In this document: positions 1 to 64,000 of the stretch, one piece after another | Numbering within the stretch: position 1 is the first letter of the stretch | How the letters are laid out: the number at the start of each line of letters is the position of its first letter | Notes under the pieces: generated by a model | Told to the model about the DNA's origin: nothing | The model's input: only the letters and a program-made list of their open reading frames with translations | Databases searched by the model: none | Made by a program: the position numbers and the translations under genes | Virus record (IMG/VR): IMGVR_UViG_3300028172_000069 | DNA length: 64,000 nt | Strand: one strand, 5' to 3' | Source of the DNA: a virus | Lineage: Duplodnaviria > Caudoviricetes

Positions 1-42
1 GTGCGCTGCCGGGCGTGTACCCAGACCGCAAGGAGACCGACA

Positions 43-243
43 ATGGCTAAGTCCCACGAGTTTTCCATGGAGTGCGTCAATGGCGGGCGTGGCAGTCACG
101 GCACTGTCGGCCAGCTCGACGGCGGCTTCCGCTTCTACGTCTGCCTTGATGGTCAGTATGCCGACACCGTCATGCCACGTGCATCGCTGGTCGAAATGCG
201 TGACGCGATCAACAAGGCGCTTGAGGAGACACCAGATGCCTAG
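43..243 (+). CDS. hypothetical protein
   Basis: ATG at 43 preceded by AGGAG RBS; stop overlaps the start of the next gene. Confidence 0.6.
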   Translation: MAKSHEFSMECVNGGRGSHGTVGQLDGGFRFYVCLDGQYADTVMPRASLVEMRDAINKALEETPDA

Positions 244-574
244 GCGCTACTACAAAGGGCGCGTGAGCAAAGGCATGGCGTCGATCCCAGATGGCCCACG
301 CTACTACATCTGGACGCGCTACGATGCAGAGCGCCAAGTGTACATCGCCACCTTCCCTGACTTAGTAAACGTGGCAAGTGCCGAAGGTGCGTCGATTACC
401 GAAGCGTGCCTTGCTGTGCAGGCCAACTTCAACGCGCTGAACTACAACCCACCACGCCTTCCAAAGCAGCGCATGTACACTGACATGGTGAACAAGCCGG
501 AATTCAAAGGCGGTAGCTGGAGCACGTACTATCCGAAGTTCTCTAGCGTGCGCTTGGGTGACATTGACTACTAG
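236..574 (+). CDS. HicB-like antitoxin-fold protein
   Basis: YIATFPDLVNVASAEGASITEA...PPRLP resembles the HicB N-terminal pattern (Y.v.fPDL..c.t.G.t.eEA...iP.p); GAGGAG RBS before ATG 236. Confidence 0.6.
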   Translation: MPRRYYKGRVSKGMASIPDGPRYYIWTRYDAERQVYIATFPDLVNVASAEGASITEACLAVQANFNALNYNPPRLPKQRMYTDMVNKPEFKGGSWSTYYPKFSSVRLGDIDY

Positions 575-582
575 GAGTCTAC

Positions 583-1053
583 ATGGCAAAGATCACGCAG
601 GAAGAAGCTGAGGCAATGCTCCAACGCAACAACATCGCAGTGACGGACGAGAATATCCGTTTGACCATGACGATGGTTGCGCTTGACATATCGGAAGACT
701 TCCTCAAGGACTCGTTCAACGTGAGTCCTGAGGTGGCCGAAATGTTTGACAACCATACCCGCCTTCGCGAGGGTGCAAAGAAGTCATTGAAGTCATTCTC
801 CACGCGCATCTTGGATGCACTGCTCGCATCTGGCAAGACGTTGTTGATTACCAACAGCCAGCGAGAAGGTGAGAAGCCTCGTGTCGATGTGGACTTGATT
901 GACAAGGACACTGTGCGCAATATTCTCAGCATGGGACCAAAGCATTCGATAGGAGCGTTCCAGTATGATAGGTCCCGGATTGTTCGATTCAATGAACAAA
1001 CTGGGGAGACTATCCCTAGTCAACATGAAGGTGGACCGTCCACCAAGCACTAG
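583..1053 (+). CDS. hypothetical protein
   Basis: 156-aa ORF, AGGAG RBS, phage-like codon use. Confidence 0.75.
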   Translation: MAKITQEEAEAMLQRNNIAVTDENIRLTMTMVALDISEDFLKDSFNVSPEVAEMFDNHTRLREGAKKSLKSFSTRILDALLASGKTLLITNSQREGEKPRVDVDLIDKDTVRNILSMGPKHSIGAFQYDRSRIVRFNEQTGETIPSQHEGGPSTKH

Positions 1054-1339
1054 GAAGACAGTCACCATCTACATCGGTAGGCCCAGTGTGTTGCAGAACC
1101 GCTGGCCTACTCCGTATTACGGCACACGCAGCGAAGTATGCGACCGCTATGATCGCTGGCTGGAGAAGCGTGTTGCCAAGAACAATCGCCGCATCATGGC
1201 TGAACTTAATCGCATCGCCGATCTAGTCGAAACTGGTTATGATGTGGTGCTTGAGTGTTACTGCAAACCCAAACGCTGTCACGGTGATAGCGTCCTCAAA
1301 CAAGTTCGCCTCATATTGAAGAACAGGAGTAAGCGATGA
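1025..1339 (+). CDS. DUF4326-family protein
   Basis: IYIGRPS...NRW...R..VCDRY..WL...LECYCKPKRCHGD matches the DUF4326 pattern (YIGR, CwC.P..CHgD); start uncertain. Confidence 0.75.
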   Translation: MKVDRPPSTRKTVTIYIGRPSVLQNRWPTPYYGTRSEVCDRYDRWLEKRVAKNNRRIMAELNRIADLVETGYDVVLECYCKPKRCHGDSVLKQVRLILKNRSKR

Positions 1340-1947
1340 AAGAAGTATTTGTGGCAGCAGCCGCAGCACTGGTACTGGTCGGGTGTGAGCAACAGGACGA
1401 GCCGCCTACGCCTGAGGAAGAGGCGAAGTACCTTGAAGATCAGGCTGCATCCGCAACTCGACAGCAGATGGCTGCCGATCAGGAAGACCTGAAACAGACC
1501 GTTGCCGAACTGCGCAAGAAGGACCCGTCTGTCAAAGATGCCTACTTCACCTACAACGAAAAGGGTGAGAAGGAACTCAACATCGTGCGCGAAGAAGCCA
1601 ACGGGTCGAGTTCCAGTTCCGTATGGCCACTGCTCGCTGGTGCAGCTACTGGCTACGCAGTCGCGTCGATGATGAACAATCGTGGTGGCTACAGCGGGTA
1701 TGCGGCATCGAATCCTCCACGCTCCTACCAGTCGTATGCGGACGAGGATGATCGTCGCCGTCGTACAAACGCAGGTACCGCAGCGTACACGTCCACCATG
1801 ATGAACAACAATCGTTCTGCGATCCGGTCGTCGCCAAGCTTCCGCAGCTCGGCTACAAAGGCAGTTATCTCCTCCCGCACTTCGGGAGTTTTCGCAGGTT
1901 CGACTGGCGCTCGTGGCGGCGCGCACGCAGTATCTTCTGGGAGCTAA
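1336..1947 (+). CDS. lipoprotein with Gly/Ser/Arg-rich disordered tail (YgiB/DUF1190-like)
   Basis: Lipobox LVLVG-C; low-complexity C-terminus ending RGGAHAVSSGS; directly upstream of a GSP-synthase-like gene, as in ygiB-ygiC. Confidence 0.65.
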   Translation: MKEVFVAAAAALVLVGCEQQDEPPTPEEEAKYLEDQAASATRQQMAADQEDLKQTVAELRKKDPSVKDAYFTYNEKGEKELNIVREEANGSSSSSVWPLLAGAATGYAVASMMNNRGGYSGYAASNPPRSYQSYADEDDRRRRTNAGTAAYTSTMMNNNRSAIRSSPSFRSSATKAVISSRTSGVFAGSTGARGGAHAVSSGS

Positions 1948-1950
1948 GCA

Positions 1951-3243
1951 ATGCGTATTCAGAATCACCCAATCAATCTGAACCTCGACACCTTGATGGA
2001 CGAGGAGCTGCCGTGGACCCAGGCGTTCTATCGCGAGGCAAACAGCAACGAACTCAAACAGGACGTGCGCGAATACTTCCAGTACGCCACGGAGCACGCG
2101 CACAACATGCCGTTCTACGTCCTCCAGCAGTCGGCCTGCGCCAAAATCGAAACCATCTTCGAGCGCACCTACGCCTGTCTCCACGATGCAGTGGGTATGC
2201 TGTTCAAAGAGAACCGTGCGGTGATCGAGCGCTACATGGGCAGCGAACTTCTGGCCAAGCATCCTGAGTTCCTGGACTATGCGCGCTGGACCTATACGTC
2301 GCGCAGTTCGCACAAGCAACCAATCTACGGGCGCTTCGACGCGGCATTCGATCCTGCGACCAACGAAGTCACTGGCATCTACGAATTCAACGGCGACACT
2401 CCGACCATGCTGTTTGAGTCGGTGAACCTCCAGACGCTGCTGTGTAAGCAAGTGACCGGCGACGAAGAATGCCAGCTCAACAGCCTGTGGCCGCTGATGG
2501 ACGAACTGTTCGGGCATCTTGGGCAAATCCCAGGGCACTCCGCAGTCGTCTTCCATCAAGACTCGTTCGAGGACATGGCGACGTGCGAAACCATCGCGCA
2601 GATCATGAGCCAGATCAACCCGAACGTGTTCTTCGTGGACATTAACGAGCTGGACTTCGATCACTCGGAACCGTCCAAGCCATTCGTCTTCGGCGACTAT
2701 CGCCTGGACGCTGTATTCATCCTGCACCCGTGGGAAGAAATGGTCGAAGCTGCGCCGAGCGTATTCTCCAATTGGGGCAAGTGGTGCCAGAACGTCACCT
2801 TCTTCGAGCCTGCATGGCGCTGGTTCGCATCGAACAAAGGCATCTGGGCGTACATCACCGAGGTCATGAAGTTTGGCGGCCTGTCGCAGTACGCAGACCT
2901 GCCACTGCTCAAGACCTACATGGAGCCGTCGCCGTTCATCAACACGAACGCGCCGTATGTCTCGAAGCCCAATATGGGTCGCATGTCGGCTAACGTCACG
3001 ATCCACACGCAAACCGGTGAAGCGTACACGTCGGAAGGTCCGTACGACGGCACTACCCGTGTCTACCAAGAGTTCTGCCCAGCGCATCAACTCAATGGAC
3101 GCAACGACTTCATCATCGGTATGTTTGTCGTGCCTGACGAAGGCGGCGCCACTTGCACCGCAGCAACGCTGTGCATACGCGAGTTCAACGGCAAGGTGGT
3201 TGGCTGGCACAACGAACGCTGGATTCCCCACTATCTGGAGTAA
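1951..3243 (+). CDS. glutathionylspermidine synthase-like ATP-grasp ligase (YgiC/YjfC family)
   Basis: Motifs YGRFD, YEFNGDTPT..FES, FEPAW...SNKG, YVSKP..GR.SANV. Confidence 0.9.
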   Translation: MRIQNHPINLNLDTLMDEELPWTQAFYREANSNELKQDVREYFQYATEHAHNMPFYVLQQSACAKIETIFERTYACLHDAVGMLFKENRAVIERYMGSELLAKHPEFLDYARWTYTSRSSHKQPIYGRFDAAFDPATNEVTGIYEFNGDTPTMLFESVNLQTLLCKQVTGDEECQLNSLWPLMDELFGHLGQIPGHSAVVFHQDSFEDMATCETIAQIMSQINPNVFFVDINELDFDHSEPSKPFVFGDYRLDAVFILHPWEEMVEAAPSVFSNWGKWCQNVTFFEPAWRWFASNKGIWAYITEVMKFGGLSQYADLPLLKTYMEPSPFINTNAPYVSKPNMGRMSANVTIHTQTGEAYTSEGPYDGTTRVYQEFCPAHQLNGRNDFIIGMFVVPDEGGATCTAATLCIREFNGKVVGWHNERWIPHYLE

Positions 3244-3246
3244 GCG

Positions 3247-3666
3247 ATGACCCGTATCTCATTGGCAAGCCTGCAACTCACTGGGCTCAACAAGCGCGAG
3301 TCTACCGATCTGGTGGCGGTGTTCAACCACGCGGACAACGACGTGTTCCAGACGTATGCCGCCTACAACTTCGTCAACACCGTAGACATTCGCGTGGCGA
3401 TGAAGATGCGCTTCGATGCGTACATGACCAACAAGGCTGCGGAGCTCTGGAAGTCCGTAGAGGTCATCTGCGACGAACGCAACAACACGCCTGACAAGGT
3501 GGAAGAGAATCGGCTGGCAATCGACGTGCTTATCACGTGGCGCAATGGGCAGCACGCGCAACTGCACTACACCTACCACAAGTCGGAGTATGAGGACTTC
3601 GTGAAGAACTTCTCCACGAACATGCTCAACGACCTGGATGCGATTCACGCACGGGAGGGTGAATGA
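3247..3666 (+). CDS. hypothetical protein
   Basis: 139-aa ORF tightly packed in the operon. Confidence 0.75.
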   Translation: MTRISLASLQLTGLNKRESTDLVAVFNHADNDVFQTYAAYNFVNTVDIRVAMKMRFDAYMTNKAAELWKSVEVICDERNNTPDKVEENRLAIDVLITWRNGQHAQLHYTYHKSEYEDFVKNFSTNMLNDLDAIHAREGE

Positions 3667-4397
3667 GTAACCTTCCCGCAGTTCGATCTGCCGTAGCCGA
3701 GCGTGCCAAGCCTCTTGCTGACCTGATCAAGGAGCTGCAGGAAGCGTCGAACGATCCGAAGCTGGAGGGTGAAATTCTCACCCACCTCGACTTCTTCATT
3801 CTCAACGTGCGTGCAGGTTGGCAGGGTCGACTCGGGATCACGGACGTCGTTAAACAAAACGACACCCTGTACTTCGGCAACGGTAAGCAGTACATTCCGC
3901 CACCAAAACGCGATCTAGACATTGCAATGGATAGTGGGTACTCGGAGCAACTGGCTCTCGACATACGCGGCTTCTTTGAAGGTGCGATGCGTGCGATGGA
4001 CCAGTGGCCGTTCCGTGGCTGGTGGCCAAACACCATCAACTTCAACCATCACTCGCTTGATGGTTACGGTTGCGAAACCACTTGGACGTTCCCGCTCTTG
4101 GATTGCTCGCCCGCGTTTGATCGCCAGATGGGTCTGCTGTCGCTGATGATTAACGTCAGCCAAGATATGCAGGACCGCGTGGACGCACTGCTCGCACGCA
4201 CGAAGGGCATGGAGCTCAGCGGGTTCGAGGCGAAGCTCCGTGAGGTGTGTCAGCACTTGAGCGAATTCTACTGGCACGTGCTCACCAACCCGTTCAGTCC
4301 GTGGCGCAACGATCCATTCGCGCAGCCGTATCGTTCGAGCACACAGCAAGAGAATGGCTTGCCACTACATCCAAGGGAGTTGGGCTATGAGGGGTAA
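3663..4397 (+). CDS. hypothetical protein
   Basis: 244-aa ORF, ATGA overlap, GGAGG RBS. Confidence 0.8.
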   Translation: MSNLPAVRSAVAERAKPLADLIKELQEASNDPKLEGEILTHLDFFILNVRAGWQGRLGITDVVKQNDTLYFGNGKQYIPPPKRDLDIAMDSGYSEQLALDIRGFFEGAMRAMDQWPFRGWWPNTINFNHHSLDGYGCETTWTFPLLDCSPAFDRQMGLLSLMINVSQDMQDRVDALLARTKGMELSGFEAKLREVCQHLSEFYWHVLTNPFSPWRNDPFAQPYRSSTQQENGLPLHPRELGYEG

Positions 4398-4683
4398 AGT
4401 GACGGAAGTGAAGTATCCGTGCGTTATCAGCAACGGCATCCAGTGCAAGTGTGGCGGCTTGCTCTGGTCAGTCAACCGACTTGAGGACGAGTACGATCAC
4501 GGCTGCGCAGAACTCGATGGGCCGTGTCCGAAGTGTAAAACAGAATACAAGAAGCCGCACTCTGTTATCCTTGCTGGCGGCGAGTGGCGTGACGACAAGC
4601 AAAAGGTTGAGTACCCAGAGCCGTCACCGCCTGCCGATCTTCGCAATGGTGTCCAAGTCAAAATGGCCCCACTGGAGGCATAA
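4387..4683 (+). CDS. small Cys-rich (Zn-ribbon-like) protein
   Basis: QCKCGG...GPCPKCK Cys pairs; GGAG RBS before ATG 4387. Confidence 0.6.
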   Translation: MRGKVTEVKYPCVISNGIQCKCGGLLWSVNRLEDEYDHGCAELDGPCPKCKTEYKKPHSVILAGGEWRDDKQKVEYPEPSPPADLRNGVQVKMAPLEA

Positions 4684-5330
4684 TGCTTATCAACAACAAC
4701 ACGGGCGTCGCACTGACTTCCCGAGACCTGCAAGACTTCCACCCAGCCGAATTGCGCTATGTGTACGTGCTGGACGGTAGCAACTCTACGCGCAACAAGC
4801 TGGTGGAGCTGCGCAATCTGCCGTTCGACCTGCCTGAGATTCAGCGTCGCCAAATCCCGCACCCGCTGGATGCCCGCTACGGTGAAGTACCAGCAGACAT
4901 TCTCGCGTTCGCTGCGACGGTTGAAGTGCCTGAGTTGGTTGACTTGAGCTGGATCGTGCTCGACACGGACAGCAATCGCGTCATCAAGGCGCCGGAGTTC
5001 AGTGCCGACTATGACACAGTGGTTGTCCAGCTGTACAACTTCGGCGTCGAGCGTCTGCCGATGACCGTAACCAACCTGATGAAGTTTATCGGCAACATCC
5101 GCAAGCGCTATCACAGTGCGCGGGAAGAGCTGATGAACACCTACGGGTTGGAAGTTGATCCGCTGACTACCAAGTTCAAGCAGGACAATGTTATCGCCAT
5201 GTCGCTGGTGATCGAAGAAGACCTGCAGAAGCTCACGTGGGTCGAGAATCACCTCAAGCGTCTCAACAACAAGAACCCGAAGATCGCTTCGGCTGACGCG
5301 GTAGAGCGGGTACGGAAAGCCTACAAATGA
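4683..5330 (+). CDS. hypothetical protein
   Basis: 215-aa ORF, TAATG coupling, GGAGG RBS. Confidence 0.8.
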   Translation: MLINNNTGVALTSRDLQDFHPAELRYVYVLDGSNSTRNKLVELRNLPFDLPEIQRRQIPHPLDARYGEVPADILAFAATVEVPELVDLSWIVLDTDSNRVIKAPEFSADYDTVVVQLYNFGVERLPMTVTNLMKFIGNIRKRYHSAREELMNTYGLEVDPLTTKFKQDNVIAMSLVIEEDLQKLTWVENHLKRLNNKNPKIASADAVERVRKAYK

Positions 5331-5737
5331 GCAAAGCCAACTCACGGTTCAAAGACCGAATAGTCCTGTTTGCTGTGAGCCACACGTTCAAGCGGGTGTA
5401 CATTCTGCGCAACGTCCCACGAAAGATTGCCCGACGTATGACGGACAATGCAGGCAACTCGGGGAAGATTTTGCTATGCCTGTACAACCAATGGTTGGAT
5501 GCTGAGGAGCGCCGTGACGTTCAGTGCGTGCGCTTTGCCAATCTGCTGTCGAAAGACTTCTACCGCGCAATGTATCGCTACGTTGACCACGGCATTGAGC
5601 TAGAGTCGACCGACGAAGGCTTGGATAACTACCAAGTCGTTGGCGATTCGCGCGGTGTGTTGCAATACAAACGTGCGACCGGATGCTTCCTAGATTACAT
5701 CAACGGTTGGAAGAACGGTCACGTCGAAAGGATTTGA
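5327..5737 (+). CDS. hypothetical protein
   Basis: 136-aa ORF, ATGA overlap. Confidence 0.7.
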   Translation: MSKANSRFKDRIVLFAVSHTFKRVYILRNVPRKIARRMTDNAGNSGKILLCLYNQWLDAEERRDVQCVRFANLLSKDFYRAMYRYVDHGIELESTDEGLDNYQVVGDSRGVLQYKRATGCFLDYINGWKNGHVERI

Positions 5738-5740
5738 GGC

Positions 5741-6043
5741 ATGAATTTTAAGCGAACCGTCTACATTCTCGGAGCGATGCACTACGGCTTGGATACGCCG
5801 CAGCAAATTGCAGATCACTCCGGGCTGGAGCTTGTAGCAATCGACAGGTCCATTCGAGACCATGCGAAGAAGTTTGGCATTACCTTCGAAAAAGATTCCG
5901 GTACCAAGCTGCGCGCGACGTACCGTTACAGCGTGACCGACTGGGGTGCACTGAATCCTGACTGGGTACGCGACAACATGGACCGCATCGCGGTTGAACT
6001 TGACCTGCCGAATATGGGTGAACGGAAATGGAAATTCAATTAA
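5741..6043 (+). CDS. winged helix-turn-helix protein (HTH_43-like)
   Basis: TPQQIADHSG...SIRD...FGITF...YSVTDWGALNPDWVRDN resembles HTH_43 (dWG.i...Wv). Confidence 0.6.
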   Translation: MNFKRTVYILGAMHYGLDTPQQIADHSGLELVAIDRSIRDHAKKFGITFEKDSGTKLRATYRYSVTDWGALNPDWVRDNMDRIAVELDLPNMGERKWKFN

Positions 6044-6546
6044 GCGCCAACACGTGGATCGACAATGACGTACTCAACCTGAGCGATCATCAAGTGGTAG
6101 AGCTCCAGCGTATCGCGAGCCTGCCTGGGTTCAGTGGCTTGCTGGAACCCAACCTGAATCAGCGTCGTTCGCGTGGTCCTGTTGTCGTCACGTACCTCAA
6201 CGGCAGCCGTCGTGTGCAGATGCTACTCGGCGTGTACCGCACAATGCCGTGGCCACAAGATCAGCAGTTCACGCAACTGCACCAACGTGACGTGGCGATC
6301 AGCGCGCAGAAGCTGGTTATCCTGAAGGCGCTCAAGTCTCCTTTCAATCAGGAGCTGGGCAACTCGCTGGAAGAAAGTACGGCGCGTGTACAGCGTGCGC
6401 TCCAGCAGGTCAACGCTATGGAGACGATCAGCCCACTGAACGCACTGGAGGTGGCTGCGGTGTTTATTCATCATGCCAACTTGAAGCTGGCGTTTAAGGT
6501 GGTCGAGGACATTGACGAACAAACAGGGGCGCGCCGACATGGATAA
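6028..6546 (+). CDS. hypothetical protein
   Basis: 172-aa ORF overlapping both neighbours. Confidence 0.7.
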   Translation: MEIQLSANTWIDNDVLNLSDHQVVELQRIASLPGFSGLLEPNLNQRRSRGPVVVTYLNGSRRVQMLLGVYRTMPWPQDQQFTQLHQRDVAISAQKLVILKALKSPFNQELGNSLEESTARVQRALQQVNAMETISPLNALEVAAVFIHHANLKLAFKVVEDIDEQTGARRHG

Positions 6547-7273
6547 GATTGCTGGCGATACCGAGTTTGAACAGCACGCCCGTGACGTTCGCCAAGTTGA
6601 GTTCCTTGCGTACCAAGCAGCGCTGCTCTCCTACGAGGGTAACCTGCGCGAGACGCCTGCCGACACGTATCACCCGCTGCCGCCGCTTCCTCCCAAAGGC
6701 TTGCAGGATGCGCTGTTCACCATCAAGCAGTCTCAGGAGTACATCAGCAAGCAGTGGCGTGGTGGAAATGAAATCAACGGCGTTCCCACTCGACGTGATC
6801 TGTACCTTGAACTCTGGACGATGCTCGAACGTCACAAAGAACTGTTGGCGCGGGTTTGTGGTGTGAAGATGCCGCGCGTAGATGACGTGCATGGCTTCCT
6901 GCACACGCAGCGCAACCTAGACAGCAGCGAGTTGATCGCAGAACGTCTGGCCGAGTTTGGCAATCACCACTACCTGCACAAAGGTGACCTGTATGGTGAT
7001 CTGCGCAGAGCCATCGAGGCAATCGACCCAGCCGCTCGCGTCACCATTCACGGCAAGACGCGAACCATGTGGGTGCAGACTGAGTACATCCTGCTAGCGA
7101 TCGGGTACATCGGCGGTGGTTATGTGCTGGCTGCGGGCGCTGACATGGAGCTACCAGAGGGTGTGCAGCGCTTGAGCTACAAGACCTTGATCACGGAGTT
7201 TGCTGTCCGTGCTGAGGAGTGGAAGAACCGTGACGAAGATACGCCGCTGGATCGACTCCTGCGACGTGAATGA
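6539..7273 (+). CDS. hypothetical protein
   Basis: ORF ending just before a terminator; ATG 6539 after AGGGG. Confidence 0.75.
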   Translation: MDKIAGDTEFEQHARDVRQVEFLAYQAALLSYEGNLRETPADTYHPLPPLPPKGLQDALFTIKQSQEYISKQWRGGNEINGVPTRRDLYLELWTMLERHKELLARVCGVKMPRVDDVHGFLHTQRNLDSSELIAERLAEFGNHHYLHKGDLYGDLRRAIEAIDPAARVTIHGKTRTMWVQTEYILLAIGYIGGGYVLAAGADMELPEGVQRLSYKTLITEFAVRAEEWKNRDEDTPLDRLLRRE

Positions 7274-7275
7274 CC

Positions 7276-7312
7276 AAAGGGCGTGTGAGGCTTCGGCTTC
7301 CGCGCCCTTTTT
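7276..7312 (+). terminator. Rho-independent terminator
   Basis: AAAGGGCG...GAGGC-TTCG-GCTTC...CGCCCTTTTT hairpin with a cUUCGg loop and T-tract. Confidence 0.85.
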
Positions 7313-7322
7313 CGTTTGGCAC

Positions 7323-7329
7323 TAATTTA
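7323..7329 (+). promoter_or_regulatory. TAATTTA motif (putative phage promoter)
   Basis: Intergenic, after a terminator and 34 nt before ATG 7363; the same heptamer recurs in sense orientation elsewhere. Confidence 0.45.
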
Positions 7330-7362
7330 TACCCATAATTCCATCAACCGGAGCTTTGGGTA

Positions 7363-7623
7363 ATGATCGCAGAAGCGCTGACACAAGAAGACCGCAACAT
7401 TCTGAGCAAGATGCTGGAAGACATTAAAGCCATCAGCGTGGTCAAGGAGCCAGGGAAGTATTTCGCATTCCTGAAGACAGCCATCAAGGTAGCACAGCGT
7501 CGTGGTGCCAGTAGCTACGCGGATCGTTTCACCGACATGCTGCTGGGTGCGCAGCTCCAGTATCGGGCATACGAAAAGCGCCGTGACCAATATAACCAGA
7601 TGAACAAATCAAAGGTGGCATGA
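7363..7623 (+). CDS. hypothetical protein
   Basis: 86-aa ORF. Confidence 0.7.
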   Translation: MIAEALTQEDRNILSKMLEDIKAISVVKEPGKYFAFLKTAIKVAQRRGASSYADRFTDMLLGAQLQYRAYEKRRDQYNQMNKSKVA

Positions 7624-7970
7624 TGGAGAAGACGACCTACACGTCGATCACTAAGGATGACCTGAACATCCTGGAAGCCCAGATGGTCGAACTGTTTGGC
7701 TGCACTAAGCTCTGGCGTGGTGATGACGGCAAGCTGTTTGCAGAGGGTGGCGGGGACACGTGGTCGGGTGGGGAGTCGGACTTCAACTACGGGCTGCGCA
7801 TTGCGAACAACCTGGGCTTTCGCCAGTATCAAGGGTCGAAGAACAACTGGGAGGCGCGAGTGGGCTTCGTACAGAAGTTTACCACTGGTACGGTGTGGGC
7901 TGATTTCAAAGAGACAAAGGGTTGCAAGGAAATGGGATACCACACGTATCTGCGGATTTTCAGCAACTAA
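7620..7970 (+). CDS. hypothetical protein
   Basis: 116-aa ORF, ATGA overlap, ends at a bidirectional terminator. Confidence 0.75.
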   Translation: MMEKTTYTSITKDDLNILEAQMVELFGCTKLWRGDDGKLFAEGGGDTWSGGESDFNYGLRIANNLGFRQYQGSKNNWEARVGFVQKFTTGTVWADFKETKGCKEMGYHTYLRIFSN

Positions 7971-7973
7971 AGG

Positions 7974-7998
7974 AAAAGGGAGCCTAGGCTCCCTTTTT
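7974..7998. terminator. bidirectional Rho-independent terminator
   Basis: AAAAGGGAGC-CTAG-GCTCCCTTTTT between convergent gene blocks. Confidence 0.9.
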
Positions 7999-8010
7999 CA
8001 GGTCTACGGA

Positions 8011-8421
8011 TTAGCGCAGACGTTGGATGCGGTCTTGGTAGACCTTGATCTTGTGCCGAAGTTCCATGTTCTCGCGGGCATATTCCCACGCATGTTTCTC
8101 GCCAGCTTTCGACGCACGGGCCTTACCCTTCTCGCCAGTCTGGTCAGCAATGATCTTCTTGTTGTGCGCGATCTTCTTCTCCAGCTGCGCAACCATCGAC
8201 TCTAGCTTGTGGATACGATCATCCGCAGCCTTGTCTCGGGTCTTCTTGTCAGTAGCTTTGCGCTTCTGTTTGGCGTAGATGGAGTTTGGATGGTCCTTGA
8301 CGTACTTGTCCTGCTTGCTCTTGGTGAGCTTCGCAAACCAGTTGCCAATGTTGAGCGCCTCAGCGCGATTACGGGCCCGTCTCTTTGGACGAGTCTTGGA
8401 GCGGCGCATCGTGGCAGCCAT
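8011..8421 (-). CDS. Lys/Arg-rich basic protein, candidate DNA-binding head/core protein
   Basis: Very basic; WFAKLTKSKQDKYVKDHPNS module resembles two modules in 57855-59309. Confidence 0.65.
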   Translation of the reverse strand: MAATMRRSKTRPKRRARNRAEALNIGNWFAKLTKSKQDKYVKDHPNSIYAKQKRKATDKKTRDKAADDRIHKLESMVAQLEKKIAHNKKIIADQTGEKGKARASKAGEKHAWEYARENMELRHKIKVYQDRIQRLR

Positions 8422-8422
8422 G

Positions 8423-8623
8423 TTAACCTCGCTTGATCTTCGCTAACCTCTCAGGGAGTAGTTGTTTCACCCTGATCTTTTCTTCGTCGCTGTAGCCATT
8501 CCAGTCGCGCACTTCCGCGAGAGTTCGGCCACACCCTCTGCAATCCTCGTCACTCACACAATGGCTGCAACGGCCAACGCACGGACTTCCTGTGGGTGTA
8601 TCACGATTTCCCATGATGCTCAT
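8423..8623 (-). CDS. DUF1289-family Cys-rich (putative Fe-S) protein
   Basis: SPCVGRC...CRGCGRTLAEVRDW...SDEEK; ATG 8623 overlaps the upstream stop. Confidence 0.8.
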   Translation of the reverse strand: MSIMGNRDTPTGSPCVGRCSHCVSDEDCRGCGRTLAEVRDWNGYSDEEKIRVKQLLPERLAKIKRG

Positions 8624-9018
8624 GTTGCAACGATTCCCCATGCCATGATCAGGACTCTGATCGAAGCAGCAAGGCGAATGGACGTCCACGAACCTCCGAG
8701 CGCAATGGTACCAGTAGCGCCTCGCAGCGCATACCCTGAGCCACTGTTCATATTGAAACTGGAGTTCATGGTCGCCCATATCCTGTCGTAGACGTTTGCT
8801 TGTGCCGCAGCAACTGCGGTCACGCTGACGTGCATCGGTGCAGACGCAAACTTGGCAGCAGACCAGTCAACGGTGAAGTTGCCGTTGGTATCTGTCACCG
8901 CCTCGCCCATCCAGACTCGCAGCGAGCCTGATTTCAATGCACCGTCCTTCGTGTACACGGAGATACCAGGTAGAATCTCCTTGTTCGTAGGTACGATCAC
9001 CTTGCCGTTGATCTTCAT
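8620..9018 (-). CDS. small beta-rich putative virion/fibre-tip protein
   Basis: VWMG...F.V.W...F..AP..VSV...V.IMAWG pattern typical of fibre C-terminal domains. Confidence 0.5.
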   Translation of the reverse strand: MKINGKVIVPTNKEILPGISVYTKDGALKSGSLRVWMGEAVTDTNGNFTVDWSAAKFASAPMHVSVTAVAAAQANVYDRIWATMNSSFNMNSGSGYALRGATGTIALGGSWTSIRLAASIRVLIMAWGIVAT

Positions 9019-9021
9019 GCG

Positions 9022-9759
9022 TCACTCCTTGATCGGTTGTCCCTCGGCGAGTGTGTTGCTGATGAAGCGGCCGATGACCCGACTCACTACACCGACGACG
9101 TTATCCAGTGTGGTGTGTTTGAAGTGCTGCGCTTCGTGATTGCCGTGCATGTAGTCCCAATGGACAGTCACTTTCTCGGCAGTAGGGTGTTGGCCCCAGT
9201 CCTCGATGCGCAGACGCAAGGTGCGGTCATCACCCTGCTTGACGATCACGTTGACGGTGTTGTCGTCTGCGACGTCCACTTCACCAGCGTTGTCCACGAT
9301 CACGGGCAGCGCACGCACGAACTGGGCGATGTTGTCCATGTTGCTGTTGGCTGCAAGGCCGAGCATACGCTCTTCCTTGAGAGCTTTCAGCATTGGACGA
9401 ATCAACTTCGGTACGGTCTTCATGGCATCTTTGTACGAGAACCACTTGCGCTTGCGCAGATGCTTCTCAGGCCAGTCTTCTGTATCGCGAGTGTACAGCA
9501 TACCGTACATCGTGACCTTCTGGTCCTTGCCCTGCTTCTTGTACTCGTACTTGCCAAGCGTGCTCAGGATGCGACCTGTAACACCCGCCTCTTCGTAGGT
9601 CTCCTTGAGCGCCGATTGCTGTGGCGTCAAGTCAGGCTCTACGCCACCCTTGGGGAATACCCAGTTCTTACCGTCGCTCGACTTGACCAGCAAGATTTCG
9701 TAGTCGAACTTGCGGTTGTAGCGGAAGACGACGCAACCACTCTGTTTACGCACAGCCAT
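9022..9759 (-). CDS. NUDIX hydrolase with C-terminal extension
   Basis: Nudix box WVFPKGGVEPDLTPQQSALKETYEEAG; SGCVV, ILLV and WPE..RKRKW resemble Ap4A/Ap6A/DIPP-type enzymes. Confidence 0.9.
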   Translation of the reverse strand: MAVRKQSGCVVFRYNRKFDYEILLVKSSDGKNWVFPKGGVEPDLTPQQSALKETYEEAGVTGRILSTLGKYEYKKQGKDQKVTMYGMLYTRDTEDWPEKHLRKRKWFSYKDAMKTVPKLIRPMLKALKEERMLGLAANSNMDNIAQFVRALPVIVDNAGEVDVADDNTVNVIVKQGDDRTLRLRIEDWGQHPTAEKVTVHWDYMHGNHEAQHFKHTTLDNVVGVVSRVIGRFISNTLAEGQPIKE

Positions 9760-10384
9760 TTTCAGGCTCCTTCCAGGCTACTCGCGGAGCTTCACGCGAC
9801 TCGCGGCGCTCTCGCAACTTGGTGAACAGATCCTCGAACATGCGGCGCACAGCAGCGAACGGGTCATTGTCACTGGCTTCGGCAGTCAGTGGCTCTGGCG
9901 CTCCTGCATTAGGCTCAGCGACAGGCGCTTCGACTGGGCACAGTTGTTCTTTCGGGTCGTGCCAGACACCTTCAGGATCGAGAATCCAGTTGTCTGGAAT
10001 CACGATGCCACGATCGAGGTCTTCCAGTCGGCGATTGGCAACGCGAATCTGGTCGAGCGCCTTGTTGCGGCAGATACGCAGGGTGCGTTCCCACTCAGCG
10101 ACGATATCCTCGTAGGTACTGACGAAAGTGCTGTCAATGTCCTTGACGGTGATGGCGTCGTAGAAGTATTTGCCAGTGATGTTCCCGTCGGTGTCCGACT
10201 CGGCGCACTGCAAGGCTAGATCGTAGGTGACCTTGGAGCCGCTGAACTGCACCTTGTCGATGCGACCCTTGAGCGCCATTGCGTCTGCTACTTCAGGACG
10301 CAGGTTCCACATATCGGGATAGAAGTAGACGATGGTGCCAATCGCGTAACGGCTCGGCAGTGCCGAAGCAATGGAGATAATCAT
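9746..10384 (-). CDS. hypothetical protein
   Basis: ORF in the minus-strand operon; start placed at ATG 10384 (MIISIASA). Confidence 0.7.
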   Translation of the reverse strand: MIISIASALPSRYAIGTIVYFYPDMWNLRPEVADAMALKGRIDKVQFSGSKVTYDLALQCAESDTDGNITGKYFYDAITVKDIDSTFVSTYEDIVAEWERTLRICRNKALDQIRVANRRLEDLDRGIVIPDNWILDPEGVWHDPKEQLCPVEAPVAEPNAGAPEPLTAEASDNDPFAAVRRMFEDLFTKLRERRESREAPRVAWKEPENGCA

Positions 10385-10388
10385 GGGA

Positions 10389-10841
10389 TCACCCTTGAGC
10401 AGGTACCAGGAAGTCTTCACGGCCGTCGCCGTAAGTCACGTAGAAGCCTTTGCGATTCAGCGGATGCTTGGAGATATACTCGGCATCCACGTCAACGAAG
10501 ATTTCTTCGTCGTAGGCGCAGAAGATGCGATGACCTTCGATCTTGCCTACTGGGAAGATTTCCAGAATCTCGTCCTCGTGAGGCTCGGCTGCCTCGGTCT
10601 GGTCGAGGTAGGCGTTGGAAACAGTGACGCTGATCAGGTCAACCTGCTCGCCTTCTTGAACAGATTCCACATCGAGGTGTACTTCGATACCTTGGCGGGT
10701 AACGATCACGCTCTCACCACTTGGAGCGAGTGCAGCGTCCATGAACAGGTCGCGGACCTGCTGCATGTCTTCGATGGTTGGTTGCCAGTCTTCGTTACCT
10801 TCGACTGTTACGTGAAACACATCGCGTTTTTGCTGAGTCAT
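10389..10841 (-). CDS. hypothetical two-module protein
   Basis: AGGA RBS; C-terminal YISKH...GFYVTYGDG module resembles the C-terminus of 52594-53340. Confidence 0.7.
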   Translation of the reverse strand: MTQQKRDVFHVTVEGNEDWQPTIEDMQQVRDLFMDAALAPSGESVIVTRQGIEVHLDVESVQEGEQVDLISVTVSNAYLDQTEAAEPHEDEILEIFPVGKIEGHRIFCAYDEEIFVDVDAEYISKHPLNRKGFYVTYGDGREDFLVPAQG

Positions 10842-10860
10842 GGTAATTCCTTGATTGAAG

Positions 10861-11748
10861 TTATGCAGCTTGAATGTCTGCTGTCTTTGTATTCGGGAAC
10901 GCTCGACCAGTACCCCAAATCAAGCGGCAAGCGCCATTTTGTGCAGCAGTTCCAGGCCCAGAGGAGCCGGCGCCATAGTAAGGGCCTGGGGACGAACCTG
11001 GGACACCGTGATCAGACCTATTAAGCGGTACTCCATTTTCAGCCTTACCTTGCAATCCAACACCGCCACCTATGTAACTACTACCTCCGGACCCTGGCAT
11101 TGACACACCAGTACCGCCACCGCTATCGACGTCTGGAGCACCACCTATATTCCATGAGTAATAACCAGAAGTACCGGAACCGCCGTTACCTCCTTTACCG
11201 CCGTTACCTGTGTAGCCTGCTGCTCCGCCGCCTCCGCCACTTGACGCATCATTCGGACCAGACCAAGAACCACCAAATCCACCATTACCACCGTTGCCAC
11301 CACCTTTGTTTGTCAACGACACATGATGGGTGTAAGTACCTCCAAGGCCTCCAGGCCCACTGCCATTTGAAAACGACCCTGCGCGTCCATGGCGACCAGA
11401 TGTTGCAGCCATAAGCACGACACCTTTGCGGGATACGCTAGTCACCACGGTGCTAACAGCATTGTATATGGCCGTAACTTGCGAGGCTTGACCGACCACG
11501 ATATCAAGAACTTCGCCGGGTGTTACTGGAATTTCGTTGGCCCAGCATAAGGCACCACCGCCACCGCCACCACCCATGCGGCGACCATTTTCTCCGCTGC
11601 CTGCTCTACCGCCAGGGCCTACGCACACGGCACTAAGCATAGTGACCCCGTCGGGTACAACGAACTGTCGAGATTCGAGAATCGTGATCTGGCCAATTGG
11701 TTGTCTTGGGACCAAGCTGGGGGATTGTCTAGGAATTAGAGTCAGCAT
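10861..11748 (-). CDS. glycine-rich putative fibre/adhesin protein (paralog A)
   Basis: MLTLIP start; FVVPDGV..VCVGPGG...GGGGALCWAN.IPVTPG Gly-rich phage fibre domain; C-term RLIWGTGRAFP. Confidence 0.75.
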   Translation of the reverse strand: MLTLIPRQSPSLVPRQPIGQITILESRQFVVPDGVTMLSAVCVGPGGRAGSGENGRRMGGGGGGGALCWANEIPVTPGEVLDIVVGQASQVTAIYNAVSTVVTSVSRKGVVLMAATSGRHGRAGSFSNGSGPGGLGGTYTHHVSLTNKGGGNGGNGGFGGSWSGPNDASSGGGGGAAGYTGNGGKGGNGGSGTSGYYSWNIGGAPDVDSGGGTGVSMPGSGGSSYIGGGVGLQGKAENGVPLNRSDHGVPGSSPGPYYGAGSSGPGTAAQNGACRLIWGTGRAFPNTKTADIQAA

Positions 11749-11850
11749 TGTACTTCCTGTGGGTGCCTTTAACACCCGTGCGTCGCATCTGCGAGGTGAT
11801 CGCCGTAAGGAAGGCACCGTTCCAGACAGCTTTAGATCATGTTGCGTCAG

Positions 11851-11867
11851 TTTTCGATTACACGTTT
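11851..11867. repeat. 17-bp direct repeat copy 1 (TTTTCGATTACACGTTT)
   Basis: Identical 17-mer at 12681-12697. Confidence 0.9.
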
Positions 11868-11871
11868 GGTA

Positions 11872-12669
11872 CTAGGCAGCTTCTGTAATGTCCGCTGTTC
11901 TGGTTTTAGGGAAGGCGCGACCTTTACCCCAGATGAATCGCACAGCGCCACCTTGAGCTTCCGCACCTCCAAAGAATGGACCCGGTGGGGAACCGTTAGC
12001 TTGCGCAGAGTATCCGGTGAAGCTGCCTTGACCGTTTGTTCCTTGGCCTTGCAAACCTACGCCTCCGCTGGCACTACCCTTGTTGGAGCCGCCGCCTCCA
12101 CCTGCACCGACACCACCGCCGACCGAGCCATTAGCAAAGCCACCGTCACCCGCATATCCACCAGCGCCACCAGCTGAGGGTGGAGCGCTACCTGACGTCA
12201 TACCGTTAGAGCCCGCGGCACCCTTACCACCACCCCACGTACCTGCAGGCAAAGTAGATGTGAACGTACCGCCAGCACCACCCGTTCGCTGGGGAGTGCC
12301 GCCATTGGCTGAGTTCCCATTGCCGCCATTCTTACCTGCACCAGCGCGCAGTATGACGGTGCCGTTGACTGCGATGGTCGTATCTGTCTGACTTCCAAGG
12401 GTACCAATCTTTACTTCGATGGTATCACCAGGGTTAACAGGTAAGGAGTTTGCCCAACATAGTGCACCGCCTCCACCAGCACCTGCGAAGTAGGTTACGC
12501 TGGGAAAACCAAAGACATAGTTGGCACCACGAGTACCACCTGATCCCACCGCTACGACGCAAAGATTCTCAGCTCCGTCTGGAACAGTGAAGGTTTGCGA
12601 AGAGGTCAGCGTCTGCTGTCCAACAACCGTCGATGGCATGCTTGACTTGACTGGGATTAGCGTGAGCAT
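11872..12669 (-). CDS. glycine-rich putative fibre/adhesin protein (paralog B)
   Basis: MLTLIP start; TFTVPDGA..VAVGSGG...GGGGALCWAN; C-term RFIWGKGRAFP; clear tandem paralog of 10861-11748. Confidence 0.8.
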   Translation of the reverse strand: MLTLIPVKSSMPSTVVGQQTLTSSQTFTVPDGAENLCVVAVGSGGTRGANYVFGFPSVTYFAGAGGGGALCWANSLPVNPGDTIEVKIGTLGSQTDTTIAVNGTVILRAGAGKNGGNGNSANGGTPQRTGGAGGTFTSTLPAGTWGGGKGAAGSNGMTSGSAPPSAGGAGGYAGDGGFANGSVGGGVGAGGGGGSNKGSASGGVGLQGQGTNGQGSFTGYSAQANGSPPGPFFGGAEAQGGAVRFIWGKGRAFPKTRTADITEAA

Positions 12670-12676
12670 CCGTTCC

Positions 12677-13138
12677 TCACTTTTCGATTACACGTTTACG
12701 GTTGGAGAGCGTGCAGGAAACGCTGATCCAATGTTCCTTGTGCTGCAGGACGTCGAAGTCCTTGAGCGATTTGATGAACGCGAAGATGGCGTCGTTATCA
12801 CCACGCAGGCATACAGCTTGCGCGGTGTAGTGCTGCTTCATCGCCAGATACTCTTGCCACTGCTGTTCGCGGATGGGCTTCTTGTTCTCGATACACCACA
12901 TGGCGAACGCTTTGCGGCTGTACTCGCGCTCCAGGTTCTCGCAGCGATACCACGACGTGATGTACTGCGGCCCAAGCTCAGCCCACAAAGGCTCAAGCAC
13001 TTTCTCGGCAAGCAAGGCCGCGTTGTCTGCGTAGTCCTGATTGGGTACGATGTTGTCGATGCCAAGGCGGAATGCCGTTTCGTCGAACTGGACGTCGTAC
13101 ATGGTGAAGCTCTTGCTGATCTGAATACGGTTGTCCAT
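12677..13138 (-). CDS. peptidase M15A-like protein with altered Zn ligands
   Basis: ISKSFT...TAFRLGIDN...LAEKVLEPL...ITSWYRC...QH; the expected Asp and second His are replaced (AVC, WISVS). Confidence 0.7.
   Translation of the reverse strand: MDNRIQISKSFTMYDVQFDETAFRLGIDNIVPNQDYADNAALLAEKVLEPLWAELGPQYITSWYRCENLEREYSRKAFAMWCIENKKPIREQQWQEYLAMKQHYTAQAVCLRGDNDAIFAFIKSLKDFDVLQHKEHWISVSCTLSNRKRVIEK
12681..12697. repeat. 17-bp direct repeat copy 2
   Basis: Identical to 11851-11867; overlaps the 3' end of the M15 gene. Confidence 0.9.
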
Positions 13139-13605
13139 TACATCACCAGGAAAATGCCCATGAATATGATGACTGCCTTGTGGATCAGCAGCTCGGTTGT
13201 GAGTTCGCGGTACTGCTGGCGTCGCTGGTTCTCGGTGTCAGCGTAGCGCTCTGCGTAGTAGTTACCACGTTCCTCTTCCAGCTTGAGATTCTCCAGCATC
13301 AGGTTGCGCTGGGTCACCAAGCCGTTGTGCGCTGTGAGCAGTAACTGCAACGCTTCGGTGTTCTGCTTGGCTGCTTGCCGATAGGCATTCAGTTGGTTCA
13401 TCCCAGCAGTGTCCAGAGTGGCGAAGCGCTCCTCGCCAATCGTCTGAATCTTGATCTGGGGCACCGCAGGTAGATCGACAGCTTTGGCGTTGAGACTGTC
13501 CACTGGAGCCAACGCGCTGTAGCGATCACTCTTGTCTGGCTGCACTTGGGTCATGCTGCACCCAGTGAGTACGCTCAAGGCGAGCACTGCCAATACCATT
13601 TTCAT
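13138..13605 (-). CDS. spanin-like lipoprotein with C-terminal hydrophobic anchor
   Basis: Lipobox VLTG-C, coiled-coil middle, C-terminal AVIIFMGIFLVM; within the lysis-like cassette. Confidence 0.6.
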   Translation of the reverse strand: MKMVLAVLALSVLTGCSMTQVQPDKSDRYSALAPVDSLNAKAVDLPAVPQIKIQTIGEERFATLDTAGMNQLNAYRQAAKQNTEALQLLLTAHNGLVTQRNLMLENLKLEEERGNYYAERYADTENQRRQQYRELTTELLIHKAVIIFMGIFLVM

Positions 13606-13656
13606 GTTCGTTACCTGTGCGAAAACCCGCAGCACGGTCAGCACTGCGGGTCCTGG

Positions 13657-14055
13657 TTATGCGCTTTTGGGCGCGTCGGGTAGTTGCTGGACGATTTCCT
13701 GCATCTTCGCCTCTTGCACTTGGATCGCAGCCTCTTGGCGAGCGATCACGTCAGCGGCAGCACCGGTCACAGGTACCTTGTTGAGCAAGTTGTCGCACGC
13801 AAAGCCAATGGCCATGTACGTCAGCTTGGACGACTCAGGGTCTGTGATGATGGTGAACGCAAACGCTGCAATCGTACCGATGATGGCAGTCTGCGAGCGC
13901 ACTGGGTTTGTGGTCCAGTAAGCCAGCAGCCCGATATCGAGTTCACGACAGCGCTTTGCCCAGTTAATGAGAACGCCAATGACAACGCACAGGAAGTACG
14001 TCAGTGCCACGGCGGGTTCGACACCAAGTAGCCCTTTGACTGCCTCGGTTATCAT
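13657..14055 (-). CDS. putative holin
   Basis: Small protein with 2-3 hydrophobic segments and a charged C-terminus, next to spanin-like and M15 genes. Confidence 0.5.
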   Translation of the reverse strand: MITEAVKGLLGVEPAVALTYFLCVVIGVLINWAKRCRELDIGLLAYWTTNPVRSQTAIIGTIAAFAFTIITDPESSKLTYMAIGFACDNLLNKVPVTGAAADVIARQEAAIQVQEAKMQEIVQQLPDAPKSA

Positions 14056-14066
14056 GTTGTACGCTC

Positions 14067-14369
14067 CTACTTATCCTCGTTCCAGTTGCGCACAGCATCG
14101 TCCAAACTCTTGTCGGGAGTGACGGGCTTTGGAGCCAGGGTCTGTTCGATCTGCGTGTGTTGGTCCTTTATCACGACCTGCTGTTGCTCCAGGTCTTTGA
14201 CGTTTTCATCCGCCTTGGTCATATCTGGTGGAGGTGGAGCAGTCACAGTTGAGCTACTACCACCCTTGGGAAAGGCGCGCACAACAACCGCTACTGCCAC
14301 CCCGAGCAGCAAAGCTCCCAACCACTTGAGCCACTTCACGGAAGAAGTCAACGCACCTTTAACGTCCAT
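14067..14369 (-). CDS. bitopic membrane protein, i-spanin-like
   Basis: N-terminal TM WLGALLLGVAVAVVV, Pro-rich linker, short coiled coil. Confidence 0.5.
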   Translation of the reverse strand: MDVKGALTSSVKWLKWLGALLLGVAVAVVVRAFPKGGSSSTVTAPPPPDMTKADENVKDLEQQQVVIKDQHTQIEQTLAPKPVTPDKSLDDAVRNWNEDK

Positions 14370-14371
14370 AG

Positions 14372-14569
14372 CTATTCACCTTCTCGATAGTGCTGGTGAG
14401 ACGCACGCTTGAGCACCCGATGGAGCCGGCGAGCCAGATCACCTTGGATTGCCCGAGATTGATCTTCAAACTCAGGTTCACGATCAGCTTCCTTCTTGCG
14501 CTTACCCTTGGGCAGTTGCTTCTGGAGCCGGGCTTTTACTGGTGGTAGAATATCGAAACTCACGTTCAT
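14372..14569 (-). CDS. small basic hypothetical protein
   Basis: 65-aa K/R-rich ORF downstream of a TAATTTA motif and hairpin. Confidence 0.5.
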   Translation of the reverse strand: MNVSFDILPPVKARLQKQLPKGKRKKEADREPEFEDQSRAIQGDLARRLHRVLKRASHQHYREGE

Positions 14570-14617
14570 GGCATACGTCCGAAAGGATAGTCCATAGCCA
14601 AGCATCTGACTATGGAC

Positions 14618-14624
14618 TAAATTA
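14618..14624 (-). promoter_or_regulatory. TAATTTA motif (putative late promoter) followed by a hairpin at 14589-14618
   Basis: Intergenic, ahead of the lysis cassette; AGTCCATAG...CTATGGACT inverted repeat immediately downstream. Confidence 0.5.
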
Positions 14625-14625
14625 T

Positions 14626-17223
14626 TCAGCCTAGTTTGGACCGACCCTTTTGGGCAATGCGGAAATTGCGGAGTGAAATGTCGCTACTCCACACGACCTG
14701 ACCACTACTCCCACCAAGACGACGGTTGAAGTACATGACAGAAGGGGTGTCCAGCTGAATGTCGATCGGGAACGCGAACTCGCCGATCATCACACCGTCA
14801 ACCCAGCATTGCATCATACCGTTGTCACGGGTAATCTGCATTTTGTACCACTTGTTCATCTGCACTGGGAAGTCGTACAGGCGATAGAAAGTCGCGTTGC
14901 CTCCGTGGTCGGTTGACAAATAGAAGTAACCGTTCGTGGTGTTGTACTGCACTTCCCAGTTTACCAACTTGCCAGGAGCAGCCCAAGTACCCCAATATAC
15001 CAAGGTAATCATGGACGTGCCCGCTTGAGACGCAGCCGTAGCGCAGTTGAATTCAATATCAACCGTGAAATCTGTGGTGCCGAACACCATAGAACTTGAC
15101 GGTTGAATTGACAAATACGAACCTGCAGGTAAGCGGACGAAGCCGTCGTTGTAGACAGGAGAGCCGTACGCCGACACGAAGGTCTCCAACTTACCATTTG
15201 TTACCAGAGGAATCACGTCAGGAGTGATGAACTCCAAGACAGGACGCCAAAGTTGGCTGGCTACAGCGCCAGTGTTCGACGAGATACCAGCGATAGCGTT
15301 GTTGGTACCACGACATACACGCGATGTGGTTGTTGTTGACAGGTACTCTTGGCACCATGACCCAGGCACATCCAAACCCAGCTCTTCATTGGTGAAGGCA
15401 GCCCAACGAGTAGCTGCTGAGGCGCTCACACTCACGCGATTCATCAGCAACGTCCACTCAGATACAGACGCACCCGCAGCACCGTTGCCAGTGTAAGGGT
15501 TCTGACTTGCACCTGTGGGGAGGCGAACGCGGAAGTGCCCACCAGCAGTCGTGATGCGAGTAGTCTGCTGCACAGGGCTGGATGAAGGCAGCGGCTGTAC
15601 GCCAGTACCCGTCTCCAGACCATAGACAGCACCTGCTTGGTAGAGCGCCTGCCACGAGATACCGGTGCGCAATGGCTTCTTCGGAATAAACAGGATCTTT
15701 CCGTCGAGAGCAAACTTCAACCATGTAGTGTCAGCATTGACGGGCGTACCTTCGGTGAGTCCGAGATACGTCGCAAGATCAACACCTTGCATGACCTCAC
15801 TCATTGGCACTTCACCAAAGTAACCCTGGTTGAAGTTACCGGCGATTGGCTTCTGTGGACCTGGGCCGTTGTATGGCGTGCGCACGCGCGGCAGTGCTAC
15901 ACGCGGACGCCCGATGTTACCGTTGTAAAGCGCTTTCGCTGCGATGCGAATGTTGGTGACGTGCAGGGCGTCCGAGTTTGCCGGAAAGCTGTCCCAGTTG
16001 TCGCGCAGGCCCCGAACTGTCGAGTTGTTGATTATGGGCAGAGGAGCGTTCATCTGCCCAACAAGGTCACCGTCGAAGTACATGGAGACGATGTTACCGA
16101 CCTTCTCTACTACGACATGGACGTCCGCACCGTACTTCGGAAGAAGCCTGTTTGCGTTGAACGCATACGTCGAAGTGCCAGAGTAAACATAGGCAAACTG
16201 GAGCTGCAACGCACCAGTGAAGAACAAGCACCACGAGTTACCGGCTTGCCCACCGTACGCCCACTGTGTGATAACGCCACACTGCCCGTTACCCATAGCT
16301 TGAGTGATGCGGAACTTGCACTCAATGGTAAAATCACCTGCACCAAAGTACGCCAATGGGGCCTCGAAGCGAGACGACGAAGGCTGCTGCGTGATGATGC
16401 GATTCCACTGCATCGCAGCGGTACCGGAGAGCGTGAAAGGCTCGCGGGTGATTTCGTTGATAAACTCGTTACGACGGAAGCTGGCCTGAAAAACAATGCC
16501 GCGCTGCTCTTCCTCAGTGTAAGTCTCATACACCAGAGCAGGCAGTTCTGTAGGTGGAGTGAATGGTCCGTTGTACGCGGACTTGCCACGCATCATACGG
16601 ATGTTCCAGCGCTTACCGATGGCCCCGCGGCGAATGCTCATCATTTCGGTCGACAAGAAGCCTGCGGTACTGTGCGGACCTTGATACTTGATCTGACCGT
16701 TGACGTAGATAGTCAGCACACCGTTGACACGGCATGCAGCAATGTGCGCCTTGGGTTGCAGTAGCTCTGGAATGTTGGTGATGGTAGCGTCACCTGCACC
16801 ACCACGATTACCTGTGGACGTCAGCAGGAAGTTGATGGCTTGTGCAGGCAGAACCGCGAAGTACATGGAGATATTGCCTTCACCGCCAGCACCGAGCATG
16901 TCCAAAGACAAGATGGTACCACCATACTGGCTGACCGAGGTGAACGCTACCCAGCTTTCGATGCTGAAATCTTCGTTCGCCTTGATGTACGGTGGAGGCA
17001 TACCGTTGAGGGCAGCATCTGTGGTGTTGGTCATCAACAAGGTGCTGTCGCTGGTATCAATCGACGCACCACTGCCCAGGGTTAGCAGCGTCTCACTACC
17101 TTCATCCAGAGGCAATCCTTCCTTGAACGTAAGTTGTGACCAGACGTACTGATTGTTCGGAGGTGGCCCACCCGTGTTCCTTTCGATCGGCCAAAGAGAG
17201 TAGCGAGGTATGAGAGACAGCAT
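14626..17223 (-). CDS. multi-LamG (concanavalin A-like) putative virion fibre/adhesin
   Basis: MLSLIPRYSLWP start; three LamG-like repeats (DFTIE, F.G.DFTIEC, HV.v...G....YfDG) plus a GYFGEV...WLKFALDGKILFIPKKP domain recalled from phiKZ-like virion proteins. Confidence 0.8.
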   Translation of the reverse strand: MLSLIPRYSLWPIERNTGGPPPNNQYVWSQLTFKEGLPLDEGSETLLTLGSGASIDTSDSTLLMTNTTDAALNGMPPPYIKANEDFSIESWVAFTSVSQYGGTILSLDMLGAGGEGNISMYFAVLPAQAINFLLTSTGNRGGAGDATITNIPELLQPKAHIAACRVNGVLTIYVNGQIKYQGPHSTAGFLSTEMMSIRRGAIGKRWNIRMMRGKSAYNGPFTPPTELPALVYETYTEEEQRGIVFQASFRRNEFINEITREPFTLSGTAAMQWNRIITQQPSSSRFEAPLAYFGAGDFTIECKFRITQAMGNGQCGVITQWAYGGQAGNSWCLFFTGALQLQFAYVYSGTSTYAFNANRLLPKYGADVHVVVEKVGNIVSMYFDGDLVGQMNAPLPIINNSTVRGLRDNWDSFPANSDALHVTNIRIAAKALYNGNIGRPRVALPRVRTPYNGPGPQKPIAGNFNQGYFGEVPMSEVMQGVDLATYLGLTEGTPVNADTTWLKFALDGKILFIPKKPLRTGISWQALYQAGAVYGLETGTGVQPLPSSSPVQQTTRITTAGGHFRVRLPTGASQNPYTGNGAAGASVSEWTLLMNRVSVSASAATRWAAFTNEELGLDVPGSWCQEYLSTTTTSRVCRGTNNAIAGISSNTGAVASQLWRPVLEFITPDVIPLVTNGKLETFVSAYGSPVYNDGFVRLPAGSYLSIQPSSSMVFGTTDFTVDIEFNCATAASQAGTSMITLVYWGTWAAPGKLVNWEVQYNTTNGYFYLSTDHGGNATFYRLYDFPVQMNKWYKMQITRDNGMMQCWVDGVMIGEFAFPIDIQLDTPSVMYFNRRLGGSSGQVVWSSDISLRNFRIAQKGRSKLG

Positions 17224-17299
17224 AGGTGGGTTCTCTTAGAGTCGAATAATGGTATCCGGTCAGATGACGTGGGGCTCGTCCTTGAGCCGTGGATTGTCC

Positions 17300-20200
17300 T
17301 TACACGAAGTCGAAGGACACCATGCGCCCTTCTTGCAGCGTACCCCAGAACGAAGCAGCTCCGCTCCAGTACACGGACGTGCCTGTACCCATTGAAGCCA
17401 GCGGGGTTGTGAAACCGCTGTATGGCTGACCACTTAGGTTACCGAACCGCGTACCGTTTATCTCCAGCGTCTCCGTCCACAGAGGGATATCCGGAGTTGG
17501 TGTGATGTTCGTCACCTCCCAGCCAATAATCATGTAGTTATTGCGGTCAATGAACAGGCCTTTGATGCGGCGCACGACTCCGCCAACCTGCCAGAGCTTC
17601 TGCGAGCAACTGCCCAACGAAATCCAGCCGACTTGAGACGTGTAGTCGCTGTTCTCCATGTAACCGTAGAGCGTACCGACACCACCTTGATGGAACCCGA
17701 GAGTGATGTGAGGCTTGGGCTTACGCACTCGTGGATACTGCGGGAACTTAGGCACGTTGCCTTTGTACTGCGACACCTTAGAGCAACGCAGATCACGCAA
17801 GACTCCAGCGTAGGAGCTAATGTCACCGCGCTGAATTGCTATAGGCGATTGTCCAAAGTTGCCAGCGTAGGTTGCAGTAGCACTCGGCACACCATCGACA
17901 TACAGCGTGATGGTAGACCCGACGCGTTCAACAACCACGTAGTATTCCACACCAGCGACAGCCGTGATCGTTGACTCCAGCACGACCAGATCAGTCAGCG
18001 CAGCACCAGTCTTCGACAACACAGCGCCAATGTGACCGTTCATGATGCGGAAGTGCCACGAGTTGTCACTGCGCGAGTTCAGGAACTGACCGATGACGGA
18101 GCATGGATTGGCTGCAATGGTGTTGAACAACATGCGGCATTCAATCGTGAAGTCGGCTGCCATGAATGGCGGCGTAGTCTTCGAGAACTGGAATCCACCG
18201 CCGTTTGGAATCTGCAACTGGTTGTTGATTATCACTGCACTTCCCGAGACAGCAACATACGCCGAGGAGATTTGCTCGATCGGGTTGCTGCCGTTGAACT
18301 GCGCAACGACGTTTGCCTGATCGCTCTCGGAGTAGCGACGATCTGGGAACGCTGGGAAGCCGTTGAGCAGCACAGGCTTCCCGTTGTACATTGCCTTGTC
18401 AGCAATGCGAATGTCCCACATCTGTCCGGTACCAGCCCAGAAGTTACCTGCGGCCGACGAGTTGGAGATTGTACGAGGCATACTACCGCGAATCGGGTAC
18501 GGGATATTGGCAGACGTGGAGTCTAGCAGCACGCCTGTGTACGCATCCAGCAGGTAGATCGTAATGACACCACTAACACGCTCAACGATGATCTTGTAAG
18601 ACAGACCATTGGTTAGCGCCAGCTTCGAGATAACGTAGGTTGCGCTGGAGCCAGCCGCGTTCTGCGCGATGCCAAAGTATACCTTGCGGTCATTACCGAT
18701 GCTGAATGCCCAACGGTTACGTTCGTCCGTTGCTGTACCGTAGTACCACTCAGCAATCAGGATGCCTCCGTTTGCATTTGTTGCCGTAACGAGCAGCGAC
18801 GCTTCTAGCGTGAAGTCTCCAGCACCCCATGGGTCAATCTGCATCTGATAGCAGTTAGCAGTCGCCGACTGTGTGCCACCGAAGTAGATACGACCACGGC
18901 GCACGTAGCAGTTGGCGTAACCCAAGAAGGTCAGCGCACGTCCAGATGCAACGTTGTGATTGGAGTCTCGACGCATATCGAACTGGCAGCGGATAGCAGC
19001 CGCATCTTCATCCGAGTAGACAGTGCGAACGTGCTCCATAGGTGCCAAATCAGGCGTGAAGCTCTCGGTGTGTCGGCAGATGCCGCGGTCGATGTAGAAG
19101 TTGCGACGCCAGCCGTTGAAGCCGTTGCTGGAGCCAGTCATACCCAGGCTCAAGCCTTTGACTGCTGCCTGCTGCGCCTGACTTGCACCAGTGTCAATCG
19201 CGTTGATGGTCTGCTTGACACCGTTGTAGAAGATGTACAGAACACCGTTCTTGCGACCCAACTCAATGTGGAAGTCCACGTTGGCAGCCAGTGTCAGAAC
19301 GCCTGATGGGATCACTGCAACTTGGGTCCCGTCTGCCTTATAGAACCGGAACAGGAAGTTCTGGAAATTGGTAGCCCAGTTGCAGTACCAAGTACCACGT
19401 CCACCTTGCGCATCACCCGAGAAGATGTGCAGGTCTTTACCCACGTTTGCCGCAAGCTGGGTCGCAGGCGTGAGCGTGATACCCACAGTGAAGTCTTCGG
19501 TGCCATCGAACAACACCATGTCGTCTTCGTACAGACCTTGGCCGTCGGACGTTGTACGCATACGCTGATTGGCAAGCGTAGGCATTGTGTTCCACGACGT
19601 CATGAATTTCTCGGTCACGTCGTCGATGTGCTCATTGTCCTTGAACGACACAAGACGCCAGCGGTACGCATCGCCGATGGTGTTGATAACGCGCTCGCGG
19701 GTACTCACGGTGTTGAACGCTGATCCTGCCGTGTACGCAAGACCCCACGTGGTCCAGTCCGTCGAGGTGAAGATTTTGGTACCGCCAACGATGAACGAGT
19801 TCTTGTCGTAGGAGCTAATGTCCGAGAGCTTTTGCCCAGCACCGCCAAACATGGTGGTCGTGTTCGGCAGCGTTTGCCAGTTGTCACCATCGACACCGAA
19901 GAAGATCGTTGGGCCGCTGCCGGTATTACCTACAGCATAGAACGCATTGCTGTTGGCGTTGTAGCTCATACCGCCATCAACCATGTCTTCGTTGCTGCCG
20001 CCGTTACGTGTCTTCGTCCAGACGCCGTCTTTCTTGCGGTTGATCGACGCACCTTGTTGCAGCGAAGCTAGGGTAGTTGCACTGCCTGCGATGGCCGACT
20101 GGACAATGTAGGTCGAACCCGAGACAGCGTTCTCGTTGACAGCCACGTAGCCCGTACCGTTCCAGTTGAACACGGTGTAACCCGCACCCGATGCGCCACC

Positions 20201-20674
20201 GTTCTGGTAAATCTTGCCGTCAGCATCCCAGCGACGCGCACGCCGCTTGAAGTAGTTGGTGTGCATAGAGGAAGCGTTGATGCGCGTCCACGTAGCGCCG
20301 TTGTCCGTAGTGTAGATACACATACGGTTATTGGTGATGACTAGAAAACGACCAGCGTCATATACAATCGACGCTTGTGCCATTGGCACGTTAGTTATGA
20401 TATCCGTAGAGACCGTGAGCTTAGTCCACGTCACGCCGTCGTCAGTAGACTTCAGGATCGTGGAACTTGCGCCGACAATCATCCAGACGCCACCACCATA
20501 TGCTGCCATGTGCAGTTCAGTAGTGACACCAGACGCGGGTTCCGTCCATGTAACGCCGTCGGTAGTACGAGCGATCAGGCCATTAGCACCGACTGCGATT
20601 GTAGTGAATCCTTTCTGGGTCTTCAAAGGTCTGGCGATTGGCCAGAGTGAAAACTTAGGGATGAGTGAGAGCAT
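17300..20674 (-). CDS. beta-propeller + triple LamG putative virion fibre/adhesin
   Basis: MLSLIPKFSLWP start; BNR/Asp-box-like TTDGVTW and STDDGVTW repeats; three LamG-like domains; C-terminal tip domain. Confidence 0.8.
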   Translation of the reverse strand: MLSLIPKFSLWPIARPLKTQKGFTTIAVGANGLIARTTDGVTWTEPASGVTTELHMAAYGGGVWMIVGASSTILKSTDDGVTWTKLTVSTDIITNVPMAQASIVYDAGRFLVITNNRMCIYTTDNGATWTRINASSMHTNYFKRRARRWDADGKIYQNGGASGAGYTVFNWNGTGYVAVNENAVSGSTYIVQSAIAGSATTLASLQQGASINRKKDGVWTKTRNGGSNEDMVDGGMSYNANSNAFYAVGNTGSGPTIFFGVDGDNWQTLPNTTTMFGGAGQKLSDISSYDKNSFIVGGTKIFTSTDWTTWGLAYTAGSAFNTVSTRERVINTIGDAYRWRLVSFKDNEHIDDVTEKFMTSWNTMPTLANQRMRTTSDGQGLYEDDMVLFDGTEDFTVGITLTPATQLAANVGKDLHIFSGDAQGGRGTWYCNWATNFQNFLFRFYKADGTQVAVIPSGVLTLAANVDFHIELGRKNGVLYIFYNGVKQTINAIDTGASQAQQAAVKGLSLGMTGSSNGFNGWRRNFYIDRGICRHTESFTPDLAPMEHVRTVYSDEDAAAIRCQFDMRRDSNHNVASGRALTFLGYANCYVRRGRIYFGGTQSATANCYQMQIDPWGAGDFTLEASLLVTATNANGGILIAEWYYGTATDERNRWAFSIGNDRKVYFGIAQNAAGSSATYVISKLALTNGLSYKIIVERVSGVITIYLLDAYTGVLLDSTSANIPYPIRGSMPRTISNSSAAGNFWAGTGQMWDIRIADKAMYNGKPVLLNGFPAFPDRRYSESDQANVVAQFNGSNPIEQISSAYVAVSGSAVIINNQLQIPNGGGFQFSKTTPPFMAADFTIECRMLFNTIAANPCSVIGQFLNSRSDNSWHFRIMNGHIGAVLSKTGAALTDLVVLESTITAVAGVEYYVVVERVGSTITLYVDGVPSATATYAGNFGQSPIAIQRGDISSYAGVLRDLRCSKVSQYKGNVPKFPQYPRVRKPKPHITLGFHQGGVGTLYGYMENSDYTSQVGWISLGSCSQKLWQVGGVVRRIKGLFIDRNNYMIIGWEVTNITPTPDIPLWTETLEINGTRFGNLSGQPYSGFTTPLASMGTGTSVYWSGAASFWGTLQEGRMVSFDFV

Positions 20675-20908
20675 AAGCACCTACTTGCATGGATTGGTGC
20701 GTTGTTGGGATTGACCATTACGCAGTGTTGAAATTACACCACCTGCTTGAACTTAGGGAAAGACCCATGTGGTAATACGGCACCGCACACAACCAAGAAT
20801 GTGATCTTCAAGTAGTGCAGACTCCAAATCCGCAGTTCAAACGTTCTCCGGTCTAGTTACAAGACAGGGCGCGAAGCGTGGTACAAATATCGGCAGTGTG
20901 ATTACCTA

Positions 20909-22363
20909 CTATGCTTGGATTAATTCTATGGTGTAGGTCTCACCGTCAACGAAGTCAGCGAGTGTGTTCCACCAACTGTATATGGTATTACCTAGACCGA
21001 CCTGCGCAGTAATTGTTGAATTAAGGTCGAAATAGAACCATTTACCATTTGCCTTGATCCCTTTGTACTTAGCACGAATATCCGCGTGCGCTCCTGTGAT
21101 TTCTATGGAGAATCCGTTATACCCGTTGTTACCTGAGGCCTGTATCCAATCACAGCAAATCCGAACACCTTCACCTGTCGTGTTTTGAATCGTACCCGCG
21201 TTACCTGCAAGCCCATAACTGCCGTTTGTGTTGTCCACATAACCAGTTGAGCCCAAGTTAGCGTCACTGCCGACTTGCCTGCCTGCAGTAATGGTGAAGG
21301 CTTTTGCGATTTTCTCCTCAACCTTCCAGATGTTGGTCTTGGTAGTTGAGTTGGCAGTAAACAGGCTATGCGTGACAAAGTGCTGCGATCCCCAGCGGTA
21401 ACCCGCTTGGAAAATACCAGAGAGCTTGTCGATGGTCTTCCAGTTCTTTACCGAGAGGTCATCAAGTAGCGCCTTGATTTTGGCTACATAGGCTGTTACC
21501 TGCGCTTGTGTCGCGTTAGGATCGTCAGGTTGCGGCGCGAGTGAGGCGATCATCAGGGTGTTGTTTTTCACGAGGAACAGATACTTGTCAACGTGGGCGA
21601 TGGATTGGACTCCATATGGTCGCATGTCCAACAGGCCTGCAGTCTGACCCTGAGTGGGGCCTACATACAGCAGCATCTGCTGGTTTGTGCTCTGGAACCC
21701 ATAGAACACGTTATACCCGAAATACACGTAACGGGCATTTGAGGTCACACCCATACTTGGACCCAGCCCACCGTACTGAATAAACGTTGGGAAGTTCCAG
21801 CAGACGAACACGTTGCTGCCAGATGCTGACCAGGATGTGGAGCCGACTAAGGCATTCTTGCTCTTACCCCAGTAGTACGGGTCGACTGCGGGCGGTGAAG
21901 CGGTAGACTTGACCGTCGCCGTGCCTGACATATCTTTGGAGTTCGGCCGTGCCTCATAAGCGTTCTGGCTAGATCGGATGATCTGGTAGACCAACTCATT
22001 TTTGAAGGCGGTTAGTGAGCCGTGTCCGTACGTACTACCTGCCATCTTGGTAGTGAAGGTCTTACCGTCTGTGGCTAGCTGGGAGATACTCGCAACGGAT
22101 CGGCTCGATACCAACTTGTCCCCGACAGCGTAGAGTGACGGATAGGGAACACCAGTGTTGAAGTTTGTGGATTCAAATTGGAAGTTCGGGTCAATTCGCT
22201 CCACTGGTTGGTTAGGCGTATAGAACACATTGGGATCGTGGTGAAGCTGATAGTTCATACCAAGATCGCTGATCCTAGCCTTTGTGTACGTGCCGAGAAG
22301 TGATACGTCTTGCCCAAGTCGATCTTTGGGCCAGAGAGCAAAGCGAGGTACTAGGCTAAGCAT
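20909..22363 (-). CDS. putative virion fibre/receptor-binding protein
   Basis: MLSLVPRFALWP start after AGGG RBS; beta-rich; C-terminal domain resembles that of 17300-20674. Confidence 0.75.
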   Translation of the reverse strand: MLSLVPRFALWPKDRLGQDVSLLGTYTKARISDLGMNYQLHHDPNVFYTPNQPVERIDPNFQFESTNFNTGVPYPSLYAVGDKLVSSRSVASISQLATDGKTFTTKMAGSTYGHGSLTAFKNELVYQIIRSSQNAYEARPNSKDMSGTATVKSTASPPAVDPYYWGKSKNALVGSTSWSASGSNVFVCWNFPTFIQYGGLGPSMGVTSNARYVYFGYNVFYGFQSTNQQMLLYVGPTQGQTAGLLDMRPYGVQSIAHVDKYLFLVKNNTLMIASLAPQPDDPNATQAQVTAYVAKIKALLDDLSVKNWKTIDKLSGIFQAGYRWGSQHFVTHSLFTANSTTKTNIWKVEEKIAKAFTITAGRQVGSDANLGSTGYVDNTNGSYGLAGNAGTIQNTTGEGVRICCDWIQASGNNGYNGFSIEITGAHADIRAKYKGIKANGKWFYFDLNSTITAQVGLGNTIYSWWNTLADFVDGETYTIELIQA

Positions 22364-22380
22364 GTTTTTGTCCCTAAATG

Positions 22381-22414
22381 AAAAAGGGTCGGCAGCCGTG
22401 AGACTACCAACCCT
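22381..22414 (-). terminator. Rho-independent terminator
   Basis: AGGGTTGGTAGTC-TCAC-GGCTGCCGACCCT followed by TTTT on the minus strand. Confidence 0.8.
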
Positions 22415-22418
22415 GGTA

Positions 22419-22949
22419 TTACGCTGCGGCTGTGACGTAGCAGCAGGCTGGCTCACTTACTTGTCCATAAGCATTGACCATTCGGTAGCTGAACGAGTCA
22501 TTGCCCGTGAAGCCATTACTGACATACGACATACGCCGACCATCGTTGCTCACACGCGCTACACCATTCTGTGGTTGCCCCAAAATCTGAGGCCAGAACG
22601 GTATGGACGTGACGAACGAGTTACCTTCTGCCTGTACCATGTTGCTGGTGACGTTGATCGTGGTGTCTTCAAACGGAAGGATTTCCGAGTAGACGCGCAC
22701 AATGTAGTCCCCAGGTTCCCGTACAACCAGCTTCCCATCCTCGAAGTAATACTCAGGGAAGAATCCCTCTTCGCGGTTGAGCGTGATCCCGTCAAGCGTG
22801 AACACGTCGAACATATTGCGGTTGATCGGTACCATGACCAGATAGTCGGTGAACGACGTGTCCTGATAGCTGACACTGCGCGCCTTTACAAGCCCGCGCA
22901 GATTTGCCGTGATGGGTTTGGCGTAGCGGAATTGACTTTGAGTAATCAT
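22419..22949 (-). CDS. virion protein with C-terminal Ig-like (Big_9/cadherin-like) domain
   Basis: QPQNGVARV..DG..MSYVSNGFTGNDSFSY..V.AYG pattern. Confidence 0.7.
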   Translation of the reverse strand: MITQSQFRYAKPITANLRGLVKARSVSYQDTSFTDYLVMVPINRNMFDVFTLDGITLNREEGFFPEYYFEDGKLVVREPGDYIVRVYSEILPFEDTTINVTSNMVQAEGNSFVTSIPFWPQILGQPQNGVARVSNDGRRMSYVSNGFTGNDSFSYRMVNAYGQVSEPACCYVTAAA

Positions 22950-25903
22950 CAGCCACCTCTCACATAGCCGAAACGTTTCTTGAACTCAGGCTGCGTGACA
23001 GGGCACGACGCGGCGACAGCTACTGGCAAGGTGACGAAAATCCACTTGCCGTCGATCTGACGATACTCCACTTCCAGCTCAAGTCCCAACGTGGCGACGT
23101 AAGCCTCAGCCTGTGCTTGTGTTGCAAACACACCGCGCGATTCGTCGGCCATGGTGTAGCTATTACGCTTCGGCGTCTCGAACGACGGTGCGGCTTTGGC
23201 CACTTCCTTGATCGAAGACACGTTGCGCACGTAAGCCATGGGTTGCTCAGAACGAGTGAGCGCTTGACGCCGCTCATACGCAGTGTTTACACCATAGGCA
23301 ACACGAGGCGGACGCATAACGAAGCTCAGCGACACCTCGATGCGCTTGTTGTTCGGACGCAGACCCTCGATGAAAGGCATCGGAGAGAACGCCTGACCAA
23401 GCGTGTGATGACGCTGGTAGATCGCATCAACAAAACTCACTGGGTAGCGGTAGAACTTGTCCACACCCATAGTGAATTGCCACGCACGGCTCACTTGAGG
23501 CTGTTCCCAAACAGTATCCAGATACATCGGAGCGTTCAGGTGATCCAGCTTGATCTCCATGTCGCGGTACATCGGAGCCTTGGCGGCATAGCGATAGTAC
23601 GCAAGCGGGCGATACCGTGGAGTGCTCAGCGGAGTCTGCTTGTACGTCAATGGTGAATACTGCGGCGCGTTCAGGTGATTAAGCCTGAAGTTGTCCTTCA
23701 CGTCGATCTGTACCAGCTTGACTGTAGCCACATCGCGGCTGAACTCAGACGGTGTGTATACCGTCTTGCCGAGGTAGGAGCGGTTGGCGTCCCAGGCACT
23801 GAACAGGATCAGCTTGTCCCAATGCGTGCGCTGGGCTTCGGCTTCTGCCTGCACCTTAAGCACTGTCTGGGAAGGTAGGCGATCCGCGGTCTGGAGTTGC
23901 GACTTGGCAAATTGCGACTTGGTAAGTACCGGTGACGGCACAGCGTTGAGCTTGATGATGCGAGTCTTGTCGCACACTGGCGAGTACCCATCAGCGCTCA
24001 GCACTGTAGGTTGCGTGCTTACATCAGGCTCGTCGGCAGTCCAGCTCTGCACCGAGTTGCTATCGTACCAATCACCGACAAGCGGCTCATTACTCACACG
24101 CTCTGGCGGCTCGTACACAACGGTCAAACCACGAGGCACATCGACCACGTTCTCTTCCCAGACCAATGCGCCGTTAAGCTGCATCATCAGGATTGTCCAC
24201 GTCGCCACAGGCTTGTCGTACACGGTGTTGATGGTGTACGCAATACGCTGCGCCAAGAGGCTTACTGGAGTGGCGTGAACCACAACAATGTCACCGTTCT
24301 TGATCGTGCCTGTCTTACCGAAGTCACCCCCGTTGACGCTGAACTCGATGATGGATTCATCGGTGTCAATGTCCACGCTGAACCCGTCAGTCATACCTTC
24401 GACAGCGAAGAGGTCCTCGTATTGCACGCGCGGCAGAGCATCGTTCACTTGGTCAAGCGTGCTCAACGTTGGGAACAGCTTCGGCTCGGTGCGCAACTGG
24501 AACGTGGTTGCCCGACGGCCCATGAACGTGACCGCTTGCGCATCGTAGTACGACGCCCGTGCCGGTACGCTGATCTTTACCACGTCGTCTTTCTTCAGGT
24601 AACCCGAAGTCCACGGAAGACCGTTGACCGTGACCGTCGCGTTCGTGGTGCCAAGCTTGACAAACTCTGGGCGAACCCAGTTGACTGTCCACGTGTACTC
24701 ATACGCGGCGTTGTACGGCACGTTCTCCACGATGGTCTGCACAGGGCTGACGTTCGCTTCCGCAGAGGTGACGTCCGCAGCATCCGAATACAGGTCGGTG
24801 ACAACAACCTCGCCCATGTAAGCAGCACCAGCCGACCGCACAGTGGTAGCGACGTCGGTCGCATTACCAAGTGTTTGGTCATACTTGATGATGCCAGTGG
24901 TGTCGAGGAAGGACACGTAGATTTCACTGCGGTAGACCACTACGTCCAGAGGAACCTTGGAGTAGTAGACCGTCTTCTCCAGTGCCTTGGAGTTGCGGTT
25001 GATAAGCAGCAAACAACGGTTCGTTGCGTCAACCGCATAGACGTATACATCGTTCAGGTCCATGTCGAAGTACAAACCTGGGCGAGCCAGAATCTGCGTC
25101 ACGGTGAACGAACCTGCAACCCGCGCAACTGTGGTGATACCCGAAGCCATGCCCAGATAGAGCAGGCCAGAGTTGTCGCACACAATCGAGGTCAATCCAG
25201 TGAACGTGCCAGTCTGGGTATACAGCAGCGCGCCCGCGTTGCTCCAGACTTCGATACGGTCAGCGAAGCCGATGACAATGTTGCCTTCCATGTCGCCAGT
25301 GGCAGCCAGAGGCGTACCAGTCAGCGTGTAGGACGAGTCAACGGCGAACAGGTTGGTGAGTTTGTACAGCTTGCCAGCAGTGACCACCCAAGGCACGGCA
25401 GCAACGTTGTCAGCTTCGCTCCAGATAGGAGAAAAGGTGATCGCGACAGGTGTTTCCGCAAAGGTGAGTTTCTTCACCTCGTCGGCAGTGTTGAAGAACC
25501 AGATTTCCTTCTTGGCGTAGTCGATGGATGCGACTGCATCGGCAACGGTGAAGGTTCCGGTGGCTGCGTAGGACAGTTGCTTGCTCGACCCTGGCTTGTA
25601 CAGCTTGCCATAGGTAGAGCCGGTGATCGCCTTGTACGCCTGGGTAGTGACGTAACGCAGAGTCTTTGGCAGGTCAACGAACCAGAGGTAAGTCTTCCCG
25701 GCGAGAACCACGCTAATCTCGGCGTATGCAGTCACGGTAGTCGTGAGACGTGCCGTGTCACCTTTCGTAACCTGAATGTCCGTATTCGCAGCGTAGTCTT
25801 GGCCCTTGTACGTGACCACGCAACCCGCTTTCAGAACACCAGTGGCGTCTAGGGTTACGTCTACGTAGGTTGAGCCAGAAGCCAAGCTAACTGGAATAAA
25901 CAT
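22949..25903 (-). CDS. large virion structural protein with beta-propeller and beta-sandwich repeats
   Basis: 984 aa; YVTN/NHL-like strands (YVYAVDATNR, VVVYRSEIYVS); SVNGG repeats. Confidence 0.7.
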   Translation of the reverse strand: MFIPVSLASGSTYVDVTLDATGVLKAGCVVTYKGQDYAANTDIQVTKGDTARLTTTVTAYAEISVVLAGKTYLWFVDLPKTLRYVTTQAYKAITGSTYGKLYKPGSSKQLSYAATGTFTVADAVASIDYAKKEIWFFNTADEVKKLTFAETPVAITFSPIWSEADNVAAVPWVVTAGKLYKLTNLFAVDSSYTLTGTPLAATGDMEGNIVIGFADRIEVWSNAGALLYTQTGTFTGLTSIVCDNSGLLYLGMASGITTVARVAGSFTVTQILARPGLYFDMDLNDVYVYAVDATNRCLLLINRNSKALEKTVYYSKVPLDVVVYRSEIYVSFLDTTGIIKYDQTLGNATDVATTVRSAGAAYMGEVVVTDLYSDAADVTSAEANVSPVQTIVENVPYNAAYEYTWTVNWVRPEFVKLGTTNATVTVNGLPWTSGYLKKDDVVKISVPARASYYDAQAVTFMGRRATTFQLRTEPKLFPTLSTLDQVNDALPRVQYEDLFAVEGMTDGFSVDIDTDESIIEFSVNGGDFGKTGTIKNGDIVVVHATPVSLLAQRIAYTINTVYDKPVATWTILMMQLNGALVWEENVVDVPRGLTVVYEPPERVSNEPLVGDWYDSNSVQSWTADEPDVSTQPTVLSADGYSPVCDKTRIIKLNAVPSPVLTKSQFAKSQLQTADRLPSQTVLKVQAEAEAQRTHWDKLILFSAWDANRSYLGKTVYTPSEFSRDVATVKLVQIDVKDNFRLNHLNAPQYSPLTYKQTPLSTPRYRPLAYYRYAAKAPMYRDMEIKLDHLNAPMYLDTVWEQPQVSRAWQFTMGVDKFYRYPVSFVDAIYQRHHTLGQAFSPMPFIEGLRPNNKRIEVSLSFVMRPPRVAYGVNTAYERRQALTRSEQPMAYVRNVSSIKEVAKAAPSFETPKRNSYTMADESRGVFATQAQAEAYVATLGLELEVEYRQIDGKWIFVTLPVAVAASCPVTQPEFKKRFGYVRGG

Positions 25904-25922
25904 GGGCGGCTCCGTGGAAACG

Positions 25923-25954
25923 AAAAAGGGAGCTAAAGATAGTCTTTAGCCCCC
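25923..25954 (-). terminator. Rho-independent terminator
   Basis: GGGGGCTAAAGA-CTA-TCTTTAGCTCCC-TTTTT after gene 25968-26963. Confidence 0.85.
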
Positions 25955-25967
25955 AGTGAATGCCGAA

Positions 25968-26963
25968 TTAGACGGCTTCAGGTACACCGCCACCCGACAC
26001 GAGGAGCAGCAGACGCATGCCGGCGTTGTTCGGCTTGTTGGCCTTCATCGCGCGGTAGATACGATCCGAAGTCTCACCGTAGACGCGAACCGGGATTTCC
26101 GATTCTTCGCCGATCACGTCAGCCGAGGTGTACGCGAACAGGTCGAGTTCCTCGGTGTAAGCGTAACGGTCGGTGTTCAGACGGTTCGGGAAGGTCACCA
26201 GGTACTTGTTACCCTTGGCGATTGCAACCTGATCCTGACTGTTCAGGATCGCCGCGCTGTTCACCGAGTCGGCGTCAGCCGGCTTGCTGATGGATGGACG
26301 GAAGACGTCCTTCTCGTTGACAACGAACTTCATCGGGCCCGAGGTATCGCACTCGTAGACCACGAAGATCGGCGAGTTGTCGGTGATCAGGGCGACACCG
26401 GTGTCCTTGTTCACAGGAACTTGGACGTTGAAGAAGCTGTAACGCGGGTTGGCGTCGGAAGCATCTTCCCAGACGAACAGGGTGATACCGCGTGGGGTGG
26501 CTACCAGCAGGTAGGACAGGGTAGTACCCAGGTCGTAGCCGCTGTTCTGCACGTCACGGTTGATGAAGGTGTCGCCGATCACAGGCTGCGGTTTGGTCCA
26601 GGAAGTACCCAGCTGACCCATGACACGAGTACCATTGATATCTACGCCCGAACCTGGGAACGAGGTGACGGCACCCGCAGTGGTGATCTGCTGTGGGTTG
26701 GCAATTGCCATCTTGATCTTGCCCGCACCAGCAGTAGCGCCCGACAGGTCGAGCAGCAGACGCCATGGTTGGGTTTCGTTCAGTGGGTTGACGCCCGCCG
26801 AAGAGTCGAAGACGAACTTGCCTGCACCACTGGTGACAGAGAAGTTCTGGCCCGAAGCCGGCAGAACCTGAGTCAGACCCGCGCTTTTCAGGTCGGCGAA
26901 CAGTGCGGTCGCGAACTGATCGAGACCTTGCAGTTTGGACTTCTTGTAAATCTTACCAGCCAT
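25968..26963 (-). CDS. probable abundant virion structural protein
   Basis: 331 aa, strong C/G-ending codon bias, GGAG RBS, own terminator. Confidence 0.7.
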   Translation of the reverse strand: MAGKIYKKSKLQGLDQFATALFADLKSAGLTQVLPASGQNFSVTSGAGKFVFDSSAGVNPLNETQPWRLLLDLSGATAGAGKIKMAIANPQQITTAGAVTSFPGSGVDINGTRVMGQLGTSWTKPQPVIGDTFINRDVQNSGYDLGTTLSYLLVATPRGITLFVWEDASDANPRYSFFNVQVPVNKDTGVALITDNSPIFVVYECDTSGPMKFVVNEKDVFRPSISKPADADSVNSAAILNSQDQVAIAKGNKYLVTFPNRLNTDRYAYTEELDLFAYTSADVIGEESEIPVRVYGETSDRIYRAMKANKPNNAGMRLLLLVSGGGVPEAV

Positions 26964-26975
26964 GTTGTTTCTCCG

Positions 26976-27536
26976 TTACACTGATAGGTAACCACACAAG
27001 GTGATCGAAATGTCCGCAATCGTGGAATCCACGAGGTCCGGAGCTGTGATGATGAGGATGTCGCCACGCTCAACCCGAATTGGGTCGGTCGTAGCAGGAA
27101 CAAACTCAGCTTCTTCCACGAAGGCTTTAAAGCGGATAGTGCCTACGGGGATAAACTCCGATTTGCGCGTGATGCCGACGCTAAAGTCTTGCTGCGAACC
27201 AGAGGCTTGCAGCGCATACGCAATGGCACCAGCCAGCGATCCTTGCAGATAGAAAGTCCTGGAAGCGACCACATACAGCACTTTGGCAGAAGGGTCAGGC
27301 TTACCGAGTACAGTACCCGACAAGTCGTAGGACAACGCGCTGTGCGCAGGGTTGCGAAGATTCCAACCCTGATGGAACTCGTAGATTCCCGGGATGAAGT
27401 TTCCCGAGACTTCCGTGAGTTCCCACAGCGAGCCGTCTGTAGGACTCGAAGGGAACTGAGGCCCTCGGCGCGCATCGTCGAGCATCTGAATAGAGAGGCC
27501 CGAACCGGCGACAAGTTGCAATCCGTCAGCGATCAT
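26976..27536 (-). CDS. virion structural/adaptor protein
   Basis: FPSSPTDGSLW linker motif common in fibre proteins; TAATG coupling. Confidence 0.65.
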   Translation of the reverse strand: MIADGLQLVAGSGLSIQMLDDARRGPQFPSSPTDGSLWELTEVSGNFIPGIYEFHQGWNLRNPAHSALSYDLSGTVLGKPDPSAKVLYVVASRTFYLQGSLAGAIAYALQASGSQQDFSVGITRKSEFIPVGTIRFKAFVEEAEFVPATTDPIRVERGDILIITAPDLVDSTIADISITLCGYLSV

Positions 27537-27748
27537 TAGGCTACTCCTGCTCGGCCCGCACGCGGGACTGACCACTCGATGTGACACTCAGTCAGAGATA
27601 CAGGCTTGACAGCCTTCGGCAGGATCTTTTGAACCACGCCGTCAATCTCCACATACGCATCCACCACTGGGGCTCTGGTGAATAAATTATGCCGAACAAT
27701 CCAGGTGGAAGCCGGCTCTAGTTGCTGGTGCTCGTAACGGACACTCAT
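27536..27748 (-). CDS. stand-alone W-I-x-H-x-L module protein
   Basis: YEHQQLEPASTWIVRHNL...IEWSVPRAGRAGV; module recurs in three neighbouring genes. Confidence 0.65.
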   Translation of the reverse strand: MSVRYEHQQLEPASTWIVRHNLFTRAPVVDAYVEIDGVVQKILPKAVKPVSLTECHIEWSVPRAGRAGVA

Positions 27749-28344
27749 ATGCACCGCGCCTTGCCCGTGACTGGGCTATTGAAAGTTGCGGTTGCAGAGA
27801 GCATATCCTCCGAGTGAACAAGCGTCACTGGTTGGATTTCCATGTTCCCGACGAAGCAGCGGATGATCGGCGTATAGCCCAGCTGGTGGTTGATGACCCA
27901 CACTTGCTGATCCTGGAAGTTCTGCTCGTATGCGACTTGCGCACGCGGCAGTCCTTCGGTGGCACCCATGATGAGGATGGCACGACCTGCTTGCGGTTGA
28001 GCGAAGCTGATTGTGGCGTGGTTGAATTTGAAGTCAACCTCGTCGAACTCAATCGCCTTGTTGTCACCGCTGACTACCTGAACGATACACCCTGCGGTCT
28101 GCAGGGCGTGGTCGATTTCCCAAGTGGCCGAAGCTACAAACTGGTCATGGACGTGAGTCTGTAGTTCGGTACTCATAGGCAGCCAAGCTGGCACGCCATT
28201 CGCAATCTCCAAGCAGATAAAAATCCGCCGGTTCATGAAAATGAACGTGCCCGGTTTCGGTTCAGACGGCCAAGATTCAACGGGTTCCAACGTTACGTTC
28301 TTCAGGAGGTTGCCCTGAAGATCGAAGTGGCCGTTGATTTTCAT
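27745..28344 (-). CDS. fibre adaptor with two W-I-x-H-x-L modules
   Basis: TWEIDHAL...FAQPQAGRA and VWVINHQL...FNSPVTGKA; N-terminus similar to that of 28357-30051. Confidence 0.7.
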   Translation of the reverse strand: MKINGHFDLQGNLLKNVTLEPVESWPSEPKPGTFIFMNRRIFICLEIANGVPAWLPMSTELQTHVHDQFVASATWEIDHALQTAGCIVQVVSGDNKAIEFDEVDFKFNHATISFAQPQAGRAILIMGATEGLPRAQVAYEQNFQDQQVWVINHQLGYTPIIRCFVGNMEIQPVTLVHSEDMLSATATFNSPVTGKARCI

Positions 28345-28356
28345 GAAGCCTCCTGA

Positions 28357-30051
28357 TTATGCCGCTACCTTCTTGCCGTTGATAACGATGTACACCTTCT
28401 GAGCAACGGCCAGAGTGACGACCAGGTTGTTGGCGTCAGTCAGGGTAACGTTGTCAGGCAGAATCTGCGTGAAGGTTTCGTCGTATACAGCGACAGTTGC
28501 CCAACGGTAGTTCAGACCGTGGTTGATGCTGTAGGTGTCCTGTGCAGCACCAGTGGTGCCGTCGAACACTACTTGACTTGCACCGGCGCCAGCTTCCAGC
28601 GTGTCGATGCGGTCAGCCAGAGGGCCAGTGATATCGGTCACCGACTTACGGTTCGCGATGCTGTTGTCGCCAGCCGGAGCAGGAACAGTGACGTCGCCAG
28701 TAACAGCGCCGCCTTCTGCAAGGCTCAGGTAGGTATCGCTCAGGTCACCAACTTTCAGACCAGCAGCACCCAGCGACAGGGTAGCGCCGTCGAGCTTGAC
28801 GCTCAGCGCAGTACCGGCACCGCCTTGCAGACCGTTACCCAGTGCAGCGGCAGCGATGGTACGAGCAGTCACGCCTTCGTCAGCGATGGACACACCGTCA
28901 GCCGAAACGGCCAGGCCGCTGGAGGCTTTCAGTTTCAGTGCCAGCACAGCGTCTTCTTCGGTCGAAGCAGCGCCAGAGGTCGGATCAACCAGAGCCAGAC
29001 CGCCAGTAGTACCAACGTCGATACCGACTTCGCCATCAGGCAGGTTGGTCACACCAGCACCGAACTTGACGCTGATGGTGTTGCCTTCTTTCAACAGGCC
29101 AGCCGAAACAGTGACGCCGCTCAGGCCGCCATGCTCGCTCCAGTTGGTACCGTTGAACTTCATGAACTTGACAGCGTTGCGGTCCCAGACCAGAACGCCA
29201 GGACCACGCTCGCTCACGTCGTACACGACTTTGAAGCTGGCGCCGTCCTTCTGAACAATGTCACCATCTTCCAGACCGGCGATGGTGCCGAAGCCCGAGT
29301 CGAGTGCGTCTGCATCGGTGATGATATAGCGAACAGCGTTGTCAGGCAGAGTGTTGCTCAGGTCAGGGATGGTGCTGGCGTCAACCTGAGTAGCCAGAAC
29401 GTCCGCTTGGAAGTCCAGGTCAGCTTTCAGGTTGTCAATGTCGATCAGACGAACAGGGTCAGTCGGATCAACTGGAGCCGCCAGGTTCTTCGCGGTGTTG
29501 GTGCCGCCGAAGTTCAGGTTGCCGTTGATGGCATCGCCAGCTTTGTTCAGCGGAGTAAAGCCCAACTCAGCTTGTTTGCCGTCGATCTGGCCCTGAATGG
29601 CAGAAGTGACGCCGTCCAGGTAGCCCAGTTCTTCGACGTTGACAGTCGCGCTGCCAGTGATCTTGCCGTCAGCATCGGACACGACAACAACGCTTGGAGC
29701 CAGGTCCAGAGTTGCAACGGTCGAAGCAGCACCGGTGATTTCATCCTGCTTGGCACCCAGACCATCGGTCAGTTGCTTGAAGCTGGCAGGGTTCAGGTCT
29801 TCGGTGCCTGGGCCACTCAGGATCAGAGGGCCGGTCAGGGTACCGCCGTCGAGCGACAGGTAGTTGTCGAGATTGCCACCGGAGGCGACGGTCAGGACCT
29901 CTTCACCATCGTACCAGCGCAGAGCTTTGTCGGTGGTGTTGACCCAAACCAGACCTACCTTCAGGTCTTCGGCTGCCGGATCACTGGTGAGACGCTGCGG
30001 CTTGAGGCCACGAATCTCACCAAGCAGGGTGAGGTTACCATTTTTCAGCAT
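28357..30051 (-). CDS. major fibre/whisker-like virion protein
   Basis: LSLDGGTLTGPL and LNKAGDAINGNL fibre repeats; strong codon bias; C-terminal YSINHGL module. Confidence 0.75.
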   Translation of the reverse strand: MLKNGNLTLLGEIRGLKPQRLTSDPAAEDLKVGLVWVNTTDKALRWYDGEEVLTVASGGNLDNYLSLDGGTLTGPLILSGPGTEDLNPASFKQLTDGLGAKQDEITGAASTVATLDLAPSVVVVSDADGKITGSATVNVEELGYLDGVTSAIQGQIDGKQAELGFTPLNKAGDAINGNLNFGGTNTAKNLAAPVDPTDPVRLIDIDNLKADLDFQADVLATQVDASTIPDLSNTLPDNAVRYIITDADALDSGFGTIAGLEDGDIVQKDGASFKVVYDVSERGPGVLVWDRNAVKFMKFNGTNWSEHGGLSGVTVSAGLLKEGNTISVKFGAGVTNLPDGEVGIDVGTTGGLALVDPTSGAASTEEDAVLALKLKASSGLAVSADGVSIADEGVTARTIAAAALGNGLQGGAGTALSVKLDGATLSLGAAGLKVGDLSDTYLSLAEGGAVTGDVTVPAPAGDNSIANRKSVTDITGPLADRIDTLEAGAGASQVVFDGTTGAAQDTYSINHGLNYRWATVAVYDETFTQILPDNVTLTDANNLVVTLAVAQKVYIVINGKKVAA

Positions 30052-30066
30052 GAAAATACTCCAGGA

Positions 30067-30858
30067 TCAGGAAGCGATCTCTACGATTTGGATACGAGGG
30101 TTGGATTGCAGCTCGGTGAGCAACCTCCCAAGAGGCTGATCGCCAACGACAACTCCGTTCTTCAACGCAATATCGTCATCCGTGTAGTTTTTGATGACCA
30201 CTGGGACAACGATATCAGGTAGCAAGACCTTGTCGAGGTAATGCGTGAGTCGTTCCTTGACGATGAAGATGTTGGTCTTCTTGTAATACTCAAGGTCGTC
30301 CACGCCGATGTACGTGATCAGGCTATCAACCTGACTTCGGTTCGACGTGATCGTCTTGGGCACCAAGTTGGAACCAAGCAGGCAGTCGACCTCGTAGAGT
30401 TCAAACAGGGTCGACTGCAATGCTCCTACTAAGGCCTCGATGATCTTCGGATAGGCCTCAAGGTGCGACATACCCACAGTAGCACGGACCCGACGCTTGA
30501 AGTTGTTCGGGATGTGCTTATGCACCGCGCCCCATACCTCAAGGAACTGAGGCAGGAACACGTCGCTGTGGATTTTGAAGATGTGCTTGTTCGAGTTGAT
30601 AATCTCACCAAAACGCTGGAAGATTATCTGGATGTCCGATTCATCCACGGTGTTGCGATTGAGCAGCAGGCTTTCCACCTTGGTAGCCCAGTCAGAGTAG
30701 CTGTTGAAGAACAGCAACTGGATTTCGCGGGCGACCTGGCTAAACTGCTTCCGTTCGTCGATCAACTCAGTCAGGATGAATGACTTGGAGTTGTAGTAGC
30801 GCTCCAAAGCCTTAGAACTCACAGAACGAAAGCGTATGTTGTTAAGCACGTAGGCCAT
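30067..30858 (-). CDS. hypothetical cytoplasmic, largely helical protein
   Basis: 263-aa ORF; no signal peptide or TM. Confidence 0.75.
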   Translation of the reverse strand: MAYVLNNIRFRSVSSKALERYYNSKSFILTELIDERKQFSQVAREIQLLFFNSYSDWATKVESLLLNRNTVDESDIQIIFQRFGEIINSNKHIFKIHSDVFLPQFLEVWGAVHKHIPNNFKRRVRATVGMSHLEAYPKIIEALVGALQSTLFELYEVDCLLGSNLVPKTITSNRSQVDSLITYIGVDDLEYYKKTNIFIVKERLTHYLDKVLLPDIVVPVVIKNYTDDDIALKNGVVVGDQPLGRLLTELQSNPRIQIVEIAS

Positions 30859-30869
30859 GGGTGCAATTC

Positions 30870-31424
30870 CTACAAACCTCTGTTCTGCATGGTCTTGGCT
30901 ATGGACATGCCAGTGAGTACGCCGGCGACTTGCGATTGCTTGTCGCTGATTTCAGCAACCTGACGAGCCAGAGACTCAAGCAGGCGGCTGAGGCGTTCGA
31001 CTTCTCGCTGGATGTTATCATTCTTACGACCAATGTCCTCAGAGGAATTGTCAAGTGTCGAGTCGAGTTTGCGCAGTGCGTCCTGCACCTCGTGGAAGAC
31101 CTTTTCAAGGCTCCCGCTCAACAGGGTTGATTGTTGCTCGACGGCCGCACGCAATTGCGCGACCACGTTCACTAACTCGGTGATGTTCTGCTGGCTCTGC
31201 AGGCTAGTCGTTAGCTCCTGCATGAACTTCTGGACGTTCGCCTTTTGCAGGTCAAACTCATCACCCATTCTCTTTTGAAGCTCCGTGTTTGCAGCACGAA
31301 GCAGCTTCATTTCCTCTTGCTGAGGAATGACGAAGAACCAGTAGCCCAGCAAGCACGCAATGGCGATCACTGCCGCAATCGCAACCGGCAGAGGGCTACT
31401 GAAAATGGTTTGTATGGCGTCCAT
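30870..31424 (-). CDS. bitopic membrane protein with long coiled coil
   Basis: TM LPVAIAAVIAIACLLGYWFFVI then heptad-rich Q/E/L region. Confidence 0.75.
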   Translation of the reverse strand: MDAIQTIFSSPLPVAIAAVIAIACLLGYWFFVIPQQEEMKLLRAANTELQKRMGDEFDLQKANVQKFMQELTTSLQSQQNITELVNVVAQLRAAVEQQSTLLSGSLEKVFHEVQDALRKLDSTLDNSSEDIGRKNDNIQREVERLSRLLESLARQVAEISDKQSQVAGVLTGMSIAKTMQNRGL

Positions 31425-31433
31425 TGAGCAGCC

Positions 31434-31715
31434 TCATTGGCATTTGTCATCGCTCGGTATCACTCGGATTGCCTTGATGTTAGGACTCTCCGGATCGGAC
31501 TCAATCAGGATTTCTGACACACGAGGCTCAGTCATGGAGCACAGGTCTCCAGTCGTAGGGCTCTCGGTGCAAACTGACCGCACGCAGGCGAGTGTTGAAT
31601 AGACCACAGACTCTCGACTTGGATTGCGATAGCCGTACGTCCAGAGAACGTAAAGCATTACCGCGACCAGGACGAGTATCAGCACTCTAGAAATCCGTGA
31701 ATGGTTGATTACCAT
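31434..31715 (-). CDS. small bitopic membrane protein with Cys-containing soluble domain
   Basis: TM VLILVLVAVMLYVLW; CVRSVC, LC and C-terminal C. Confidence 0.65.
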   Translation of the reverse strand: MVINHSRISRVLILVLVAVMLYVLWTYGYRNPSRESVVYSTLACVRSVCTESPTTGDLCSMTEPRVSEILIESDPESPNIKAIRVIPSDDKCQ

Positions 31716-32569
31716 TAGCCTCCCTCCACGATATCAAATTTCCCCATCGACTTCCTGTACAACGAAAGCCAGCTGGGCTTGGACTTGAGTCGTGACAGGT
31801 TGGCACACGAGCTGATGTGGAGGTTTAGTGGTTTGTTGTACGACGCTATTGCGAGTGACGCCGCTTCTTTTGGAGTTGGGCCAACCGCCAGCGCAGTCTT
31901 AAACCCGCTACGGCAGATGCCGACGTCAATGTGGCGCCTGTTCGTAGCTACCATGATCTTCTCTAGCTCGGCGTATCCGACCGTATTGTTCCATTCATCT
32001 TTCAGTCCGAAGACGTTCATCACGATTGTGCCGACGGCTTCTTTCTGGAGATCGAGCAACAACTTGCGGTATTCAAGTACGGTGTTTACGGTGTGGATTT
32101 CCACGTCCAGTCCTTCCAGACGAGTTTTTAACTCGATCAGGCGTAGCGTTGCGAGCGCTGAACTGTCCGTGACGATGTAGGTCTTTGCCCACTTTTCGTT
32201 GTAACTGCTGGCAGCCTTGAGGGCTACCGTGTTGAAGCTGTCTGCACCGATAAGCACCGAGCTGTACTTCGATGGGAAGCCAGTATCGAACTCAGGTTCA
32301 CCGAGATAGAGAATCAAACTCGGCTTGCTGCGCTCGACAGCGGCTTTCAGTACGCGCTTCAAACTCTCCCTGGAGTACGCGGAAGTGTCGTAGGTAAACC
32401 GACGGGCGTTGAACACGAAGATGTGAGGCTCGCGCTCGACTGCAAGGAGTTGGGCTACAATGGAGTTACCATACAGATCGTGAACCGTTGCGGACTGCAC
32501 AACCAGTAGGCTTTGGGCATCTACCGTTAGGCAGTAAATTAGCGAGGCAAGTGCCCAGAGCCCTTTCAT
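31715..32569 (-). CDS. secreted periplasmic-binding-protein-like (ABC_sub_bind-type) protein
   Basis: Signal peptide MKGLWALASLIYCLTVDA; SLLVVQS, KPSLILYLGE, YIVTDSS, TVLEYRKLL, KEAASLA line up with class I PBP sensor domains. Confidence 0.55.
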   Translation of the reverse strand: MKGLWALASLIYCLTVDAQSLLVVQSATVHDLYGNSIVAQLLAVEREPHIFVFNARRFTYDTSAYSRESLKRVLKAAVERSKPSLILYLGEPEFDTGFPSKYSSVLIGADSFNTVALKAASSYNEKWAKTYIVTDSSALATLRLIELKTRLEGLDVEIHTVNTVLEYRKLLLDLQKEAVGTIVMNVFGLKDEWNNTVGYAELEKIMVATNRRHIDVGICRSGFKTALAVGPTPKEAASLAIASYNKPLNLHISSCANLSRLKSKPSWLSLYRKSMGKFDIVEGG

Positions 32570-32574
32570 GGTGT

Positions 32575-33411
32575 TTACCTTATGCCAATGATCGCCGCAG
32601 TGCCGGAGCGTGGAGCGGCGAATGTGATGCGGACATTGTTGCCGTCCAGAGGGATTTGCTCAGCGGGAATCATGTAATCCCCGTTGGGCAACGCGACTGC
32701 GATGATGAGGTTCTCAGTACCTAGGTCGTGAGCGATCAGCCACTCCAGGTCCTCATCTTCCTGCGTGTGCAGAAACTTTGGAACACCGTCACCGCCGCCA
32801 AGCTCAAGGGCTTTCACCTTGTTCTCAACGGTAGTTGTACGGGTACCCAGGGCACGCACCGAGTTGCGCACACTGGTAAGCTGTTGGTACACGGATGCTG
32901 CGAGCGACTGAGCAGCGGACGTCAGCTTCTCAACGAACGAACGAGGCACGGCTTCATCAGCCGCGTAGTCCTCGCTTGTTCCAAGAGTGCGTGGGTACAC
33001 AGGCCCAGTGAAGCGGCCGCCAGTTGCATCGAATGCACCCAGGTCGAATGCCGTCAAGTCGTGCGTGTTGCCGATGTTGCGATTCAGTTCTTGGAAGTCC
33101 TGATCGCTAGGACGAGGCTCGTCCCACATCTGCGCGTTCCAGAAGTTGGACTCCGTTGCCGCAGTCCACGTATGCGTGTGGTTTGCACTCGCACCGCGGT
33201 TGACACGGCGCAGTGCCGTTGACGTACTCGGGTCGATCCAGATGAGGTCCAGTGGAGCCACGACTTCAATCGGCTCCACCTTGCTCACGATGATGTTGAT
33301 GCGGGTTTTGCTTGGCCCGTCTGTGGTAAGCAGCACGGGATTAGAGTCAGTCAGGCCTCGGACTTGCGCTGCCTGAATGAGTCTTGCAATCGGCAGGACC
33401 ATGGGATTCAC
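32575..33411 (-). CDS. virion adaptor/fibre protein with coiled coil and W-I-x-H-x-L module
   Basis: PLDLIWIDP motif; coiled coil; C-terminal LEWLIAHDL...FAAPRSGTA. Confidence 0.7.
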   Translation of the reverse strand: MNPMVLPIARLIQAAQVRGLTDSNPVLLTTDGPSKTRINIIVSKVEPIEVVAPLDLIWIDPSTSTALRRVNRGASANHTHTWTAATESNFWNAQMWDEPRPSDQDFQELNRNIGNTHDLTAFDLGAFDATGGRFTGPVYPRTLGTSEDYAADEAVPRSFVEKLTSAAQSLAASVYQQLTSVRNSVRALGTRTTTVENKVKALELGGGDGVPKFLHTQEDEDLEWLIAHDLGTENLIIAVALPNGDYMIPAEQIPLDGNNVRITFAAPRSGTAAIIGIR

Positions 33412-33429
33412 CTCGATTTACACTGCGTC

Positions 33430-33436
33430 TAAATTA
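33430..33436 (-). promoter_or_regulatory. TAATTTA motif (putative late promoter)
   Basis: About 20 nt upstream of the 33411 start; includes the TAA stop of the upstream gene. Confidence 0.4.
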
Positions 33437-33880
33437 TCCACAATGGAGAGAGACGAGGTGGTCCCCGATCGCTGTCGCCACTTTCTTGGCATCCTCCTTG
33501 GAGAGTTCCACGAGCTTGAAGCCGCCGGGTACGTAGGCAATCGCACGGACTTGCTTGACGTTGCTGGCGAGGTCAAGCTGGAGTACCGCCAGAGCACTAG
33601 GCTCCAGCGAGTAGCACACATCGTTCACGACAAGGCCAGCAACGATCTGCGAGGCCACATCAGGGCGAACAGGCACGGGCTCCACATCATGCACGGACGT
33701 CTCATGGAGCTTCCCGTCGATGATCCGATAGCGATGTGGGCGTGCGCCAACTTCTTCCTTGGTGCTAATGTCCAGTTCGATCACATGCTCTGTGTCAGGC
33801 TTACCCGTCACAGGGTTGTGAAAGGCAAGAATCTCGCCAGACACGGGATCGTACTCCACGAGGTAAAACGGCATTTCCAT
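33434..33880 (-). CDS. putative tail-fibre assembly chaperone
   Basis: YDPVSGEI...YRIIDGKL pattern; directly downstream of a collagen fibre gene. Confidence 0.5.
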   Translation of the reverse strand: MEMPFYLVEYDPVSGEILAFHNPVTGKPDTEHVIELDISTKEEVGARPHRYRIIDGKLHETSVHDVEPVPVRPDVASQIVAGLVVNDVCYSLEPSALAVLQLDLASNVKQVRAIAYVPGGFKLVELSKEDAKKVATAIGDHLVSLHCG

Positions 33881-33891
33881 ACACCACCTCC

Positions 33892-34701
33892 TTAAGGAGC
33901 GTCGCTGCCAATGACGAAGTAGTAGAAGTCCCAGCCGGTGGCAGCCACAGGTTGAGTCCCGCCAGCACCATCGCTCTCTTGTGCAAGCAGCGAGGTGTCC
34001 ACGGAAAGCTCTGCGTTACCCTTGTTCACCCGATCAATCCGCACAGCGTTCTTGACGTTGCTCTTCGGGTTAATGAACTGGATGTGCATTGTCCGAGGCT
34101 TGTCGGTGATGAACGACTCTGGGAAGATCACGCGCTGGAAAAGCGCAGCCTCGGTCGACGTGAAGCGGCCCCAGCACTTCAAGCTGAGGTTGTCGAATCG
34201 CTCGTAGGCATCGACTTCACCCACGCCGAACGTTGGCGTCTTACCATCTTGCCCTGCTGGGCCAGTCGGACCGGTGGGACCCGTCGGGCCAGTAGCGCCC
34301 TGAACACCGGGACCACCACTCGAACCTGCAGGACCGGTTGCACCCTGAGGACCCGGATCACCTTTGGGGCCAACGCAACCCTGATCGCCGACACGGCCGT
34401 CTTTACCGTTACGACCGTTCGAGCCGGGTTTGCCTTGAGGGCCAGTGGGACCCGTAGGCCCCACTCCCACCGACTGCGTTGTAAGGAAGCCACGGATCAG
34501 CAGCGTACTGCGATCCGCGCGGTTGAGAACGAGTGAGCCCGTCTCCGAGTCATAATCACCGGAGACGATTGTGGTATCACCGTTCAGATTCTCGTCATCC
34601 TGAAGCTCCAGCTCATTGCCGTTGAACTTCACAATGTCGTTGGTATCACCCGTGCCCGGATCGAGCAGCGGCAATGGCACCCTGGTCAGTCTACCAGTCA
34701 T
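33892..34701 (-). CDS. collagen-like fibre protein 1
   Basis: 25 Gly-X-Y triplets; shared N-domain LTRVP...YDSETGSLVL; C-terminal fibre-tip domain (KCWG...FPESF...FYYFVIG). Confidence 0.85.
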   Translation of the reverse strand: MTGRLTRVPLPLLDPGTGDTNDIVKFNGNELELQDDENLNGDTTIVSGDYDSETGSLVLNRADRSTLLIRGFLTTQSVGVGPTGPTGPQGKPGSNGRNGKDGRVGDQGCVGPKGDPGPQGATGPAGSSGGPGVQGATGPTGPTGPTGPAGQDGKTPTFGVGEVDAYERFDNLSLKCWGRFTSTEAALFQRVIFPESFITDKPRTMHIQFINPKSNVKNAVRIDRVNKGNAELSVDTSLLAQESDGAGGTQPVAATGWDFYYFVIGSDAP

Positions 34702-34708
34702 AGTCTTC

Positions 34709-34879
34709 TCACTTCACGTTGAGCCATTTGGTGTTGTCCGAGGAGCGCACCTTGGTGTTGAGCGGGTTCATCTGAATCCACGACTTGTTGTCGCTCGCCC
34801 TGACTTTCCAACCCAGCTTGTCAAAGTTTTGAATCCACGGGTCGCTAACGGACTGTCGAACACGGAGTCTGACTGCCAT
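34709..34879 (-). CDS. 56-aa protein made of three (R/K)VR..(D/N)..W repeats
   Basis: LRVRQSVSDPW / WKVRASDNKSW / TKVRSSDNTKW; TAATG-coupled to the upstream gene. Confidence 0.7.
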   Translation of the reverse strand: MAVRLRVRQSVSDPWIQNFDKLGWKVRASDNKSWIQMNPLNTKVRSSDNTKWLNVK

Positions 34880-37800
34880 TATCCGATCTCCCCAATGCTG
34901 TTGGCTTGACCTTTCCAATCTGCTGCTTTGGTCAGGTACTGGACTTGGTTGTTGTAGCGCACGCTGAATCCAGCATAGCCAGGCGTACAGTTCGGGATGT
35001 TCTTGTATCGCAGGATCACGTTGCGAGTCCCCGCGCGTACATCCACAGTGAGTGTTGCCACGCCAATTGGACCAGAGCCCACCTTCTTACAGTCAATGTA
35101 CAACTCATAGTCATCGTCCGAGATAACGGTGATAACGTGCGAGCCGCTGTACGTGAACGGGATGAAGGCTTGCATCAGGTACATGACGTTGCCAGCAGCG
35201 CAATCGAAGTTTGGCTGCACGTGCAGGAGATTGCAGCCATCAGGACCACCAGCGCGCTCGAACACTTGCTCGCTTGGGTTCTGGTTGCAGATCGCGCTGT
35301 CGTCATCCATGATCGTGCCGAAGCCACCAGACTTGGTGATGTTACCCTTCGACGCATTGCCGATGGTCATGCCCACGGTGCGATCAGGTTGCTGCACGTC
35401 GTTACCGAAGACTGGGACACAGACCTGCTTGGAAGTCTCACCCGGTGCGAACGTCACGGTACCCGATGTTGGCTGATAGTCACGCTCCTCAACCTTGATG
35501 CGCAGTGCACCTTCACTACCGCCTGCAGGAATCTTCTCGCAGTGCAGACCATCCCACGCTTGGTGATCGCCCCACGCAGTAATCATGGCAGCTACGCTGA
35601 TAGCACTACGATCCACTGAGCCGTAGAACTCCATCCCGAACAGGTTAGCCAACTGGTTGGCACCAGACTCGAAGACGTAGTGGTCAGTGATGACAACAAG
35701 GCCACCACCGCGCTTAGCGTACTCGGCGAAGTTGGCTACCGAACCCTCCTTCAGGATACCTTCAGCCGCTACACCAGTTGCCGTCACCCGCGAACCCATG
35801 AAGATGATGGTGTCATACGTCAGGAGCTCAGCCAGTGGGATAGCACCCACAGAGTTCCACGCGTACACGTCTTTCATCACAGGCGTGAAGCCAGCAGCCG
35901 TGACAGTACCCGGCAAGCTGATACCGAACCCGTTGGGCTGACTGTCGAGCGTGTAGTTCCCACCAGTCGCGTTGTCGCAGGTAATCAACACCTTGCCTGT
36001 GCGATTGTTGGTGCGCGCAGTCCACTGGATCAAGTTCTTCAGGTAGGTGAATGCAGGTGGCAGACCAATGCCGGACACGAACACGGAGCTGAACGTGGCG
36101 TTTGCTTGCGACTGGGCACAGAAGCCCCAGCTGGTCTGGCCTGTGAATGCGCTCAGGTCAGCATCTGCACTCAGGTCCACTTCGATCTTGGTGCCAGAGT
36201 CCAGTGCAACCGAACCAAAGGGTGAGCAGTAGATCGTGATGATGTTGCAGTCACGCTCAACCCGCACACGGGTCTGCCCACGACCATTCCAGTTCCCGTT
36301 GCCGCCAGAAGTCTTCGTCGCGAGCACCTTAGTAGGTACACCGTTGACAAGCAGCGTCAGATTGAAGTTACCACTACCATAACCTCCCATGCCACCGGGT
36401 ACACGCGATGCAACCAGATGGTAGTTGTCAGCACCAACACGGGCGAACGCAGCTACCAAGCCGATCATATCGTCATCCGCCTCGCCAGACGACAGCGTGG
36501 CCTCAAACGTGTAGCTCATGTACGACAGCGGCGAACAGAACGAAATCATCTTGGAACTGTTCGTGGTCGACTGGATGTTCCCGCTCGACAACCGCCATGC
36601 AGTAGCTTGCGATGCAGCAGGGATTGTGGTAGGGTCCGAGTAATACTCGTCGCCTGCCGTCCGCCACCACGAGTCGAATACGGCCTGACCAGTAGGTGCA
36701 TCCTGCGGCGCCCTGTAGGCATTGTTGTAGAACTTGGGGAACCCGCCATCGAATGCTGCACGACCAACGCCACAGTCCGCGACTGCGATAAAGGGGTTGT
36801 TGAACTCGTCGTTCGCCAAAATCCGGCCTTGGCAGATGAAGGGCTTAGCAGTACCGCCACCAGATTGGTAATCGACAGTCACAGGCATGGACTGCGGCTT
36901 ATCCATAGTCACGGTCCAGCAGAGTTGGGCAGTCTCACCCTCCTTGCCTTCCTTGACAATCGGATCGTCGATGCTGATGTTTGGATCCTCATCACCCGGG
37001 CACGTATGCAGGAACGACCACGAGGTCTTACCGCTGCCAGTTACCCGAATCTGGATCTTCTGACCACCAGCGGGGTTGTAGTTGAAGTACAGCCAGTGAT
37101 CGCCAGTAACAGGCCCACCAGTCGTCGCAACCAACGTACCGCCTTGATAGACGTCCAGCTTATCGGGGATGTTGTACATCTGGTAACGCACACCCACCTT
37201 ACCAGCATTCGGACCCATATCGACATAGGTGTCAGTAACACCAGCACCACCAGACGTCACGGCGCTCTGATCCGAACACGGCCGTGGATCATCTTCACTA
37301 CCCTTCTCGCCCGGACAGGTGATCAGGTAAATCCACGAGGTCCCAGGGTCCCGTGCAGTGATGCGCACCATGACAAGCTGCGACTCGGTAGGCGAATAGT
37401 CAAACTTCACATGGCCTTCGCCTGCCACGTATCCGCCAGTAGACTTGAGCAACCGTCCGTCTTGGAATACTTCGAGCTTATCCGGCTGGTTCCACATCTG
37501 GTAGTGTATGTCTACCAAGCCAGCCTTATCACCCATGGCGTGATAGAACTCAAACGTTCCCAACCCGCCTTCTTTCTTCACCTCGAACGTACCGTGGCAT
37601 GGACGTGGATCAGTGATTTCACCGTCCGTATCGTCGTCACCCACGCACTTCATCTGGAGCGTCCACTTGCTGGCCTTAGTAGCCCTAACCCGGACAAACA
37701 CCAGTGGGTCGTTATTCACCGGCGTGAACACGAACTGCAATACGCCTTTGCCAGTACGCTGCCCACCAGTGCTCGCAATGACCTTGCCGCGGTAGTACAC

Positions 37801-38529
37801 ATCGACACTAACAGCACCAGCGTTCGCCATCCATGGCATACGCACCGCACCGCCTTCCTTGCCCATGTTCAGGTAGAACTCCCAGATACCCTTACCGCTA
37901 CCATTGATAGCACTTGGGCACTCGAATGGGCAATCAAACCCACCGGCGATCTTCGTACCGCAGTCCATGTCCGGACGGATAATGAGGACACCCTTCTCCT
38001 CACAGACACCCAGTCCGGGACGGTAGATACACGAGCCCTTGTCGCCCGCTCCATCCCCATCGCTATCTGGCAGATCATAGCCACCTGGATATGGTGCTCC
38101 TTCCTGCCATCCAGAGCCGCCTTGGCCGGATCCTTTATCCCCATTATTGTACCAAGGGCTGCCAGGACCGTTCAAACCGCCTCCTATTCCGCCCGACCCA
38201 GACCCAGGGTCCGTGCCGTTACCGCCCGCCCCTCCGTTGCCTCCGTTGCCACCTGTTCCACCGCCGGAGCCGTTACCACCACCTGAACCATTGCTACCCT
38301 TACCGTCCGGTGTGCCGCCGTACTCATCCTCAGTGTCACAACTGGCTAGGCCTTCCGCCTTGCAATCAATGTCCAGCCAATAGGTCTCAGCACCATGGCG
38401 AACCTTCATGCCCTGCGCAGGAGTGATGCGTGTCCAGCCTGTGTTGCTTGGATTGCGCACCCGCCATTCACTCTGGCAGATATCCAACCACTTGGTGTTG
38501 GCCGCATTCCTGATTCTTAGTCTACTCAT
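34879..38529 (-). CDS. 1216-aa modular adhesin-like virion protein
   Basis: N-terminal triple RVR..N..W repeat, Gly-rich linker, three Cys-flanked beta-sandwich repeats, split Calx-beta, TSP-C-like DDDMIG lectin, GATase-like domain, PA14-like C-terminus. Confidence 0.8.
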   Translation of the reverse strand: MSRLRIRNAANTKWLDICQSEWRVRNPSNTGWTRITPAQGMKVRHGAETYWLDIDCKAEGLASCDTEDEYGGTPDGKGSNGSGGGNGSGGGTGGNGGNGGAGGNGTDPGSGSGGIGGGLNGPGSPWYNNGDKGSGQGGSGWQEGAPYPGGYDLPDSDGDGAGDKGSCIYRPGLGVCEEKGVLIIRPDMDCGTKIAGGFDCPFECPSAINGSGKGIWEFYLNMGKEGGAVRMPWMANAGAVSVDVYYRGKVIASTGGQRTGKGVLQFVFTPVNNDPLVFVRVRATKASKWTLQMKCVGDDDTDGEITDPRPCHGTFEVKKEGGLGTFEFYHAMGDKAGLVDIHYQMWNQPDKLEVFQDGRLLKSTGGYVAGEGHVKFDYSPTESQLVMVRITARDPGTSWIYLITCPGEKGSEDDPRPCSDQSAVTSGGAGVTDTYVDMGPNAGKVGVRYQMYNIPDKLDVYQGGTLVATTGGPVTGDHWLYFNYNPAGGQKIQIRVTGSGKTSWSFLHTCPGDEDPNISIDDPIVKEGKEGETAQLCWTVTMDKPQSMPVTVDYQSGGGTAKPFICQGRILANDEFNNPFIAVADCGVGRAAFDGGFPKFYNNAYRAPQDAPTGQAVFDSWWRTAGDEYYSDPTTIPAASQATAWRLSSGNIQSTTNSSKMISFCSPLSYMSYTFEATLSSGEADDDMIGLVAAFARVGADNYHLVASRVPGGMGGYGSGNFNLTLLVNGVPTKVLATKTSGGNGNWNGRGQTRVRVERDCNIITIYCSPFGSVALDSGTKIEVDLSADADLSAFTGQTSWGFCAQSQANATFSSVFVSGIGLPPAFTYLKNLIQWTARTNNRTGKVLITCDNATGGNYTLDSQPNGFGISLPGTVTAAGFTPVMKDVYAWNSVGAIPLAELLTYDTIIFMGSRVTATGVAAEGILKEGSVANFAEYAKRGGGLVVITDHYVFESGANQLANLFGMEFYGSVDRSAISVAAMITAWGDHQAWDGLHCEKIPAGGSEGALRIKVEERDYQPTSGTVTFAPGETSKQVCVPVFGNDVQQPDRTVGMTIGNASKGNITKSGGFGTIMDDDSAICNQNPSEQVFERAGGPDGCNLLHVQPNFDCAAGNVMYLMQAFIPFTYSGSHVITVISDDDYELYIDCKKVGSGPIGVATLTVDVRAGTRNVILRYKNIPNCTPGYAGFSVRYNNQVQYLTKAADWKGQANSIGEIG

Positions 38530-38544
38530 TGGTAGAACTCCAAC

Positions 38545-39060
38545 TTATGGCTTGACCCACAGTGCCCCAGGGACAACGTGGACGGCAGCATCCAGCACTG
38601 GGTCAGCGGTCTGAATCCAGATTTGAACGACGCCATCCTTGCCATCAGGGCCAGTGGGTCCAGTTGCACCGTTAGGGCCTGTAGCCCCTGGGTTGCCTTG
38701 TTCGCCGCGAGGGCCTTGACGACCGGGAGGGCCAGCTGGGCCTTGGCAACCAGTGGCACCCTTCTCACCGTCAGTACCATTGAGACCATCACGGCCATCT
38801 TGACCTGCTGGGCCAGTGGGGCCTGCTTGGCCAACGCCCATGTCGCTGACAGTGGTGAACCCAGAGAGCTGGAGGCTTTCACCATTGCGCAGGACGAGCG
38901 TCAGGGTACCAGAGGTGGCGTCGTAGTTACCAGCCGTGATGCCGTAGTCGTTCTGGTTGAGGCTATCCTCTTCCACCACGACGTTGTTACCATCGAAGCG
39001 CACGTCACTACCAGAGCGACCTTTGGCATCGAGCAATTTGAGTGGAACGCGAGTCAGCAT
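38545..39060 (-). CDS. collagen-like fibre protein 2
   Basis: 23 Gly-X-Y triplets; MLTRVP start; [10 protein letters not shown]; C-term IQTADP...GALWVKP. Confidence 0.85.
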
Positions 39061-39072
39061 AAGGTCACCTTG

Positions 39073-39768
39073 TTATGGCCATGGAGTGCCGATGGGTGGG
39101 TCAGTCGCAGGAGGCGTTACAGTGCCGCCACCGCCGCCACCCGATGCAGGAGTTTCAGTGGCGCTTGGGTTAACCCAGAGCCAGCCAGCACCCACGTTAC
39201 CAGGGTCAGTAGTGGAGACGATGATATTCACGGTACCTGCAGGGCCAGGAGCACCCGGCTTACCCGTAGGACCTTGCTCACCTCTTGGACCAGTGGGGCC
39301 GATTGGACCTTGCGGGCCAGTGGGTCCGCGTTCACCCGGTGCACCCTTGGGACCTGGGCAACCACGAACGCCTTGCTGACCCATCATGCCATCGCGACCA
39401 TCAGGGCCGGTAGCACCAGTGGCGCCTTGTGGCCCCGCTGGACCTTGGCAACCCTCTTCGCCTTTCTCACCGTCCTTACCATCACGGCCGTCTTGGCCAT
39501 CTTTACCCGGCAAACCCTGAGGGCCTGTGGGACCAGCAGGGATGTTACCCGCTGTGGCAAAGCCATTGATACGAACGGTATCACCGTTGCTCATGGTGAG
39601 CGTCAGGATACCCAGCTGGGCATCGTAGTAGCCGCTGGAGACTTCACTGATATCCGACTCAAGCGGCGCACTGGCCTCAAGGTGTTCGTCCCTGACCACT
39701 ACTTCGGTCTGGTCTGATTCACCCGGGGCATAGATCAACGAACTGTGGATTCGAGTCAAGCCTGTCAT
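39073..39768 (-). CDS. collagen-like fibre protein 3
   Basis: 34 Gly-X-Y triplets; [10 protein letters not shown]; C-term VSTTDP...GWLWVNP. Confidence 0.85.
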
Positions 39769-39777
39769 GTTGAATCC

Positions 39778-41187
39778 TTATAGGTACTGCTGCACGGAGC
39801 TGTTGCCTGCCCAGTTGTCGTCAGTCTTGGATGAGGCAAACTCACCTTTGAGGCCGGCGTTCTTGGCATTCTTACCCGTGAAGTACAGCAGTTCGCCTGT
39901 GGAGGCGTTGTAGATTTTCAGGGCACACCACGTTGGGATGCGCGCTGCGTTGTTGAGGAAGCGCAGGCGAACCTCAGTGGGTTTGTCCAGTGTCTTCGTG
40001 ACTCGCGTGGTACCACCTGGGTAGTCCGTCTGGCTGATGATCGCACAGTTCAGGAACAAGGTGGAGGCAACGCCCGGTGGAGTAATCAACTCGAAGGTGT
40101 ACGCTGCACCAGCGGCCAGAGTACCACACATGACGACACTGTTTGGCCACCATGCAGTGTTTTGCCGTGCGAGTGGAAGTCCCGAGAGACCCAGTACACC
40201 GCCACCTGCATCGAAGTTGGCCCATGCAACATACCACGCAGTCGAGGTACCACCACACGAACTCTTCGGACTCTGGTTACCAAAGCTCGTACACAGGCTG
40301 ATGCGCGCAGATGCAGTAGGTGGAGGCGATGGGTTAGCTGGCGCTGATGTATCAGGAGCAGGCGTTGCTGGCGCAGTAGTTGCACCGCACAGCTTACCAG
40401 TCCAGCCACACGTTGGCGCAACTGCATCAACACCGTCATCGTCCAAGCCCATGATTGCGACTTCTGGATCAGAGGCAGCGGCTAGGCCAAAGGCAACACC
40501 CTTACCGAACTTGGCACCTTGTGCACCTTGAGCGCCAGTGTTCTCTTCATCGCAACTTGGTCCAGTGAGGCCACGAGCGCCTTCAAACCCGTTACGTCCC
40601 TGTGGACCCACGACACCACGATCGCCCGATGCACCCTCACAACCGTCTGGACCTTGCAAGCCCATGATGCCGGGATTACCTTCGACGCCTGGGTTACCAG
40701 TCTCACCCGGATCACCCTTCTCACCTTCGCAACCGGTAGCACCTTGAGCACCATCACGACCGAGACGTCCGTTCTTCCCATCTTTACCCGGATCGCCACG
40801 AGGACCTGTAGCACCATGACCCATCGCGTCTTGGCGCAGGAAGTTGAAGATGCGGTACTCTTCTTGGTTCTTCCGCACGAGGACAAGCGAACCCGTTTGT
40901 GGGTCGTAGCTCCACTCCTCGATAAGGCGCCCGTTCTCCAGCGTGCGATCACGGTAGTCGATGCTGTTGGACTCTTTGCGGAAGGCTTCCCTGCCATCCT
41001 GCCCAAACGTCTCGAACTGGTTGAGTTGTGGCTCAGTCAATGTCTGGCCAGTCATCAGGGCCTGAATCTCTTTCGAGTTCTTCACCCTGAGGTTTGTAAT
41101 CACAGGCGCACCGATGGGCACCCGGGATTGGTCTCCTAGGATAGACTTCCCAAGGAGTGGAGAGTCGGAAACACCTTTCACACTCAT
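39778..41187 (-). CDS. collagen-like fibre protein 4 with C-terminal PA14-like domain
   Basis: 29 Gly-X-Y triplets; YDPQTGSLVL; Cys-rich C-terminal beta domain. Confidence 0.85.
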   Translation of the reverse strand: MSVKGVSDSPLLGKSILGDQSRVPIGAPVITNLRVKNSKEIQALMTGQTLTEPQLNQFETFGQDGREAFRKESNSIDYRDRTLENGRLIEEWSYDPQTGSLVLVRKNQEEYRIFNFLRQDAMGHGATGPRGDPGKDGKNGRLGRDGAQGATGCEGEKGDPGETGNPGVEGNPGIMGLQGPDGCEGASGDRGVVGPQGRNGFEGARGLTGPSCDEENTGAQGAQGAKFGKGVAFGLAAASDPEVAIMGLDDDGVDAVAPTCGWTGKLCGATTAPATPAPDTSAPANPSPPPTASARISLCTSFGNQSPKSSCGGTSTAWYVAWANFDAGGGVLGLSGLPLARQNTAWWPNSVVMCGTLAAGAAYTFELITPPGVASTLFLNCAIISQTDYPGGTTRVTKTLDKPTEVRLRFLNNAARIPTWCALKIYNASTGELLYFTGKNAKNAGLKGEFASSKTDDNWAGNSSVQQYL

Positions 41188-41645
41188 AGTGCACCTAGTG
41201 TATGCGACAATGCCTCCAGTATGGTATCAACCTGTTCACAGGCTGTTGCTTGCCCCACCATGGAGGTGCTGTCGTGTTGAATGAATCGCAGCTTGTTGTG
41301 CCGTTCGTTAAGCTGCGCAAACGTCTTGCGCGTGTCCTCAACCGTTAACCAGCCAAGGACCTCATCGAAACAGGACTGCTCGCAAGCAACGCTGCGGTGC
41401 AGTTGGTTCAGATGCTGCTCAGACGGCAGCAGCTTGCCCACTTCGGTACGGATAATCTCCAGCGCCTTTGCCTTGTAGGAAATAAGCGATGGGCTGATCC
41501 GAACATTCACACCGGTGACTTCAATGTCCAGCATGCCAGGGTTGTCCTCCAGCATCCTGTATATGTCGTCACCAATGGGAATGGCGTCGTGTGGCGGCTG
41601 TGTGCTGCGTCCATAACTCCCATCGGGCATGACGTAGCAGATCAT
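41184..41645 (-). CDS. putative tail-fibre assembly chaperone
   Basis: Small beta+helix protein directly downstream of the tail-collar fibre gene. Confidence 0.45.
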   Translation of the reverse strand: MICYVMPDGSYGRSTQPPHDAIPIGDDIYRMLEDNPGMLDIEVTGVNVRISPSLISYKAKALEIIRTEVGKLLPSEQHLNQLHRSVACEQSCFDEVLGWLTVEDTRKTFAQLNERHNKLRFIQHDSTSMVGQATACEQVDTILEALSHTLGAL

Positions 41646-41652
41646 GGCTCAC

Positions 41653-43962
41653 CTATTTGGCAATCTTCGGCGTACCGATGATGTTGACGTTGACGTTCAG
41701 GAACGAACCGTACTGGCTCACGTTCGCGTTCTTCACCCGCATCTTCACCACAACGTCGATGTAGCCCGCTGGGTGGTTCTTGGTCACAATATCGTAGACC
41801 TGAGTGAGCGAGGCGTTGGAGTAGGCACGTTCGTTCTTGTCGCCACCAAGGGACGAGAAGCCAGCAGTACCAGTACCTGCAATCTGGCGACCGTAATCAG
41901 GCTCCTGACTCTTGGACGAACGGAAGCCAACCACGTACTCCATGATCTCCAAGCCTTCTTCCGTGACGAAGCCAGGGCCGAGTGCTGCTTGGAAGTCAGC
42001 GTGGACAGTCACCATCACGTCACTGGAGAGATTGACACGGTGCGTGAACAGAATCTCTTGGGCGTCCTTCTGGTTCCGAGTATCCGTGAACTTGAAGTTG
42101 GCCTCGGCATCAGTCAGTTGCTCACTGATGGTCGATTCGATCCGGTACACAGGGTGCGAACCACTGATACGGATACCCGAGCCAGCGATCAGCGATACGC
42201 CAGGCACAGGCAGGACAATCGGCTTGGCACCATGACGCAGGAGCTTCAAGGTACGACCAGTAAGCACTGCATCAATGACCACACCAGCAAGGTTGGTATT
42301 GCTACTGCCTTGTGCTGGCGCGTTGTCGTACAGGGTAATCTCGACACCCAGGCCTTTGCGAATCGGCCCAGTGAAGATCACCTTGTTGTCTACCAGAGTG
42401 TACTGGTTGCCATGGATGTGCGCACCAGACTGGGATACCTCGATGTACTCAACCGACTGCGGAGTGAACGGCAGTTCGAGGAAGTACGTGTCGTCACTGG
42501 TGATCGTGGCGATGGTCGAGATGGTGGTGCTGTAACCCTCGAAGTCTTCGATACGGAAGCTACGCAACTCCACGTCAACGCCAGCAGGGATCGGTGCTAC
42601 AAACTTGACCTCCTGCGTTGTGGCATCGTAGGTGAACGTGGTGAGCATCTGCCGGATACCGCGAATGTACGCCTTGATGTAGTTGGCGTCTTGCACGGGC
42701 TGGCTGATCTTGAAGTTCTGCGTGCTGCCATCACCCACCACATGGTCAACCTTGATCAACATGCGGCTGCCGTTCGACGGGATACGTGTGAACAGGCGCA
42801 GGTCAATTGGAATCTGGGCGGCAATTGCCTCCACAAACTCAATCTCGTTGCCGCTCATATCAAACGCATCACGGTGCTGGGTTACACCACCAAGCGCTGG
42901 CTGCAGGTAGTTGACGTTCTCGATTTCCAGATCGCCAAGGGCATAGCGTGCCTCGGTACCATCGCCTGTGTAGTTGATAGTGCTCATTACCAGCTTGGAA
43001 GGCGCACGGTACAGCGTGCTATTGATCCCACCAGACGACTTGGGTGGCGCCCAACGTGGGCATTCGTCATAACCACGAACGAGTACCCAGTCAGCAGGCA
43101 CACCATCCATGATCGGCGGGTAAGAGCACGCACCGCCTGCACCACCAGCACCTCCACGACGTCGCCATACAGCGATAGTCGATTGGGCATCGAGGCCAGT
43201 GACTGGCTGCGAGTCAGCTTCAACCAGCTTGGTACCCGACACACGGTAACGGCGCGACTTGCCTTGACCATTGCCGAGGACGACGTGGCCAATGACTATC
43301 TCGTTATCGTCGAGGTCGATTCCGCTGAGAGTAATCTCAGTAGCGCTGGCAGCCGTGGGCTTTCCGAAGAAGATACGATCATGGTCGCTAAATGCCCACT
43401 GGAAACCACCTGCACCAGAACGCATAGCCAGAACAGGAGTAGCACTGCCATCCGAGTTATACGTACCATCCAGTACCGTAACCGCATTGAACGAGCTTTC
43501 TCCAGGCGATTGCAGACGGAAGACGTTGGGCGTCGATGGAATGGACGAGTAGTCGCCAATGGTGACGTTGATAGTCGTCAGGTCACAACGGCTAGTTACC
43601 AGCAGGCAGTTGAAGCGAACCGTCTCACCCTTGATCAGGATGTAAGGCGTCTCGAAGACACAGCGCCCAAGCAGCGTACGGCTGCTCAGGTATACGCAGG
43701 TCTCACGGACTTCCGTGTCTTCCTTGATCAGGTAGCCCGGGATTTCAAAGACGAAGCGAGCGGTGTTCTTGGAGAGCACCTCCACGTGGTGGATGGTACC
43801 CTCGAAGAGGTTGTTGCCCAGAATGTCGACGGCATCAGTCTTGCTCGGGGACTGCGAGGAGTCCCCAAACTTGAAGAAGGTAGCGTCAACGAGCTGGCCG
43901 CCTGCCGACGCGTTGTTGATCGCCTGTAGGCCAACGTCGGAAAGAATCAGCACTTCGCTCAT
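41653..43962 (-). CDS. baseplate-attached tail fibre/collar protein
   Basis: N-terminal phage tail-collar-fibre (DUF3751-like) domain ILSDVGLQAI...F.FGD...ETCVY...LLG; GDG.T..F repeats. Confidence 0.7.
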   Translation of the reverse strand: MSEVLILSDVGLQAINNASAGGQLVDATFFKFGDSSQSPSKTDAVDILGNNLFEGTIHHVEVLSKNTARFVFEIPGYLIKEDTEVRETCVYLSSRTLLGRCVFETPYILIKGETVRFNCLLVTSRCDLTTINVTIGDYSSIPSTPNVFRLQSPGESSFNAVTVLDGTYNSDGSATPVLAMRSGAGGFQWAFSDHDRIFFGKPTAASATEITLSGIDLDDNEIVIGHVVLGNGQGKSRRYRVSGTKLVEADSQPVTGLDAQSTIAVWRRRGGAGGAGGACSYPPIMDGVPADWVLVRGYDECPRWAPPKSSGGINSTLYRAPSKLVMSTINYTGDGTEARYALGDLEIENVNYLQPALGGVTQHRDAFDMSGNEIEFVEAIAAQIPIDLRLFTRIPSNGSRMLIKVDHVVGDGSTQNFKISQPVQDANYIKAYIRGIRQMLTTFTYDATTQEVKFVAPIPAGVDVELRSFRIEDFEGYSTTISTIATITSDDTYFLELPFTPQSVEYIEVSQSGAHIHGNQYTLVDNKVIFTGPIRKGLGVEITLYDNAPAQGSSNTNLAGVVIDAVLTGRTLKLLRHGAKPIVLPVPGVSLIAGSGIRISGSHPVYRIESTISEQLTDAEANFKFTDTRNQKDAQEILFTHRVNLSSDVMVTVHADFQAALGPGFVTEEGLEIMEYVVGFRSSKSQEPDYGRQIAGTGTAGFSSLGGDKNERAYSNASLTQVYDIVTKNHPAGYIDVVVKMRVKNANVSQYGSFLNVNVNIIGTPKIAK

Positions 43963-43965
43963 GGA

Positions 43966-44211
43966 TTAACCCTCGCAGTCGCTGATTGGCGTCGAGACCC
44001 GGCAGGTCGGGCAGTAGTACACCTGACCAGCAGGGATCATCGCTGTGCCCATGGCTTTACGGCACTTCGGGCAGTTGCCTTCGCTGGTGTTATCGACAGC
44101 CGCGACAGCAATCTCGGCATTCCCATTGGCGACAGCCGTGTGTTGCGCTGGCGCTTGTACTTCGGCGTGCGGGTTGTACACTTCACGGCCGGTGGTCATT
44201 TTTACTTTCAT
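43966..44211 (-). CDS. small Zn-ribbon protein
   Basis: CPKC...YYCPTC; AGGA RBS. Confidence 0.7.
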   Translation of the reverse strand: MKVKMTTGREVYNPHAEVQAPAQHTAVANGNAEIAVAAVDNTSEGNCPKCRKAMGTAMIPAGQVYYCPTCRVSTPISDCEG

Positions 44212-44220
44212 GGTAGTTCC

Positions 44221-47200
44221 TTAATTCCCGAAGGTTACTTCGAAGGTCATCGTGCCGTTGCCGTCAAAGTCGGAGCGATACAGATACCAGTTGGATGTTG
44301 TGCCGGACGCATCAGTGCGCGCGACAGTGATTGGACCGTACTGCTCACCTACAGAGCCATCATCAGGCCAGGACGCTCCGTCGAATCCGCCTTCAAAGTT
44401 GGAGGCTTGGTCAACGAACTTGGCGAGGCCGAGTGTCGCAGGGTAGCAGAAGTACATGTATTCGCCAGCGCCAGCAGTCAGCGTAAACTTCTGGCCAGAT
44501 GCCATTGTAGGCAAATGGTTGGTCAGCTTGTCTGCAATCGCAGGGTCGTTACGCACGCCAATCTGGGCCAAGCCGTAGATCGGGGTACTGTCTACCTCAG
44601 CAATCACGCTAATCTCCTTGGTCGCCGTGACAGTCTCGAACCCTTCCTTGTACGTGGCCTTCAGGATAAACTTGAACGCTTTGGAGGCGTCAATTACGTT
44701 CACCTGACCAGCGCCGTTGACAACTACGCGACCATCTGGGGAAACGATGCTCCACTCAGGCTGCACAGGATGCCCTTTGCCTGGTGTCTCAGTCTCACCA
44801 TTACGGAAGAGCTCCGACGTGTAGAGTTCCTGCTTGGCACCGTTGATTGTCTCAGGCCCGTAGATCGCCAGCGACTTCAACTGGTCCTCATCGCCGATGA
44901 TGTTGATGACCATCGAATCGACAAGGGTATAGGTGCCACACTGGTACGTCGAGGTGATCGTGGCAGTCGTGGACTTACCATTCACGGACCAGACGAAGCC
45001 AGCACTATCAATTGCAGCCACGAGAGGATCAGCGTCAATCGTCCAGTCACTACTCACCAATAGCTCATTCGCACACTCCTCGAACACGATGGCATGGGAG
45101 TACGAACCACGCTCGGTGACGTAGAAGGCGGCAGGTCCAATGATCCGGCTGCTCACAGGCTTGTCAGGCGAGTTGACGATACGTGGCGTTACGGTGATTT
45201 CAAACTCGGCAATCTCCTTGAAGTAGCGGGCAATCGCCGTGACCTTGGTGTCCTTTTCAACCACACGTCCTTGCAGCACGCCAGGCGATACAATGTCCGC
45301 CATTGGGTCTGGATCGTTCAATGGGTCAGCAGACTGCACGGTCCACTGTGGGCTCACCGTTTCAAGCAATCCATCAGAGTACACGGCGGTGCCAGTGAGC
45401 ACAATCCGTGCACCTTCCATGACCGTGTTAGGGCCACTGATAATCAAGCCCTGAATGATCCGTGTGTTCGGAATCAAGACAAGTGGCTTGCTCTGCACGT
45501 ATGCCTTACCACCCAGCCGGTATGTAGCAACAACCTCCACGATACCAACCAGTGGGTCCTCGAACGACAGCAACCCGTTGACGTCAATGGATGCCCATGC
45601 AGGATCACCCTTAATCGACCACGTGGGCGTGATTTCCACGTCACGGCCATTGGAGTAGTGTGCGTATGCAGTGAACTTGCCCAAGCTGCCTTCCCGGACG
45701 TTATCCGGGCCCATGACAAGGATGTTGTCCAATGTCACCGGTGTATTGATGGCTACGATCTGCTTGATGGCATCCCGCCCGTTGACGCGAGCACGCAACT
45801 GGAGATTGACCGGTGTGGAGCCAACAGAGCCCACCTCCAGGTACCCTCTTTCGTCAATATAGAAGCGATTTGTTGTCCAATCTGCATCCACTATGCCCGT
45901 AGAACCATCCGAGAATCGGGCGGACACAACGTAGCGATTCTTGGTGTTTTCCACCACTTGGTTTGGTCCAAGAATCTCCGTATGCACCACGCTAACCGTC
46001 CGGCGGAGGAAGGACACAGGCTTGGTTGCCGTGAGCTTGACACCCTTGTACTGGTGCGTGGCCTTGAAGGTAATGTCCAACTCGGCCAGTGTCTCGGTGA
46101 TGTAGGCCTCACCATCAGGTGTGATGTAGATGGCACCACAGCCGGGATCCCATGCACCCAGTACGCCCTTGTGCGTTCCATCCGAGTAATGCGCCACGAG
46201 GGTGTATTGCTTCACCTCGTTCTCGTAGAAGCTGTCAGGGCCGAGTATCTCAAGGTCCACAAGGTGAACATCAGGGTCCACGAAGATGGCCTGCACCTTC
46301 TTCACGGCGGTGAGCGTCTGCCCATCAGGGAGCTTGCACTCGGCGCTCAGGATCACCTCACCATCAGCGTCGATCTGGTACACATGGAGGTTGTTGCCCT
46401 GCATGTAACCCAGTGTGGAGCGCGTGGTGATCGTCAGGTCGTGGGTTTCATCACCGCCTGTGGTATGAGCTACCACTTGGTAGGTGCCAAACTCGTTCGC
46501 ACGGACACTGTCAGGGCCTTGAATCTCGATGGTCCTGATGTTGCTGGCGCTGTTCTTCACCTTGACGTTCAGGCTGGCGGACATACCCTCGTACTCGCCA
46601 TAGATCACCACGTCGGTATCAAAGCTGACGTTGCCAAAGGAGGCGAAGTCACCATTGAAGCCCACGAGGCCAGTGCGACTACTGTTCCATACACCCTTCA
46701 CACGGACTGTCTGCGTGAAGTAGGTGTCCACTGCTGGCGTAGCAGGAGTACCCGGAATCGCTGGAGTGCCTGGTGTTGCTGGCACTGCTGGCTGGTATGG
46801 GACTTCTGGCTTACCTGGTACAGCAGGCACAGCAGGTTGGTATGGAATCTCAGGCGTCGCAGGCTGATAAGGCACTGCTGGCTTACCTGCTTGATACGGG
46901 ATTTCTGGAACAGCAGCCTGATATGGGACCTCTGGCTTGGCTGCTTGGTACGGCACTTCAGGAGAGCCTGGGTTAGCCGGTACTTCTGGCTTGCCCGGGA
47001 CTGCCTCGTGGTAGATCGAGTAACTACCGTTCTGCGGGTTAGGCACTTGGAAGTCGTATGTAGCTGAACCAATGCCCGAGAAGTCGGTACGGTACAGGTA
47101 CCACGTGAGCGTCACACCATTGACTGTGCGCTCAATCTCAATAGGCCCGTATTCATCACCTACGTCCTGATCAGGCCACGATGCACCATCCCATCCACCT

Positions 47201-48423
47201 TCGAAGTTGGACACCTTGTCGGTGAACCGTGCTTCACCCATTGCCTTTGGATAGCACACATAGCCGTAGTCGTTCTCACCCGGCGCGTCGATGCTGAACT
47301 CCGAGTTCGGCTCAATCTCGGCGAAGGTGCTGATCGTGGCTTCCTGTGCGTTCCAACCAGCGACACCCATGAGAGGCTTGAACGTGCCTGTCTGGGTATA
47401 CGCATCTTGCGGTGGTACTGCTGGCTGATACGGCGTAGCAGGCACAGCGGGCTTGTACTGCACTTCTGGAACGGCTGCCTGATAAGGTACTTCAGGCACT
47501 GCTGGCTGGTACGGTATCTCTGGCACAGCAGGTTGCGCTTGCACCTCAGGCTTCGCAGGCTGGTACGGAATCTCAGGGCTGCCTGGAACAGCTGGGACAG
47601 CAGGCTGATATGGTACCTCGGGAATGTACGGCGTACCGGGAGTGCCTGGAATGTCAGGAGTACCCGGTGTGCCTTCACTGCCGTTGGCGAGCGTGATGAT
47701 TAGCTCAAACTCCTGCTCGCTGCCCTCGTATACCTCAGTTGGGCCAACGATCTTCACGTTCTCCACGTGCATTTCACCAACACCCACGTCGATGTAACGC
47801 TTGGGCTGCTTGACGATGCGCCCAGATAGGTGAAGGTTTGCACCCACGTCCACGTTGAAGAAGAAGCGCTCTACCACGATGTTCCATGGGGCGAACTCAT
47901 AGAACGCCTCGAGGAACCGGTCCTTGATGGTCTTCCCACGTGGGAGCAGCAACTTGTAGTCCTGTGGCAGGTACTGCATCCCCAGTTCGATGTGCGTGGT
48001 CTTGAACCAGTCACCACCATCTACCTGCAGTGGCCCGTAGGCTTGCGAGTAGAAGTCTTGGTAGTTCTCGGTGTACAGGCCAATCGCATCAACTGAACGA
48101 CCCAGGATGAACGCAATGGTATGCGGGTAGTCATTGGTACCAGAGCGCTCTGCGTAGATCGACAGCTGCGGAATCGCTTGGTTGAGCGTGGGGATGTTGT
48201 GCTTGATGAAGTCCTGTGGCAGGTCGAAGCCGATTTGCTTTAGGGTCTGCGTCACTACCCATGGGTCGATGACCTTGGTAATGTCACGGATGGTCTCAAG
48301 CTGGTAGATCGGATAGCGGATGCGGTCGTTCAGCACCTCGGCGTAGACGTCCACGAAGTCCTGAATCCACGGCTGCGCGTAGAAAATCTCAGGCTGCAGC
48401 CGCTCGAATGTGAGCTTGTCCAT
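44221..48423 (-). CDS. baseplate wedge protein (T4 gp7-like position) with Pro-rich insertion and Ig-like repeats
   Basis: Follows the gp6-like gene; N-term QTLKQIGF...SGT.DY...IAFILG; multiple I.GP..V.E...Y...A.YSDG...V...W Ig-like repeats; ATG 48423 overlaps the upstream stop. Confidence 0.75.
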   Translation of the reverse strand: MDKLTFERLQPEIFYAQPWIQDFVDVYAEVLNDRIRYPIYQLETIRDITKVIDPWVVTQTLKQIGFDLPQDFIKHNIPTLNQAIPQLSIYAERSGTNDYPHTIAFILGRSVDAIGLYTENYQDFYSQAYGPLQVDGGDWFKTTHIELGMQYLPQDYKLLLPRGKTIKDRFLEAFYEFAPWNIVVERFFFNVDVGANLHLSGRIVKQPKRYIDVGVGEMHVENVKIVGPTEVYEGSEQEFELIITLANGSEGTPGTPDIPGTPGTPYIPEVPYQPAVPAVPGSPEIPYQPAKPEVQAQPAVPEIPYQPAVPEVPYQAAVPEVQYKPAVPATPYQPAVPPQDAYTQTGTFKPLMGVAGWNAQEATISTFAEIEPNSEFSIDAPGENDYGYVCYPKAMGEARFTDKVSNFEGGWDGASWPDQDVGDEYGPIEIERTVNGVTLTWYLYRTDFSGIGSATYDFQVPNPQNGSYSIYHEAVPGKPEVPANPGSPEVPYQAAKPEVPYQAAVPEIPYQAGKPAVPYQPATPEIPYQPAVPAVPGKPEVPYQPAVPATPGTPAIPGTPATPAVDTYFTQTVRVKGVWNSSRTGLVGFNGDFASFGNVSFDTDVVIYGEYEGMSASLNVKVKNSASNIRTIEIQGPDSVRANEFGTYQVVAHTTGGDETHDLTITTRSTLGYMQGNNLHVYQIDADGEVILSAECKLPDGQTLTAVKKVQAIFVDPDVHLVDLEILGPDSFYENEVKQYTLVAHYSDGTHKGVLGAWDPGCGAIYITPDGEAYITETLAELDITFKATHQYKGVKLTATKPVSFLRRTVSVVHTEILGPNQVVENTKNRYVVSARFSDGSTGIVDADWTTNRFYIDERGYLEVGSVGSTPVNLQLRARVNGRDAIKQIVAINTPVTLDNILVMGPDNVREGSLGKFTAYAHYSNGRDVEITPTWSIKGDPAWASIDVNGLLSFEDPLVGIVEVVATYRLGGKAYVQSKPLVLIPNTRIIQGLIISGPNTVMEGARIVLTGTAVYSDGLLETVSPQWTVQSADPLNDPDPMADIVSPGVLQGRVVEKDTKVTAIARYFKEIAEFEITVTPRIVNSPDKPVSSRIIGPAAFYVTERGSYSHAIVFEECANELLVSSDWTIDADPLVAAIDSAGFVWSVNGKSTTATITSTYQCGTYTLVDSMVINIIGDEDQLKSLAIYGPETINGAKQELYTSELFRNGETETPGKGHPVQPEWSIVSPDGRVVVNGAGQVNVIDASKAFKFILKATYKEGFETVTATKEISVIAEVDSTPIYGLAQIGVRNDPAIADKLTNHLPTMASGQKFTLTAGAGEYMYFCYPATLGLAKFVDQASNFEGGFDGASWPDDGSVGEQYGPITVARTDASGTTSNWYLYRSDFDGNGTMTFEVTFGN
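46730..47670 (-). repeat. two Pro-rich (E/A)(V/I)PYQ(P/A)A(V/K)P repeat arms flanking a globular domain
   Basis: Arms at about 47670-47410 and 47010-46730 inside the baseplate gene. Confidence 0.9.
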
Positions 48424-49886
48424 CAGTTGGCTCCAGAGATACCTGCGGTACGTTCGGTGTACACGATGTTGACTACTGGGCTGCCATCGAGCACGCAATA
48501 CATGGTGCGATCAGGCGGAATGATTTCCTCAGAAGGCGAGAGGATTTCAATGTAGTCCACACCTTGCAGACGGCAGGCGTTTTCAATGTCAGACTTGGAA
48601 AGGCGGCGACCCAAGATGCCGGGCTTACGCTGGAAGAGTTTCAGGATACGCTCGGTCACGAGGATGCGCATTTCGTCAATGTCCACATCCTTGTTGACTG
48701 CGAGCAGCACCTTGACGCCAACGTACATCTTCACTGGGTTCCAGCTCTGCATCTGGGCGAGTGCTTGGCAGCGATTGAGCAACCACTGTTCGAAGGCAGC
48801 CCATGCGGCAGACTTCGGATTCGGGTTGGCACCACCCCAGGTATCAGTGCTATCTGGGAGAATGCACACACGCAACACGTTCTGCCACTTGGGATCGTTG
48901 GGTGCAACGTCACGCTGGAAGAACAGTGAGCAGTCGGCAACGCCAGGGTAAGCCATGATGTGGGCGCGCACTTCGCTTGGGCTGATCGCCTTACGATTGG
49001 AGCGGAACATCACGGGTGCGAACAGCTTGTAGTACAGCGCAGACTTCTGATCGCCACCGCCAGCCACGTTGGAAGTGGTAAAACCCGAAATCTCGGGTTG
49101 GGAAGTCATGCGGATTCTGTCACCACTGATCCCGATGGCCGTAGAGCCTTTCGTGACCACGAAGCGAATCTTGAGCAGAGTACCTGCCGGCAGCTTGGAG
49201 CCGTAGTCGCCAGTGCCGAACATGAACGCCACGTCACCCGAACCAGTGGTGAACTCGTAGTACGCTTTGTCAGTCGGACCCAGTTCGTACAGTGCTTGGT
49301 CAGTCGAGTTCCAGACAGTGGCTTCACCCGAGACCTTGTCTTCTGTCCAGACAAGCATATCCATGTCGGCGACTACGAAGTTCGGAGTGGAGAGCACGAA
49401 CGTCTGGAGGGCTGCTGGGTCAAGCGTGTCCACGTCAAACTCTACGAGCTTCACTTCACCCTGGTAGAGCTGGACGTCCTCGATGGCAGTACCCGGAGCG
49501 ATCATCAATTGCTCACGGTTGAAATACTTCTCCGAGGAGTTCATGAACTCACTGTAGGCAGGGATGAACTTCACCGACTGCAGGTTGTTCTGCAGGTAGC
49601 AAGTCAAGCCAGCCGAGACCTTGCGCGCAATCTTCACACCGAGAGAGCGAGCGCCCTCGAAGATGGAGGAGTCACGCACGGCCGTCGAGAGGAAGGCCTC
49701 ACGCAGAGACACGTTGATGTAGTGCTGGTTGACTGTGGTTGCGCCAGAGGCAAGAGTGAGCAGCGTGGCCGAAACGTTCGTGGGCAGCAGGTCTTTCCAA
49801 GTGCCCTTTTCTGCGAGACGCCGCGCCAGCTCGTTGTAGATATCCTGTTCGTCAACGACGACCTTACTGATTGCTAGTTGAGCCAT
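48423..49886 (-). CDS. baseplate wedge subunit (T4 gp6 / baseplate J-like)
   Basis: AFLSTAVRDSSI...A..LG; FGTGDYGSKLPAG..LKIRFVVTKG; GGGD...AP..F....KAIS..E. Confidence 0.85.
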   Translation of the reverse strand: MAQLAISKVVVDEQDIYNELARRLAEKGTWKDLLPTNVSATLLTLASGATTVNQHYINVSLREAFLSTAVRDSSIFEGARSLGVKIARKVSAGLTCYLQNNLQSVKFIPAYSEFMNSSEKYFNREQLMIAPGTAIEDVQLYQGEVKLVEFDVDTLDPAALQTFVLSTPNFVVADMDMLVWTEDKVSGEATVWNSTDQALYELGPTDKAYYEFTTGSGDVAFMFGTGDYGSKLPAGTLLKIRFVVTKGSTAIGISGDRIRMTSQPEISGFTTSNVAGGGDQKSALYYKLFAPVMFRSNRKAISPSEVRAHIMAYPGVADCSLFFQRDVAPNDPKWQNVLRVCILPDSTDTWGGANPNPKSAAWAAFEQWLLNRCQALAQMQSWNPVKMYVGVKVLLAVNKDVDIDEMRILVTERILKLFQRKPGILGRRLSKSDIENACRLQGVDYIEILSPSEEIIPPDRTMYCVLDGSPVVNIVYTERTAGISGAN

Positions 49887-49894
49887 GACTGTTC

Positions 49895-50299
49895 CTATGC
49901 GGCATTCTGCTTGTTGAGGGCAAACTGGAACAGCACAGGCTTGCCGTCCAAGTTAGGTGCCGTGTAGTACACCTCGACACCGTACGCTTGCAAGGTGTAG
50001 TTCGGGTATACGTTGACCTTCGTGATCGTCACACGGAGCTCGTCGTTACGACTGAGCAGCGTTCGGATTTCCGTACGGATACGCGACGCCGTCATATCGT
50101 CCATGGGTTCAAACAGGTACGCTGGGATGTTCGACCCGTAGCGAATCCGGAACCACTTGGAGCGAATGGGTGTGGTGATGATCAGGAAGATGTTTTGGTT
50201 GATGGAGTCTTCGTTGTACACCAGCTCCTTGTTGGAGTGGGTGCCGACATACAGGTTGATGTCGGAATAGATCGGGCTGTCTCTGTAATCCGCCATCAT
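49895..50299 (-). CDS. baseplate wedge subunit (T4 gp25-like)
   Basis: YSDINL...N.DSINQNI..II.TP..S.WFR..YGS....LFEP. Confidence 0.9.
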   Translation of the reverse strand: MMADYRDSPIYSDINLYVGTHSNKELVYNEDSINQNIFLIITTPIRSKWFRIRYGSNIPAYLFEPMDDMTASRIRTEIRTLLSRNDELRVTITKVNVYPNYTLQAYGVEVYYTAPNLDGKPVLFQFALNKQNAA

Positions 50300-50625
50300 C
50301 AGTTACCACTGTAGGTAGTGAATGAGCCGTTGGACGACATATCGCCGCAGCTCAATGGATCGCCATTCCTGTGTGTTGCCAACTGATCCGTGTAGGTGAT
50401 GCGGGCACCTACAATAACGCCAGGGCTGTGACACCCTTTCGATGGGCAGCAGTGTGGCACGTACTTGTCAGACACACGTACTTCCGCGATCTGGTCGGTG
50501 AACACCGTCATGGATGCCGATGCTGGAACTGTCGGGCCAAAGCAACCATGACCCGTACTCGCATCAGTGCCGAGACGAATGTTGCGCTGGCCCTTGAGAG
50601 CGAACACCAGTTCAAGATTGCTCAT
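50299..50625 (-). CDS. PAAR-type spike tip protein (T4 gp5.4-like)
   Basis: RLG.D.STGHGCFGPT...HCC...CH...HRNGDPLSCGD; GAGGTG RBS. Confidence 0.85.
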   Translation of the reverse strand: MSNLELVFALKGQRNIRLGTDASTGHGCFGPTVPASASMTVFTDQIAEVRVSDKYVPHCCPSKGCHSPGVIVGARITYTDQLATHRNGDPLSCGDMSSNGSFTTYSGN

Positions 50626-50650
50626 GGGACACCTCATATTCGATTGGTGA

Positions 50651-50657
50651 TAAATTA
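50651..50657 (-). promoter_or_regulatory. TAATTTA motif (putative late promoter)
   Basis: In the divergent intergenic gap, about 25 nt upstream of the first gene of the 42-kb minus-strand block. Confidence 0.55.
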
Positions 50658-50708
50658 CTGAGGAACACCGGGATTACTGTAAACCAACCATGTCTGCCAC
50701 TAATAGGG

Positions 50709-51347
50709 ATGTACACGAACATGCTGCAGGAAGTCATCAAACCACGTCCATGGATTGAATGCAGCCAGCGAAAGCCCAAGAAAGAAGGCTGGTATGCAGT
50801 CCAAGACTACACCGTAGAGGGTGAATACTACATGGATGCCTATTGGCACCAGGGCTCGTGGTGGAAGTTTGGACGCTACGCCAATATGCTCAACGTCCGT
50901 ATCGAAATGCGTGACGTACAGCGCTGGCGCTTCATGGGCGAGATTGCTCGCGAGGATATTCGACGGCAGTGTGCCAATGCCATCATCCCACGCGATCCAT
51001 TCCAGCGAGTTCAGGTAGGGTTCCTGCGCAAGCTGTGGTTGCTGTACGTCATGGACAAGAACAAGCTAACCCAGAAAGAACTGGCGAAGGAGCTTGGGAC
51101 AACTGGAAAGAACATCGGCAGGATCATTGATGGCGTCACGCTCTTGGGTGTGGAGTTCGCCACCGATCGGCTGGAGCGTTTATACGTCCTGAACTGGGGC
51201 GCCATCAGCCAACAATGGGTACACGAAAATGCGGAAGCTATTGCATTGGCTATCCAAGAAACTCTGGGGATGCACGGTAACGAGCTTGCTGAGTCTCGGG
51301 ATTTTCAAGCACTTACCAGACAAGACACGGCACTCGATGCTGGCTAA
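50709..51347 (+). CDS. DUF551-like N-domain fused to an HTH_43-like winged helix
   Basis: WIECSQRKP...W...W N-module; FLRKLWLLY...QKELAKELG...NWGAISQQWV. Confidence 0.65.
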   Translation: MYTNMLQEVIKPRPWIECSQRKPKKEGWYAVQDYTVEGEYYMDAYWHQGSWWKFGRYANMLNVRIEMRDVQRWRFMGEIAREDIRRQCANAIIPRDPFQRVQVGFLRKLWLLYVMDKNKLTQKELAKELGTTGKNIGRIIDGVTLLGVEFATDRLERLYVLNWGAISQQWVHENAEAIALAIQETLGMHGNELAESRDFQALTRQDTALDAG

Positions 51348-51427
51348 GTGCGGCTACAACGTTCTGGACAACACCGAGTTAAACGAACTACTGAAAATGG
51401 CGACTGCCAAATCAAAGGAGATAAGCG

Positions 51428-52597
51428 ATGCGCAAACTTCCCAGCGGTAACATGATGCCAATTGCTCTCAACGGTGAGCATGGCTATCTGACCGTAGCCG
51501 AGTATCTGCTCGAACGCGGCGCAATCAAGGCTGACCGTACTGGCACTGGCACCTACTCGCGCTTCGGTGTGGTGAACGTCGAGTATGACCTGCTGGCCGA
51601 CGATGGCTGCGCTACCGTGATGCTGCCCTCTACCAAGAACGTGTTTTGGGATAAGGCAGTCGTCGAACTGATCTGGATGCTCAGCGGCTCCAATCGCCTG
51701 AAGTTCCTGATCGACAACAAGGTCGCCTTCTGGAACAACTGGGTGAAGCCAGGTACCGAAGTATTCGGTCGTATGCTGGAGCAGGGCGAGCGCTTCCGTA
51801 TGCTCAAGGGCAGCCAGTGGGATGAAATGCAGGCTGCATCCGAAGGGTACAACGATGATGCCGTGCGCCTCGAAGCTCAGGAAGCACTGTTCAAGAAGTT
51901 CGGCATTCCCCAGTACCAGATTCTCGACGGTGACCTGGGCCCTGTGTATGGCGTGCAGTGGCGTCACTGGGAAGACCTGCGTCTGATCGACCCGAGCGTC
52001 ATGTACAACGGCAACGCAGCATGGGAGCAGTACGGCAAGCGCGGCTTTGTCCACATGGGCACCGCTGATGATGGTCGCCTGATGATCCGCCGCGAGATTG
52101 ACCAGATCGCACGTCTGGAGAAAGCCATCAAGGAGCGTGACGATAGCGCTGCACGGCGCAACGTGCTGTCGGCGTGGAACGTCGCGTATCTGGAAGACAT
52201 GGCACTGCCGCCTTGCCACACTCTCGCTCAGTGGGGTATCGAGCGCGATGCGACTGGCGAGCTGGTGCTGCATTGCAAGCTCTACCAACGCTCTGGTGAC
52301 TGGTTCCTGGGCGTGCCGTACAACGTCGCGTTCTACTCCATCTTCACCCACATGCTCTGCGCGATCTACGGGCTCAAGGCAGGCAAGCTGTTCCACACCG
52401 TCGGTGATGCGCACGTCTACAGCAACCACGTTGACCAAGTGCGTGAGCAACTGGCGACGCCAATCAACGAAGCATCCCAGCCGCGCGTCATCATTGAACG
52501 CCGCAGCTACTCCTCCATTCTGGACTTCAAGGTCGAAGACATTACCATCGACGGCTATGTTCCAGGCAAAGTAATCAACGCACCGGTGGCCGTATGA
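51428..52597 (+). CDS. thyA: thymidylate synthase
   Basis: DRTGTGT, ELIWMLSG, LGPVYGVQWR, RRNVLSAWN, ALPPCH, YQRSGD.FLGVPYN, GDAHVYSNH; two insertions. Confidence 0.97.
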   Translation: MRKLPSGNMMPIALNGEHGYLTVAEYLLERGAIKADRTGTGTYSRFGVVNVEYDLLADDGCATVMLPSTKNVFWDKAVVELIWMLSGSNRLKFLIDNKVAFWNNWVKPGTEVFGRMLEQGERFRMLKGSQWDEMQAASEGYNDDAVRLEAQEALFKKFGIPQYQILDGDLGPVYGVQWRHWEDLRLIDPSVMYNGNAAWEQYGKRGFVHMGTADDGRLMIRREIDQIARLEKAIKERDDSAARRNVLSAWNVAYLEDMALPPCHTLAQWGIERDATGELVLHCKLYQRSGDWFLGVPYNVAFYSIFTHMLCAIYGLKAGKLFHTVGDAHVYSNHVDQVREQLATPINEASQPRVIIERRSYSSILDFKVEDITIDGYVPGKVINAPVAV

Positions 52598-53340
52598 CTC
52601 TCGATCATTTTATCGCTCGTGGTAACTACAACTACCTGCGCTGGGGCTACGTCGCACTGGACGAAGAGGTGCACCGTGCGCTCACCGAGATGGGCGACCA
52701 GGGCTTTGTGTTTGAGGACGAGAAGCACGAAAGCCAAGAAGTGCAGATGGCACTCGGCGGCAGTACCTACAAGATCATGGCGTTCAACCCTGTAGCGCGT
52801 CACGTACCAGGACCAAGACACGAGACACAGCCGAAGCGCGTATGGCTCATGGGTGCAAGTGCTCTGGAAGAATTGCGCACGCGACCAAACTCGAATGCTA
52901 TCGCGCACCTGTACGACCCGGGTAAGGACGTCACCTACAGTGACAGCCGTATCAAGGGCATGCTGAACAAGGCGCCGATCTATCTGGACGCTCGCGTACC
53001 GCCTACTACCATGGCCATGCTGTACCTCTACGAGGACGAGGTGATCTACAACATCGCCACGCGCATCTGGACAGAAGCAGCCACGCTCACCCTGCCGAAG
53101 TATCAGTCGCGCAAGATCGTCAAGGGTGCCAAGATCATCAGCATTGTCGACCTGATCGGTGACTGCGGTCTGGAGCTCAATCTGGAAGGCGATCAGAAGG
53201 TGGCGATCAGCCGTGATTGGTACGTGAAGCACTCGGCTGCATCTGGCGGCTACTATGTGATCTACGACGATGGCTATACCTCGTGGTCTCCTGCCGAGGC
53301 CTTTGAGAACGGCTACGTCAAACTCAACGGAGAACTGTGA
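52594..53340 (+). CDS. hypothetical protein with C-terminal GYYVIYDDGYTSWSP..FE.GY module
   Basis: Widespread phage motif at the C-terminus; ATGA overlap. Confidence 0.75.
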   Translation: MTLDHFIARGNYNYLRWGYVALDEEVHRALTEMGDQGFVFEDEKHESQEVQMALGGSTYKIMAFNPVARHVPGPRHETQPKRVWLMGASALEELRTRPNSNAIAHLYDPGKDVTYSDSRIKGMLNKAPIYLDARVPPTTMAMLYLYEDEVIYNIATRIWTEAATLTLPKYQSRKIVKGAKIISIVDLIGDCGLELNLEGDQKVAISRDWYVKHSAASGGYYVIYDDGYTSWSPAEAFENGYVKLNGEL

Positions 53341-53597
53341 TGGCAGAAGGAGAACGCGTGTTTGCAGTGTGCCATGAGAAGAAGCAAATCATGGCAATAG
53401 GGCACACGTCATGGGCGTCGATGGAGTTGCCAGTGAAAGAGCGCCTGGAGATTTACGCACCTGGGCGTGACGCGGGCAAGGACCAGTACAACTTCATCCT
53501 GCAGCAGTTCGGTAACGTGGATGCCCTGATCGTAGAAAGCGAAGCGCTGGCGCTCAACTACAAGCGGGTGCCTGGCTATTGGGGAGGTGTGTCGTGA
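53337..53597 (+). CDS. hypothetical protein
   Basis: 86-aa ORF coupled at both ends. Confidence 0.65.
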   Translation: MMAEGERVFAVCHEKKQIMAIGHTSWASMELPVKERLEIYAPGRDAGKDQYNFILQQFGNVDALIVESEALALNYKRVPGYWGGVS

Positions 53598-54286
53598 TTA
53601 CCTATCTGGTCGATGAAAACAACCCGCCTCCGTTGTGGTCTGGCGTCGCGTACTGGGAGCGCAGCAACGATCCGTTCCATGCCGATGCGTTCAAAGGCCT
53701 GGAGGTCAACGGCAAGAACACGTTGATCGTCACCACTGACAAGGACGCGAAGCTTTCTGAGGGTAAGCGCAAAAGTGGCTGGATGGCTATCGAGTGGACG
53801 GAGAACCCAGTGGGCTTCGTTGGCGACGGTACCGAAGTCACTGAGACGACCAAGACGCAGTACGTCATCCATGAGCTAGGTCCGAACGCGTGGAAGATCG
53901 CTGAGCCGCAAGCTGTGGACTTCGTGACAGCGCGCTGGTACCCTCGGTACTTCTACTATCTGGAAGGCCATGTGTATGACTTCGATACGCTGCGCCGCGT
54001 TGCACACGACAAGGACACGGCGTACATCGTCATGGACAACGAGGTGTATGCGAAGCTGCGTGAGGATTTGGAGAAGGTACTGATCCTTGAGCCGAACAGT
54101 ACGCAGGAGACGCCGAAGTTTGCTGGCAAGCCACTGTTCGTGGAGCCGCCTGCAGACGTGCGTGGGAATAGTCGTGGGATGGAGTTGCCTGGGAAGTTCG
54201 CTGCTGGCAGGATACGCAAAACGCGTCGGCCAAATGTGGGAAGTCTCAGCGAGTTCCTGAACGAAGAAGGGAAAGACGCGCGATAA
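53594..54286 (+). CDS. hypothetical protein
   Basis: GTG start after GGAGGT RBS; GWMAIEWTENPVGF motif. Confidence 0.7.
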   Translation: MITYLVDENNPPPLWSGVAYWERSNDPFHADAFKGLEVNGKNTLIVTTDKDAKLSEGKRKSGWMAIEWTENPVGFVGDGTEVTETTKTQYVIHELGPNAWKIAEPQAVDFVTARWYPRYFYYLEGHVYDFDTLRRVAHDKDTAYIVMDNEVYAKLREDLEKVLILEPNSTQETPKFAGKPLFVEPPADVRGNSRGMELPGKFAAGRIRKTRRPNVGSLSEFLNEEGKDAR

Positions 54287-54288
54287 AC

Positions 54289-54327
54289 AAAAAGGCCACC
54301 TGCTCCTGAGAGTAAGTGGCCTTTTTT
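54289..54327. terminator. bidirectional Rho-independent terminator
   Basis: AAAAAGGCCAC...GTGGCCTTTTTT between convergent genes. Confidence 0.85.
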
Positions 54328-54671
54328 CATTCTAGCAGTTCGGCATTGGCGCGTTCCAGCTTGCGCACATGCTCCAACCACTCTGGCGTCATCAACACGA
54401 ACGTGTAACCACGTGGATCGCGATACGTCCGACCCTCCGCTTTTGCCTCAGCGACTTCGTGTGCGCTACAGGCTGTCGCATTAATTACCACACCACCTTC
54501 CTTGAGCAACTGCGAGAGCAGCATGGTCTCAGTGGTGATCGGTACCGTACCCAATGCAGGCAACACAACTGGCCCGTTCACAAGGTTCGTGCACGGTGGG
54601 TTCTGATAACACGGGACTGGCTTACCGCACGCACATGGGTAGTCATGGCGTACTACGGGGATTGCTTCCAT
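54327..54671 (-). CDS. hypothetical protein
   Basis: 114-aa ORF, GAGG RBS. Confidence 0.65.
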   Translation of the reverse strand: MEAIPVVRHDYPCACGKPVPCYQNPPCTNLVNGPVVLPALGTVPITTETMLLSQLLKEGGVVINATACSAHEVAEAKAEGRTYRDPRGYTFVLMTPEWLEHVRKLERANAELLE

Positions 54672-54679
54672 AACTCACC

Positions 54680-54907
54680 TCAGGTTCGTTGCATTCGACT
54701 GATCCAATTGATCTTGGTCACGCGCACCTTGCCGGGCGTGTGATCTGTCTCGGAGATTTTCCCTTCTTCGCGATTACGTCGCTTGGCCTTGAGCAGCGCT
54801 TTGACCTTTGCTTTTGGCAGTCTGACGTACGGCTCCTCGAGTTCATCGACGCGCTGCCCGTTGTGCTCATAGCGCCCATCGCTTAGGTCAAAGTCGATTC
54901 TAGCCAT
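54680..54907 (-). CDS. small hypothetical protein
   Basis: 75-aa ORF overlapping the upstream stop. Confidence 0.6.
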   Translation of the reverse strand: MARIDFDLSDGRYEHNGQRVDELEEPYVRLPKAKVKALLKAKRRNREEGKISETDHTPGKVRVTKINWISRMQRT

Positions 54908-55319
54908 TTGCAAAGCTCACTGTGAAGGTGCCGCCACGACTACCAGGCCAGTCGGTGCGATACAGGTTGTACTTGTGACCCTGATACATGACTTCGACAG
55001 GGCCAGTAGTGTCTGCCATGTCATCGAGAGGCCACGAAGCGCCATCCCAACCACCGACGAGTCCACCAGCATCACGGAACGTCACAGCACCGTACTCGAC
55101 AGGCGCCATGTAGTAGAAGAAACCATCGTCAGGCGCTGCGGGTAGAGTGAACGACGGGTACTGCTGTGCGTTCTCATGCACCTCGCTGAGGGCTTGAGTC
55201 AGCATCTGCTCGTTGGTGTAGCTTTCCAGAGCACCCAAGCCGAAGCGAGGCGGCAGTTGCGTCTCGATTGGAATGATCGGCTTGGGTGGTCGATAAGGTG
55301 ATGCACACAACATGCTCAT
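54900..55319 (-). CDS. stand-alone GGWDGASWP-domain protein
   Basis: FYYMAP...GAVTF.D...VGGWDGASWP...GPV...Y.LYRTDW; same domain twice in 44221-48423. Confidence 0.75.
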   Translation of the reverse strand: MSMLCASPYRPPKPIIPIETQLPPRFGLGALESYTNEQMLTQALSEVHENAQQYPSFTLPAAPDDGFFYYMAPVEYGAVTFRDAGGLVGGWDGASWPLDDMADTTGPVEVMYQGHKYNLYRTDWPGSRGGTFTVSFANG

Positions 55320-55329
55320 GGCAATGTCC

Positions 55330-55887
55330 TCAGTCGTCCTGATCACCGACGCTGAAATTTTTCAGCATGATCTGGACAGGGTTACGCGCCAGGCGCTTGT
55401 TGACGAATTCGATCCGTGCCTTCATGGCGTCGTCTACAGGCACTTCGTCGCTCAGGGTAATGTGCGGGCTGTACGGGATGAACGTGTGCTCGGCACCCAG
55501 TTGCTGGCAGCGTGCGTTGAGCGAGATAACGGACTCACTCACCAGCTTCAGGACGATGTACGTCTTGCCGTTGTGGCCAACCCACGACTCGACAGCGTTG
55601 ACCAGCGCCGAGAACTGGTTGTCCTTATAGGCCTGCACAACGTCCAGCACTTCTGGCAGCGGCGCAGTAGCAGCCACTTTGGAGTAGACGACGGTGCAAT
55701 GCAGCGCATGTTCGTCTGGGCTCAGCTCCAGTTCGTCTGCCAGTTTCAGGATGGCGTCCACGTACTCTGGTACCACATCAACGGCAGAGTACAGCCCGTT
55801 GGTGCCGGTGTAGGGTACGAAGATCAGCTTGTTGGCAGCCTCTGCCACATTGTCATCGTGGGCTTTCATGCTCATGGTGATTTTCAT
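55330..55887 (-). CDS. acb1: anti-CBASS 2H phosphoesterase (T4 57B/Acb1 homolog)
   Basis: GLYSA...LHCTVVYS...W.....IVL.L.SE...LGAEHTF.PYSPHITLS; two HxT motifs, colinear with T4 Acb1 as recalled. Confidence 0.85.
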   Translation of the reverse strand: MKITMSMKAHDDNVAEAANKLIFVPYTGTNGLYSAVDVVPEYVDAILKLADELELSPDEHALHCTVVYSKVAATAPLPEVLDVVQAYKDNQFSALVNAVESWVGHNGKTYIVLKLVSESVISLNARCQQLGAEHTFIPYSPHITLSDEVPVDDAMKARIEFVNKRLARNPVQIMLKNFSVGDQDD

Positions 55888-56288
55888 TCCGTGACCTTTT
55901 TGAAGTTGATCGGGTCAAGGGGCACCAGCAGCCAAGTTTGCTCGATCTTCTCCAAGCCGGCGCGTGACGGATGCGGGTCGTGAAACAACTCACCATTCCG
56001 CATCACCACCATGTGCTTGCATCCGCGAGCCGACGAACCACTAGCCAGATACGTGGCTTCCATGATTCGTTCGCGTTCTTGACGCACCACCCAATAACCC
56101 TGCGAGAAGCAGAAGTTCTCGAAGTTACGCCAGTAGCGATACGACGGCTCTGGGTCATCTTCGTTGTAGAAACGCGGGACGTCGGAGAGCGGGATGCCAA
56201 AGAGCGTAGCGCACGCAGCTTCGGCACAGTTCCCACCACCGATGGTTCCCGGTACGTAGAAGGTTGTCTGGTCTACGAGACGGTTCAC
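55884..56288 (-). CDS. papain/C39-like cysteine-protease-fold protein
   Basis: GNCAEAACA (Cys), HMVV (His), HDP (Asp) in the triad order of the fold. Confidence 0.55.
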   Translation of the reverse strand: MNRLVDQTTFYVPGTIGGGNCAEAACATLFGIPLSDVPRFYNEDDPEPSYRYWRNFENFCFSQGYWVVRQERERIMEATYLASGSSARGCKHMVVMRNGELFHDPHPSRAGLEKIEQTWLLVPLDPINFKKVTE

Positions 56289-56289
56289 G

Positions 56290-56679
56290 TTACACTCCGT
56301 TCAGGAATGCGGCCACGTCTTCCAGACTATCGCACGTTTTGGCACAATGCTCGTCGATCATTCGACGCACCTGTTGCAGCGATTTCCACTGAGCTTCGGA
56401 GAACTCAGCACCGTCATCCGAGCGCAAGGCACAGAACACGGTCTTGGAGGAGCGTTTGATGCTGTCGCACACGACCTCTGCGATACTGAACACGCCCGTC
56501 ATCTTTGGAGTGATAACGTACAGGTTGTAGTCGCAGATTTCACGCTGGCGGCGTTCCTCCTCCATACACTCTGGAGTCCAGTTGGGGACCACAGGGTTGA
56601 AGAAGTCGATGTTCAACATCGGAATCAAACGCTCGCGCCATGTGCTATCGTTACAGGTACCGCCGAGGAAAACTTTCAT
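56290..56679 (-). CDS. nucleoside 2-deoxyribosyltransferase-like protein (Nuc_deoxyri_tr2)
   Basis: KVFLGGTCN.STWR..LIP.L.IDFFNPVV..WT...CDY.LYVITP...FSIAE. Confidence 0.85.
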   Translation of the reverse strand: MKVFLGGTCNDSTWRERLIPMLNIDFFNPVVPNWTPECMEEERRQREICDYNLYVITPKMTGVFSIAEVVCDSIKRSSKTVFCALRSDDGAEFSEAQWKSLQQVRRMIDEHCAKTCDSLEDVAAFLNGV

Positions 56680-56716
56680 TGCACGCCTCAGTGAGATAGT
56701 CAGTTTCATGGTCGCC

Positions 56717-57457
56717 TCAGAGTTTCGACAAGTCCCAGATCACGTCGGACTGCGCAGCTACATACGCAGGGTCGAGAACTACGGACGTTTCAAAGCCCAC
56801 CAGGCCTTCGCACATGCGATAAGCCAGACGCCCATCAGGCAGCTGGTAGGTCGGACGACGTGGACGGGTGTGTACACATGGTGCACCGATACCCTTACCG
56901 ACACGTGCGCCACAGACTGGGCAGGTGTAGGACGAGTAGTACATGCCCATGGAGTAGGTGTTGATTTCACCACTCAGGAGCTTGTTCACCAGGTACGAGT
57001 CCTTGGTGCGGTCGAAGCCCATGAGTTTCACCAGCTTCGCAAACTTCTTGTTGCGTGGCAGTGGGCGCAGGTACGTGTCGAAGATCACGCCCTTGGCTTT
57101 GGTGATATCCTTGTTGTCGTGCTCGACGTGAGTAGGCTTGCCCACCCAGGTACGATACGCCATCTGGCCGAACTCAGGGTTGAACGCGGTCAGCTCCTTG
57201 AACGACGCACTGTCACCGTTGGTGTTTGGCACCGAGGTAACGATTGAGGGCAGCGCCACGATGATGTAGTCGCGGATATCCTCACTGATGCGATAGTGCG
57301 GTGCTGCCTGTTTCAGCCAGATGTTGGCGTCGAGAACGCGAGCGTCACCGCCAGCTTGTTGCGCGTCCAGCTCAAGGCCTTGCTTGGTCTGAGCAACACG
57401 GTGCATTTCCGTAGGCGCCAAACCCAGCGAGAAGCTGGTACTTACCATGTGTGTCAT
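56717..57457 (-). CDS. putative prohead protease (HK97/assemblin-like fold)
   Basis: NTNGD...AYRTW.GKP..VEH...KG.I.D; YSMG...CPVCG...C.H; FETSVV.DPAY. Confidence 0.65.
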   Translation of the reverse strand: MTHMVSTSFSLGLAPTEMHRVAQTKQGLELDAQQAGGDARVLDANIWLKQAAPHYRISEDIRDYIIVALPSIVTSVPNTNGDSASFKELTAFNPEFGQMAYRTWVGKPTHVEHDNKDITKAKGVIFDTYLRPLPRNKKFAKLVKLMGFDRTKDSYLVNKLLSGEINTYSMGMYYSSYTCPVCGARVGKGIGAPCVHTRPRRPTYQLPDGRLAYRMCEGLVGFETSVVLDPAYVAAQSDVIWDLSKL

Positions 57458-57801
57458 CGGTCGCCCCTTTGGACTACGTGCTTAACCCACGACCGCGCTT
57501 CTTTCATGGTCATGGGTTGTGGGTTAATGAGAAACGGCTGTCCGCCTGCGAGTGTGACGTGAGGGCGCAGTCTCTCACCTTCATCGTCCTCGTCCACATG
57601 CGGGAAGTCGAACGGATCAAACTCACCGCCGTGCACCTTAGCCGTCCAGATGCGCAGCGAGTGACTATGATCGGTTGACGGCTCTTCCCGAGTGCTGATC
57701 GTTGCGATCTGCTTGTCACCCAGGAGAACGTGCCAGGTCTTGCGTAGCGCAATCGGCTTACGCATTTCCGCTTTATCGCAGCGGTAACGGATTCGCTCCA
57801 T
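57454..57801 (-). CDS. hypothetical protein
   Basis: 115-aa ORF, GGAGG RBS. Confidence 0.7.
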   Translation of the reverse strand: MERIRYRCDKAEMRKPIALRKTWHVLLGDKQIATISTREEPSTDHSHSLRIWTAKVHGGEFDPFDFPHVDEDDEGERLRPHVTLAGGQPFLINPQPMTMKEARSWVKHVVQRGDR

Positions 57802-57854
57802 ATAGCCTCCGTTATACGAGGGCAGTTGCGAGGATCAGAGTGATTTGCATGGAG

Positions 57855-59309
57855 TCACCAGTTGAGGAAAGATACGTGGTAGAGACCGTGGTCTTCGTTC
57901 ATTCCAACCGCAACAATCGTGCGATTAGGACCCGATGTGTAGAAGAGATAGGTCTCTTCACCTGGGTCGGTTACGTGGTCTCGCTCACGCAAGATACCTT
58001 GGGAACTCAATGCCTTCTCGAAGGTAGTTGCGAGTGTCTTCAGGTCCACGCTGCTGTGTCCGTAGAAGCTCTTGCCGGGAATACCTTTCGGACGTTCACC
58101 GACAATTGGCAGTGCTGCGTTGAACACTGTGCCGTAAACGTCCACGTGAGAAGATGCGATGGCACTGAACATCTCCTTCGATTGGGCGTGCAGGTCGTCC
58201 ATATCCATGTTGCGTAGGTAGCTCTGGGTTTGCGTGATGATTTCGTTGACTGTCTGGTAGTTCTGCTCTTCAGGAGTCATGTTACCATCAGCCGCGGTCG
58301 ATGCGATGCCTTTGAAGTCTTCCCAGGTATCGAGCAGGCCGCGTGCAACGATCATCCCAAGTGGGCCAGCGCCGAGTGCAAGCATCGTGACACCAGCACC
58401 TAAGATGGCAGCTTTGACAACGAAGCCCAGCACGGCTTTACCATCGCGCTGTTTCTTCTTGTCCTTGTGACCCTTGCCGCCTTTCTTATCCTTCTTGCCC
58501 TTCTTCTTTTTCTTCTTGGACTTCTTGTCTTCCTCCTCGTCCTCTTCTTCCTCATCAGCGTCGTCGCTAAGTTCAGGGTCGTTGGCCTTGTCACCTTCGG
58601 TGATGGGCTTGCCATCAGCGTCGAACTCTGGCTGGCCGTCAGAGTCTACTGCTTGGCGATCAGGGTCAGTCTCCTTATCGCCTTCGCTGCGGTTGTCGTC
58701 GTCGTGCGTGGATGCGGCGTCACCTTGCATCAGATCGCGTACAGCACTCAGGCCACGATCGAACAGGTGTGGCTTGTCTTTCGCCTTGGCATCGACCACG
58801 TCGTGAATCTCGTCGCGGTTCTCGTCGATGTTGTTGGCACCGCGCTTCAAGTGCTCTGGCTTGATGTTCTCCAGAGCCTTCACGGACTCGCGATTGATAA
58901 CGCCAGCGCCGTCATCGGTGAGAATCTTGCGCTGCTTATCGACCTCTGCCATGTTCTCCTTGGAGCGCTTGGTGCGATCCTTGCGAGACTCTTTGGTGCT
59001 GATCTTGGTATCCTGCACACGACCCTTGCCGCCTTTGAAGCGAGGCTTGTGACGGCTCTTTGGGTAGCGTTCATCGTACTTGGCTTTCGCCTTATCGCTG
59101 AGGCCGTCGTACTCAGTCCGCGTCAGGCGACGCTGCTTGACTGGCTCGGTGTGCCCCTTCTTTACCGTCTTGCCCTTGAGCAGGAACCGGTGCTTGCTCT
59201 TGGGATACTTCTCCAGATACTTCTTCTGGCCCGACGTCCCCAGTCTCAGGAAGTCGTCCTTGTTCAGGCGCTTCTGCGGCGCTGCTAGCGATAGGCTGAC
59301 GAGGAGCAT
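57855..59309 (-). CDS. putative internal head/ejected protein
   Basis: Two Y.(K/R)YP.S.H basic modules, an acidic-then-polylysine tract, then a long hydrophobic Gly/Ala segment. Confidence 0.6.
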   Translation of the reverse strand: MLLVSLSLAAPQKRLNKDDFLRLGTSGQKKYLEKYPKSKHRFLLKGKTVKKGHTEPVKQRRLTRTEYDGLSDKAKAKYDERYPKSRHKPRFKGGKGRVQDTKISTKESRKDRTKRSKENMAEVDKQRKILTDDGAGVINRESVKALENIKPEHLKRGANNIDENRDEIHDVVDAKAKDKPHLFDRGLSAVRDLMQGDAASTHDDDNRSEGDKETDPDRQAVDSDGQPEFDADGKPITEGDKANDPELSDDADEEEEDEEEDKKSKKKKKKGKKDKKGGKGHKDKKKQRDGKAVLGFVVKAAILGAGVTMLALGAGPLGMIVARGLLDTWEDFKGIASTAADGNMTPEEQNYQTVNEIITQTQSYLRNMDMDDLHAQSKEMFSAIASSHVDVYGTVFNAALPIVGERPKGIPGKSFYGHSSVDLKTLATTFEKALSSQGILRERDHVTDPGEETYLFYTSGPNRTIVAVGMNEDHGLYHVSFLNW

Positions 59310-60390
59310 TTTGGAATCCCATGATTGTGGCAATATCGTTCGCCAGGCGGCCGTCGATCTTGGGCGCCAGCTTCATTGCGTGTTGAATGTTTTCTTTGGC
59401 CCGGGTCATCTGACCAAGAGAGAAGTAGCAGACGGCGAGCAGGTGATACGGCCAGTGCTGGTAGTATTCATCCCGATGGATCATGCTCACCTGAGGCTGA
59501 GTCTCGACGCGCAGGGCATTACGGAGCATGCCAATGCAAGGCTCGTATTGGCCACACTGGAAGTACAAGAAGGCGAGCGCACAGAAAGGCTCACGGGCGC
59601 TTGGGAACTCGGCGATTGCGCGATAATGCCACGCTTCGCATTCGTTGAGCGCTTCTTCCAGTTGACCATCCATGGCGAAGTAGCACTGGGCGATGTACAG
59701 CGCAGACTCAGAGCGGAACGGACCATGGGTTTCGATTTCGATGTGCTTCTTGAGCCACATGATCGCGTCGAAGTATTGACCCTGGTACATGAACTCACGG
59801 CCGAGATACTGGACCATGCGTGCGTCGTCTGGATTCTCCTCGACACCCTTTTGCAGGAGTTCAAGGTAGGACGAACGCGGCTTGTCGTTGTCTGGCTCAT
59901 GGAACACGTCGATCGGAAGTTCCTTGTACGTGTAGTTCTCGTAGCAAGCGAGGAGCTCATGCACTGGATACTTCCAGTAGAAACCGTGGCGCGTGTGGAT
60001 TGCTTCGCGCAGATAGGAGACGATGGGCTTGCGCGCTTCATCGTATTGGAAGACCAGACGCACCGCGTACATGTGGTGCGAACGGTTGGAGATCAGTTCC
60101 TTGATCTTGGTAATGCTTCCCGGCTCCATGACCTCGTCAAGGTCAATGAACATGCAGTAATCCACATCCATGCTGACGAGGTTCATGGCGGAGTTACGCG
60201 CCGTGTCGAATCGGAAGGGTTCAAATGCCATGGAGCTGACTTTGACGCCCAGCGACTTGAGGGCCTGCTGGGTACCATCTGTCGAGCCCGTGTCCAGCAC
60301 AACGATTTCGTCAGCGTCCTTGACGCCTTCAAACCAGCGAGAGACGTGCTTGGCTTCGTTCTTTGCAATTGCGTATACGGCGAGTTTCAT
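59113..60390 (-). CDS. glycosyltransferase family 2 with TPR repeats
   Basis: AIAKNE...DEIVVLDTGSTDGT...F..ARN...FIDLDE (DxD)...VHE; TPR-like helices in the C-half. Confidence 0.9.
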   Translation of the reverse strand: MKLAVYAIAKNEAKHVSRWFEGVKDADEIVVLDTGSTDGTQQALKSLGVKVSSMAFEPFRFDTARNSAMNLVSMDVDYCMFIDLDEVMEPGSITKIKELISNRSHHMYAVRLVFQYDEARKPIVSYLREAIHTRHGFYWKYPVHELLACYENYTYKELPIDVFHEPDNDKPRSSYLELLQKGVEENPDDARMVQYLGREFMYQGQYFDAIMWLKKHIEIETHGPFRSESALYIAQCYFAMDGQLEEALNECEAWHYRAIAEFPSAREPFCALAFLYFQCGQYEPCIGMLRNALRVETQPQVSMIHRDEYYQHWPYHLLAVCYFSLGQMTRAKENIQHAMKLAPKIDGRLANDIATIMGFQNAPRQPIASSAAEAPEQGRLPETGDVGPEEVSGEVSQEQAPVPAQGQDGKEGAHRASQAASPDAD

Positions 60391-60449
60391 TCGGGTAACT
60401 CCGGGTTAGCTTCTCATGGAGATAGCAGTTGTCGATTAACGAGGCGCTT

Positions 60450-61115
60450 TCAGCTTGTTTTGCGGACAGGCTTGCTGTTACGCAAGCTCGTCTGAGCACT
60501 CTTGAGTGAGGTCTCCAATTTGGCTAGCGACGCTTCCAGTTCTCTGCGTGCGCGCGGTGTCTTAGCGTCGCTGATTTGGCGTTTTGTGATTGCGATTTGG
60601 TTTGCTAGTTTGCGAATGTTGCGGCGCAAGAATGGGCGACCTGCACCACCTTGCGTTGCGCGGGATGCTTTCTCGCTGCGCTGTACCGTGGCGCTATCGC
60701 CTGCACGTGGTGTCTTCTGGTTGCGCGGAAGGTGACGCTTGGAGTGATCGGCTTTTGCTTGCTGGGCTTTGGTAAGCTGCTCAGTCGCACGCTCCAGTTT
60801 GGCGTTCAAAGGAGTAGACAATTCACCCTTAAGCGCTTTGATGACTTCGCGTACGGATTTGATCTTGCCTCGCACGGTTTCGATGCGGGCTTTTGTTGCC
60901 TGCGGTGTGACAGCACGACGAGTGCCATTACCTTTCAGCTTGGCCAACGTTTCTTTCAACGTGTCCAGCTTTTTGTTCTGGCTTGCGATCTTGGTCGCAA
61001 TGGAAACGTCTTTCTTGAGTTCCTTGACGCGCTCTTGGTGCTCTTTCAGGTTCGCCGGCTTTGCAGCAGCAACGGACTCGAAGCTATCGTCCGCGCGAAT
61101 GATGATCTTGCCCAT
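60450..61115 (-). CDS. basic coiled-coil protein with shared leader (putative internal head protein)
   Basis: MGKIIIRADDSFESVAA leader; K/R-rich; paralog of 61143-62129. Confidence 0.75.
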   Translation of the reverse strand: MGKIIIRADDSFESVAAAKPANLKEHQERVKELKKDVSIATKIASQNKKLDTLKETLAKLKGNGTRRAVTPQATKARIETVRGKIKSVREVIKALKGELSTPLNAKLERATEQLTKAQQAKADHSKRHLPRNQKTPRAGDSATVQRSEKASRATQGGAGRPFLRRNIRKLANQIAITKRQISDAKTPRARRELEASLAKLETSLKSAQTSLRNSKPVRKTS

Positions 61116-61142
61116 GATGGGTTCCTTATGGACAGGTAGTGA

Positions 61143-62129
61143 TTAACGCGAATCGCGCAGACCGAGCTTCACATCGCGACCGTATTCGGCAGCTTTGCGT
61201 TTGTCGGAATCCACTTGCTTGCGGTGTACGCGCGTGGCGGCCTTCTTGCTGCGCTCGTTGGCAGCCTCGTCTTTTGCACGCTGCGCAGCCGATGGCTTCA
61301 TTTTGGTCAGTGCAATGCGAGTGGAGTTGTAGGACTTCTCCAGAGCTTTGAGCTCCTTGGCCGCCATGTTTTTCGACTCGGTAGTGCGCGCATTGGCAAC
61401 CTTGCGCTTGGCCGCTTCTACAGCCCGACCGATCTGGTTGAAGCGCGTCATCAGCTCTTTGCGCTCACGATCATAGTCGGCCGACGGTGCAGCAGGCGTT
61501 GCCTTGGTGGCTTTCTTCTTCTCGAACAGGTGACCGCTGTAGACCAGGTCAGGTGCCTTGCCAGCTTCGAGTTTGCGAACGTCACGCTTGGCGCTGCGAA
61601 TGCGATGGATCAAGTCATCTTCATCGCCTTTGCCCGCTTCGTTTGCGCGCTCCAGAGACGTGATATGCTTCTGCAAGGTGCGGATGGAAGCGTCTTTGTT
61701 CTTGAGGACGTCTTTGCGCATGACGTCACGGCCAGCGGCGTGTTCCTTGGACGCAGTACGGACAGTGGTACTGTGCTCTTTCTGCGCTTCTTTGGCATGC
61801 GCCAGCTTCTGCGCTACTTCGTCCGGATCAGTGTGGCGCTGGTTCGACAGCTTGCCTTTGAGAGCGCGCACTTGCTCTTTGGCATCAGCCACGGCTTGCT
61901 TCGCCTTGTCGCGCTTGGCGATGTTACCGGCAACCTTCGGAGCGTGCTTGAGTTTCGCCAGCGTATCGCGTGCCTTTTCTTCGGCGGTGCGTTGCTTCTT
62001 GATATCCTTGGCGATCTTCAAGTCTTTGGTAAGATTGGTGACGTGCTGCTTGTGCTCGTGGGTGGAGTTTGGTGCGCGTGCTGCAACAGCCTCGAAGGAG
62101 TCGTCCGCGCGAATGATGATCTTGCCCAT
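61143..62129 (-). CDS. basic coiled-coil protein with shared leader (putative internal head protein)
   Basis: MGKIIIRADDSFEAVAA leader; K/A-rich. Confidence 0.75.
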   Translation of the reverse strand: MGKIIIRADDSFEAVAARAPNSTHEHKQHVTNLTKDLKIAKDIKKQRTAEEKARDTLAKLKHAPKVAGNIAKRDKAKQAVADAKEQVRALKGKLSNQRHTDPDEVAQKLAHAKEAQKEHSTTVRTASKEHAAGRDVMRKDVLKNKDASIRTLQKHITSLERANEAGKGDEDDLIHRIRSAKRDVRKLEAGKAPDLVYSGHLFEKKKATKATPAAPSADYDRERKELMTRFNQIGRAVEAAKRKVANARTTESKNMAAKELKALEKSYNSTRIALTKMKPSAAQRAKDEAANERSKKAATRVHRKQVDSDKRKAAEYGRDVKLGLRDSR

Positions 62130-62185
62130 GCTGTGCTATTCCTTGGTCTTGTGGAAAGCGGCCCGTTGCGAGCCGCTATCTGGCC

Positions 62186-63283
62186 TTACTTCTGCTTGAT
62201 CTTGCCTTCGAGGCGAATGATCTTGGCATTCAGGCTTTGCAGTTGAATGCTCAGCTTACCGTACAGCGGACCCTGACCTTTGGCTGCGGTGACACGCTTG
62301 CGCAATTCTTTGGCCTCAGCCTTGGCTTTCTCCAACATGCGTTCCAGCTTGGCGCGCGCTTCTGGCGTGGTGCCCATGCTCTTGGTCTTCGGAGTAGGAA
62401 CAGCAACCGGCTTGACAGGCTTCACTTGCTTGACGCGACGACCGTTGACTTCGGCTGGCAGCTTCGGCTTACCTTCGGCTGTAGCACCCTTACGCAGTTC
62501 ACGCAGCGCACCGCGCAGCTTCGCCAGGTCGGCTTGCATGTGCGGCTTTTTGGTAGGAGTGGCGTTCGCCAGCTCTTTCTTGAGCGCGTAGATTTTGGTC
62601 AGGGTGTTCTTGATCGCAGTGGCGTTCTTGTCGTCTTTGTGAGTCAGCACCTTCGCTGGCTTCTTGGTAGACGCGGTCGGCTTGACTACTGGCTTTGGCG
62701 CAGGCTTGAGTGCCTGAGCTTCGTGCTTGTCGAGGGTCACCTTGACGGTGTGCTTCAACTTGCCAGAGGCGGTCTTGGCTTGCTGCGCGAACTTGGCAGC
62801 AGGATCTTTCGGAGTGCGTGGAATCTTCGCACCAGCACCACCGATGCCGGGACCACCGATGTTCACTTTCGGCTGCTTGGGCGCCAAGGCTTCTTTGGCC
62901 TTGCGTACCTTGGCACGCTCTTTGGCATCAGCTTCCTGTTGAGTCAGGCGGGCGATACGGTCTTCGTGCTTGGCGATCTGCCCTTCAAGCTTGGTGATCT
63001 GGCGTTGCATCCCGAGCACTGTGTCCTTTGTGGACAGTGCGTGCTTCTGGCGCTCGGCGCTGATCTTGCTGCGAATGGATTCTTTCTGACTTGGCGGTAC
63101 GTGCTGCAGGCGCAGCTTGAGCGCAGCAATGCGCTTCAACGGCTCGACTTTCTTTTTGCGTTCTTTGATACCAGTCTGAGTGGACTTGATGAGAGTCTTG
63201 TACGCCTTGATCTTGGACGCGTAGGTATCTTGCATCGCGATGGCCTCGAAGGAGCCGTCGGCGCGAATGGTGAGAAGTGCCAT
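62186..63283 (-). CDS. basic histone-H1-like protein with shared leader
   Basis: MALLTIRADGSFEAIAM leader after GGAG RBS; KPAPKPVVKP tracts. Confidence 0.75.
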   Translation of the reverse strand: MALLTIRADGSFEAIAMQDTYASKIKAYKTLIKSTQTGIKERKKKVEPLKRIAALKLRLQHVPPSQKESIRSKISAERQKHALSTKDTVLGMQRQITKLEGQIAKHEDRIARLTQQEADAKERAKVRKAKEALAPKQPKVNIGGPGIGGAGAKIPRTPKDPAAKFAQQAKTASGKLKHTVKVTLDKHEAQALKPAPKPVVKPTASTKKPAKVLTHKDDKNATAIKNTLTKIYALKKELANATPTKKPHMQADLAKLRGALRELRKGATAEGKPKLPAEVNGRRVKQVKPVKPVAVPTPKTKSMGTTPEARAKLERMLEKAKAEAKELRKRVTAAKGQGPLYGKLSIQLQSLNAKIIRLEGKIKQK

Positions 63284-63293
63284 GAATAACTCC

Positions 63294-63713
63294 TTAGATT
63301 TTCTTAAGGCGGGAGAGGCCTTTGCGGATACCATCGACGTACTGCTGAGCGTTACGGACTTCGCGAGCTGCGTCGTCGTGTGCTGCTTCATCGGCACTGT
63401 CAGGCATTTTGGCGAGGCGGGCGCGAGCAACCTTGAGCTTCTCCAGGCCGATGGCCAGATCACGCTTCAAGTGCTGGACGGCTTTCGAGTCAGTGGTGAC
63501 CAAAGCTTTCTTGTCGTGCGTGTTGTCGTAACCGTTCAGCAGCTCCATGAGCCGCGGGTAACCACGCACACCCTTTGGACGAAGACCCTCCGAGTGGAGA
63601 ATCTCCGTCGCATGTTTGTAGTACGGGTGCTTCTGAATCGTCTTCCAGTCCGGATCGTCGTCGGACGCAACGGCCTTGAAGCTATCGTCAGCACCAATGA
63701 GAATCTTGGCCAT
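63294..63713 (-). CDS. protein with shared leader (putative internal head protein)
   Basis: MAKILIGADDSFKAVAS leader; TAATG coupling. Confidence 0.7.
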   Translation of the reverse strand: MAKILIGADDSFKAVASDDDPDWKTIQKHPYYKHATEILHSEGLRPKGVRGYPRLMELLNGYDNTHDKKALVTTDSKAVQHLKRDLAIGLEKLKVARARLAKMPDSADEAAHDDAAREVRNAQQYVDGIRKGLSRLKKI

Positions 63714-64000
63714 TAGGGCACCTTGTACTTGGTTCTGAACTTGTCGACGGACATGACCGGGATATCGTTGTCCTTGGCGTATTCCGTCTTGTTGTTGGAT
63801 ACGTACTCGTCTTTCACAATGAGTAAATTAGCAGATTTGGCACTGGATGCCATCTTTCCACCATTCGCCACGATCCATTCAGCCAGTTCTTTATCGCGCA
63901 CAGAGGTGAACAGGACAGCCATGTTGCGCATTGCGTGGCCAGTGATACGGGTCTGCTTGGGCTGCACAACCTTGACGTCCAGCTTCTTCAGGAACAGGCG
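63713..64000 (-). CDS. C-terminal BRCT domain of a gene running off the window (probably NAD-dependent DNA ligase)
   Basis: Frame open to 64000; VLFTS.RD..L..WI..NGG...SSA....LIV......K...A....IPV BRCT pattern. Confidence 0.6.
   Translation of the reverse strand, partial: RLFLKKLDVKVVQPKQTRITGHAMRNMAVLFTSVRDKELAEWIVANGGKMASSAKSANLLIVKDEYVSNNKTEYAKDNDIPVMSVDKFRTKYKVP

Follow-up and report, generated by a model that had tools for sequence, protein, structure and literature searches.

A conserved 15-residue N-terminal tag on adhesin-like proteins of PaBG-like jumbo phages is a candidate docking peptide for a predicted beta-propeller socket

Otherwise different adhesin-like proteins of PaBG-like jumbo phages begin with the same short N-terminal tag, which is under selection at the peptide level and occurs on many body types in ~10 phages. 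We consider it modestly probable that the first ~15 residues are a docking peptide for a shared component of the tail or baseplate, and that the socket is most likely one face of a beta-propeller in a 984-aa protein encoded two genes upstream.

The window analyzed here is a 64,000-nucleotide stretch of a 137,684-bp viral contig. In the original prediction, five of its genes shared the N-terminal motif ML(S/T)L(I/V)P. All five N-termini are present, opening minus-strand genes with ATG codons at 22363, 20674, 17223, 12669, and 11748. The corresponding degenerate DNA pattern (M-L-[ST]-L-[IV]-P) was found 5 times in the window compared to 0.05 expected, a count reached by 0 of 100 shuffles. A search of the entire contig, which had been suggested as a check, returned the five gene starts as the sole matches, and the reversed pattern used as a control gave 0 matches over the same 137,684 bp. 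The suggestion that the true starts might lie elsewhere was also addressed. A purine-rich SD-like run lies 5 to 10 nt 5′ of the ATG in all five genes, and an in-frame stop lies 2 to 6 codons 5′ of it in three of them, so that the tag must be N-terminal. The starts of the PaBG orthologues annotated in GenBank and RefSeq are identical to those used here, and the starts are upheld as called. The shared short tag itself is real but longer than first described, at ~15 residues with the long-form consensus MLSLIPxxAPWPxxR. Three window genes carry a motif that extends to 15 residues (MLSL[IV]P[RK][FY][SA]LWPxxR), and the other two, which encode Gly-rich proteins, carry only MLTLIP followed by a looser S/P-rich stretch.

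The three long-tag genes are adhesin-like. Gene 1 (positions 20909 to 22363, minus strand; 484 aa; tag MLSLVPRFALWPKDR at 22319 to 22363) encodes a body that matches no Pfam or PHROG family and is weakly propeller-like, and an Atlas look-up gave only low-confidence propeller-like hints. Gene 2 (17300 to 20674, minus strand; 1124 aa; tag MLSLIPKFSLWPIAR at 20630 to 20674) has a BNR/sortilin-like propeller (weak Pfam matches below the cut-off) and LamG arrays from about residue 337; its orthologue on a related metagenomic contig (G001) is 46% identical and has the same tag. In gene 3 (14626 to 17223, minus strand; 865 aa; tag MLSLIPRYSLWPIER at 17179 to 17223), a LamG array directly follows the tag, and a central domain has matches among PHROGs annotated as virion structural protein. 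The two Gly-rich proteins, both assigned to phrog_4474, are paralogues with 39% identity: one of 265 aa (11872 to 12669, minus strand; short tag variant MLTLIPVKSSMP at 12625 to 12669) and one of 295 aa (10861 to 11748, minus strand; short tag variant MLTLIPRQSPSLVPR at 11704 to 11748). In other phages, the phrog_4474 Gly-rich domain is preceded by ~132 extra profile positions at the place the tag occupies here. Since the Gly-rich genes lack W11-P12 and are located beyond the lysis cassette, they perhaps do not use the same site as the other three.

The bodies behind the tag were predicted to diverge into unrelated types. Different body types do follow it, but the five are not all unrelated, given the Gly-rich paralogues and the LamG arrays carried by both genes 2 and 3, in different registers relative to the tag. 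With bodies made up of lectin-like or propeller domains, the label "fibre" is also not supported. The similar starts noted for the collagen genes had another origin: their "MLTRVP" is part of a separate homologous N-terminal domain of ~78 residues, which rules these genes out as members of the tag family.

To evaluate conservation of the tag, we aligned 24 tagged proteins from ~10 PaBG-like jumbo phages. Behind the tag lie a LamG domain directly, a ~320-aa propeller, F5/8C domains, ~230 to 450 aa of unique sequence, or a Gly-rich domain. M1, L2, and W11 never vary among the 21 long-form tags, P12 is present in 20 of them, and P6 and R15 are each present in 19. Identity among the tagged proteins is 65% over residues 1 to 12 versus 8% over residues 16 to 39. 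At the DNA level, six Leu codons are used at position 2 and four Pro codons at each of positions 6 and 12, and the tag Ser is encoded both as TCN and as AGY. Only 11 of 141 aligned columns are invariant, the upstream DNA is unrelated, and the flanks are unconserved. The synonymous codon differences and unconserved flanks indicate that selection acts on the peptide. Conservation at the level of nucleic acid, as a recombination box or a translation or RNA element, could account for a motif placed exactly at gene starts, which are both module boundaries and ribosome-binding regions. However, the same codon and column counts argue against it, as does the lack of any run long enough for homologous recombination, while the sharp drop in identity just behind the tag across ~10 phages argues against a functionless duplication relic. 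Both readings have largely been refuted, and we regard them as very improbable.

The distribution of the tag is narrow. A strict 12-residue DNA pattern was found in IMG/VR only in PaBG and one 277-kb contig. A looser pattern matched 54 loci in JGI metagenomes, but the real ones were limited to the G001 contig and a short contig (L074), indicating that the tag is confined to a narrow clade. Nearly all of the 54 arose by chance or lay internally, for example the MFGLIPLPASWP motif inside a repeated reading frame of ~166 residues. A full-text search of the literature for the motif returned no relevant match.

The tagged proteins may be carried on the virion, where they would bind host receptors. 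Alternatively, they could be nonvirion proteins set free when the cell lyses, or internal proteins enclosed in the particle, with the tag serving as a targeting or processing leader or an export signal. Proteolytic processing of PaBG virion proteins and the location of the lysis cassette in among the tagged genes would fit this alternative. In the alignment, however, no Glu is conserved at positions 1 to 16, as a Glu-type (P1) prohead-protease leader would have, and Pro at positions 6, 10, and 12, Arg at position 15, and the absence of a hydrophobic stretch (h-region), Cys, or twin Arg do not fit a Sec, Tat, or lipoprotein signal. In addition, the lectin-like LamG, BNR, and F5/8C domains of the bodies are characteristic of external adhesins, the tagged genes lie at the end of the tail/baseplate gene cluster, and the central domain of gene 3 has its virion structural matches. 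We regard this alternative as quite improbable. The gel table for PaBG, with 14 virion bands, does not include gp262, gp270, or gp271 (PMC7412058 Table 1), and the paper and its supplements contain no virion data for gp270 or gp271 (PMC7412058).

In all nine tag-bearing relatives, the tagged genes begin directly downstream of a conserved module encoding proteins of 331, 984, and 176 aa. In the window, the 331-aa protein is encoded at 25968 to 26963 (minus strand) and is the orthologue of PaBG gp261, a 34.8-kDa virion band. The 984-aa protein, the gp262 orthologue and predicted socket, is encoded at 22949 to 25903 (minus strand), two genes upstream of the tagged genes. The 176-aa protein, with two Ig-like domains, is encoded at 22419 to 22949 (minus strand) and is the orthologue of gp263, an 18.9-kDa virion band (PMC7412058 Table 1). 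The gp261 and gp263 assignments were made by matching the sizes of the module proteins to the PaBG gel bands, together with locus tags. In 9 of 11 close relatives checked, the tagged genes lie immediately downstream of the 176-aa gene. Between it and gene 1 lies a strong terminator-like hairpin of 13 pairs with a T run (22385 to 22414, minus strand); neither promoter-like nor terminator-like sites show enrichment across the region, the latter in comparison with shuffles. AF2 and Foldseek analysis predicted that residues 1 to 575 of the 984-aa protein (24179 to 25903) form an Ig-like domain, a 7-bladed beta-propeller, and an Ig/PKD-like domain, followed by a variable, low-confidence region (residues 576 to 917) and a small conserved C-terminal domain. 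The family has only 36 representatives; its model matched only uncharacterized jumbo-phage proteins in BFVD, and tblastn against cultured phages found only PaBG. For the 176-aa protein, Foldseek returned only generic tandem-Ig matches (E > 0.001), and a query of IMG/VR returned only two loci.

The original prediction proposed modeling the tag against candidate hubs, including the product of 22949 to 25903. In our complex prediction, this protein took residues 1 to 15 of the tag with a score of 0.81, compared to 0.00 in all three controls. In the calibration, 58 of 80 solved complexes attained this mark, as did 2 of 110 mismatched pairs, although these counts are only a rough guide here since we used our own alignments and four chains. 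The set-up was unlike that of the calibration, and its alignments were shallow (18 to 33 rows). The chains offered to the tag were the N-terminal and C-terminal domains of the 984-aa protein and the 176-aa protein. Prediction runs agreed in at least 88% of contacts, with a partner pLDDT of at least 55. The modeled contacts involve tag residues 1 to 15 only and the N-terminal domain of the 984-aa protein only, and replacing that chain reduced the score to 0.00. They fall on residues 89 to 368 (24800 to 25639) and recur every ~40 residues, as would be the case for one propeller face, with tag residues 2 to 6 paired with strand 121 to 125 and residues 8 and 9 placed against residues 160 to 168. 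The model thus supports binding of the tag to the propeller. Short linear peptides are known to bind beta-propeller faces, as in the colicin TolB box on TolB and complexes of WD40 and Kelch-motif proteins. The likeness, a disordered Trp/Pro peptide of ~10 to 16 residues lying across a propeller face as modeled here, is one of analogy and not homology.

A docking peptide might instead use another virion protein as its socket, such as the 176-aa or 331-aa protein, another adhesin, or a wedge protein of the baseplate, whose genes lie at 44221 to 49886, with the propeller groove normally binding something else. The 176-aa and 331-aa orthologues are Coomassie-visible virion proteins of PaBG, whereas the 984-aa orthologue is unlisted, and the 176-aa gene is the direct neighbor of the tagged genes in most close relatives. 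Conservation of the predicted interface residues also did not differ significantly from that of the rest of the domain (0.61 versus 0.58; P = 0.23), and the modeled candidates for the socket covered only the 984-aa and 176-aa proteins. On the other hand, the tag was placed on the propeller only, despite the presence of the C-terminal domain and of the 176-aa protein, which made no tag contact in the model. In addition, the bands of 100 to 130 kDa expected if the 176-aa protein were a one-to-one partner are unlisted on the PaBG gel. We regard a different socket as fairly unlikely.

The distribution of the contacted motifs was compared to that of the tag. The motifs DxVA[SA][IV]D (residues 121 to 127) and PRW (residues 158 to 160) are kept in the PaBG-like clade and lost in most of a distant clade, in which the sole locus with enough flank (L029) lacks both motifs and the tag; the genes downstream in L029 show no obvious alternative shared tag. 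Three other loci carry the module and the PRW motif with no tagged gene, two of them (L024 and L025) within the flank covered and the third (L028) within 2.5 kb of downstream flank.

The tag could also act transiently during assembly, either recognized by a chaperone or assembly factor or serving as a folding or solubility element. Chaperone genes often lie behind phage fibre genes, and a conserved gene of 222 to 230 aa closes the adhesin cluster in PaBG, G001, and two further loci (L020 and L022); in L024, it follows the 176-aa gene. However, the contig of the window, with its five tagged genes, lacks the candidate chaperone (the "MKLKLF" protein), and in the model the tag occupies a specific site on a protein of the structural module. 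A shared folding role is also unlikely because the bodies have unrelated folds. We consider an assembly signal unlikely overall.

The principle of docking through a short peptide is already known and tested in small phages of Klebsiella and E. coli (PMC6872550, PMC13352976). In K1-5, K1E, and SP6, tailspikes attach to the adaptor gp37 via a conserved N-terminal hepta- or undecapeptide (Leiman et al. 2007, as summarized in PMC6872550). There, conserved peptides of 7 to 11 aa at the N-termini of otherwise unrelated receptor-binding proteins engage a separate adaptor and specificity is exchangeable, which resembles the arrangement proposed for the PaBG-like tag. The K1-5/SP6 system differs in that two peptides use two sites on a T4gp10-like adaptor in a small podovirus with trimeric enzyme bodies, whereas here one 15-mer is found on three to five jumbo-myovirus proteins with LamG, propeller, or Gly-rich bodies, and the socket is a predicted beta-propeller. 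In the KP32/K11/KP34, Menlow, and PhiK64-1/RaK2 groups, a conserved peptide of RBP2 docks on a branching domain of RBP1 (PMC6872550). Deletion of this peptide in KP32 abolishes incorporation, and its fusion to a foreign enzymatic domain leads to incorporation (PMC13352976). Such fusions embody the same idea as the display of foreign proteins proposed in the original prediction, and an N-terminal peptide that can be just 7 aa long (MALxxLV) is the sole docking element. The KP32/KP34 motif is, however, unrelated to the PaBG-like tag, whose docking is predicted from sequence and a model. The KP32/KP34 partner is a T4gp10-like branching domain of the primary receptor-binding protein, whereas no such fold was seen in the neighboring 176-aa (tandem Ig-like) or 984-aa (Ig and 7-bladed propeller) protein. 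A search of the ~52%-complete contig with PF07880 (T4 gp9/10) was empty, as were its controls. The PaBG-like proteins share with these systems a short N-terminal peptide on dissimilar bodies (24 proteins). In Ackermannviridae (CBA120 type), the four-tailspike complexes likewise place several receptor-binding proteins, each with a conserved N-terminus and a variable body, on a single branched hub (discussed in PMC13352976), but these N-termini are folded domains of at least 100 residues, each with its own position, and not one shared 15-mer.

Under the favored reading, a single component at the periphery of the tail or baseplate of a PaBG-like jumbo myovirus would hold lectin-like adhesin modules of otherwise different kinds through their unstructured N-terminal tag, with one face of the 7-bladed propeller in the N-terminal half of the 984-aa protein as the most likely socket. 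Since all adhesins of one phage share one tag, they would be rivals for equivalent sockets, and the body behind a tag could be acquired, lost, or exchanged with the rest of the virion untouched. The proposal of a docking signal for a common hub is partly backed, by peptide conservation, the varied domains, the adjoining module, and the model; virion incorporation and a need for the tag are predictions. It would be unusual for three to five ligands to compete for one socket, because in known branched systems each receptor-binding protein has its own site. The full extension of the idea, in which the propeller face is a universal socket unrelated to T4gp10, up to five adhesins with one 15-mer compete to give mosaic virions, and any protein bearing the 15-mer can be displayed, is doubtful.

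Because the principle is established, the advance lies in an additional instance and a novel partner fold rather than in the concept: a jumbo myovirus in which one tag is found on up to five lectin-like adhesins, with a predicted propeller socket in place of a T4gp10-like domain. Jumbo phages are difficult to engineer, and the machinery by which they recognize hosts is poorly understood. The tag, defined to 15 residues, and a candidate socket (residues 1 to 575 of PaBG gp262) offer a model of adhesin mounting in PaBG-like phages that is testable since PaBG is cultured. If correct, the model would extend the docking-peptide principle from small podoviruses to a jumbo myovirus, add a socket fold unrelated to T4gp10, and raise the question of mixed adhesin sets per virion. 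Were virions indeed mosaic, such mixed sets would amount to bet-hedging of host recognition.

All five minus-strand N termini that the original prediction described as sharing ML(S/T)L(I/V)P were found, with ATG codons at 22363, 20674, 17223, 12669 and 11748, each preceded by an SD-like purine run. Shuffles predict 0.05 matches per window to the M-L-[ST]-L-[IV]-P DNA pattern, whereas five were found, and a search of the 137.7-kb contig gave zero further sites (and zero for the reversed-pattern control), confining the pattern to these gene starts. Of the five genes, three have an in-frame stop 2 to 6 codons upstream of the tag, as do 10 of all 24 tagged genes; the peptide is therefore truly N-terminal. 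The annotators of the Pseudomonas jumbo myovirus PaBG picked identical starts for its tagged genes.

The window spans 69297-133296 of a 137,684-bp IMG/VR virus contig (~52% complete), whose sole nucleotide relative among cultured phages is PaBG (Baikalvirus; 74% identity across 28357-30051). From 30858 down to 9022, gene order is syntenic with PaBG genes 256-279, running from a conserved structural module through variable adhesin-like genes and a lysis cassette to a NUDIX gene. The cassette (12677-14605, minus strand) encodes an M15-type endolysin, membrane or holin-like proteins and a lipoprotein whose sequence includes an LTGC lipobox-like motif, and separates three long-tag adhesin genes from two Gly-rich short-tag genes.

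Using homologues of the module's 176-aa protein (16 clusters), we located eight further loci, which with PaBG and two IMG/VR contigs brought the total to 24 tagged proteins in about ten phages. Their consensus is MLSLIPxxAPWPxxR; all 21 long-form tags have M1, L2 and W11, 20 have P12, and P6 and R15 are each present in 19. Identity averages 65% over residues 1-12 and 8% over residues 16-39. A shorter variant lacking W11-P12, MLT(L/N)(I/L)P..S, begins two window proteins, both Gly-rich, and a Gly_rich_2 protein of the relative G002. A recombination box or RNA element would also place a common sequence at gene starts. However, aligning the DNA of seven tagged-gene starts leaves only 11 invariant columns among 141, and the 24 genes encode position 2 with six different Leu codons and positions 6 and 12 with all four Pro codons, and their Ser codons alternate between TCN and AGY. 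This synonymous variation and the scarcity of invariant columns exclude both alternatives, and the alignments show the tag to be under purifying selection at the peptide level. A pattern scan across metagenomes found just one further true case, restricting the tag system to a narrow clade; a distant module relative (L029), whose 984-aa homologue has 27% identity over matched stretches, has no tag.

The collagen-like genes (33892-34701, 38545-39060 and 39073-39768, all minus strand), originally thought to start like the tagged genes, do not belong with them. Their LTR[VI]P starts are part of a homologous, globular N-terminal domain of ~78 residues, shared with PaBG gp236, gp239 and gp240 and followed by Gly-X-Y repeats; we rejected them as tag members.

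The description of the bodies behind the tag as unrelated was broadly right, apart from two paralogue or repeat relationships among them, while the "fibre" label is unsupported. On the minus strand, gene 3 (14626-17223) begins a LamG array right after the tag, gene 2 (17300-20674) carries ~320 aa of BNR/sortilin-like propeller (weak Pfam hits) and then LamG arrays, and gene 1 (20909-22363) has no family match. Matches of the Gly-rich paralogue pair (11872-12669 and 10861-11748, minus strand) to the 407-position phrog_4474 profile begin at positions 133 and 136; the Gly-rich domain in other phages thus has ~132 extra profile positions in front. In relatives, the tag precedes F5/8C plus LamG, or 200 to 450 residues of unique sequence ahead of LamG; behind a degenerate form of the tag lies a fibrinogen-like domain. 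Some relatives (L019 10471-18198, PaBG_00264-00268; L021 12573-16353; L025 14281-18727) have, downstream of the 176-aa gene, another paralogue family whose N termini resemble M-[RK]-[ILV]-x-K-[IL], often with FG..G.LY.GD next; it is absent from the window. A conserved 222-230-aa protein starting MKLKLF/MKLSLAF, possibly an assembly factor, closes the adhesin cluster in PaBG (PaBG_00272), G001 (L016 7418-8098, minus strand), L020 (16477-17166) and L022 (17914-18603); in L024 (10615-11283) it directly follows the 176-aa gene, with no tagged gene seen, and the window's contig has no homologue.

In all relatives where tagged genes were seen, they start directly downstream of a trio of ~331-, 984- and 176-aa genes (here 25968-26963, 22949-25903 and 22419-22949). 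The 984-aa stop and 176-aa start overlap by one base in every close relative (22949-22951), which suggests translational coupling. Judged by size and locus tag, with an inferred gene number-to-locus tag mapping, the PaBG orthologues of 28357-30051, 25968-26963 and 22419-22949 are gp257, gp261 and gp263; Coomassie staining reveals all three in the virion (PMC7412058 Table 1). The "tail sheath" label of the 331-aa protein (minus strand; phrog_12249, RefSeq) looks unreliable, because the PaBG paper (PMC7412058) identifies gp213 and gp76 as the sheath proteins, as does the "ABC transporter" label of the 263-aa protein at 30067-30858 (minus strand; phrog_19088, RefSeq), which lacks Pfam support. 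Strong minus-strand terminator-like hairpins with T runs lie just after the 176-aa gene (22385-22414, 13 pairs) and the 331-aa gene (25928-25954, 12 pairs) and could set expression ratios inside the module.

The 984-aa family has 36 representatives among 1.8 billion proteins. Residues 1-575 fold confidently (pLDDT > 90) as an Ig-like domain, a 7-bladed beta-propeller and an Ig/PKD-like domain; residues 576-917 are variable and low-confidence, and a small C-terminal domain is conserved. The family's sequences end in a conserved motif, RFGYxGGG, invariant or nearly so at several positions (33-row alignment). The 176-aa protein is modeled by AlphaFold2 (pLDDT 84) as two Ig-like sandwiches, for which Foldseek returned generic tandem-Ig folds only, and a disordered N terminus (pLDDT 42) holding the invariant motif FRxAKP. 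Its residues 1-12 (minus-strand gene) form a near-invariant peptide, M-L/I-T/S-S-x-V-F-R-Y/F/H-A-K-P, with F7, R8, A10, K11 and P12 invariant in 18 homologues; this is a possible second docking peptide that loosely resembles the adhesin tag.

Docking was modeled in one controlled complex prediction of four chains, each with its own alignment: 984-aa residues 1-575, 984-aa residues 900-983, the 176-aa protein and, as partner, gene 1 residues 1-39. Against 0.00 for the best of three controls, the score was 0.81 (three runs: 0.81, 0.79 and 0.81). That mark was attained by 58 of the 80 solved complexes and by 2 of the 110 mismatched pairs used for calibration, counts that hold only roughly for a job with its own alignments and unlike the calibration set. 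Runs shared at least 88% of contacts, with partner pLDDT of at least 55. Confident contacts involve only tag residues 1-15 and only the propeller domain: tag residues 2-6 follow strand 121-125, residues 8-9 rest against residues 160-168, and further contacts recur about every 40 residues (183-185, 242-243, 279-284, 319-324 and 357-368), as expected for one propeller face. Replacing the propeller chain reduced the score to 0.00; in the model, the 176-aa protein and the C-terminal domain therefore do not take its place as socket. The model thus supports, but does not show, binding of the tag to the 984-aa propeller domain.

Conservation is no higher at interface residues than elsewhere in the domain (0.61 versus 0.58, p = 0.23). 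Two contacted motifs, DxVA[SA][IV]D and PRW, persist in the whole PaBG-like clade, whereas most of the distant clade, including the tag-less L029, has lost them. Co-occurrence is imperfect, since three loci (L024, L025 and L028) have PRW and no tagged gene in the available flank. On balance, a docking peptide is the best explanation of the tag and a somewhat probable one, with a testable predicted socket from the controlled model. From the original proposal of a docking signal on a common hub, the conserved tag and a predicted socket at 22949-25903 stand, while the tagged proteins' place in the virion, and their need of the tag to get there, stay putative.

Docking of receptor-binding proteins via short conserved N-terminal peptides is already established. 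The tailspikes of K1-5/K1E/SP6 attach to adaptor gp37 through hepta- and undecapeptides, and KP34-type RBP2s dock through MALxxLV (PMC6872550); in KP32, peptide deletion abolishes RBP2 incorporation and fusion to a foreign enzyme gives incorporation (PMC13352976). The PaBG-like tag resembles these systems in its predicted mode of docking, but the virus is a jumbo myovirus, the predicted socket is a propeller, the bodies are lectin-like rather than trimeric depolymerases, and no T4gp10-like branching domain, one of the defining features of the known systems, was found adjoining the tagged genes. Moreover, one tag serves up to five proteins per genome, which implies equivalent sockets and competition, in contrast to the one dedicated site per protein of the known systems. 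In L023 (5842-18809; same phage as L017/L018 and G002), the structural module is duplicated: a Gly_rich_2 protein carrying the short variant comes after the first copy (326/1037/176 aa), and two adhesins with the variant long tag MLGLIRKFAQWP come after the second (330+355/1019/176 aa). This duplication is a natural experiment on tag-socket specificity.

What the first reader, a model, noticed from the sequence alone, without database searches (positions are those of the whole stretch)
33892..41187. Four collagen paralogs with Cys locked at Gly-X-Y triplet 10 (and 20): a registered, possibly heteromeric cross-linked collagen fibre
Seen by counting from the first triplet: GCV (33892 gene), GCQ (38545), GCQ (39073) and GCE (39778) are all triplet 10. 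The two longer helices have a second Cys at triplet 20 (GCP, GCE), and in 39778 a Cys ends the helix after triplet 29. Triplets 4-8 are charge-rich in all four, and all share an N-domain (YD...G.L.L...G....I.GF). Helix lengths differ (25, 23, 34, 29 triplets), as do the C-termini. Known: animal collagens use Cys knots and charge pairs to set chain register and heterotrimer choice, whereas characterised prokaryotic and phage collagens are generally homotrimers. Inference: heterotrimers, or a disulfide/metal-stapled bundle of triple helices bearing different tips.
Basis: partly seen in the sequence, partly recalled or inferred. Interest (0 to 1): 0.8.

Follow-up and report, generated by a model that had tools for sequence, protein, structure and literature searches.

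The report
Registered cysteine collagen fibres, jumbo phage
Four neighbouring tail-fibre genes of a giant PaBG-like bacteriophage encode collagen rods that all carry a nearly invariant exposed cysteine ten triplets into the helix, and two of them have co-evolved as if their strands wind into one mixed triple helix, which has not been documented for a collagen outside animals.

Summary
All four proteins have Cys at the X position of triplet 10. C (231 aa) and D (469 aa) have a second Cys at triplet 20, and D has a third right after triplet 29.

- **Conservation:** Cys-10 is the most conserved non-glycine helix position in the family (79 of 83 relatives; 44 of 47 copies in 12 genomes). Unrelated collagen-like proteins have 9 Cys in 9,779 triplets.
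- **Origin:** The window is a PaBG-like "hairy" jumbo myophage. The four paralogue types predate the split of the PaBG, Lu11, Y3/JA and marine lineages.
- **Heteromer:** Mixing of all four chains is not supported. B (23 triplets) and A (25) look like separate homotrimers.
- **C and D are coupled:**
  - They have equal collagen length (34 triplets, counting D's break).
  - Cys-20 is present or absent together in 29 of 29 genomes, though this reflects only 3 independent events.
  - Their charges co-vary only at the Y-to-X' positions where strands of one helix touch. D shows no self-complementarity.
  - A mixed C2D helix is my leading reading (about 0.4-0.5).
- **Cross-linking:** The thiols point outward, so an intermolecular role is inferred. 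No disulfide or metal has been shown.

This scan reached a similar mixed-helix reading on another genome (e1-5319646).

The parts
33892..34701 (-). Paralogue A: N-domain, 25-triplet collagen helix (nt 34237-34461), 114-aa C-terminal domain. Orthologue of PaBG gp236.
   Evidence: ORF and triplet parse. Pfam Collagen E 1.6e-11. PHROG 8745 tail fibre E 8.9e-28. Synteny with PaBG.
34375..34377 (-). Cys109 codon (TGC) of A: X position of triplet 10
38545..39060 (-). Paralogue B: N-domain, 23-triplet helix (nt 38626-38832), 26-aa cap ending in the LWVKP motif, no tip domain. Orthologue of PaBG gp239.
   Evidence: Helix length is invariant in 51 aligned relatives. Charges self-co-vary at contact offsets.
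38746..38748 (-). Cys105 codon (TGC) of B: X position of triplet 10
39073..39768 (-). Paralogue C: N-domain, 34-triplet helix (nt 39229-39534), cap motif, then a Gly/Pro-rich tail. Orthologue of PaBG gp240.
39448..39450 (-). Cys107 codon of C (triplet 10, X). The second Cys, Cys137 (triplet 20, X), is at 39358-39360.
39778..41187 (-). Paralogue D. In order: a 45-aa N-terminal extension, the N-domain, 29 triplets, a 6-residue break that starts with Cys212, 3 more triplets (collagen region nt 40510-40815, 34 triplet units in all), a linker, and a C-terminal beta-sandwich (residues about 293-465). Orthologue of PaBG gp241.
   Evidence: The C-terminal domain is modelled at pLDDT 81-93. Its best structural match is phage Chi tail-tip chain 8vjh_B (Z 11.6, rmsd 2.3, 125 residues), followed by lectin and CBM folds.
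40729..40731 (-). Cys153 codon of D (triplet 10, X). Cys183 (triplet 20, X) is at 40639-40641. Cys212 (the Gly position of unit 30, the helix break) is at 40552-40554.
34879..38529 (-). 1216-aa adhesin-like protein directly downstream of B. Its N-terminus carries three basic-x-R...W repeats. It is the candidate tip carried by the B stalk.
   Evidence: PHROG 26008 and a weak Calx-beta hit. A protein with this N-terminal repeat follows B directly or within two small ORFs in PaBG, Lu11, HRDY3, Y3, JA11 and six metagenomic contigs. Complex prediction gave weak support only.
34709..34879 (-). 56-aa protein made of the same triple repeat, lying between the adhesin gene and A
41653..43962 (-). 769-aa tail-collar-fibre-like protein upstream of the collagen genes. 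It was used as the phylogenetic marker for the cluster.
   Evidence: PHROG 21488 E 0. 71% identical to PaBG gp243. Tree.

Best explanation
**What it is (shown)**
- The four genes are ancient paralogues of one fibre-subunit family. By structure search, the family's N-domain matches only proteins of the PaBG/Lu11/Y3/JA group of "hairy" jumbo myophages.
- They sit in the baseplate and tail-fibre module.
- Each has a beta-rich N-domain of about 75 aa and a collagen stalk.
- The first 12 or so triplets of the stalk are conserved across paralogues: acidic Y at triplets 4, 5 and 7, Cys at 10X, Pro at 11X.
- Beyond that, stalk length is fixed per type and the tips differ.

**How the chains assemble (inferred from co-evolution)**
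- B and A form their own homotrimers.
- C and D are assembled in register with each other, most likely as one mixed triple helix of two C strands and one D strand. The co-variation pattern fits D as the middle strand best.

**What the cysteines do (inferred, not shown)**
- X-position side chains point away from the helix axis.
- Each helix therefore shows a ring of three free thiols about 8 nm from the N-domain. C/D shows a second ring at about 17 nm.
- The 30-residue spacing equals one supercoil turn of a proline-poor 10/3 helix, so successive cysteines of a strand face the same way.
- The thiols are too far apart to bond within a helix.
- After the virion leaves the reducing cytoplasm, they most likely form disulfides to a neighbouring stalk or a virion protein at fixed heights. 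This would work like the single helical cysteines of collagen VI.
For: **Context**
- 61-71% amino-acid identity and full synteny with PaBG gp236-243.
- Baseplate wedge and tail-protein PHROG families lie next door.
- The clade is the "hairy Myoviridae", whose hair proteins are still unknown (PMC6143709).

**Cys-10**
- 79 of 83 relatives have it, at 3.97 bits.
- 44 of 47 copies in 12 genomes have it. It is present in nearly every copy in 33 further IMG/VR loci.
- Background is 9 Cys in 9,779 triplets.
- The paralogue types are old: the tree gives the D, A and C groups 89-97% support, each spanning all lineages.

**C-D coupling**
- D's collagen region is 29 triplets, a Cys break, then 3 triplets, making 33-34 units. 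C has 34. Many D orthologues carry the same cap motif as C.
- Cys-20 state agrees between C and D in 29 of 29 distinct genomes. There are 3 changes on the marker tree, and 3 of 3 independent pairs go the same way.
- Mean charge correlation between Y(n) of one chain and X(n+offset) of the other:
  - C to D: -0.21 at offset 0 and -0.28 at offset +1.
  - D to C: -0.25 at offset 0.
  - All three lie below every one of 183 non-contact-offset values (null mean 0.005, sd 0.082, minimum -0.194).
  - B with itself: -0.22 and -0.23.
  - D with itself: about 0.
  - B with C or D: about 0.
  - The result is unchanged with 22 representatives under 85% identity.
- In 13 independent sister pairs, C(Y) and D(X') changed charge in opposite directions in 35 of 44 cases at contact offsets, against 117 of 228 elsewhere (p 1e-4).
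- X-X and Y-Y pairs show no signal, as expected for strands of one helix rather than side-by-side rods.
- Simple charge-pair scores (favourable minus unfavourable contacts):
  - DDD averages 1.0 and is 0 or lower in 14 of 22 genomes, reaching -27.
  - CDC averages 15.5 and CCC 15.6.
  - The best C2D beats the homotrimer mix by 5.7 on average.
  - The C/B, C/A, D/B and B/A control pairs are negative; D/A is slightly positive (+1.4 to +1.7).

**Cross-link analogy**
- Each collagen VI chain has a single Cys in its collagenous region, used for supramolecular disulfides. The one in alpha3 lies 30 residues into the helix (PMC12354898).
Against: **Against or limiting the C-D mixed helix**
- There are no biochemical or structural data.
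- In the window's own sequences, CCC (23) and DDD (13) both score well and the mixed helices (16-18) score no better. The charge argument therefore rests on relatives.
- The D(Y)-to-C(X) contrast test is not significant (22 of 34, p 0.14). One control pair, B to C, reached p 0.013.
- The Cys-20 co-variation rests on only 3 independent events (sign test p 0.25).
- D's break is 3, 5 or 6 residues long in different lineages, while C has no break.
- Lu11-type D proteins carry three Cys around the break with no counterpart in C. That would suit a D3 cystine knot.

**Against or limiting the disulfide role**
- Virions assemble in a reducing cytoplasm.
- No thioredoxin or DsbA gene was found in this record or in PaBG, Lu11, Y3 or JA11. 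The Erv1/ALR search was uninformative because its control did not ring.
- B has lost Cys-10 three times and JA11's D once, without loss in the partner paralogues where these could be read.
- No neighbouring gene has a Cys as conserved as Cys-10.
Confidence: 0.45

Rival explanations
1. There are four independent homotrimeric fibres. Cys-10 (and Cys-20) tie each rod to a common non-collagen virion partner, or tie C3 and D3 rods that lie side by side in register. The C-D co-variation would then reflect lateral packing or a shared partner, not a shared helix.
For: Prokaryotic collagen-like proteins studied so far are homotrimers (PMC8968730). The window's and PaBG's C and D both score well as homotrimers. 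Lu11-type D has a Cys cluster at the break that suits a D3 knot. D's break length varies while C stays constant. Collagen VI shows that lateral disulfides between parallel collagen rods exist.
Against: Co-variation is confined to Y-X' pairs at offsets 0 and +1. It is absent for X-X and Y-Y pairs, which generic side-by-side packing would not predict. D shows no self co-variation and has many like-charge self contacts, with DDD at 0 or below in 14 of 22 genomes. No neighbouring protein has a comparably conserved Cys.
Confidence: 0.27
2. The exposed thiols are metal ligands, bridging helices or binding a partner through a metal ion, rather than forming disulfides.
For: An invariant Cys in a protein assembled in the cytoplasm often means metal binding (own knowledge). 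No phage-encoded thiol oxidase was found. D's Cys at the Gly position of unit 30 lies near the helix axis, where three thiolates could meet (inference).
Against: X-position side chains of one helix diverge and cannot chelate one ion (canonical geometry, own knowledge). No conserved His, Asp or second Cys sits beside Cys-10: the flanking Y9 and Y10 positions are variable.
Confidence: 0.1
3. Cys-10 is an intra-helix staple or folding register. A disulfide, permanent or transient, between two of the three strands would lock the chain stagger.
For: Animal collagens use cystine knots to lock trimers. The P22 tailspike uses transient disulfides during folding (PMC3357383, listed; own knowledge).
Against: There is one Cys per strand, mid-helix, all at X. 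Intra-helix contacts are Y-to-X', not X-to-X'. Engineered mid-helix Cys/homocysteine bridges were destabilising or negligible (bioRxiv 10.1101/2024.09.30.615841). Natural knots use two adjacent Cys at a helix end (own knowledge).
Confidence: 0.07
4. Chains of all four paralogues mix freely or combinatorially in heterotrimers.
For: The four share an N-domain and a conserved first 12 triplets.
Against: Helix lengths are fixed per type and differ: 23, 25 and 34. B and C carry the same cap directly after helices of different length. In the correlation test B co-varies with itself and not with C or D; one B-to-C sister-pair contrast reached p 0.013. Mixed B/C, B/D, A/B and A/C helices score worse than homotrimers.
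Confidence: 0.03

Closest known systems
Pseudomonas phage PaBG gp236, gp239, gp240, gp241 (annotated 'tail fiber protein'), with their counterparts in Lu11, HRDY3, Erwinia Y3 and Dickeya JA11
   Same: Direct orthologues, in the same gene order. Helix lengths are the same per type, apart from the A-type in the Lu11 group (48-49 triplets) and small variations in D. Cys-10 is kept in all but JA11's D.
   Different: The window is a distinct phage, 61-74% identical at the amino-acid level, with no megablast match. None of these proteins has been studied biochemically in the papers I could search.
Collagen-like side-tail-fibre proteins of E. coli O157:H7 prophages (EPclA-D, PMC3368898) and the PHROG collagen tail-fibre families 8745, 6320, 5073 and 819
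   Same: A phage-borne Gly-X-Y stalk without hydroxyproline, flanked by non-collagen domains, in tail-fibre modules.
   Different: Those proteins are described as homotrimers. The N-domain here has no solved structural analogue and occurs only in the PaBG group. An invariant mid-helix Cys is absent from generic collagen-like hits.
Animal collagen VI
   Same: One Cys per chain inside the collagenous region, used for disulfides between molecules rather than within the helix. The alpha3 Cys lies 30 residues into the helix, as Cys-10 does here (PMC12354898).
   Different: It is eukaryotic and secreted, oxidised in the ER, and has von Willebrand domains. There is no sequence relationship. Disulfides have not been shown here.
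Animal type I collagen (two alpha1 chains and one alpha2) and designed charge-paired heterotrimeric collagen peptides
   Same: AAB composition, with chain choice read out in Y-to-X' charge pairs. In several lineages C is basic-only and D acidic-only in triplets 4-8, like the Lys-rich and Asp-rich designed peptides (own knowledge).
   Different: There is no C-propeptide. Chain selection would have to come from the N-domain or the cap. The evidence here is co-variation only.
C1q, collectins and the collagen IV 7S domain (bundled collagen stalks with N-terminal Cys)
   Same: Parallel collagen stalks held in register near the N-terminus by Cys, carrying globular heads (own knowledge).
   Different: In those proteins the Cys lie mostly in the non-collagen N-terminal segment. 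Here the Cys is ten triplets inside the helix, and bundling is unproven.

Membership tests
Collagen triple-helix repeat proteins (Pfam PF01391) | Uninterrupted Gly-X-Y repeats scoring above the Pfam gathering threshold | tested here: met
   The four proteins have 23-34 triplets. PF01391 scores are 38.7-64.4 bits against a cut-off of 27.2.
Collagen triple-helix repeat proteins (Pfam PF01391) | The chains actually form a triple helix | not testable with these tools
   This needs CD spectroscopy, protease resistance or a structure. The monomer AF2 models leave the stalk extended.
Phage collagen-like tail fibres (PHROG 8745, 6320, 5073) | Profile match and a position in the tail or baseplate gene module | tested here: met
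   PHROG 8745 E 1e-28 to 1e-52. The neighbours are a baseplate wedge, a tail protein and a tail-collar fibre.
Phage collagen-like tail fibres (PHROG 8745, 6320, 5073) | Presence in the virion | not testable with these tools
   The PaBG MALDI survey listed 14 bands, none of them these proteins. Y3 gp110 is annotated as a virion structural protein in its record.
PaBG-group N-domain collagen fibre family (defined here) | A beta-rich N-domain of about 75 aa directly before the helix, and Cys at X of triplet 10 | tested here: met
   Alignment A4 has Cys invariant in 42 selected rows. The unselected count is 79 of 83. Structural matches occur only in PaBG, Lu11, Yoloswag, NCTB, JA13 and SNUABM phages.
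Heterotrimeric (AAB) collagen | Two different gene products in one triple helix | not testable with these tools
   Indirect evidence only: equal length, Cys-20 concordance, and charge co-variation specific to contact offsets.
Heterotrimeric (AAB) collagen | Inter-chain complementarity exceeds self-complementarity | tested here: inconclusive
   Met on average: C2D gains 5.7 and DDD averages 1.0. It is not met for the window's own pair, where CCC is 23, DDD is 13 and the mixed helices are 16-18.
Collagen VI / collagen IV 7S-type intermolecular disulfide via a helical Cys | A single Cys per chain within the collagenous domain at a fixed position | tested here: met
Collagen VI / collagen IV 7S-type intermolecular disulfide via a helical Cys | The Cys is oxidised to a disulfide linking two molecules | not testable with these tools
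   This needs non-reducing gels or disulfide mapping of virions.
Collagen cystine knot (type III GPCCG, FACIT junction) | Two closely spaced Cys per chain at the end of the helix | tested here: not met
   Cys-10 and Cys-20 are single, mid-helix, X-position residues. Only D's Cys at unit 30, and the 28Y/30G/32Y cluster of Lu11-type D, resemble a knot.
C1q/collectin bouquet | Cys in the non-collagen N-terminal segment joining trimers, and a C1q or lectin head on every chain | tested here: not met
   The N-domains of A, B and C have no Cys. B and C have no head domain. D's head is a lectin-like beta-sandwich.

The most novel reading that the evidence does not exclude
C and D form a natural AAB (C2D) heterotrimeric collagen helix. 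It would be the first outside animals. Its outward thiol rings, spaced one supercoil turn apart (triplets 10 and 20), would oxidise after lysis into a disulfide ladder. That ladder would tie the helix in register to the A and B homotrimer stalks or to the baseplate. The result would be a covalently cross-linked, multi-tipped collagen assembly on a phage.
Probability: 0.25. Interest if true: 0.88.

Novelty: new variant of a known kind. Interest (0 to 1): 0.72.

Why it matters
  - Here a phage family keeps a mid-helix cysteine more strictly than any other non-glycine helix residue.
  - Two of its chains carry the evolutionary signature of strands that touch each other.
  - If confirmed, this would give a small, genetically tractable, hydroxyproline-free model for heterotrimer chain selection and for registered collagen cross-linking. 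It would also offer building blocks for recombinant collagen materials.
- **For phage biology:** It would assign parts to the unexplained fibre and "hair" apparatus of the PaBG/Lu11/Y3 jumbo phages.
- **Testability:** PaBG is a cultured relative, so the predictions can be tested directly.

Tried and rejected
- **Nucleotide search:** Megablast of the region against phage records found nothing. Relatives were found at the protein level instead.
- **N-domain fold:** Foldseek found no PDB analogue (best E 0.46). I do not claim that the fold is new.
- **Locus searches:** The search for related loci with the B alignment failed for lack of a conserved stretch. With B alone it gave only near-identical contigs and unrelated collagens.
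- **Profile search:** The N-domain plus 13 triplets, searched against 1.8 billion representatives, was swamped by long generic collagens. The few full-length matches all had Cys-10. The long proteins lacked the N-domain on inspection.
- **Disulfide machinery:** No Erv1/ALR, thioredoxin or DsbA family match was found in this record, PaBG, Lu11, Y3 or JA11. The Erv1 control rang nowhere, so that result is uninformative.
- **Partner cysteine in neighbouring genes:** The collar protein and the small proteins have none. The wedge, the 1425-aa protein and the adhesin have Cys in at most 8-9 of 10-12 genomes.
- **My own earlier argument, now withdrawn for C and D:** I first argued that differing helix lengths make all four homotrimers. 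Counting D's post-break triplets gives 34 units, equal to C.
- **Net-charge complementarity:** This was checked and rejected as an argument. D's acidic excess also reduces clashes with A. Only the offset-specific co-variation is used.
- **Heterotrimer by complex prediction:** I did not run this. Any Gly-X-Y chains are likely to be laid into a helix, so neither outcome would be informative.


Full report
**Observation**

The region holds four minus-strand genes, which I call A to D.

| Gene | Coordinates | Length | Triplets | Cys |
|---|---|---|---|---|
| A | 33892-34701 | 269 aa | 25 | 10X |
| B | 38545-39060 | 171 aa | 23 | 10X |
| C | 39073-39768 | 231 aa | 34 | 10X, 20X |
| D | 39778-41187 | 469 aa | 29 | 10X, 20X, and Cys212 directly after triplet 29 |

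- Each gene has an uninterrupted Gly-X-Y run preceded by a related N-terminal domain of about 75 aa.
- One addition matters later. After a 6-residue break that begins with Cys212, D continues with three more triplets. Its collagen region therefore spans 34 triplet units, exactly like C.

**Context**

- The window belongs to an IMG/VR virus record of 137.7 kb, about half complete.
- Its proteins are 61-71% identical to those of Pseudomonas jumbo phage PaBG, with the same gene order: baseplate wedge, large tail protein, tail-collar fibre, small protein, D, C, B, 1216-aa adhesin, 56-aa protein, A.
- The same cluster occurs in Lu11, HRDY3, Erwinia Y3, Dickeya JA11 and many metagenomic contigs.
- This clade has been called the "hairy Myoviridae". 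The authors who studied the Dickeya members state that the hair proteins are unknown and that these tail-fibre genes are candidates (PMC6143709).
- All four proteins match Pfam Collagen and PHROG tail-fibre families.
- The N-domain is beta-rich in an AF2 model. It has no convincing PDB counterpart and matches only proteins of this phage group.

**Is the cysteine more than chance?**

- Among 107 collagen-like hits that lack the N-domain, there are 9 Cys in 9,779 triplets.
- Among 83 relatives that carry the N-domain, 79 have Cys at X of triplet 10. At 3.97 bits it is the most conserved non-glycine position of the helix, ahead of Pro 11X, Asp 7Y and Asp 5Y.
- In 12 genomes, 44 of 47 paralogue copies have it. 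The pattern holds across 33 further loci.
- The paralogues are old.
  - Their DNA is only 53-62% identical in triplets 1-13.
  - In a tree, the D, A and C types each include members from all phage lineages.
  - The residue has therefore been kept independently in four gene lineages.
- The exceptions are three B-type proteins and the JA11 D-type. In the two B cases where neighbouring genes could be read, and in JA11, the other paralogues keep their Cys.

**Homotrimers or heterotrimers?**

Helix length is fixed within each type: B 23, C 34, A 24-25 (48-49 in the Lu11 group), D 33-34 with its break.

*B and A look like separate homotrimers.*
- B and C end in a homologous short cap directly after the helix. 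B and C strands therefore cannot share one helix that is in register at both ends.
- I measured, across 28 genomes, the correlation between the charge at Y of triplet n in one chain and at X of triplet n+offset in another.
- Offsets 0 and +1 are the lateral and axial contacts between neighbouring strands (own knowledge of collagen geometry). All other offsets serve as an internal null that keeps the phylogeny.
- B against itself gives -0.22 and -0.23 at the contact offsets. B against C or D gives about 0. The 183 null values have mean 0.005, sd 0.082 and minimum -0.194.

*C and D were the surprise.
- C(Y) to D(X) gives -0.21 and -0.28. D(Y) to C(X) gives -0.25 at offset 0. All three are beyond every null value.
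- D against itself gives nothing.
- In 13 phylogenetically independent sister pairs, simultaneous charge changes in C(Y) and D(X') were opposite in 35 of 44 cases at contact offsets, against 117 of 228 elsewhere (p 1e-4). The reverse direction was 22 of 34 (p 0.14). One control pair, B to C, reached p 0.013.
- The signal is confined to Y-X' pairs. X-X and Y-Y pairs show none. This fits strands inside one helix better than two rods lying side by side.
- A simple charge-pair count gives D3 a mean score of 1.0, at or below zero in 14 of 22 genomes and as low as -27. C3 scores 15.6 and C-D-C scores 15.5.
- The best C2D beats the homotrimer mix by 5.7 on average. The C/B, C/A, D/B and B/A control pairs lose, while D/A gains slightly (1.4 to 1.7).
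- In several clades C is basic-only and D acidic-only in triplets 4-8.
- The offset pattern is C to D at 0/+1, D to C at 0/+1, and C to C at +1/+2. It fits D as the middle strand between two C strands.
- Cys-20 is present in both C and D, or in neither, in 29 of 29 distinct genomes. There are three changes on the marker tree. Three events cannot reach significance (p 0.25).

*Caveats.*
- In the window's own pair both homotrimers score well.
- D's break length varies among lineages.
- Lu11-type D has a three-Cys cluster at the break that would suit a D3 knot.
- I therefore put a mixed C2D helix at roughly 0.4-0.5, in-register lateral pairing or a shared partner at about 0.25, and free mixing of all four chains at about 0.03.

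**What do the cysteines do?**

- X-position side chains point outward. Strand contacts within a helix are Y-to-X', not X-to-X'.
- Engineered mid-helix Cys bridges were destabilising or negligible. Natural intra-helix knots use paired Cys at a helix end (own knowledge).
- Each helix therefore most likely shows a ring of three free thiols about 8 nm from the N-domain. C/D shows another ring at about 17 nm, and D has a Cys on the axis at the break at about 25 nm.
- Ten triplets equal one supercoil turn of a proline-poor 10/3 helix (own knowledge). The cysteines of one strand would then face the same side.
- The best-documented analogue is collagen VI. Each of its chains has one Cys in the collagenous region, used for disulfides between molecules. 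The alpha3 Cys lies 30 residues into the helix (PMC12354898).
- I infer an intermolecular role, most likely disulfides formed after lysis. I could show neither the oxidation state nor the partner.
  - No thioredoxin or DsbA gene was found in these phages; the Erv1/ALR search was uninformative.
  - No neighbouring gene has an equally conserved Cys.
- Metal binding and a docking contact remain open.

**Tips**

- D ends in a confidently modelled beta-sandwich. Its best structural match is a domain of the phage Chi tail-tip complex (8vjh_B, Z 11.6, rmsd 2.3 over 125 residues), followed by lectins and carbohydrate-binding modules.
- B has no tip. It is followed directly (in one relative after two small ORFs) by a large adhesin whose N-terminus is a threefold repeat.
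- I ran a complex prediction of three B caps with that N-terminus.
  - The verdict was weak support only: median score 0.44 against a best control of 0.08.
  - The three runs agreed in at least 92% of contacts, and partner pLDDT was at least 71.
  - The calibration mark was reached by 58 of 80 solved complexes and 2 of 110 mismatched pairs.
  - At 0.60 or under, it was reached by only 7 of those 80, and by both mismatches that passed.

**Comparison and novelty**

- These are members of the known kind "collagen-like phage tail fibres" and direct orthologues of annotated PaBG genes.
- Two things are new relative to the literature I could search.
  - A strictly conserved mid-helix cysteine register.
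  - A co-evolutionary signature of a two-gene collagen helix. A recent review states that prokaryotic collagens are homotrimers (PMC8968730).
- Earlier agents of this scan described the PaBG paralogues as ordinary fibres with unusually fixed lengths (e1-1991553). On another genome they proposed a two-chain helix (e1-5319646). My tests on an independent set of 22-29 genomes agree with the latter.

Noticed in passing
window 38545-38625 (B cap) and 38344-38529 (adhesin N-terminus): B has no tip domain and ends in a conserved cap. The next large gene begins with three basic-x-R...W repeats. Each checked relative has a large protein with this N-terminal repeat just downstream of B. This suggests that a monomeric adhesin docks on the trimeric B stalk. 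Complex prediction gave weak support only: 0.44 against a best control of 0.08.
   Followed up: partly
window 34709-34879: A 56-aa protein consists of the same triple repeat as the adhesin N-terminus. It lies between the adhesin gene and A, and overlaps the adhesin stop. It is conserved in PaBG and in several metagenomic relatives.
   Followed up: partly
window 39793-40311 (D residues about 293-465): D's C-terminal beta-sandwich resembles a domain of the phage Chi tail-tip complex (8vjh_B, Z 11.6) and lectin/CBM folds. It has four invariant Cys of its own: C299, C311, C354 and C381.
   Followed up: partly
L002:9034-9720, L003:8989-9789, L028:5798-6595 and other Lu11-group loci: Lu11-group D orthologues lack Cys-20. 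Instead they have three Cys around the helix break (28Y, 30G, 32Y), which resembles a cystine knot. They are short, and an 830-aa protein follows them.
   Followed up: partly
L023:9231-9986; L038:11667-12737; L059:11669-13465 and 13496-16240: Some relatives carry extra C-like paralogues. Some of these have long C-terminal domains (356, 598 and 914 aa). All have Cys-10 but not Cys-20.
   Followed up: no
window 32575-33411: The 278-aa protein is filed under a PHROG named 'HNH endonuclease' (E 5e-64). It sits among fibre genes and also hits tail-fibre PHROGs. The name looks doubtful.
   Followed up: no
L006:9001-10437 (Y3 gp110) and L030:8026-9537: The D-type orthologue of Erwinia phage Y3 is annotated as containing an intein domain. 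The marine relative has a faint Intein_splicing hit. I did not examine this.
   Followed up: no
L015, L016/L031, L017/L035: Three other IMG/VR records, from different samples, carry B and collar-protein genes 100% identical to the window's.
   Followed up: no

Follow-up and report, generated by a model that had tools for sequence, protein, structure and literature searches.

A 17-residue N-terminal leader on basic proteins of a PaBG-related jumbo phage as a candidate capsid-targeting propeptide

Four consecutive minus-strand genes in a viral DNA stretch of 64,000 nucleotides (IMGVR_UViG_3300028172_000069; the window) encode proteins of 221, 328, 365 and 139 aa (P1-P4; pI 9.4-11.2) with a common N-terminal tag. 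The source phage is related to Pseudomonas phage PaBG and belongs to the clade of PaBG ("Lupandier") jumbo phages. We regard it as probable that the 17-residue tag is a bipartite propeptide, similar to the capsid-targeting sequence (CTS) of T4, on basic proteins that would be loaded into the head. The end of the leader matches a motif found at likely trimming sites of head proteins, and P1-P4 are therefore probably head-loaded and trimmed. The first-pass annotation had proposed a new capsid-targeting and maturation code. The fold of the neighbouring protease, the enrichment of the motif in head proteins and a site in the capsid protein that accounts for a mass loss of about 20% agree with such a code; its principle, however, is that of the known T4 CTS (PMC9026906), and the novelty lies in the clade of phages and in the sequences of the leader and of its putative cut motif.

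P1 (60450..61115; 221 aa, pI 11.2) and P2 (61143..62129; 328 aa, pI 10.2) have class A bodies and are true paralogs with 38% identity over 125 aa. The bodies of P3 (62186..63283; 365 aa, pI 10.6; class B) and P4 (63294..63713; 139 aa, pI 9.4; class C) are unrelated to those of P1 and P2. Searches with tblastn identified P3 as the ortholog of PaBG gp220 (PaBG_00220; 33% identity, E 1e-19) and P4 as that of PaBG gp219 (35.5% identity, E 1e-13). Codons 1-17, all on the minus strand, lie at 61065..61115 in P1 (ending in E-S-V-A-A), 62079..62129 in P2 (E-A-V-A-A), 63233..63283 in P3 (E-A-I-A-M) and 63663..63713 in P4 (F-K-A-V-A-S, with Lys in place of Glu); the four N-termini are present at the gene starts as the first-pass annotation had quoted them. 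The longest P3 reading frame begins at GTG 63463, and we set its start at ATG 63283 because AAGGAG lies just 5' of this ATG and gene starts in relatives agree with it. The start ATG of P4 overlaps the stop codon of the DNA ligase gene. The leader position held by Lys in P4 is variable among class C orthologs; if the cut needs Glu, the P4 leader would be targeted but untrimmed. P1-P4 showed no significant match to a PHROG or Pfam family and no homology to T4 IPI, IPII or IPIII, and an Atlas search with the leader proteins returned generic long-helix matches only. Composition is the sole basis for the label "histone-like" that had been given to these proteins. The cargo bodies differ in length already among strains with about 97% DNA identity.

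The leaders follow the consensus M-x-x-I-x-I-x-x-D-(G/D)-(S/T)-F-E-(A/S)-(V/I/L)-A-A. Across unrelated body classes, 49% of positions are identical within residues 1-17 and 6-7% within residues 18-51. The likeness of P3 to P2 is confined to the first 16 residues, a stretch that alone gives a BLASTP E of 9e-4, and the likeness of the leaders is far above chance. The leaders vary at synonymous sites, including Ser AGC versus TCC, which shows that the peptide, and not the DNA, is conserved under selection. No further leader was detected when all six frames of the 137.7-kb contig were scanned in full. The leader is common to three unrelated body classes from at least eight phage genomes. A search of 1.84 billion representatives with a leader profile revealed 42 matches, 36 of them beginning at residue 1-2. 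The 36 clusters headed by the leader contain proteins of 136-426 aa with a median pI of 10.4, nearly all of them basic. In the 35 clusters with the D-G turn, which share less than 50% mutual identity, the residues I, I and D hardly vary, every cluster (35/35) has Ser or Thr at position 11, and Glu is present in 29 and replaced in 6. The residue three before this Glu is Ser/Thr in the leader; it is not conserved in other copies of the five-residue motif.

The leader end, E-(A/S)-x-A-(A/S/G), is about tenfold enriched in the head proteins of two complete relatives, PaBG and a second phage (G006). Six head-linked proteins of PaBG (gp79, the major capsid protein, gp82, gp83, the portal and the leader protein gp220) carry 12 copies of E-[AS]-x-A-[ASG], compared with 1.28 +/- 1.12 expected from composition-matched shuffles (0 of 5000 reach 12), for a motif pattern defined after the fact and a protein set picked partly with the motif already in view. 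The head set of the G006 genome, selected by homology only, answers most of this selection concern: it contains 11 copies with 1.01 expected (0/5000 shuffles). The rest of both proteomes is close to expectation (PaBG: 15 versus 14.5; G006: 19 versus 14.7). Six of the PaBG copies lie in the acidic, scaffold-like gp82, whose homologs keep the motif in variable linkers; the scaffold-like protein also has a candidate site for a cut after Ala near its C-terminus. The gp82 copy L-E-E-A-V-A-A-Y falls within a conserved helix, where its role may be structural. The virion protein gp83 has the motif at residue 9 and the portal at residues 42 and 527. In portals the motif is kept within an otherwise variable N-terminus, and homology between the PaBG and G003 portals begins exactly at the motif. 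The position of the motif in the capsid protein is kept in five PaBG-clade loci and in L063 (L053, L054, L056, L057, L059, L063); the distant capsid proteins of L061 and L062 lack it. A cut at this position in the PaBG capsid protein would remove a computed 20.0-20.8% of its mass, and the motif thus fits the published capsid maturation, for which a loss of "about 20%" has been reported (PMC7412058).

The small-x-small pair (A/S-x-A/S) is kept even where the preceding Glu is lost, which makes a cut after Ala a live option, and in that case the conserved motif positions would fall on the non-prime side. The tetrad [S/A/G]-[V/I/L/T]-A-[A/S] pointed out earlier is a real part of the five-residue motif and survives the loss of Glu in the same way. 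It is also common by itself, as had been cautioned: the window holds 33 copies, a mild excess over the 18.8 +/- 4.5 obtained by shuffling. Tetrads had further been listed near N-termini or domain borders of several genes; copies in the genes at 57855 and 10384 exist, and the gene at 43966 has its tetrad at residue 35. The copies in these three genes lack a preceding Glu. As cut sites, their tetrads and that of the NUDIX gene receive no backing from the fuller motif, and among likely real proteins of the contig the Glu-containing form recurs just once more.

The gene for the head maturation (prohead) protease (56717..57457, minus strand; 246 aa) lies near the leader genes and has 78.7% DNA identity with its PaBG counterpart. 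Its product matches phrog_18299 ("head maturation protease") with an E of 6e-104. An AlphaFold model built with 53 homologs (pLDDT 88) could be superposed on T4 gp21 (5jbl) over 149 of 165 residues (VIA-align Z 11.7; Foldseek probability 1.0), and much more weakly on the varicella-zoster virus (VZV) protease (Z 6.0). Three residues in the order His...Ser...His (H113, S169, H196) and three cysteines (C179/C182/C194) are invariant in the 53 homologs. There was no Pfam match at E <= 0.1, including Peptidase_S77, and sequence and profile searches of the PDB were empty. As modelled, the protein is a divergent branch of the gp21/assemblin fold that is recognisable only via structure and PHROGs, and both the family match and the fold bear out the earlier assignment as a prohead protease.

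Three further minus-strand genes separate the protease from P1. A conserved 115-aa protein (57454..57801; phrog_31356, E 2e-41), whose stop codon overlaps the protease start, has an equivalent immediately 5' of the protease gene in the majority of the related loci read. It is followed by a conserved, charged 484-aa protein (57855..59309) with no significant Pfam or PHROG match, whose start we placed at ATG 59309 because the N-terminus MLLVSLSLAA is conserved across the family. Two YPKS(K/R)H repeats and acidic runs that give way to poly-Lys are accompanied by a hydrophobic segment and a C-terminal domain; to judge by gene position alone, the protein may belong to the prohead core or serve as an anchor. 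The third gene (59113..60390), directly downstream of the leader genes, encodes a GT2 glycosyltransferase with TPR repeats (Pfam Glycos_transf_2, 2e-11, plus TPR families; phrog_13126, 3e-131). No gene lies between the leader genes and this GT2-TPR gene in the window and in two relatives; in the rest it is one or two small genes further away, and it is also found in relatives without leader genes. More distant relatives keep the protease and lack leader genes at this locus.

We infer from these data that the motif is a cut site, that the leader is cut and targets its proteins, and that these proteins are present in virions. Residues 1-12 (M-x-x-I-x-I-x-x-D-G-S/T-F), which probably form a beta-hairpin around the D-G turn, would dock the protein either to the protease or to the prohead core during assembly, and residues 13-17, E-(A/S)-(V/L/I/T)-(A/S)-A, would be cut by the phage's own gp21-fold protease. 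The cargo would consist of fast-evolving basic, helical, K/R/A-rich proteins that are retained in the head with the DNA for charge neutralisation or DNA protection and may be ejected with it. For the scissile bond, the junction of residues 16 and 17, just behind the small-x-small pair, has about even chances; a cut after Glu13 is markedly less favoured, and what probability remains falls to a leader without any cut. Characterised gp21-type proteases follow a hydrophobic-x-Glu or small-x-Glu rule (PMC10052503, PMC9026906), and since the motif departs from both, a cut here would be without precedent in the family. More tentatively, the protease of the PaBG clade may have left the Glu rule, to which all characterised prohead proteases of myophages adhere, and cut E-A-x-A-(A/S/G) before its last residue, in the manner of assemblin or signal peptidase, with the leader as a self-contained, portable tag for delivery into the head; we consider this possible but rather doubtful. 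An Acb1-type nuclease adjoining the protease has a similar architecture, M-x-I-x-hydrophobic followed by E-A-(T)-A-A. If the small-x-small rule and the portable tag were both true, this anti-CBASS enzyme would already be inside the capsid before infection and would enter the cell together with the DNA.

In PaBG (KF147891), gp219 and gp220 likewise lie beside the protease gene in unchanged order, with one full leader gene (gp220) instead of four. Its gp219-gp221, gp83 and gp191 are all annotated as hypothetical, and the PaBG paper mentions proteolytic processing, but neither the leader nor the cut motif (PMC7412058). PaBG virions contain the basic, K/A-rich proteins gp191 (K 26%, A 25%) and gp83, both with motif-bearing N-terminal regions. 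The hexapeptide D-[GDN]-[ST]-x-E-[AS] is found within PaBG only in gp191, which carries V-x-V-D-N-S-P-E-A, and in the leader protein. The PaBG virion table, the sole virion proteome for any relative and a shallow set of 14 Coomassie bands analysed by MALDI, lists gp83 and gp191 and does not contain gp219-221. Trimming would leave gp220 with about 32 kDa, a size at which it would co-migrate with the capsid protein band.

The propeptide reading has its closest parallel in T4, where propeptides of 10-19 residues on basic, poorly conserved internal proteins target with their N-terminal part and are processed at their end (PMC9026906). Common to both are a short N-terminal propeptide (17 residues here) on otherwise unrelated basic proteins from side-by-side genes, a gp21-fold protease and a locus that varies between close strains; the same division into a targeting part and a cut end is proposed here. 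In contrast to T4, the leader has no sequence similarity to the CTS or the internal proteins, the motif E-(A/S)-x-(A/S)-A does not obey the T4 cut rule (L/I)-x-E, the cargo is larger (139-365 aa) and helical, and the phages belong to the PaBG ("Lupandier") clade and are not T4-like. Packaging and cleavage have been shown for T4 and are inferred here. In phiKZ-like giant phages (phiKZ gp175, SPN3US gp245), many head proteins, including capsid protein, portal and ejected proteins, lose N-terminal propeptides, some of only 20-24 residues (PMC10052503). These phages are likewise giant myophages, and their cut motif has Ala as the third residue ahead of the scissile bond and Ser immediately behind it. 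The SPN3US protease, however, cuts after Glu in A-x-E, whereas here Glu precedes A-x-A and the pair outlasts it; a shared leader on paralogous cargo is not described in the papers on phiKZ-like phages that were consulted. Herpesvirus assemblins (S21) cut their maturation sites after Ala in (V/L/I)-x-Ala-Ser. They share a fold superfamily with the phage protease, and both enzymes would cleave behind an Ala that is followed by a small residue, but T4 gp21 is by far the better structural match and the motifs are not identical.

A leader that serves as a structural or interaction hairpin, for oligomerisation or for binding of DNA or a partner, is an unlikely alternative. P1-P4 would then be intracellular proteins, which for example coat the genome or remodel the nucleoid, and the likeness of residues 13-17 to the head motif would be incidental. 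The pattern I-x-I-x-x-D-G-S/T-F also occurs in hairpin repeats inside the giant unrelated proteins P0142 (9 stretches) and P0155 (6), which points to a generic shape; homologs are missing from the 14-band PaBG virion list, and the leader cluster follows the DNA ligase gene, to which it is translationally coupled. Such a hairpin, however, explains neither the N-terminal placement in 36 of 42 matches, nor the constant five-residue motif behind it that is otherwise confined to head proteins, nor the abrupt end of conservation at residue 17. Less likely still, the TPR domain of the GT2-TPR protein would bind the leader as a recognition tag and the glycosyltransferase would modify Ser/Thr 11, comparable to a RiPP maturase. 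TPR domains bind peptides, the gene adjoins or nearly adjoins the leader genes and residue 11 is constant in kind; yet the linkage is one-way, as the GT2-TPR gene stays beside the protease module in relatives without leader genes and must therefore have another substrate, and the E-A-x-A-A half with its match to head-protein sites is left unexplained. Glycosylation and a propeptide are mutually compatible. A functionless relic of common descent or recent gene conversion, suggested by the tandem genes and the P1/P2 paralogy, is close to refuted by the counts, since the leader is all that P3 and P4 have in common with P1 and P2, identity falls from 49% to 6% across the residue-17 boundary, the leaders differ synonymously up to a switch of Ser codon family, and they are kept over 35 clusters of low mutual identity.

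The PaBG/"Lupandier" group is large, little studied and common in water and soil metagenomes. If the capsid-targeting propeptide holds true, a defined leader could load foreign proteins into jumbo phage heads, a purpose for which the T4 CTS has already been used. These phages would gain a candidate code, consisting of a 12-residue address and a five-residue cut motif, that would predict by sequence alone the head cargo and the trimming points of capsid, portal and scaffold. Proteases of the gp21 fold would not be bound to cutting after Glu, which bears on the divergence of phage and herpesvirus maturation proteases. The leader also draws attention to basic proteins that form a hypervariable set and would travel with the DNA; the comparable T4 locus carries anti-restriction functions.

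Four consecutive minus-strand genes, P1 (60450-61115), P2 (61143-62129), P3 (62186-63283) and P4 (63294-63713), encode proteins of 221, 328, 365 and 139 aa that begin with a shared leader of 17 residues, M-x-x-I-x-I-x-x-D-(G/D)-(S/T)-F-E-(A/S)-(V/I/L)-A-A. The sequence bore out all four genes and N-termini as the first-pass annotation had given them, and the leader is real and significant. P3 starts with the ATG at 63283, and the AAGGAG preceding it overlaps the stop codon of P4. Each of the four proteins is K/R/A-rich and basic, with a pI of 9.4-11.2. P1 is a paralog of P2 (38% over 125 aa); P3 and P4 have the leader alone in common with these two. Synonymous differences separate the four leaders, among them AGC versus TCC for one and the same serine, which shows that constraint acts on the peptide and not on DNA or RNA. 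A search for the leader throughout the 137.7-kb contig, as had been proposed, found it nowhere else. Family searches with P1-P4 in PHROGs, Pfam and the ESM Atlas returned no family, coiled-coil noise only.

The phage, a jumbo phage, is a relative of Pseudomonas phage PaBG (Baikalvirus). The gene of its head maturation protease (56717-57457, minus strand; 246 aa) is 78.7% identical in DNA to the PaBG counterpart, and the surrounding gene order is that of PaBG, gene for gene: on the minus strand, an NAD-dependent DNA ligase is followed by small basic genes, a GT2-TPR glycosyltransferase (59113-60390), a large charged protein, a 113-115-aa protein and the protease. At strain level, two other public contigs extend this phage (G001, 96-98% identity; G007, 97.8%). 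Tail and metabolic genes make up most of the window's own contig; the head genes, missing from the window, are present on G007. Scanning 56-64 kb for sigma-70 promoters and terminators gave no minus-strand sites and was uninformative.

Further features of this genome were noted. At 59113-59309 the low-complexity tail of the GT2-TPR gene, ~65 codons at its end, runs in another frame over the start of a 484-aa protein (57855-59309, minus strand), whose N-terminus is conserved; this overlap measures ~47-53 nt in relatives and ~190 nt in PaBG if the long ORF is used. In the 484-aa protein the motif K-Y-x-E-(K/R)-Y-P-K-S-(K/R)-H occurs twice. The protein also has one acidic and one poly-Lys run and a segment that is hydrophobic and membrane-like, and its YPxSKH-type motif was found again in basic proteins of distant relatives (L063). 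Another common N-terminus, M-L-(S/T)-L-I-P, is carried by several large tail-fibre/adhesin-like proteins (minus-strand window ORFs ending at 11817, 12669, 17223 and 20680, and PaBG gp270 and gp271) and is probably a common attachment module.

Loci of relatives were fetched from viral contigs and public assemblies with the protease as anchor. Phages with a protease identity of 74% or more have between one and four full-leader genes at the same place; in more distant relatives (protease 47-70% identical) leader genes are absent at the locus. PaBG has one full-leader gene, gp220. A strict regular expression for the leader matched nothing else in the PaBG genome, so the full leader is specific to the leader gene cluster, and head proteins share only its last five residues. 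Three classes of body, unrelated to one another, were distinguished, A (P1/P2), B (P3/PaBG gp220) and C (P4/PaBG gp219), with a between-class identity of 49% over residues 1-17 versus 6-7% over residues 18-51. They also change fast: the G001 counterparts of P1 and P2 have 284 and 241 aa versus 221 and 328, with flanking DNA that is ~97% identical. Window 60430-61504 (P1 and the end of P2) did not align with G001:C1:91331-92309 at an E cut-off of 1e-50, and both sides of this stretch are 96-98% identical between the strains; it is a local hotspot of divergence or replacement between strains.

A tblastn search of 50,697 phage records with P3 and P4 detected PaBG only, and a word-based homolog search with P3 found only 4 close relatives; it took an exhaustive profile search to find more. 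The profile, built from residues 1-60, matched 42 proteins among 1.84 billion representatives, 36 of them beginning at residue 1 or 2 (136-426 aa; median pI 10.4). Among the 35 clusters with the D-G turn, the first half of the leader is conserved as I (33), I (35), D (35), G (30), S/T (35) and F (31), and its end as E (29), S/A (33), V/L (29), A/S (32) and A (29); beyond the leader end no conservation was seen across these clusters. Profile positions 3-13 also match repeats in two giant unrelated proteins, P0142 (2826 aa; 9 stretches) and P0155 (1312 aa; 6), so I-x-I-x-x-D-G-S-F has a common beta-hairpin shape. Similar N-terminal strands occur on other small or basic proteins adjoining the protease or head genes of relatives. 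Those at L062:724-1248, L041:14735-15118, L056:2865-3215 and G006:C1:257747-257941 show starts of the kinds M-K-I-S-L-D-L-N-G-Y-E-S, M-Q-I-S/T-F-P..A-T-A-A and M-K-I-R-I-T-M-K-A-E-A, which suggests further leader variants.

The main new result is that the motif at the leader end is tied, by its distribution in sequence, to head maturation. The E-A-V-A-A that ends the gp220 leader is also found in four other real PaBG proteins: the major capsid protein (residue 75), the virion protein gp83 (residue 9), the acidic scaffold-like gp82, and gp197. For the PaBG motif counts, genes were called with a codon model, and 14 annotated genes served to check the set; it replaced two crude ORF sets, which in this GC-rich genome had picked antisense ORFs over the capsid gene. 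E-[AS]-x-A-[ASG] occurs 12 times in six head-linked PaBG proteins, a set picked partly after the motif was seen, versus 1.28 +/- 1.12 in composition-matched shuffles (0/5000 reach 12); the rest of the proteome holds 15 copies versus 14.5 expected. Because of this selection we repeated the test on a relative's complete 277.6-kb genome (G006), with the head set defined by BLAST alone as homologs of gp79, the capsid protein, gp82 and the portal. This set contains 11 copies versus 1.01 expected (0/5000 shuffles), and the rest of the genome 19 versus 14.7, three of the 19 being its leaders. Of the four motif copies that the window contig has in likely real proteins, three belong to leaders.

The motif keeps its position inside otherwise variable sequence of the capsid protein, the gp82 homologs and the portal. 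In the capsid protein the position is kept in five PaBG-clade loci and in L063 (L053, L054, L056, L057, L059, L063), and in gp82 homologs at three linker positions. Both PaBG and the window phage's strain have G-F-E-A-T-A in the low-complexity portal N-terminus, and homology between the PaBG portal and that of the distant G003 starts exactly at the motif. By calculation, a cut at the motif would take 20.0-20.8% off the mass of the PaBG capsid protein; the PaBG paper (PMC7412058) gives 'about 20%' as the loss during maturation. A search for gp83 homologs in distant genomes found none.

Neither Pfam nor searches of the PDB by sequence and by profile gave a match to the protease, which PHROGs classes as a head maturation protease. 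Its AlphaFold model (pLDDT 88 from a 53-homolog alignment, 32 as single sequence) resembles T4 gp21 (Z 11.7, rmsd 3.2 A, 149/165 residues), followed by herpesvirus proteases (Z 6.0 and 4.9). H113, S169 and H196 are invariant in the family, as are C179, C182 and C194, and C216 is nearly so; the cysteines suggest a zinc-binding insert that is absent from T4 gp21 (165 residues in the crystal). The last 16 residues, modelled with low confidence, contain a conserved D-P-A-Y-V-x-A-x-S-D, a possible self-cleavage site. A complex prediction from alignments of the protease and of P2 residues 1-60, without controls, gave 'no answer' (score 0.01), which weighs neither for nor against binding.

As to the bond that is cut, the T4 enzyme cleaves after Glu in (L/I)-x-E, often before Ala (PMC9026906), and that of SPN3US after Glu in A-x-E, before Ser (PMC10052503). 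A T4/phiKZ-style cut after Glu in S-F-E was downgraded as sole option, with three observations against it. These closest characterised enzymes rely on residues before Glu, whereas the two or three residues at this place are unconserved among the motif copies. The capsid proteins of the distant G003 and G004 keep A-T-A-A or A-T-A-S, and the G003 portal A-T-A-A, without the preceding Glu. In six leader clusters Glu is replaced by M, K, V, Q or T, and small-x-small-Ala is kept. The candidate cut after the small-x-small pair, proposed in the first-pass annotation, would place the conserved positions before the cut and would resemble the Ala|Ser rule of assemblins.

Basic proteins with comparable N-termini are packaged in this clade. 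The 14-band PaBG virion table lists gp83 (pI 10.3) and gp191, an abundant virion protein of 332 aa (26% Lys, 25% Ala) present in several bands. V-x-V-D-N-S-P-E-A lies ~20 residues from the start of gp191 and of its homolog in the window phage's strain, and the hexapeptide D-[GDN]-[ST]-x-E-[AS] was found, in six frames of PaBG, in gp191 and the leader protein only. Packaging of basic proteins that bear such an N-terminal signal thus has a precedent in the clade, but gp219-221, homologous to the four window genes, are absent from the table. The gp191 homolog, outside the window (G001:C1:52508-53515), has ~335 aa and is histone-H1-like with AKKP-type repeats.

We infer that leader residues 1-12 target the protein to the prohead, because of the analogy with T4 and because a cut site on its own could do without them. 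The outline of M-x-I-x-hydrophobic, short linker and motif recurs on gp83 homologs, small proteins beside head genes and an Acb1-type nuclease downstream of the protease, which hints at a wider address code. The Acb1-type 2H phosphoesterase (55330-55887, minus strand) has an M-x-I-x-hydrophobic start in most relatives read (L005, L014-L018, L020, L040, L042, L063), not in L061, then a variable-length linker and (E)-A-(T)-A-A-N-K directly before the conserved PYTG core. It might also be head cargo; alternatively, its start may simply correspond to strand one of the fold. The leader proteins may instead have a cytoplasmic role. The leader may also be recognised by the adjacent GT2-TPR enzyme, but this gene is also found without leader genes and so cannot depend on them.

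The earlier interpretation, a capsid-targeting peptide with a cleavage site that loads histone-like proteins into the head, was right in kind, the support for it being indirect. In the literature we found no leader or cut motif described for PaBG-type phages, and the predicted cut motif of the leader and head proteins is new. As far as sequences tell, the leader system follows the T4 capsid-targeting principle in another phage clade, and both its leader and its predicted cut motif differ from those of T4.
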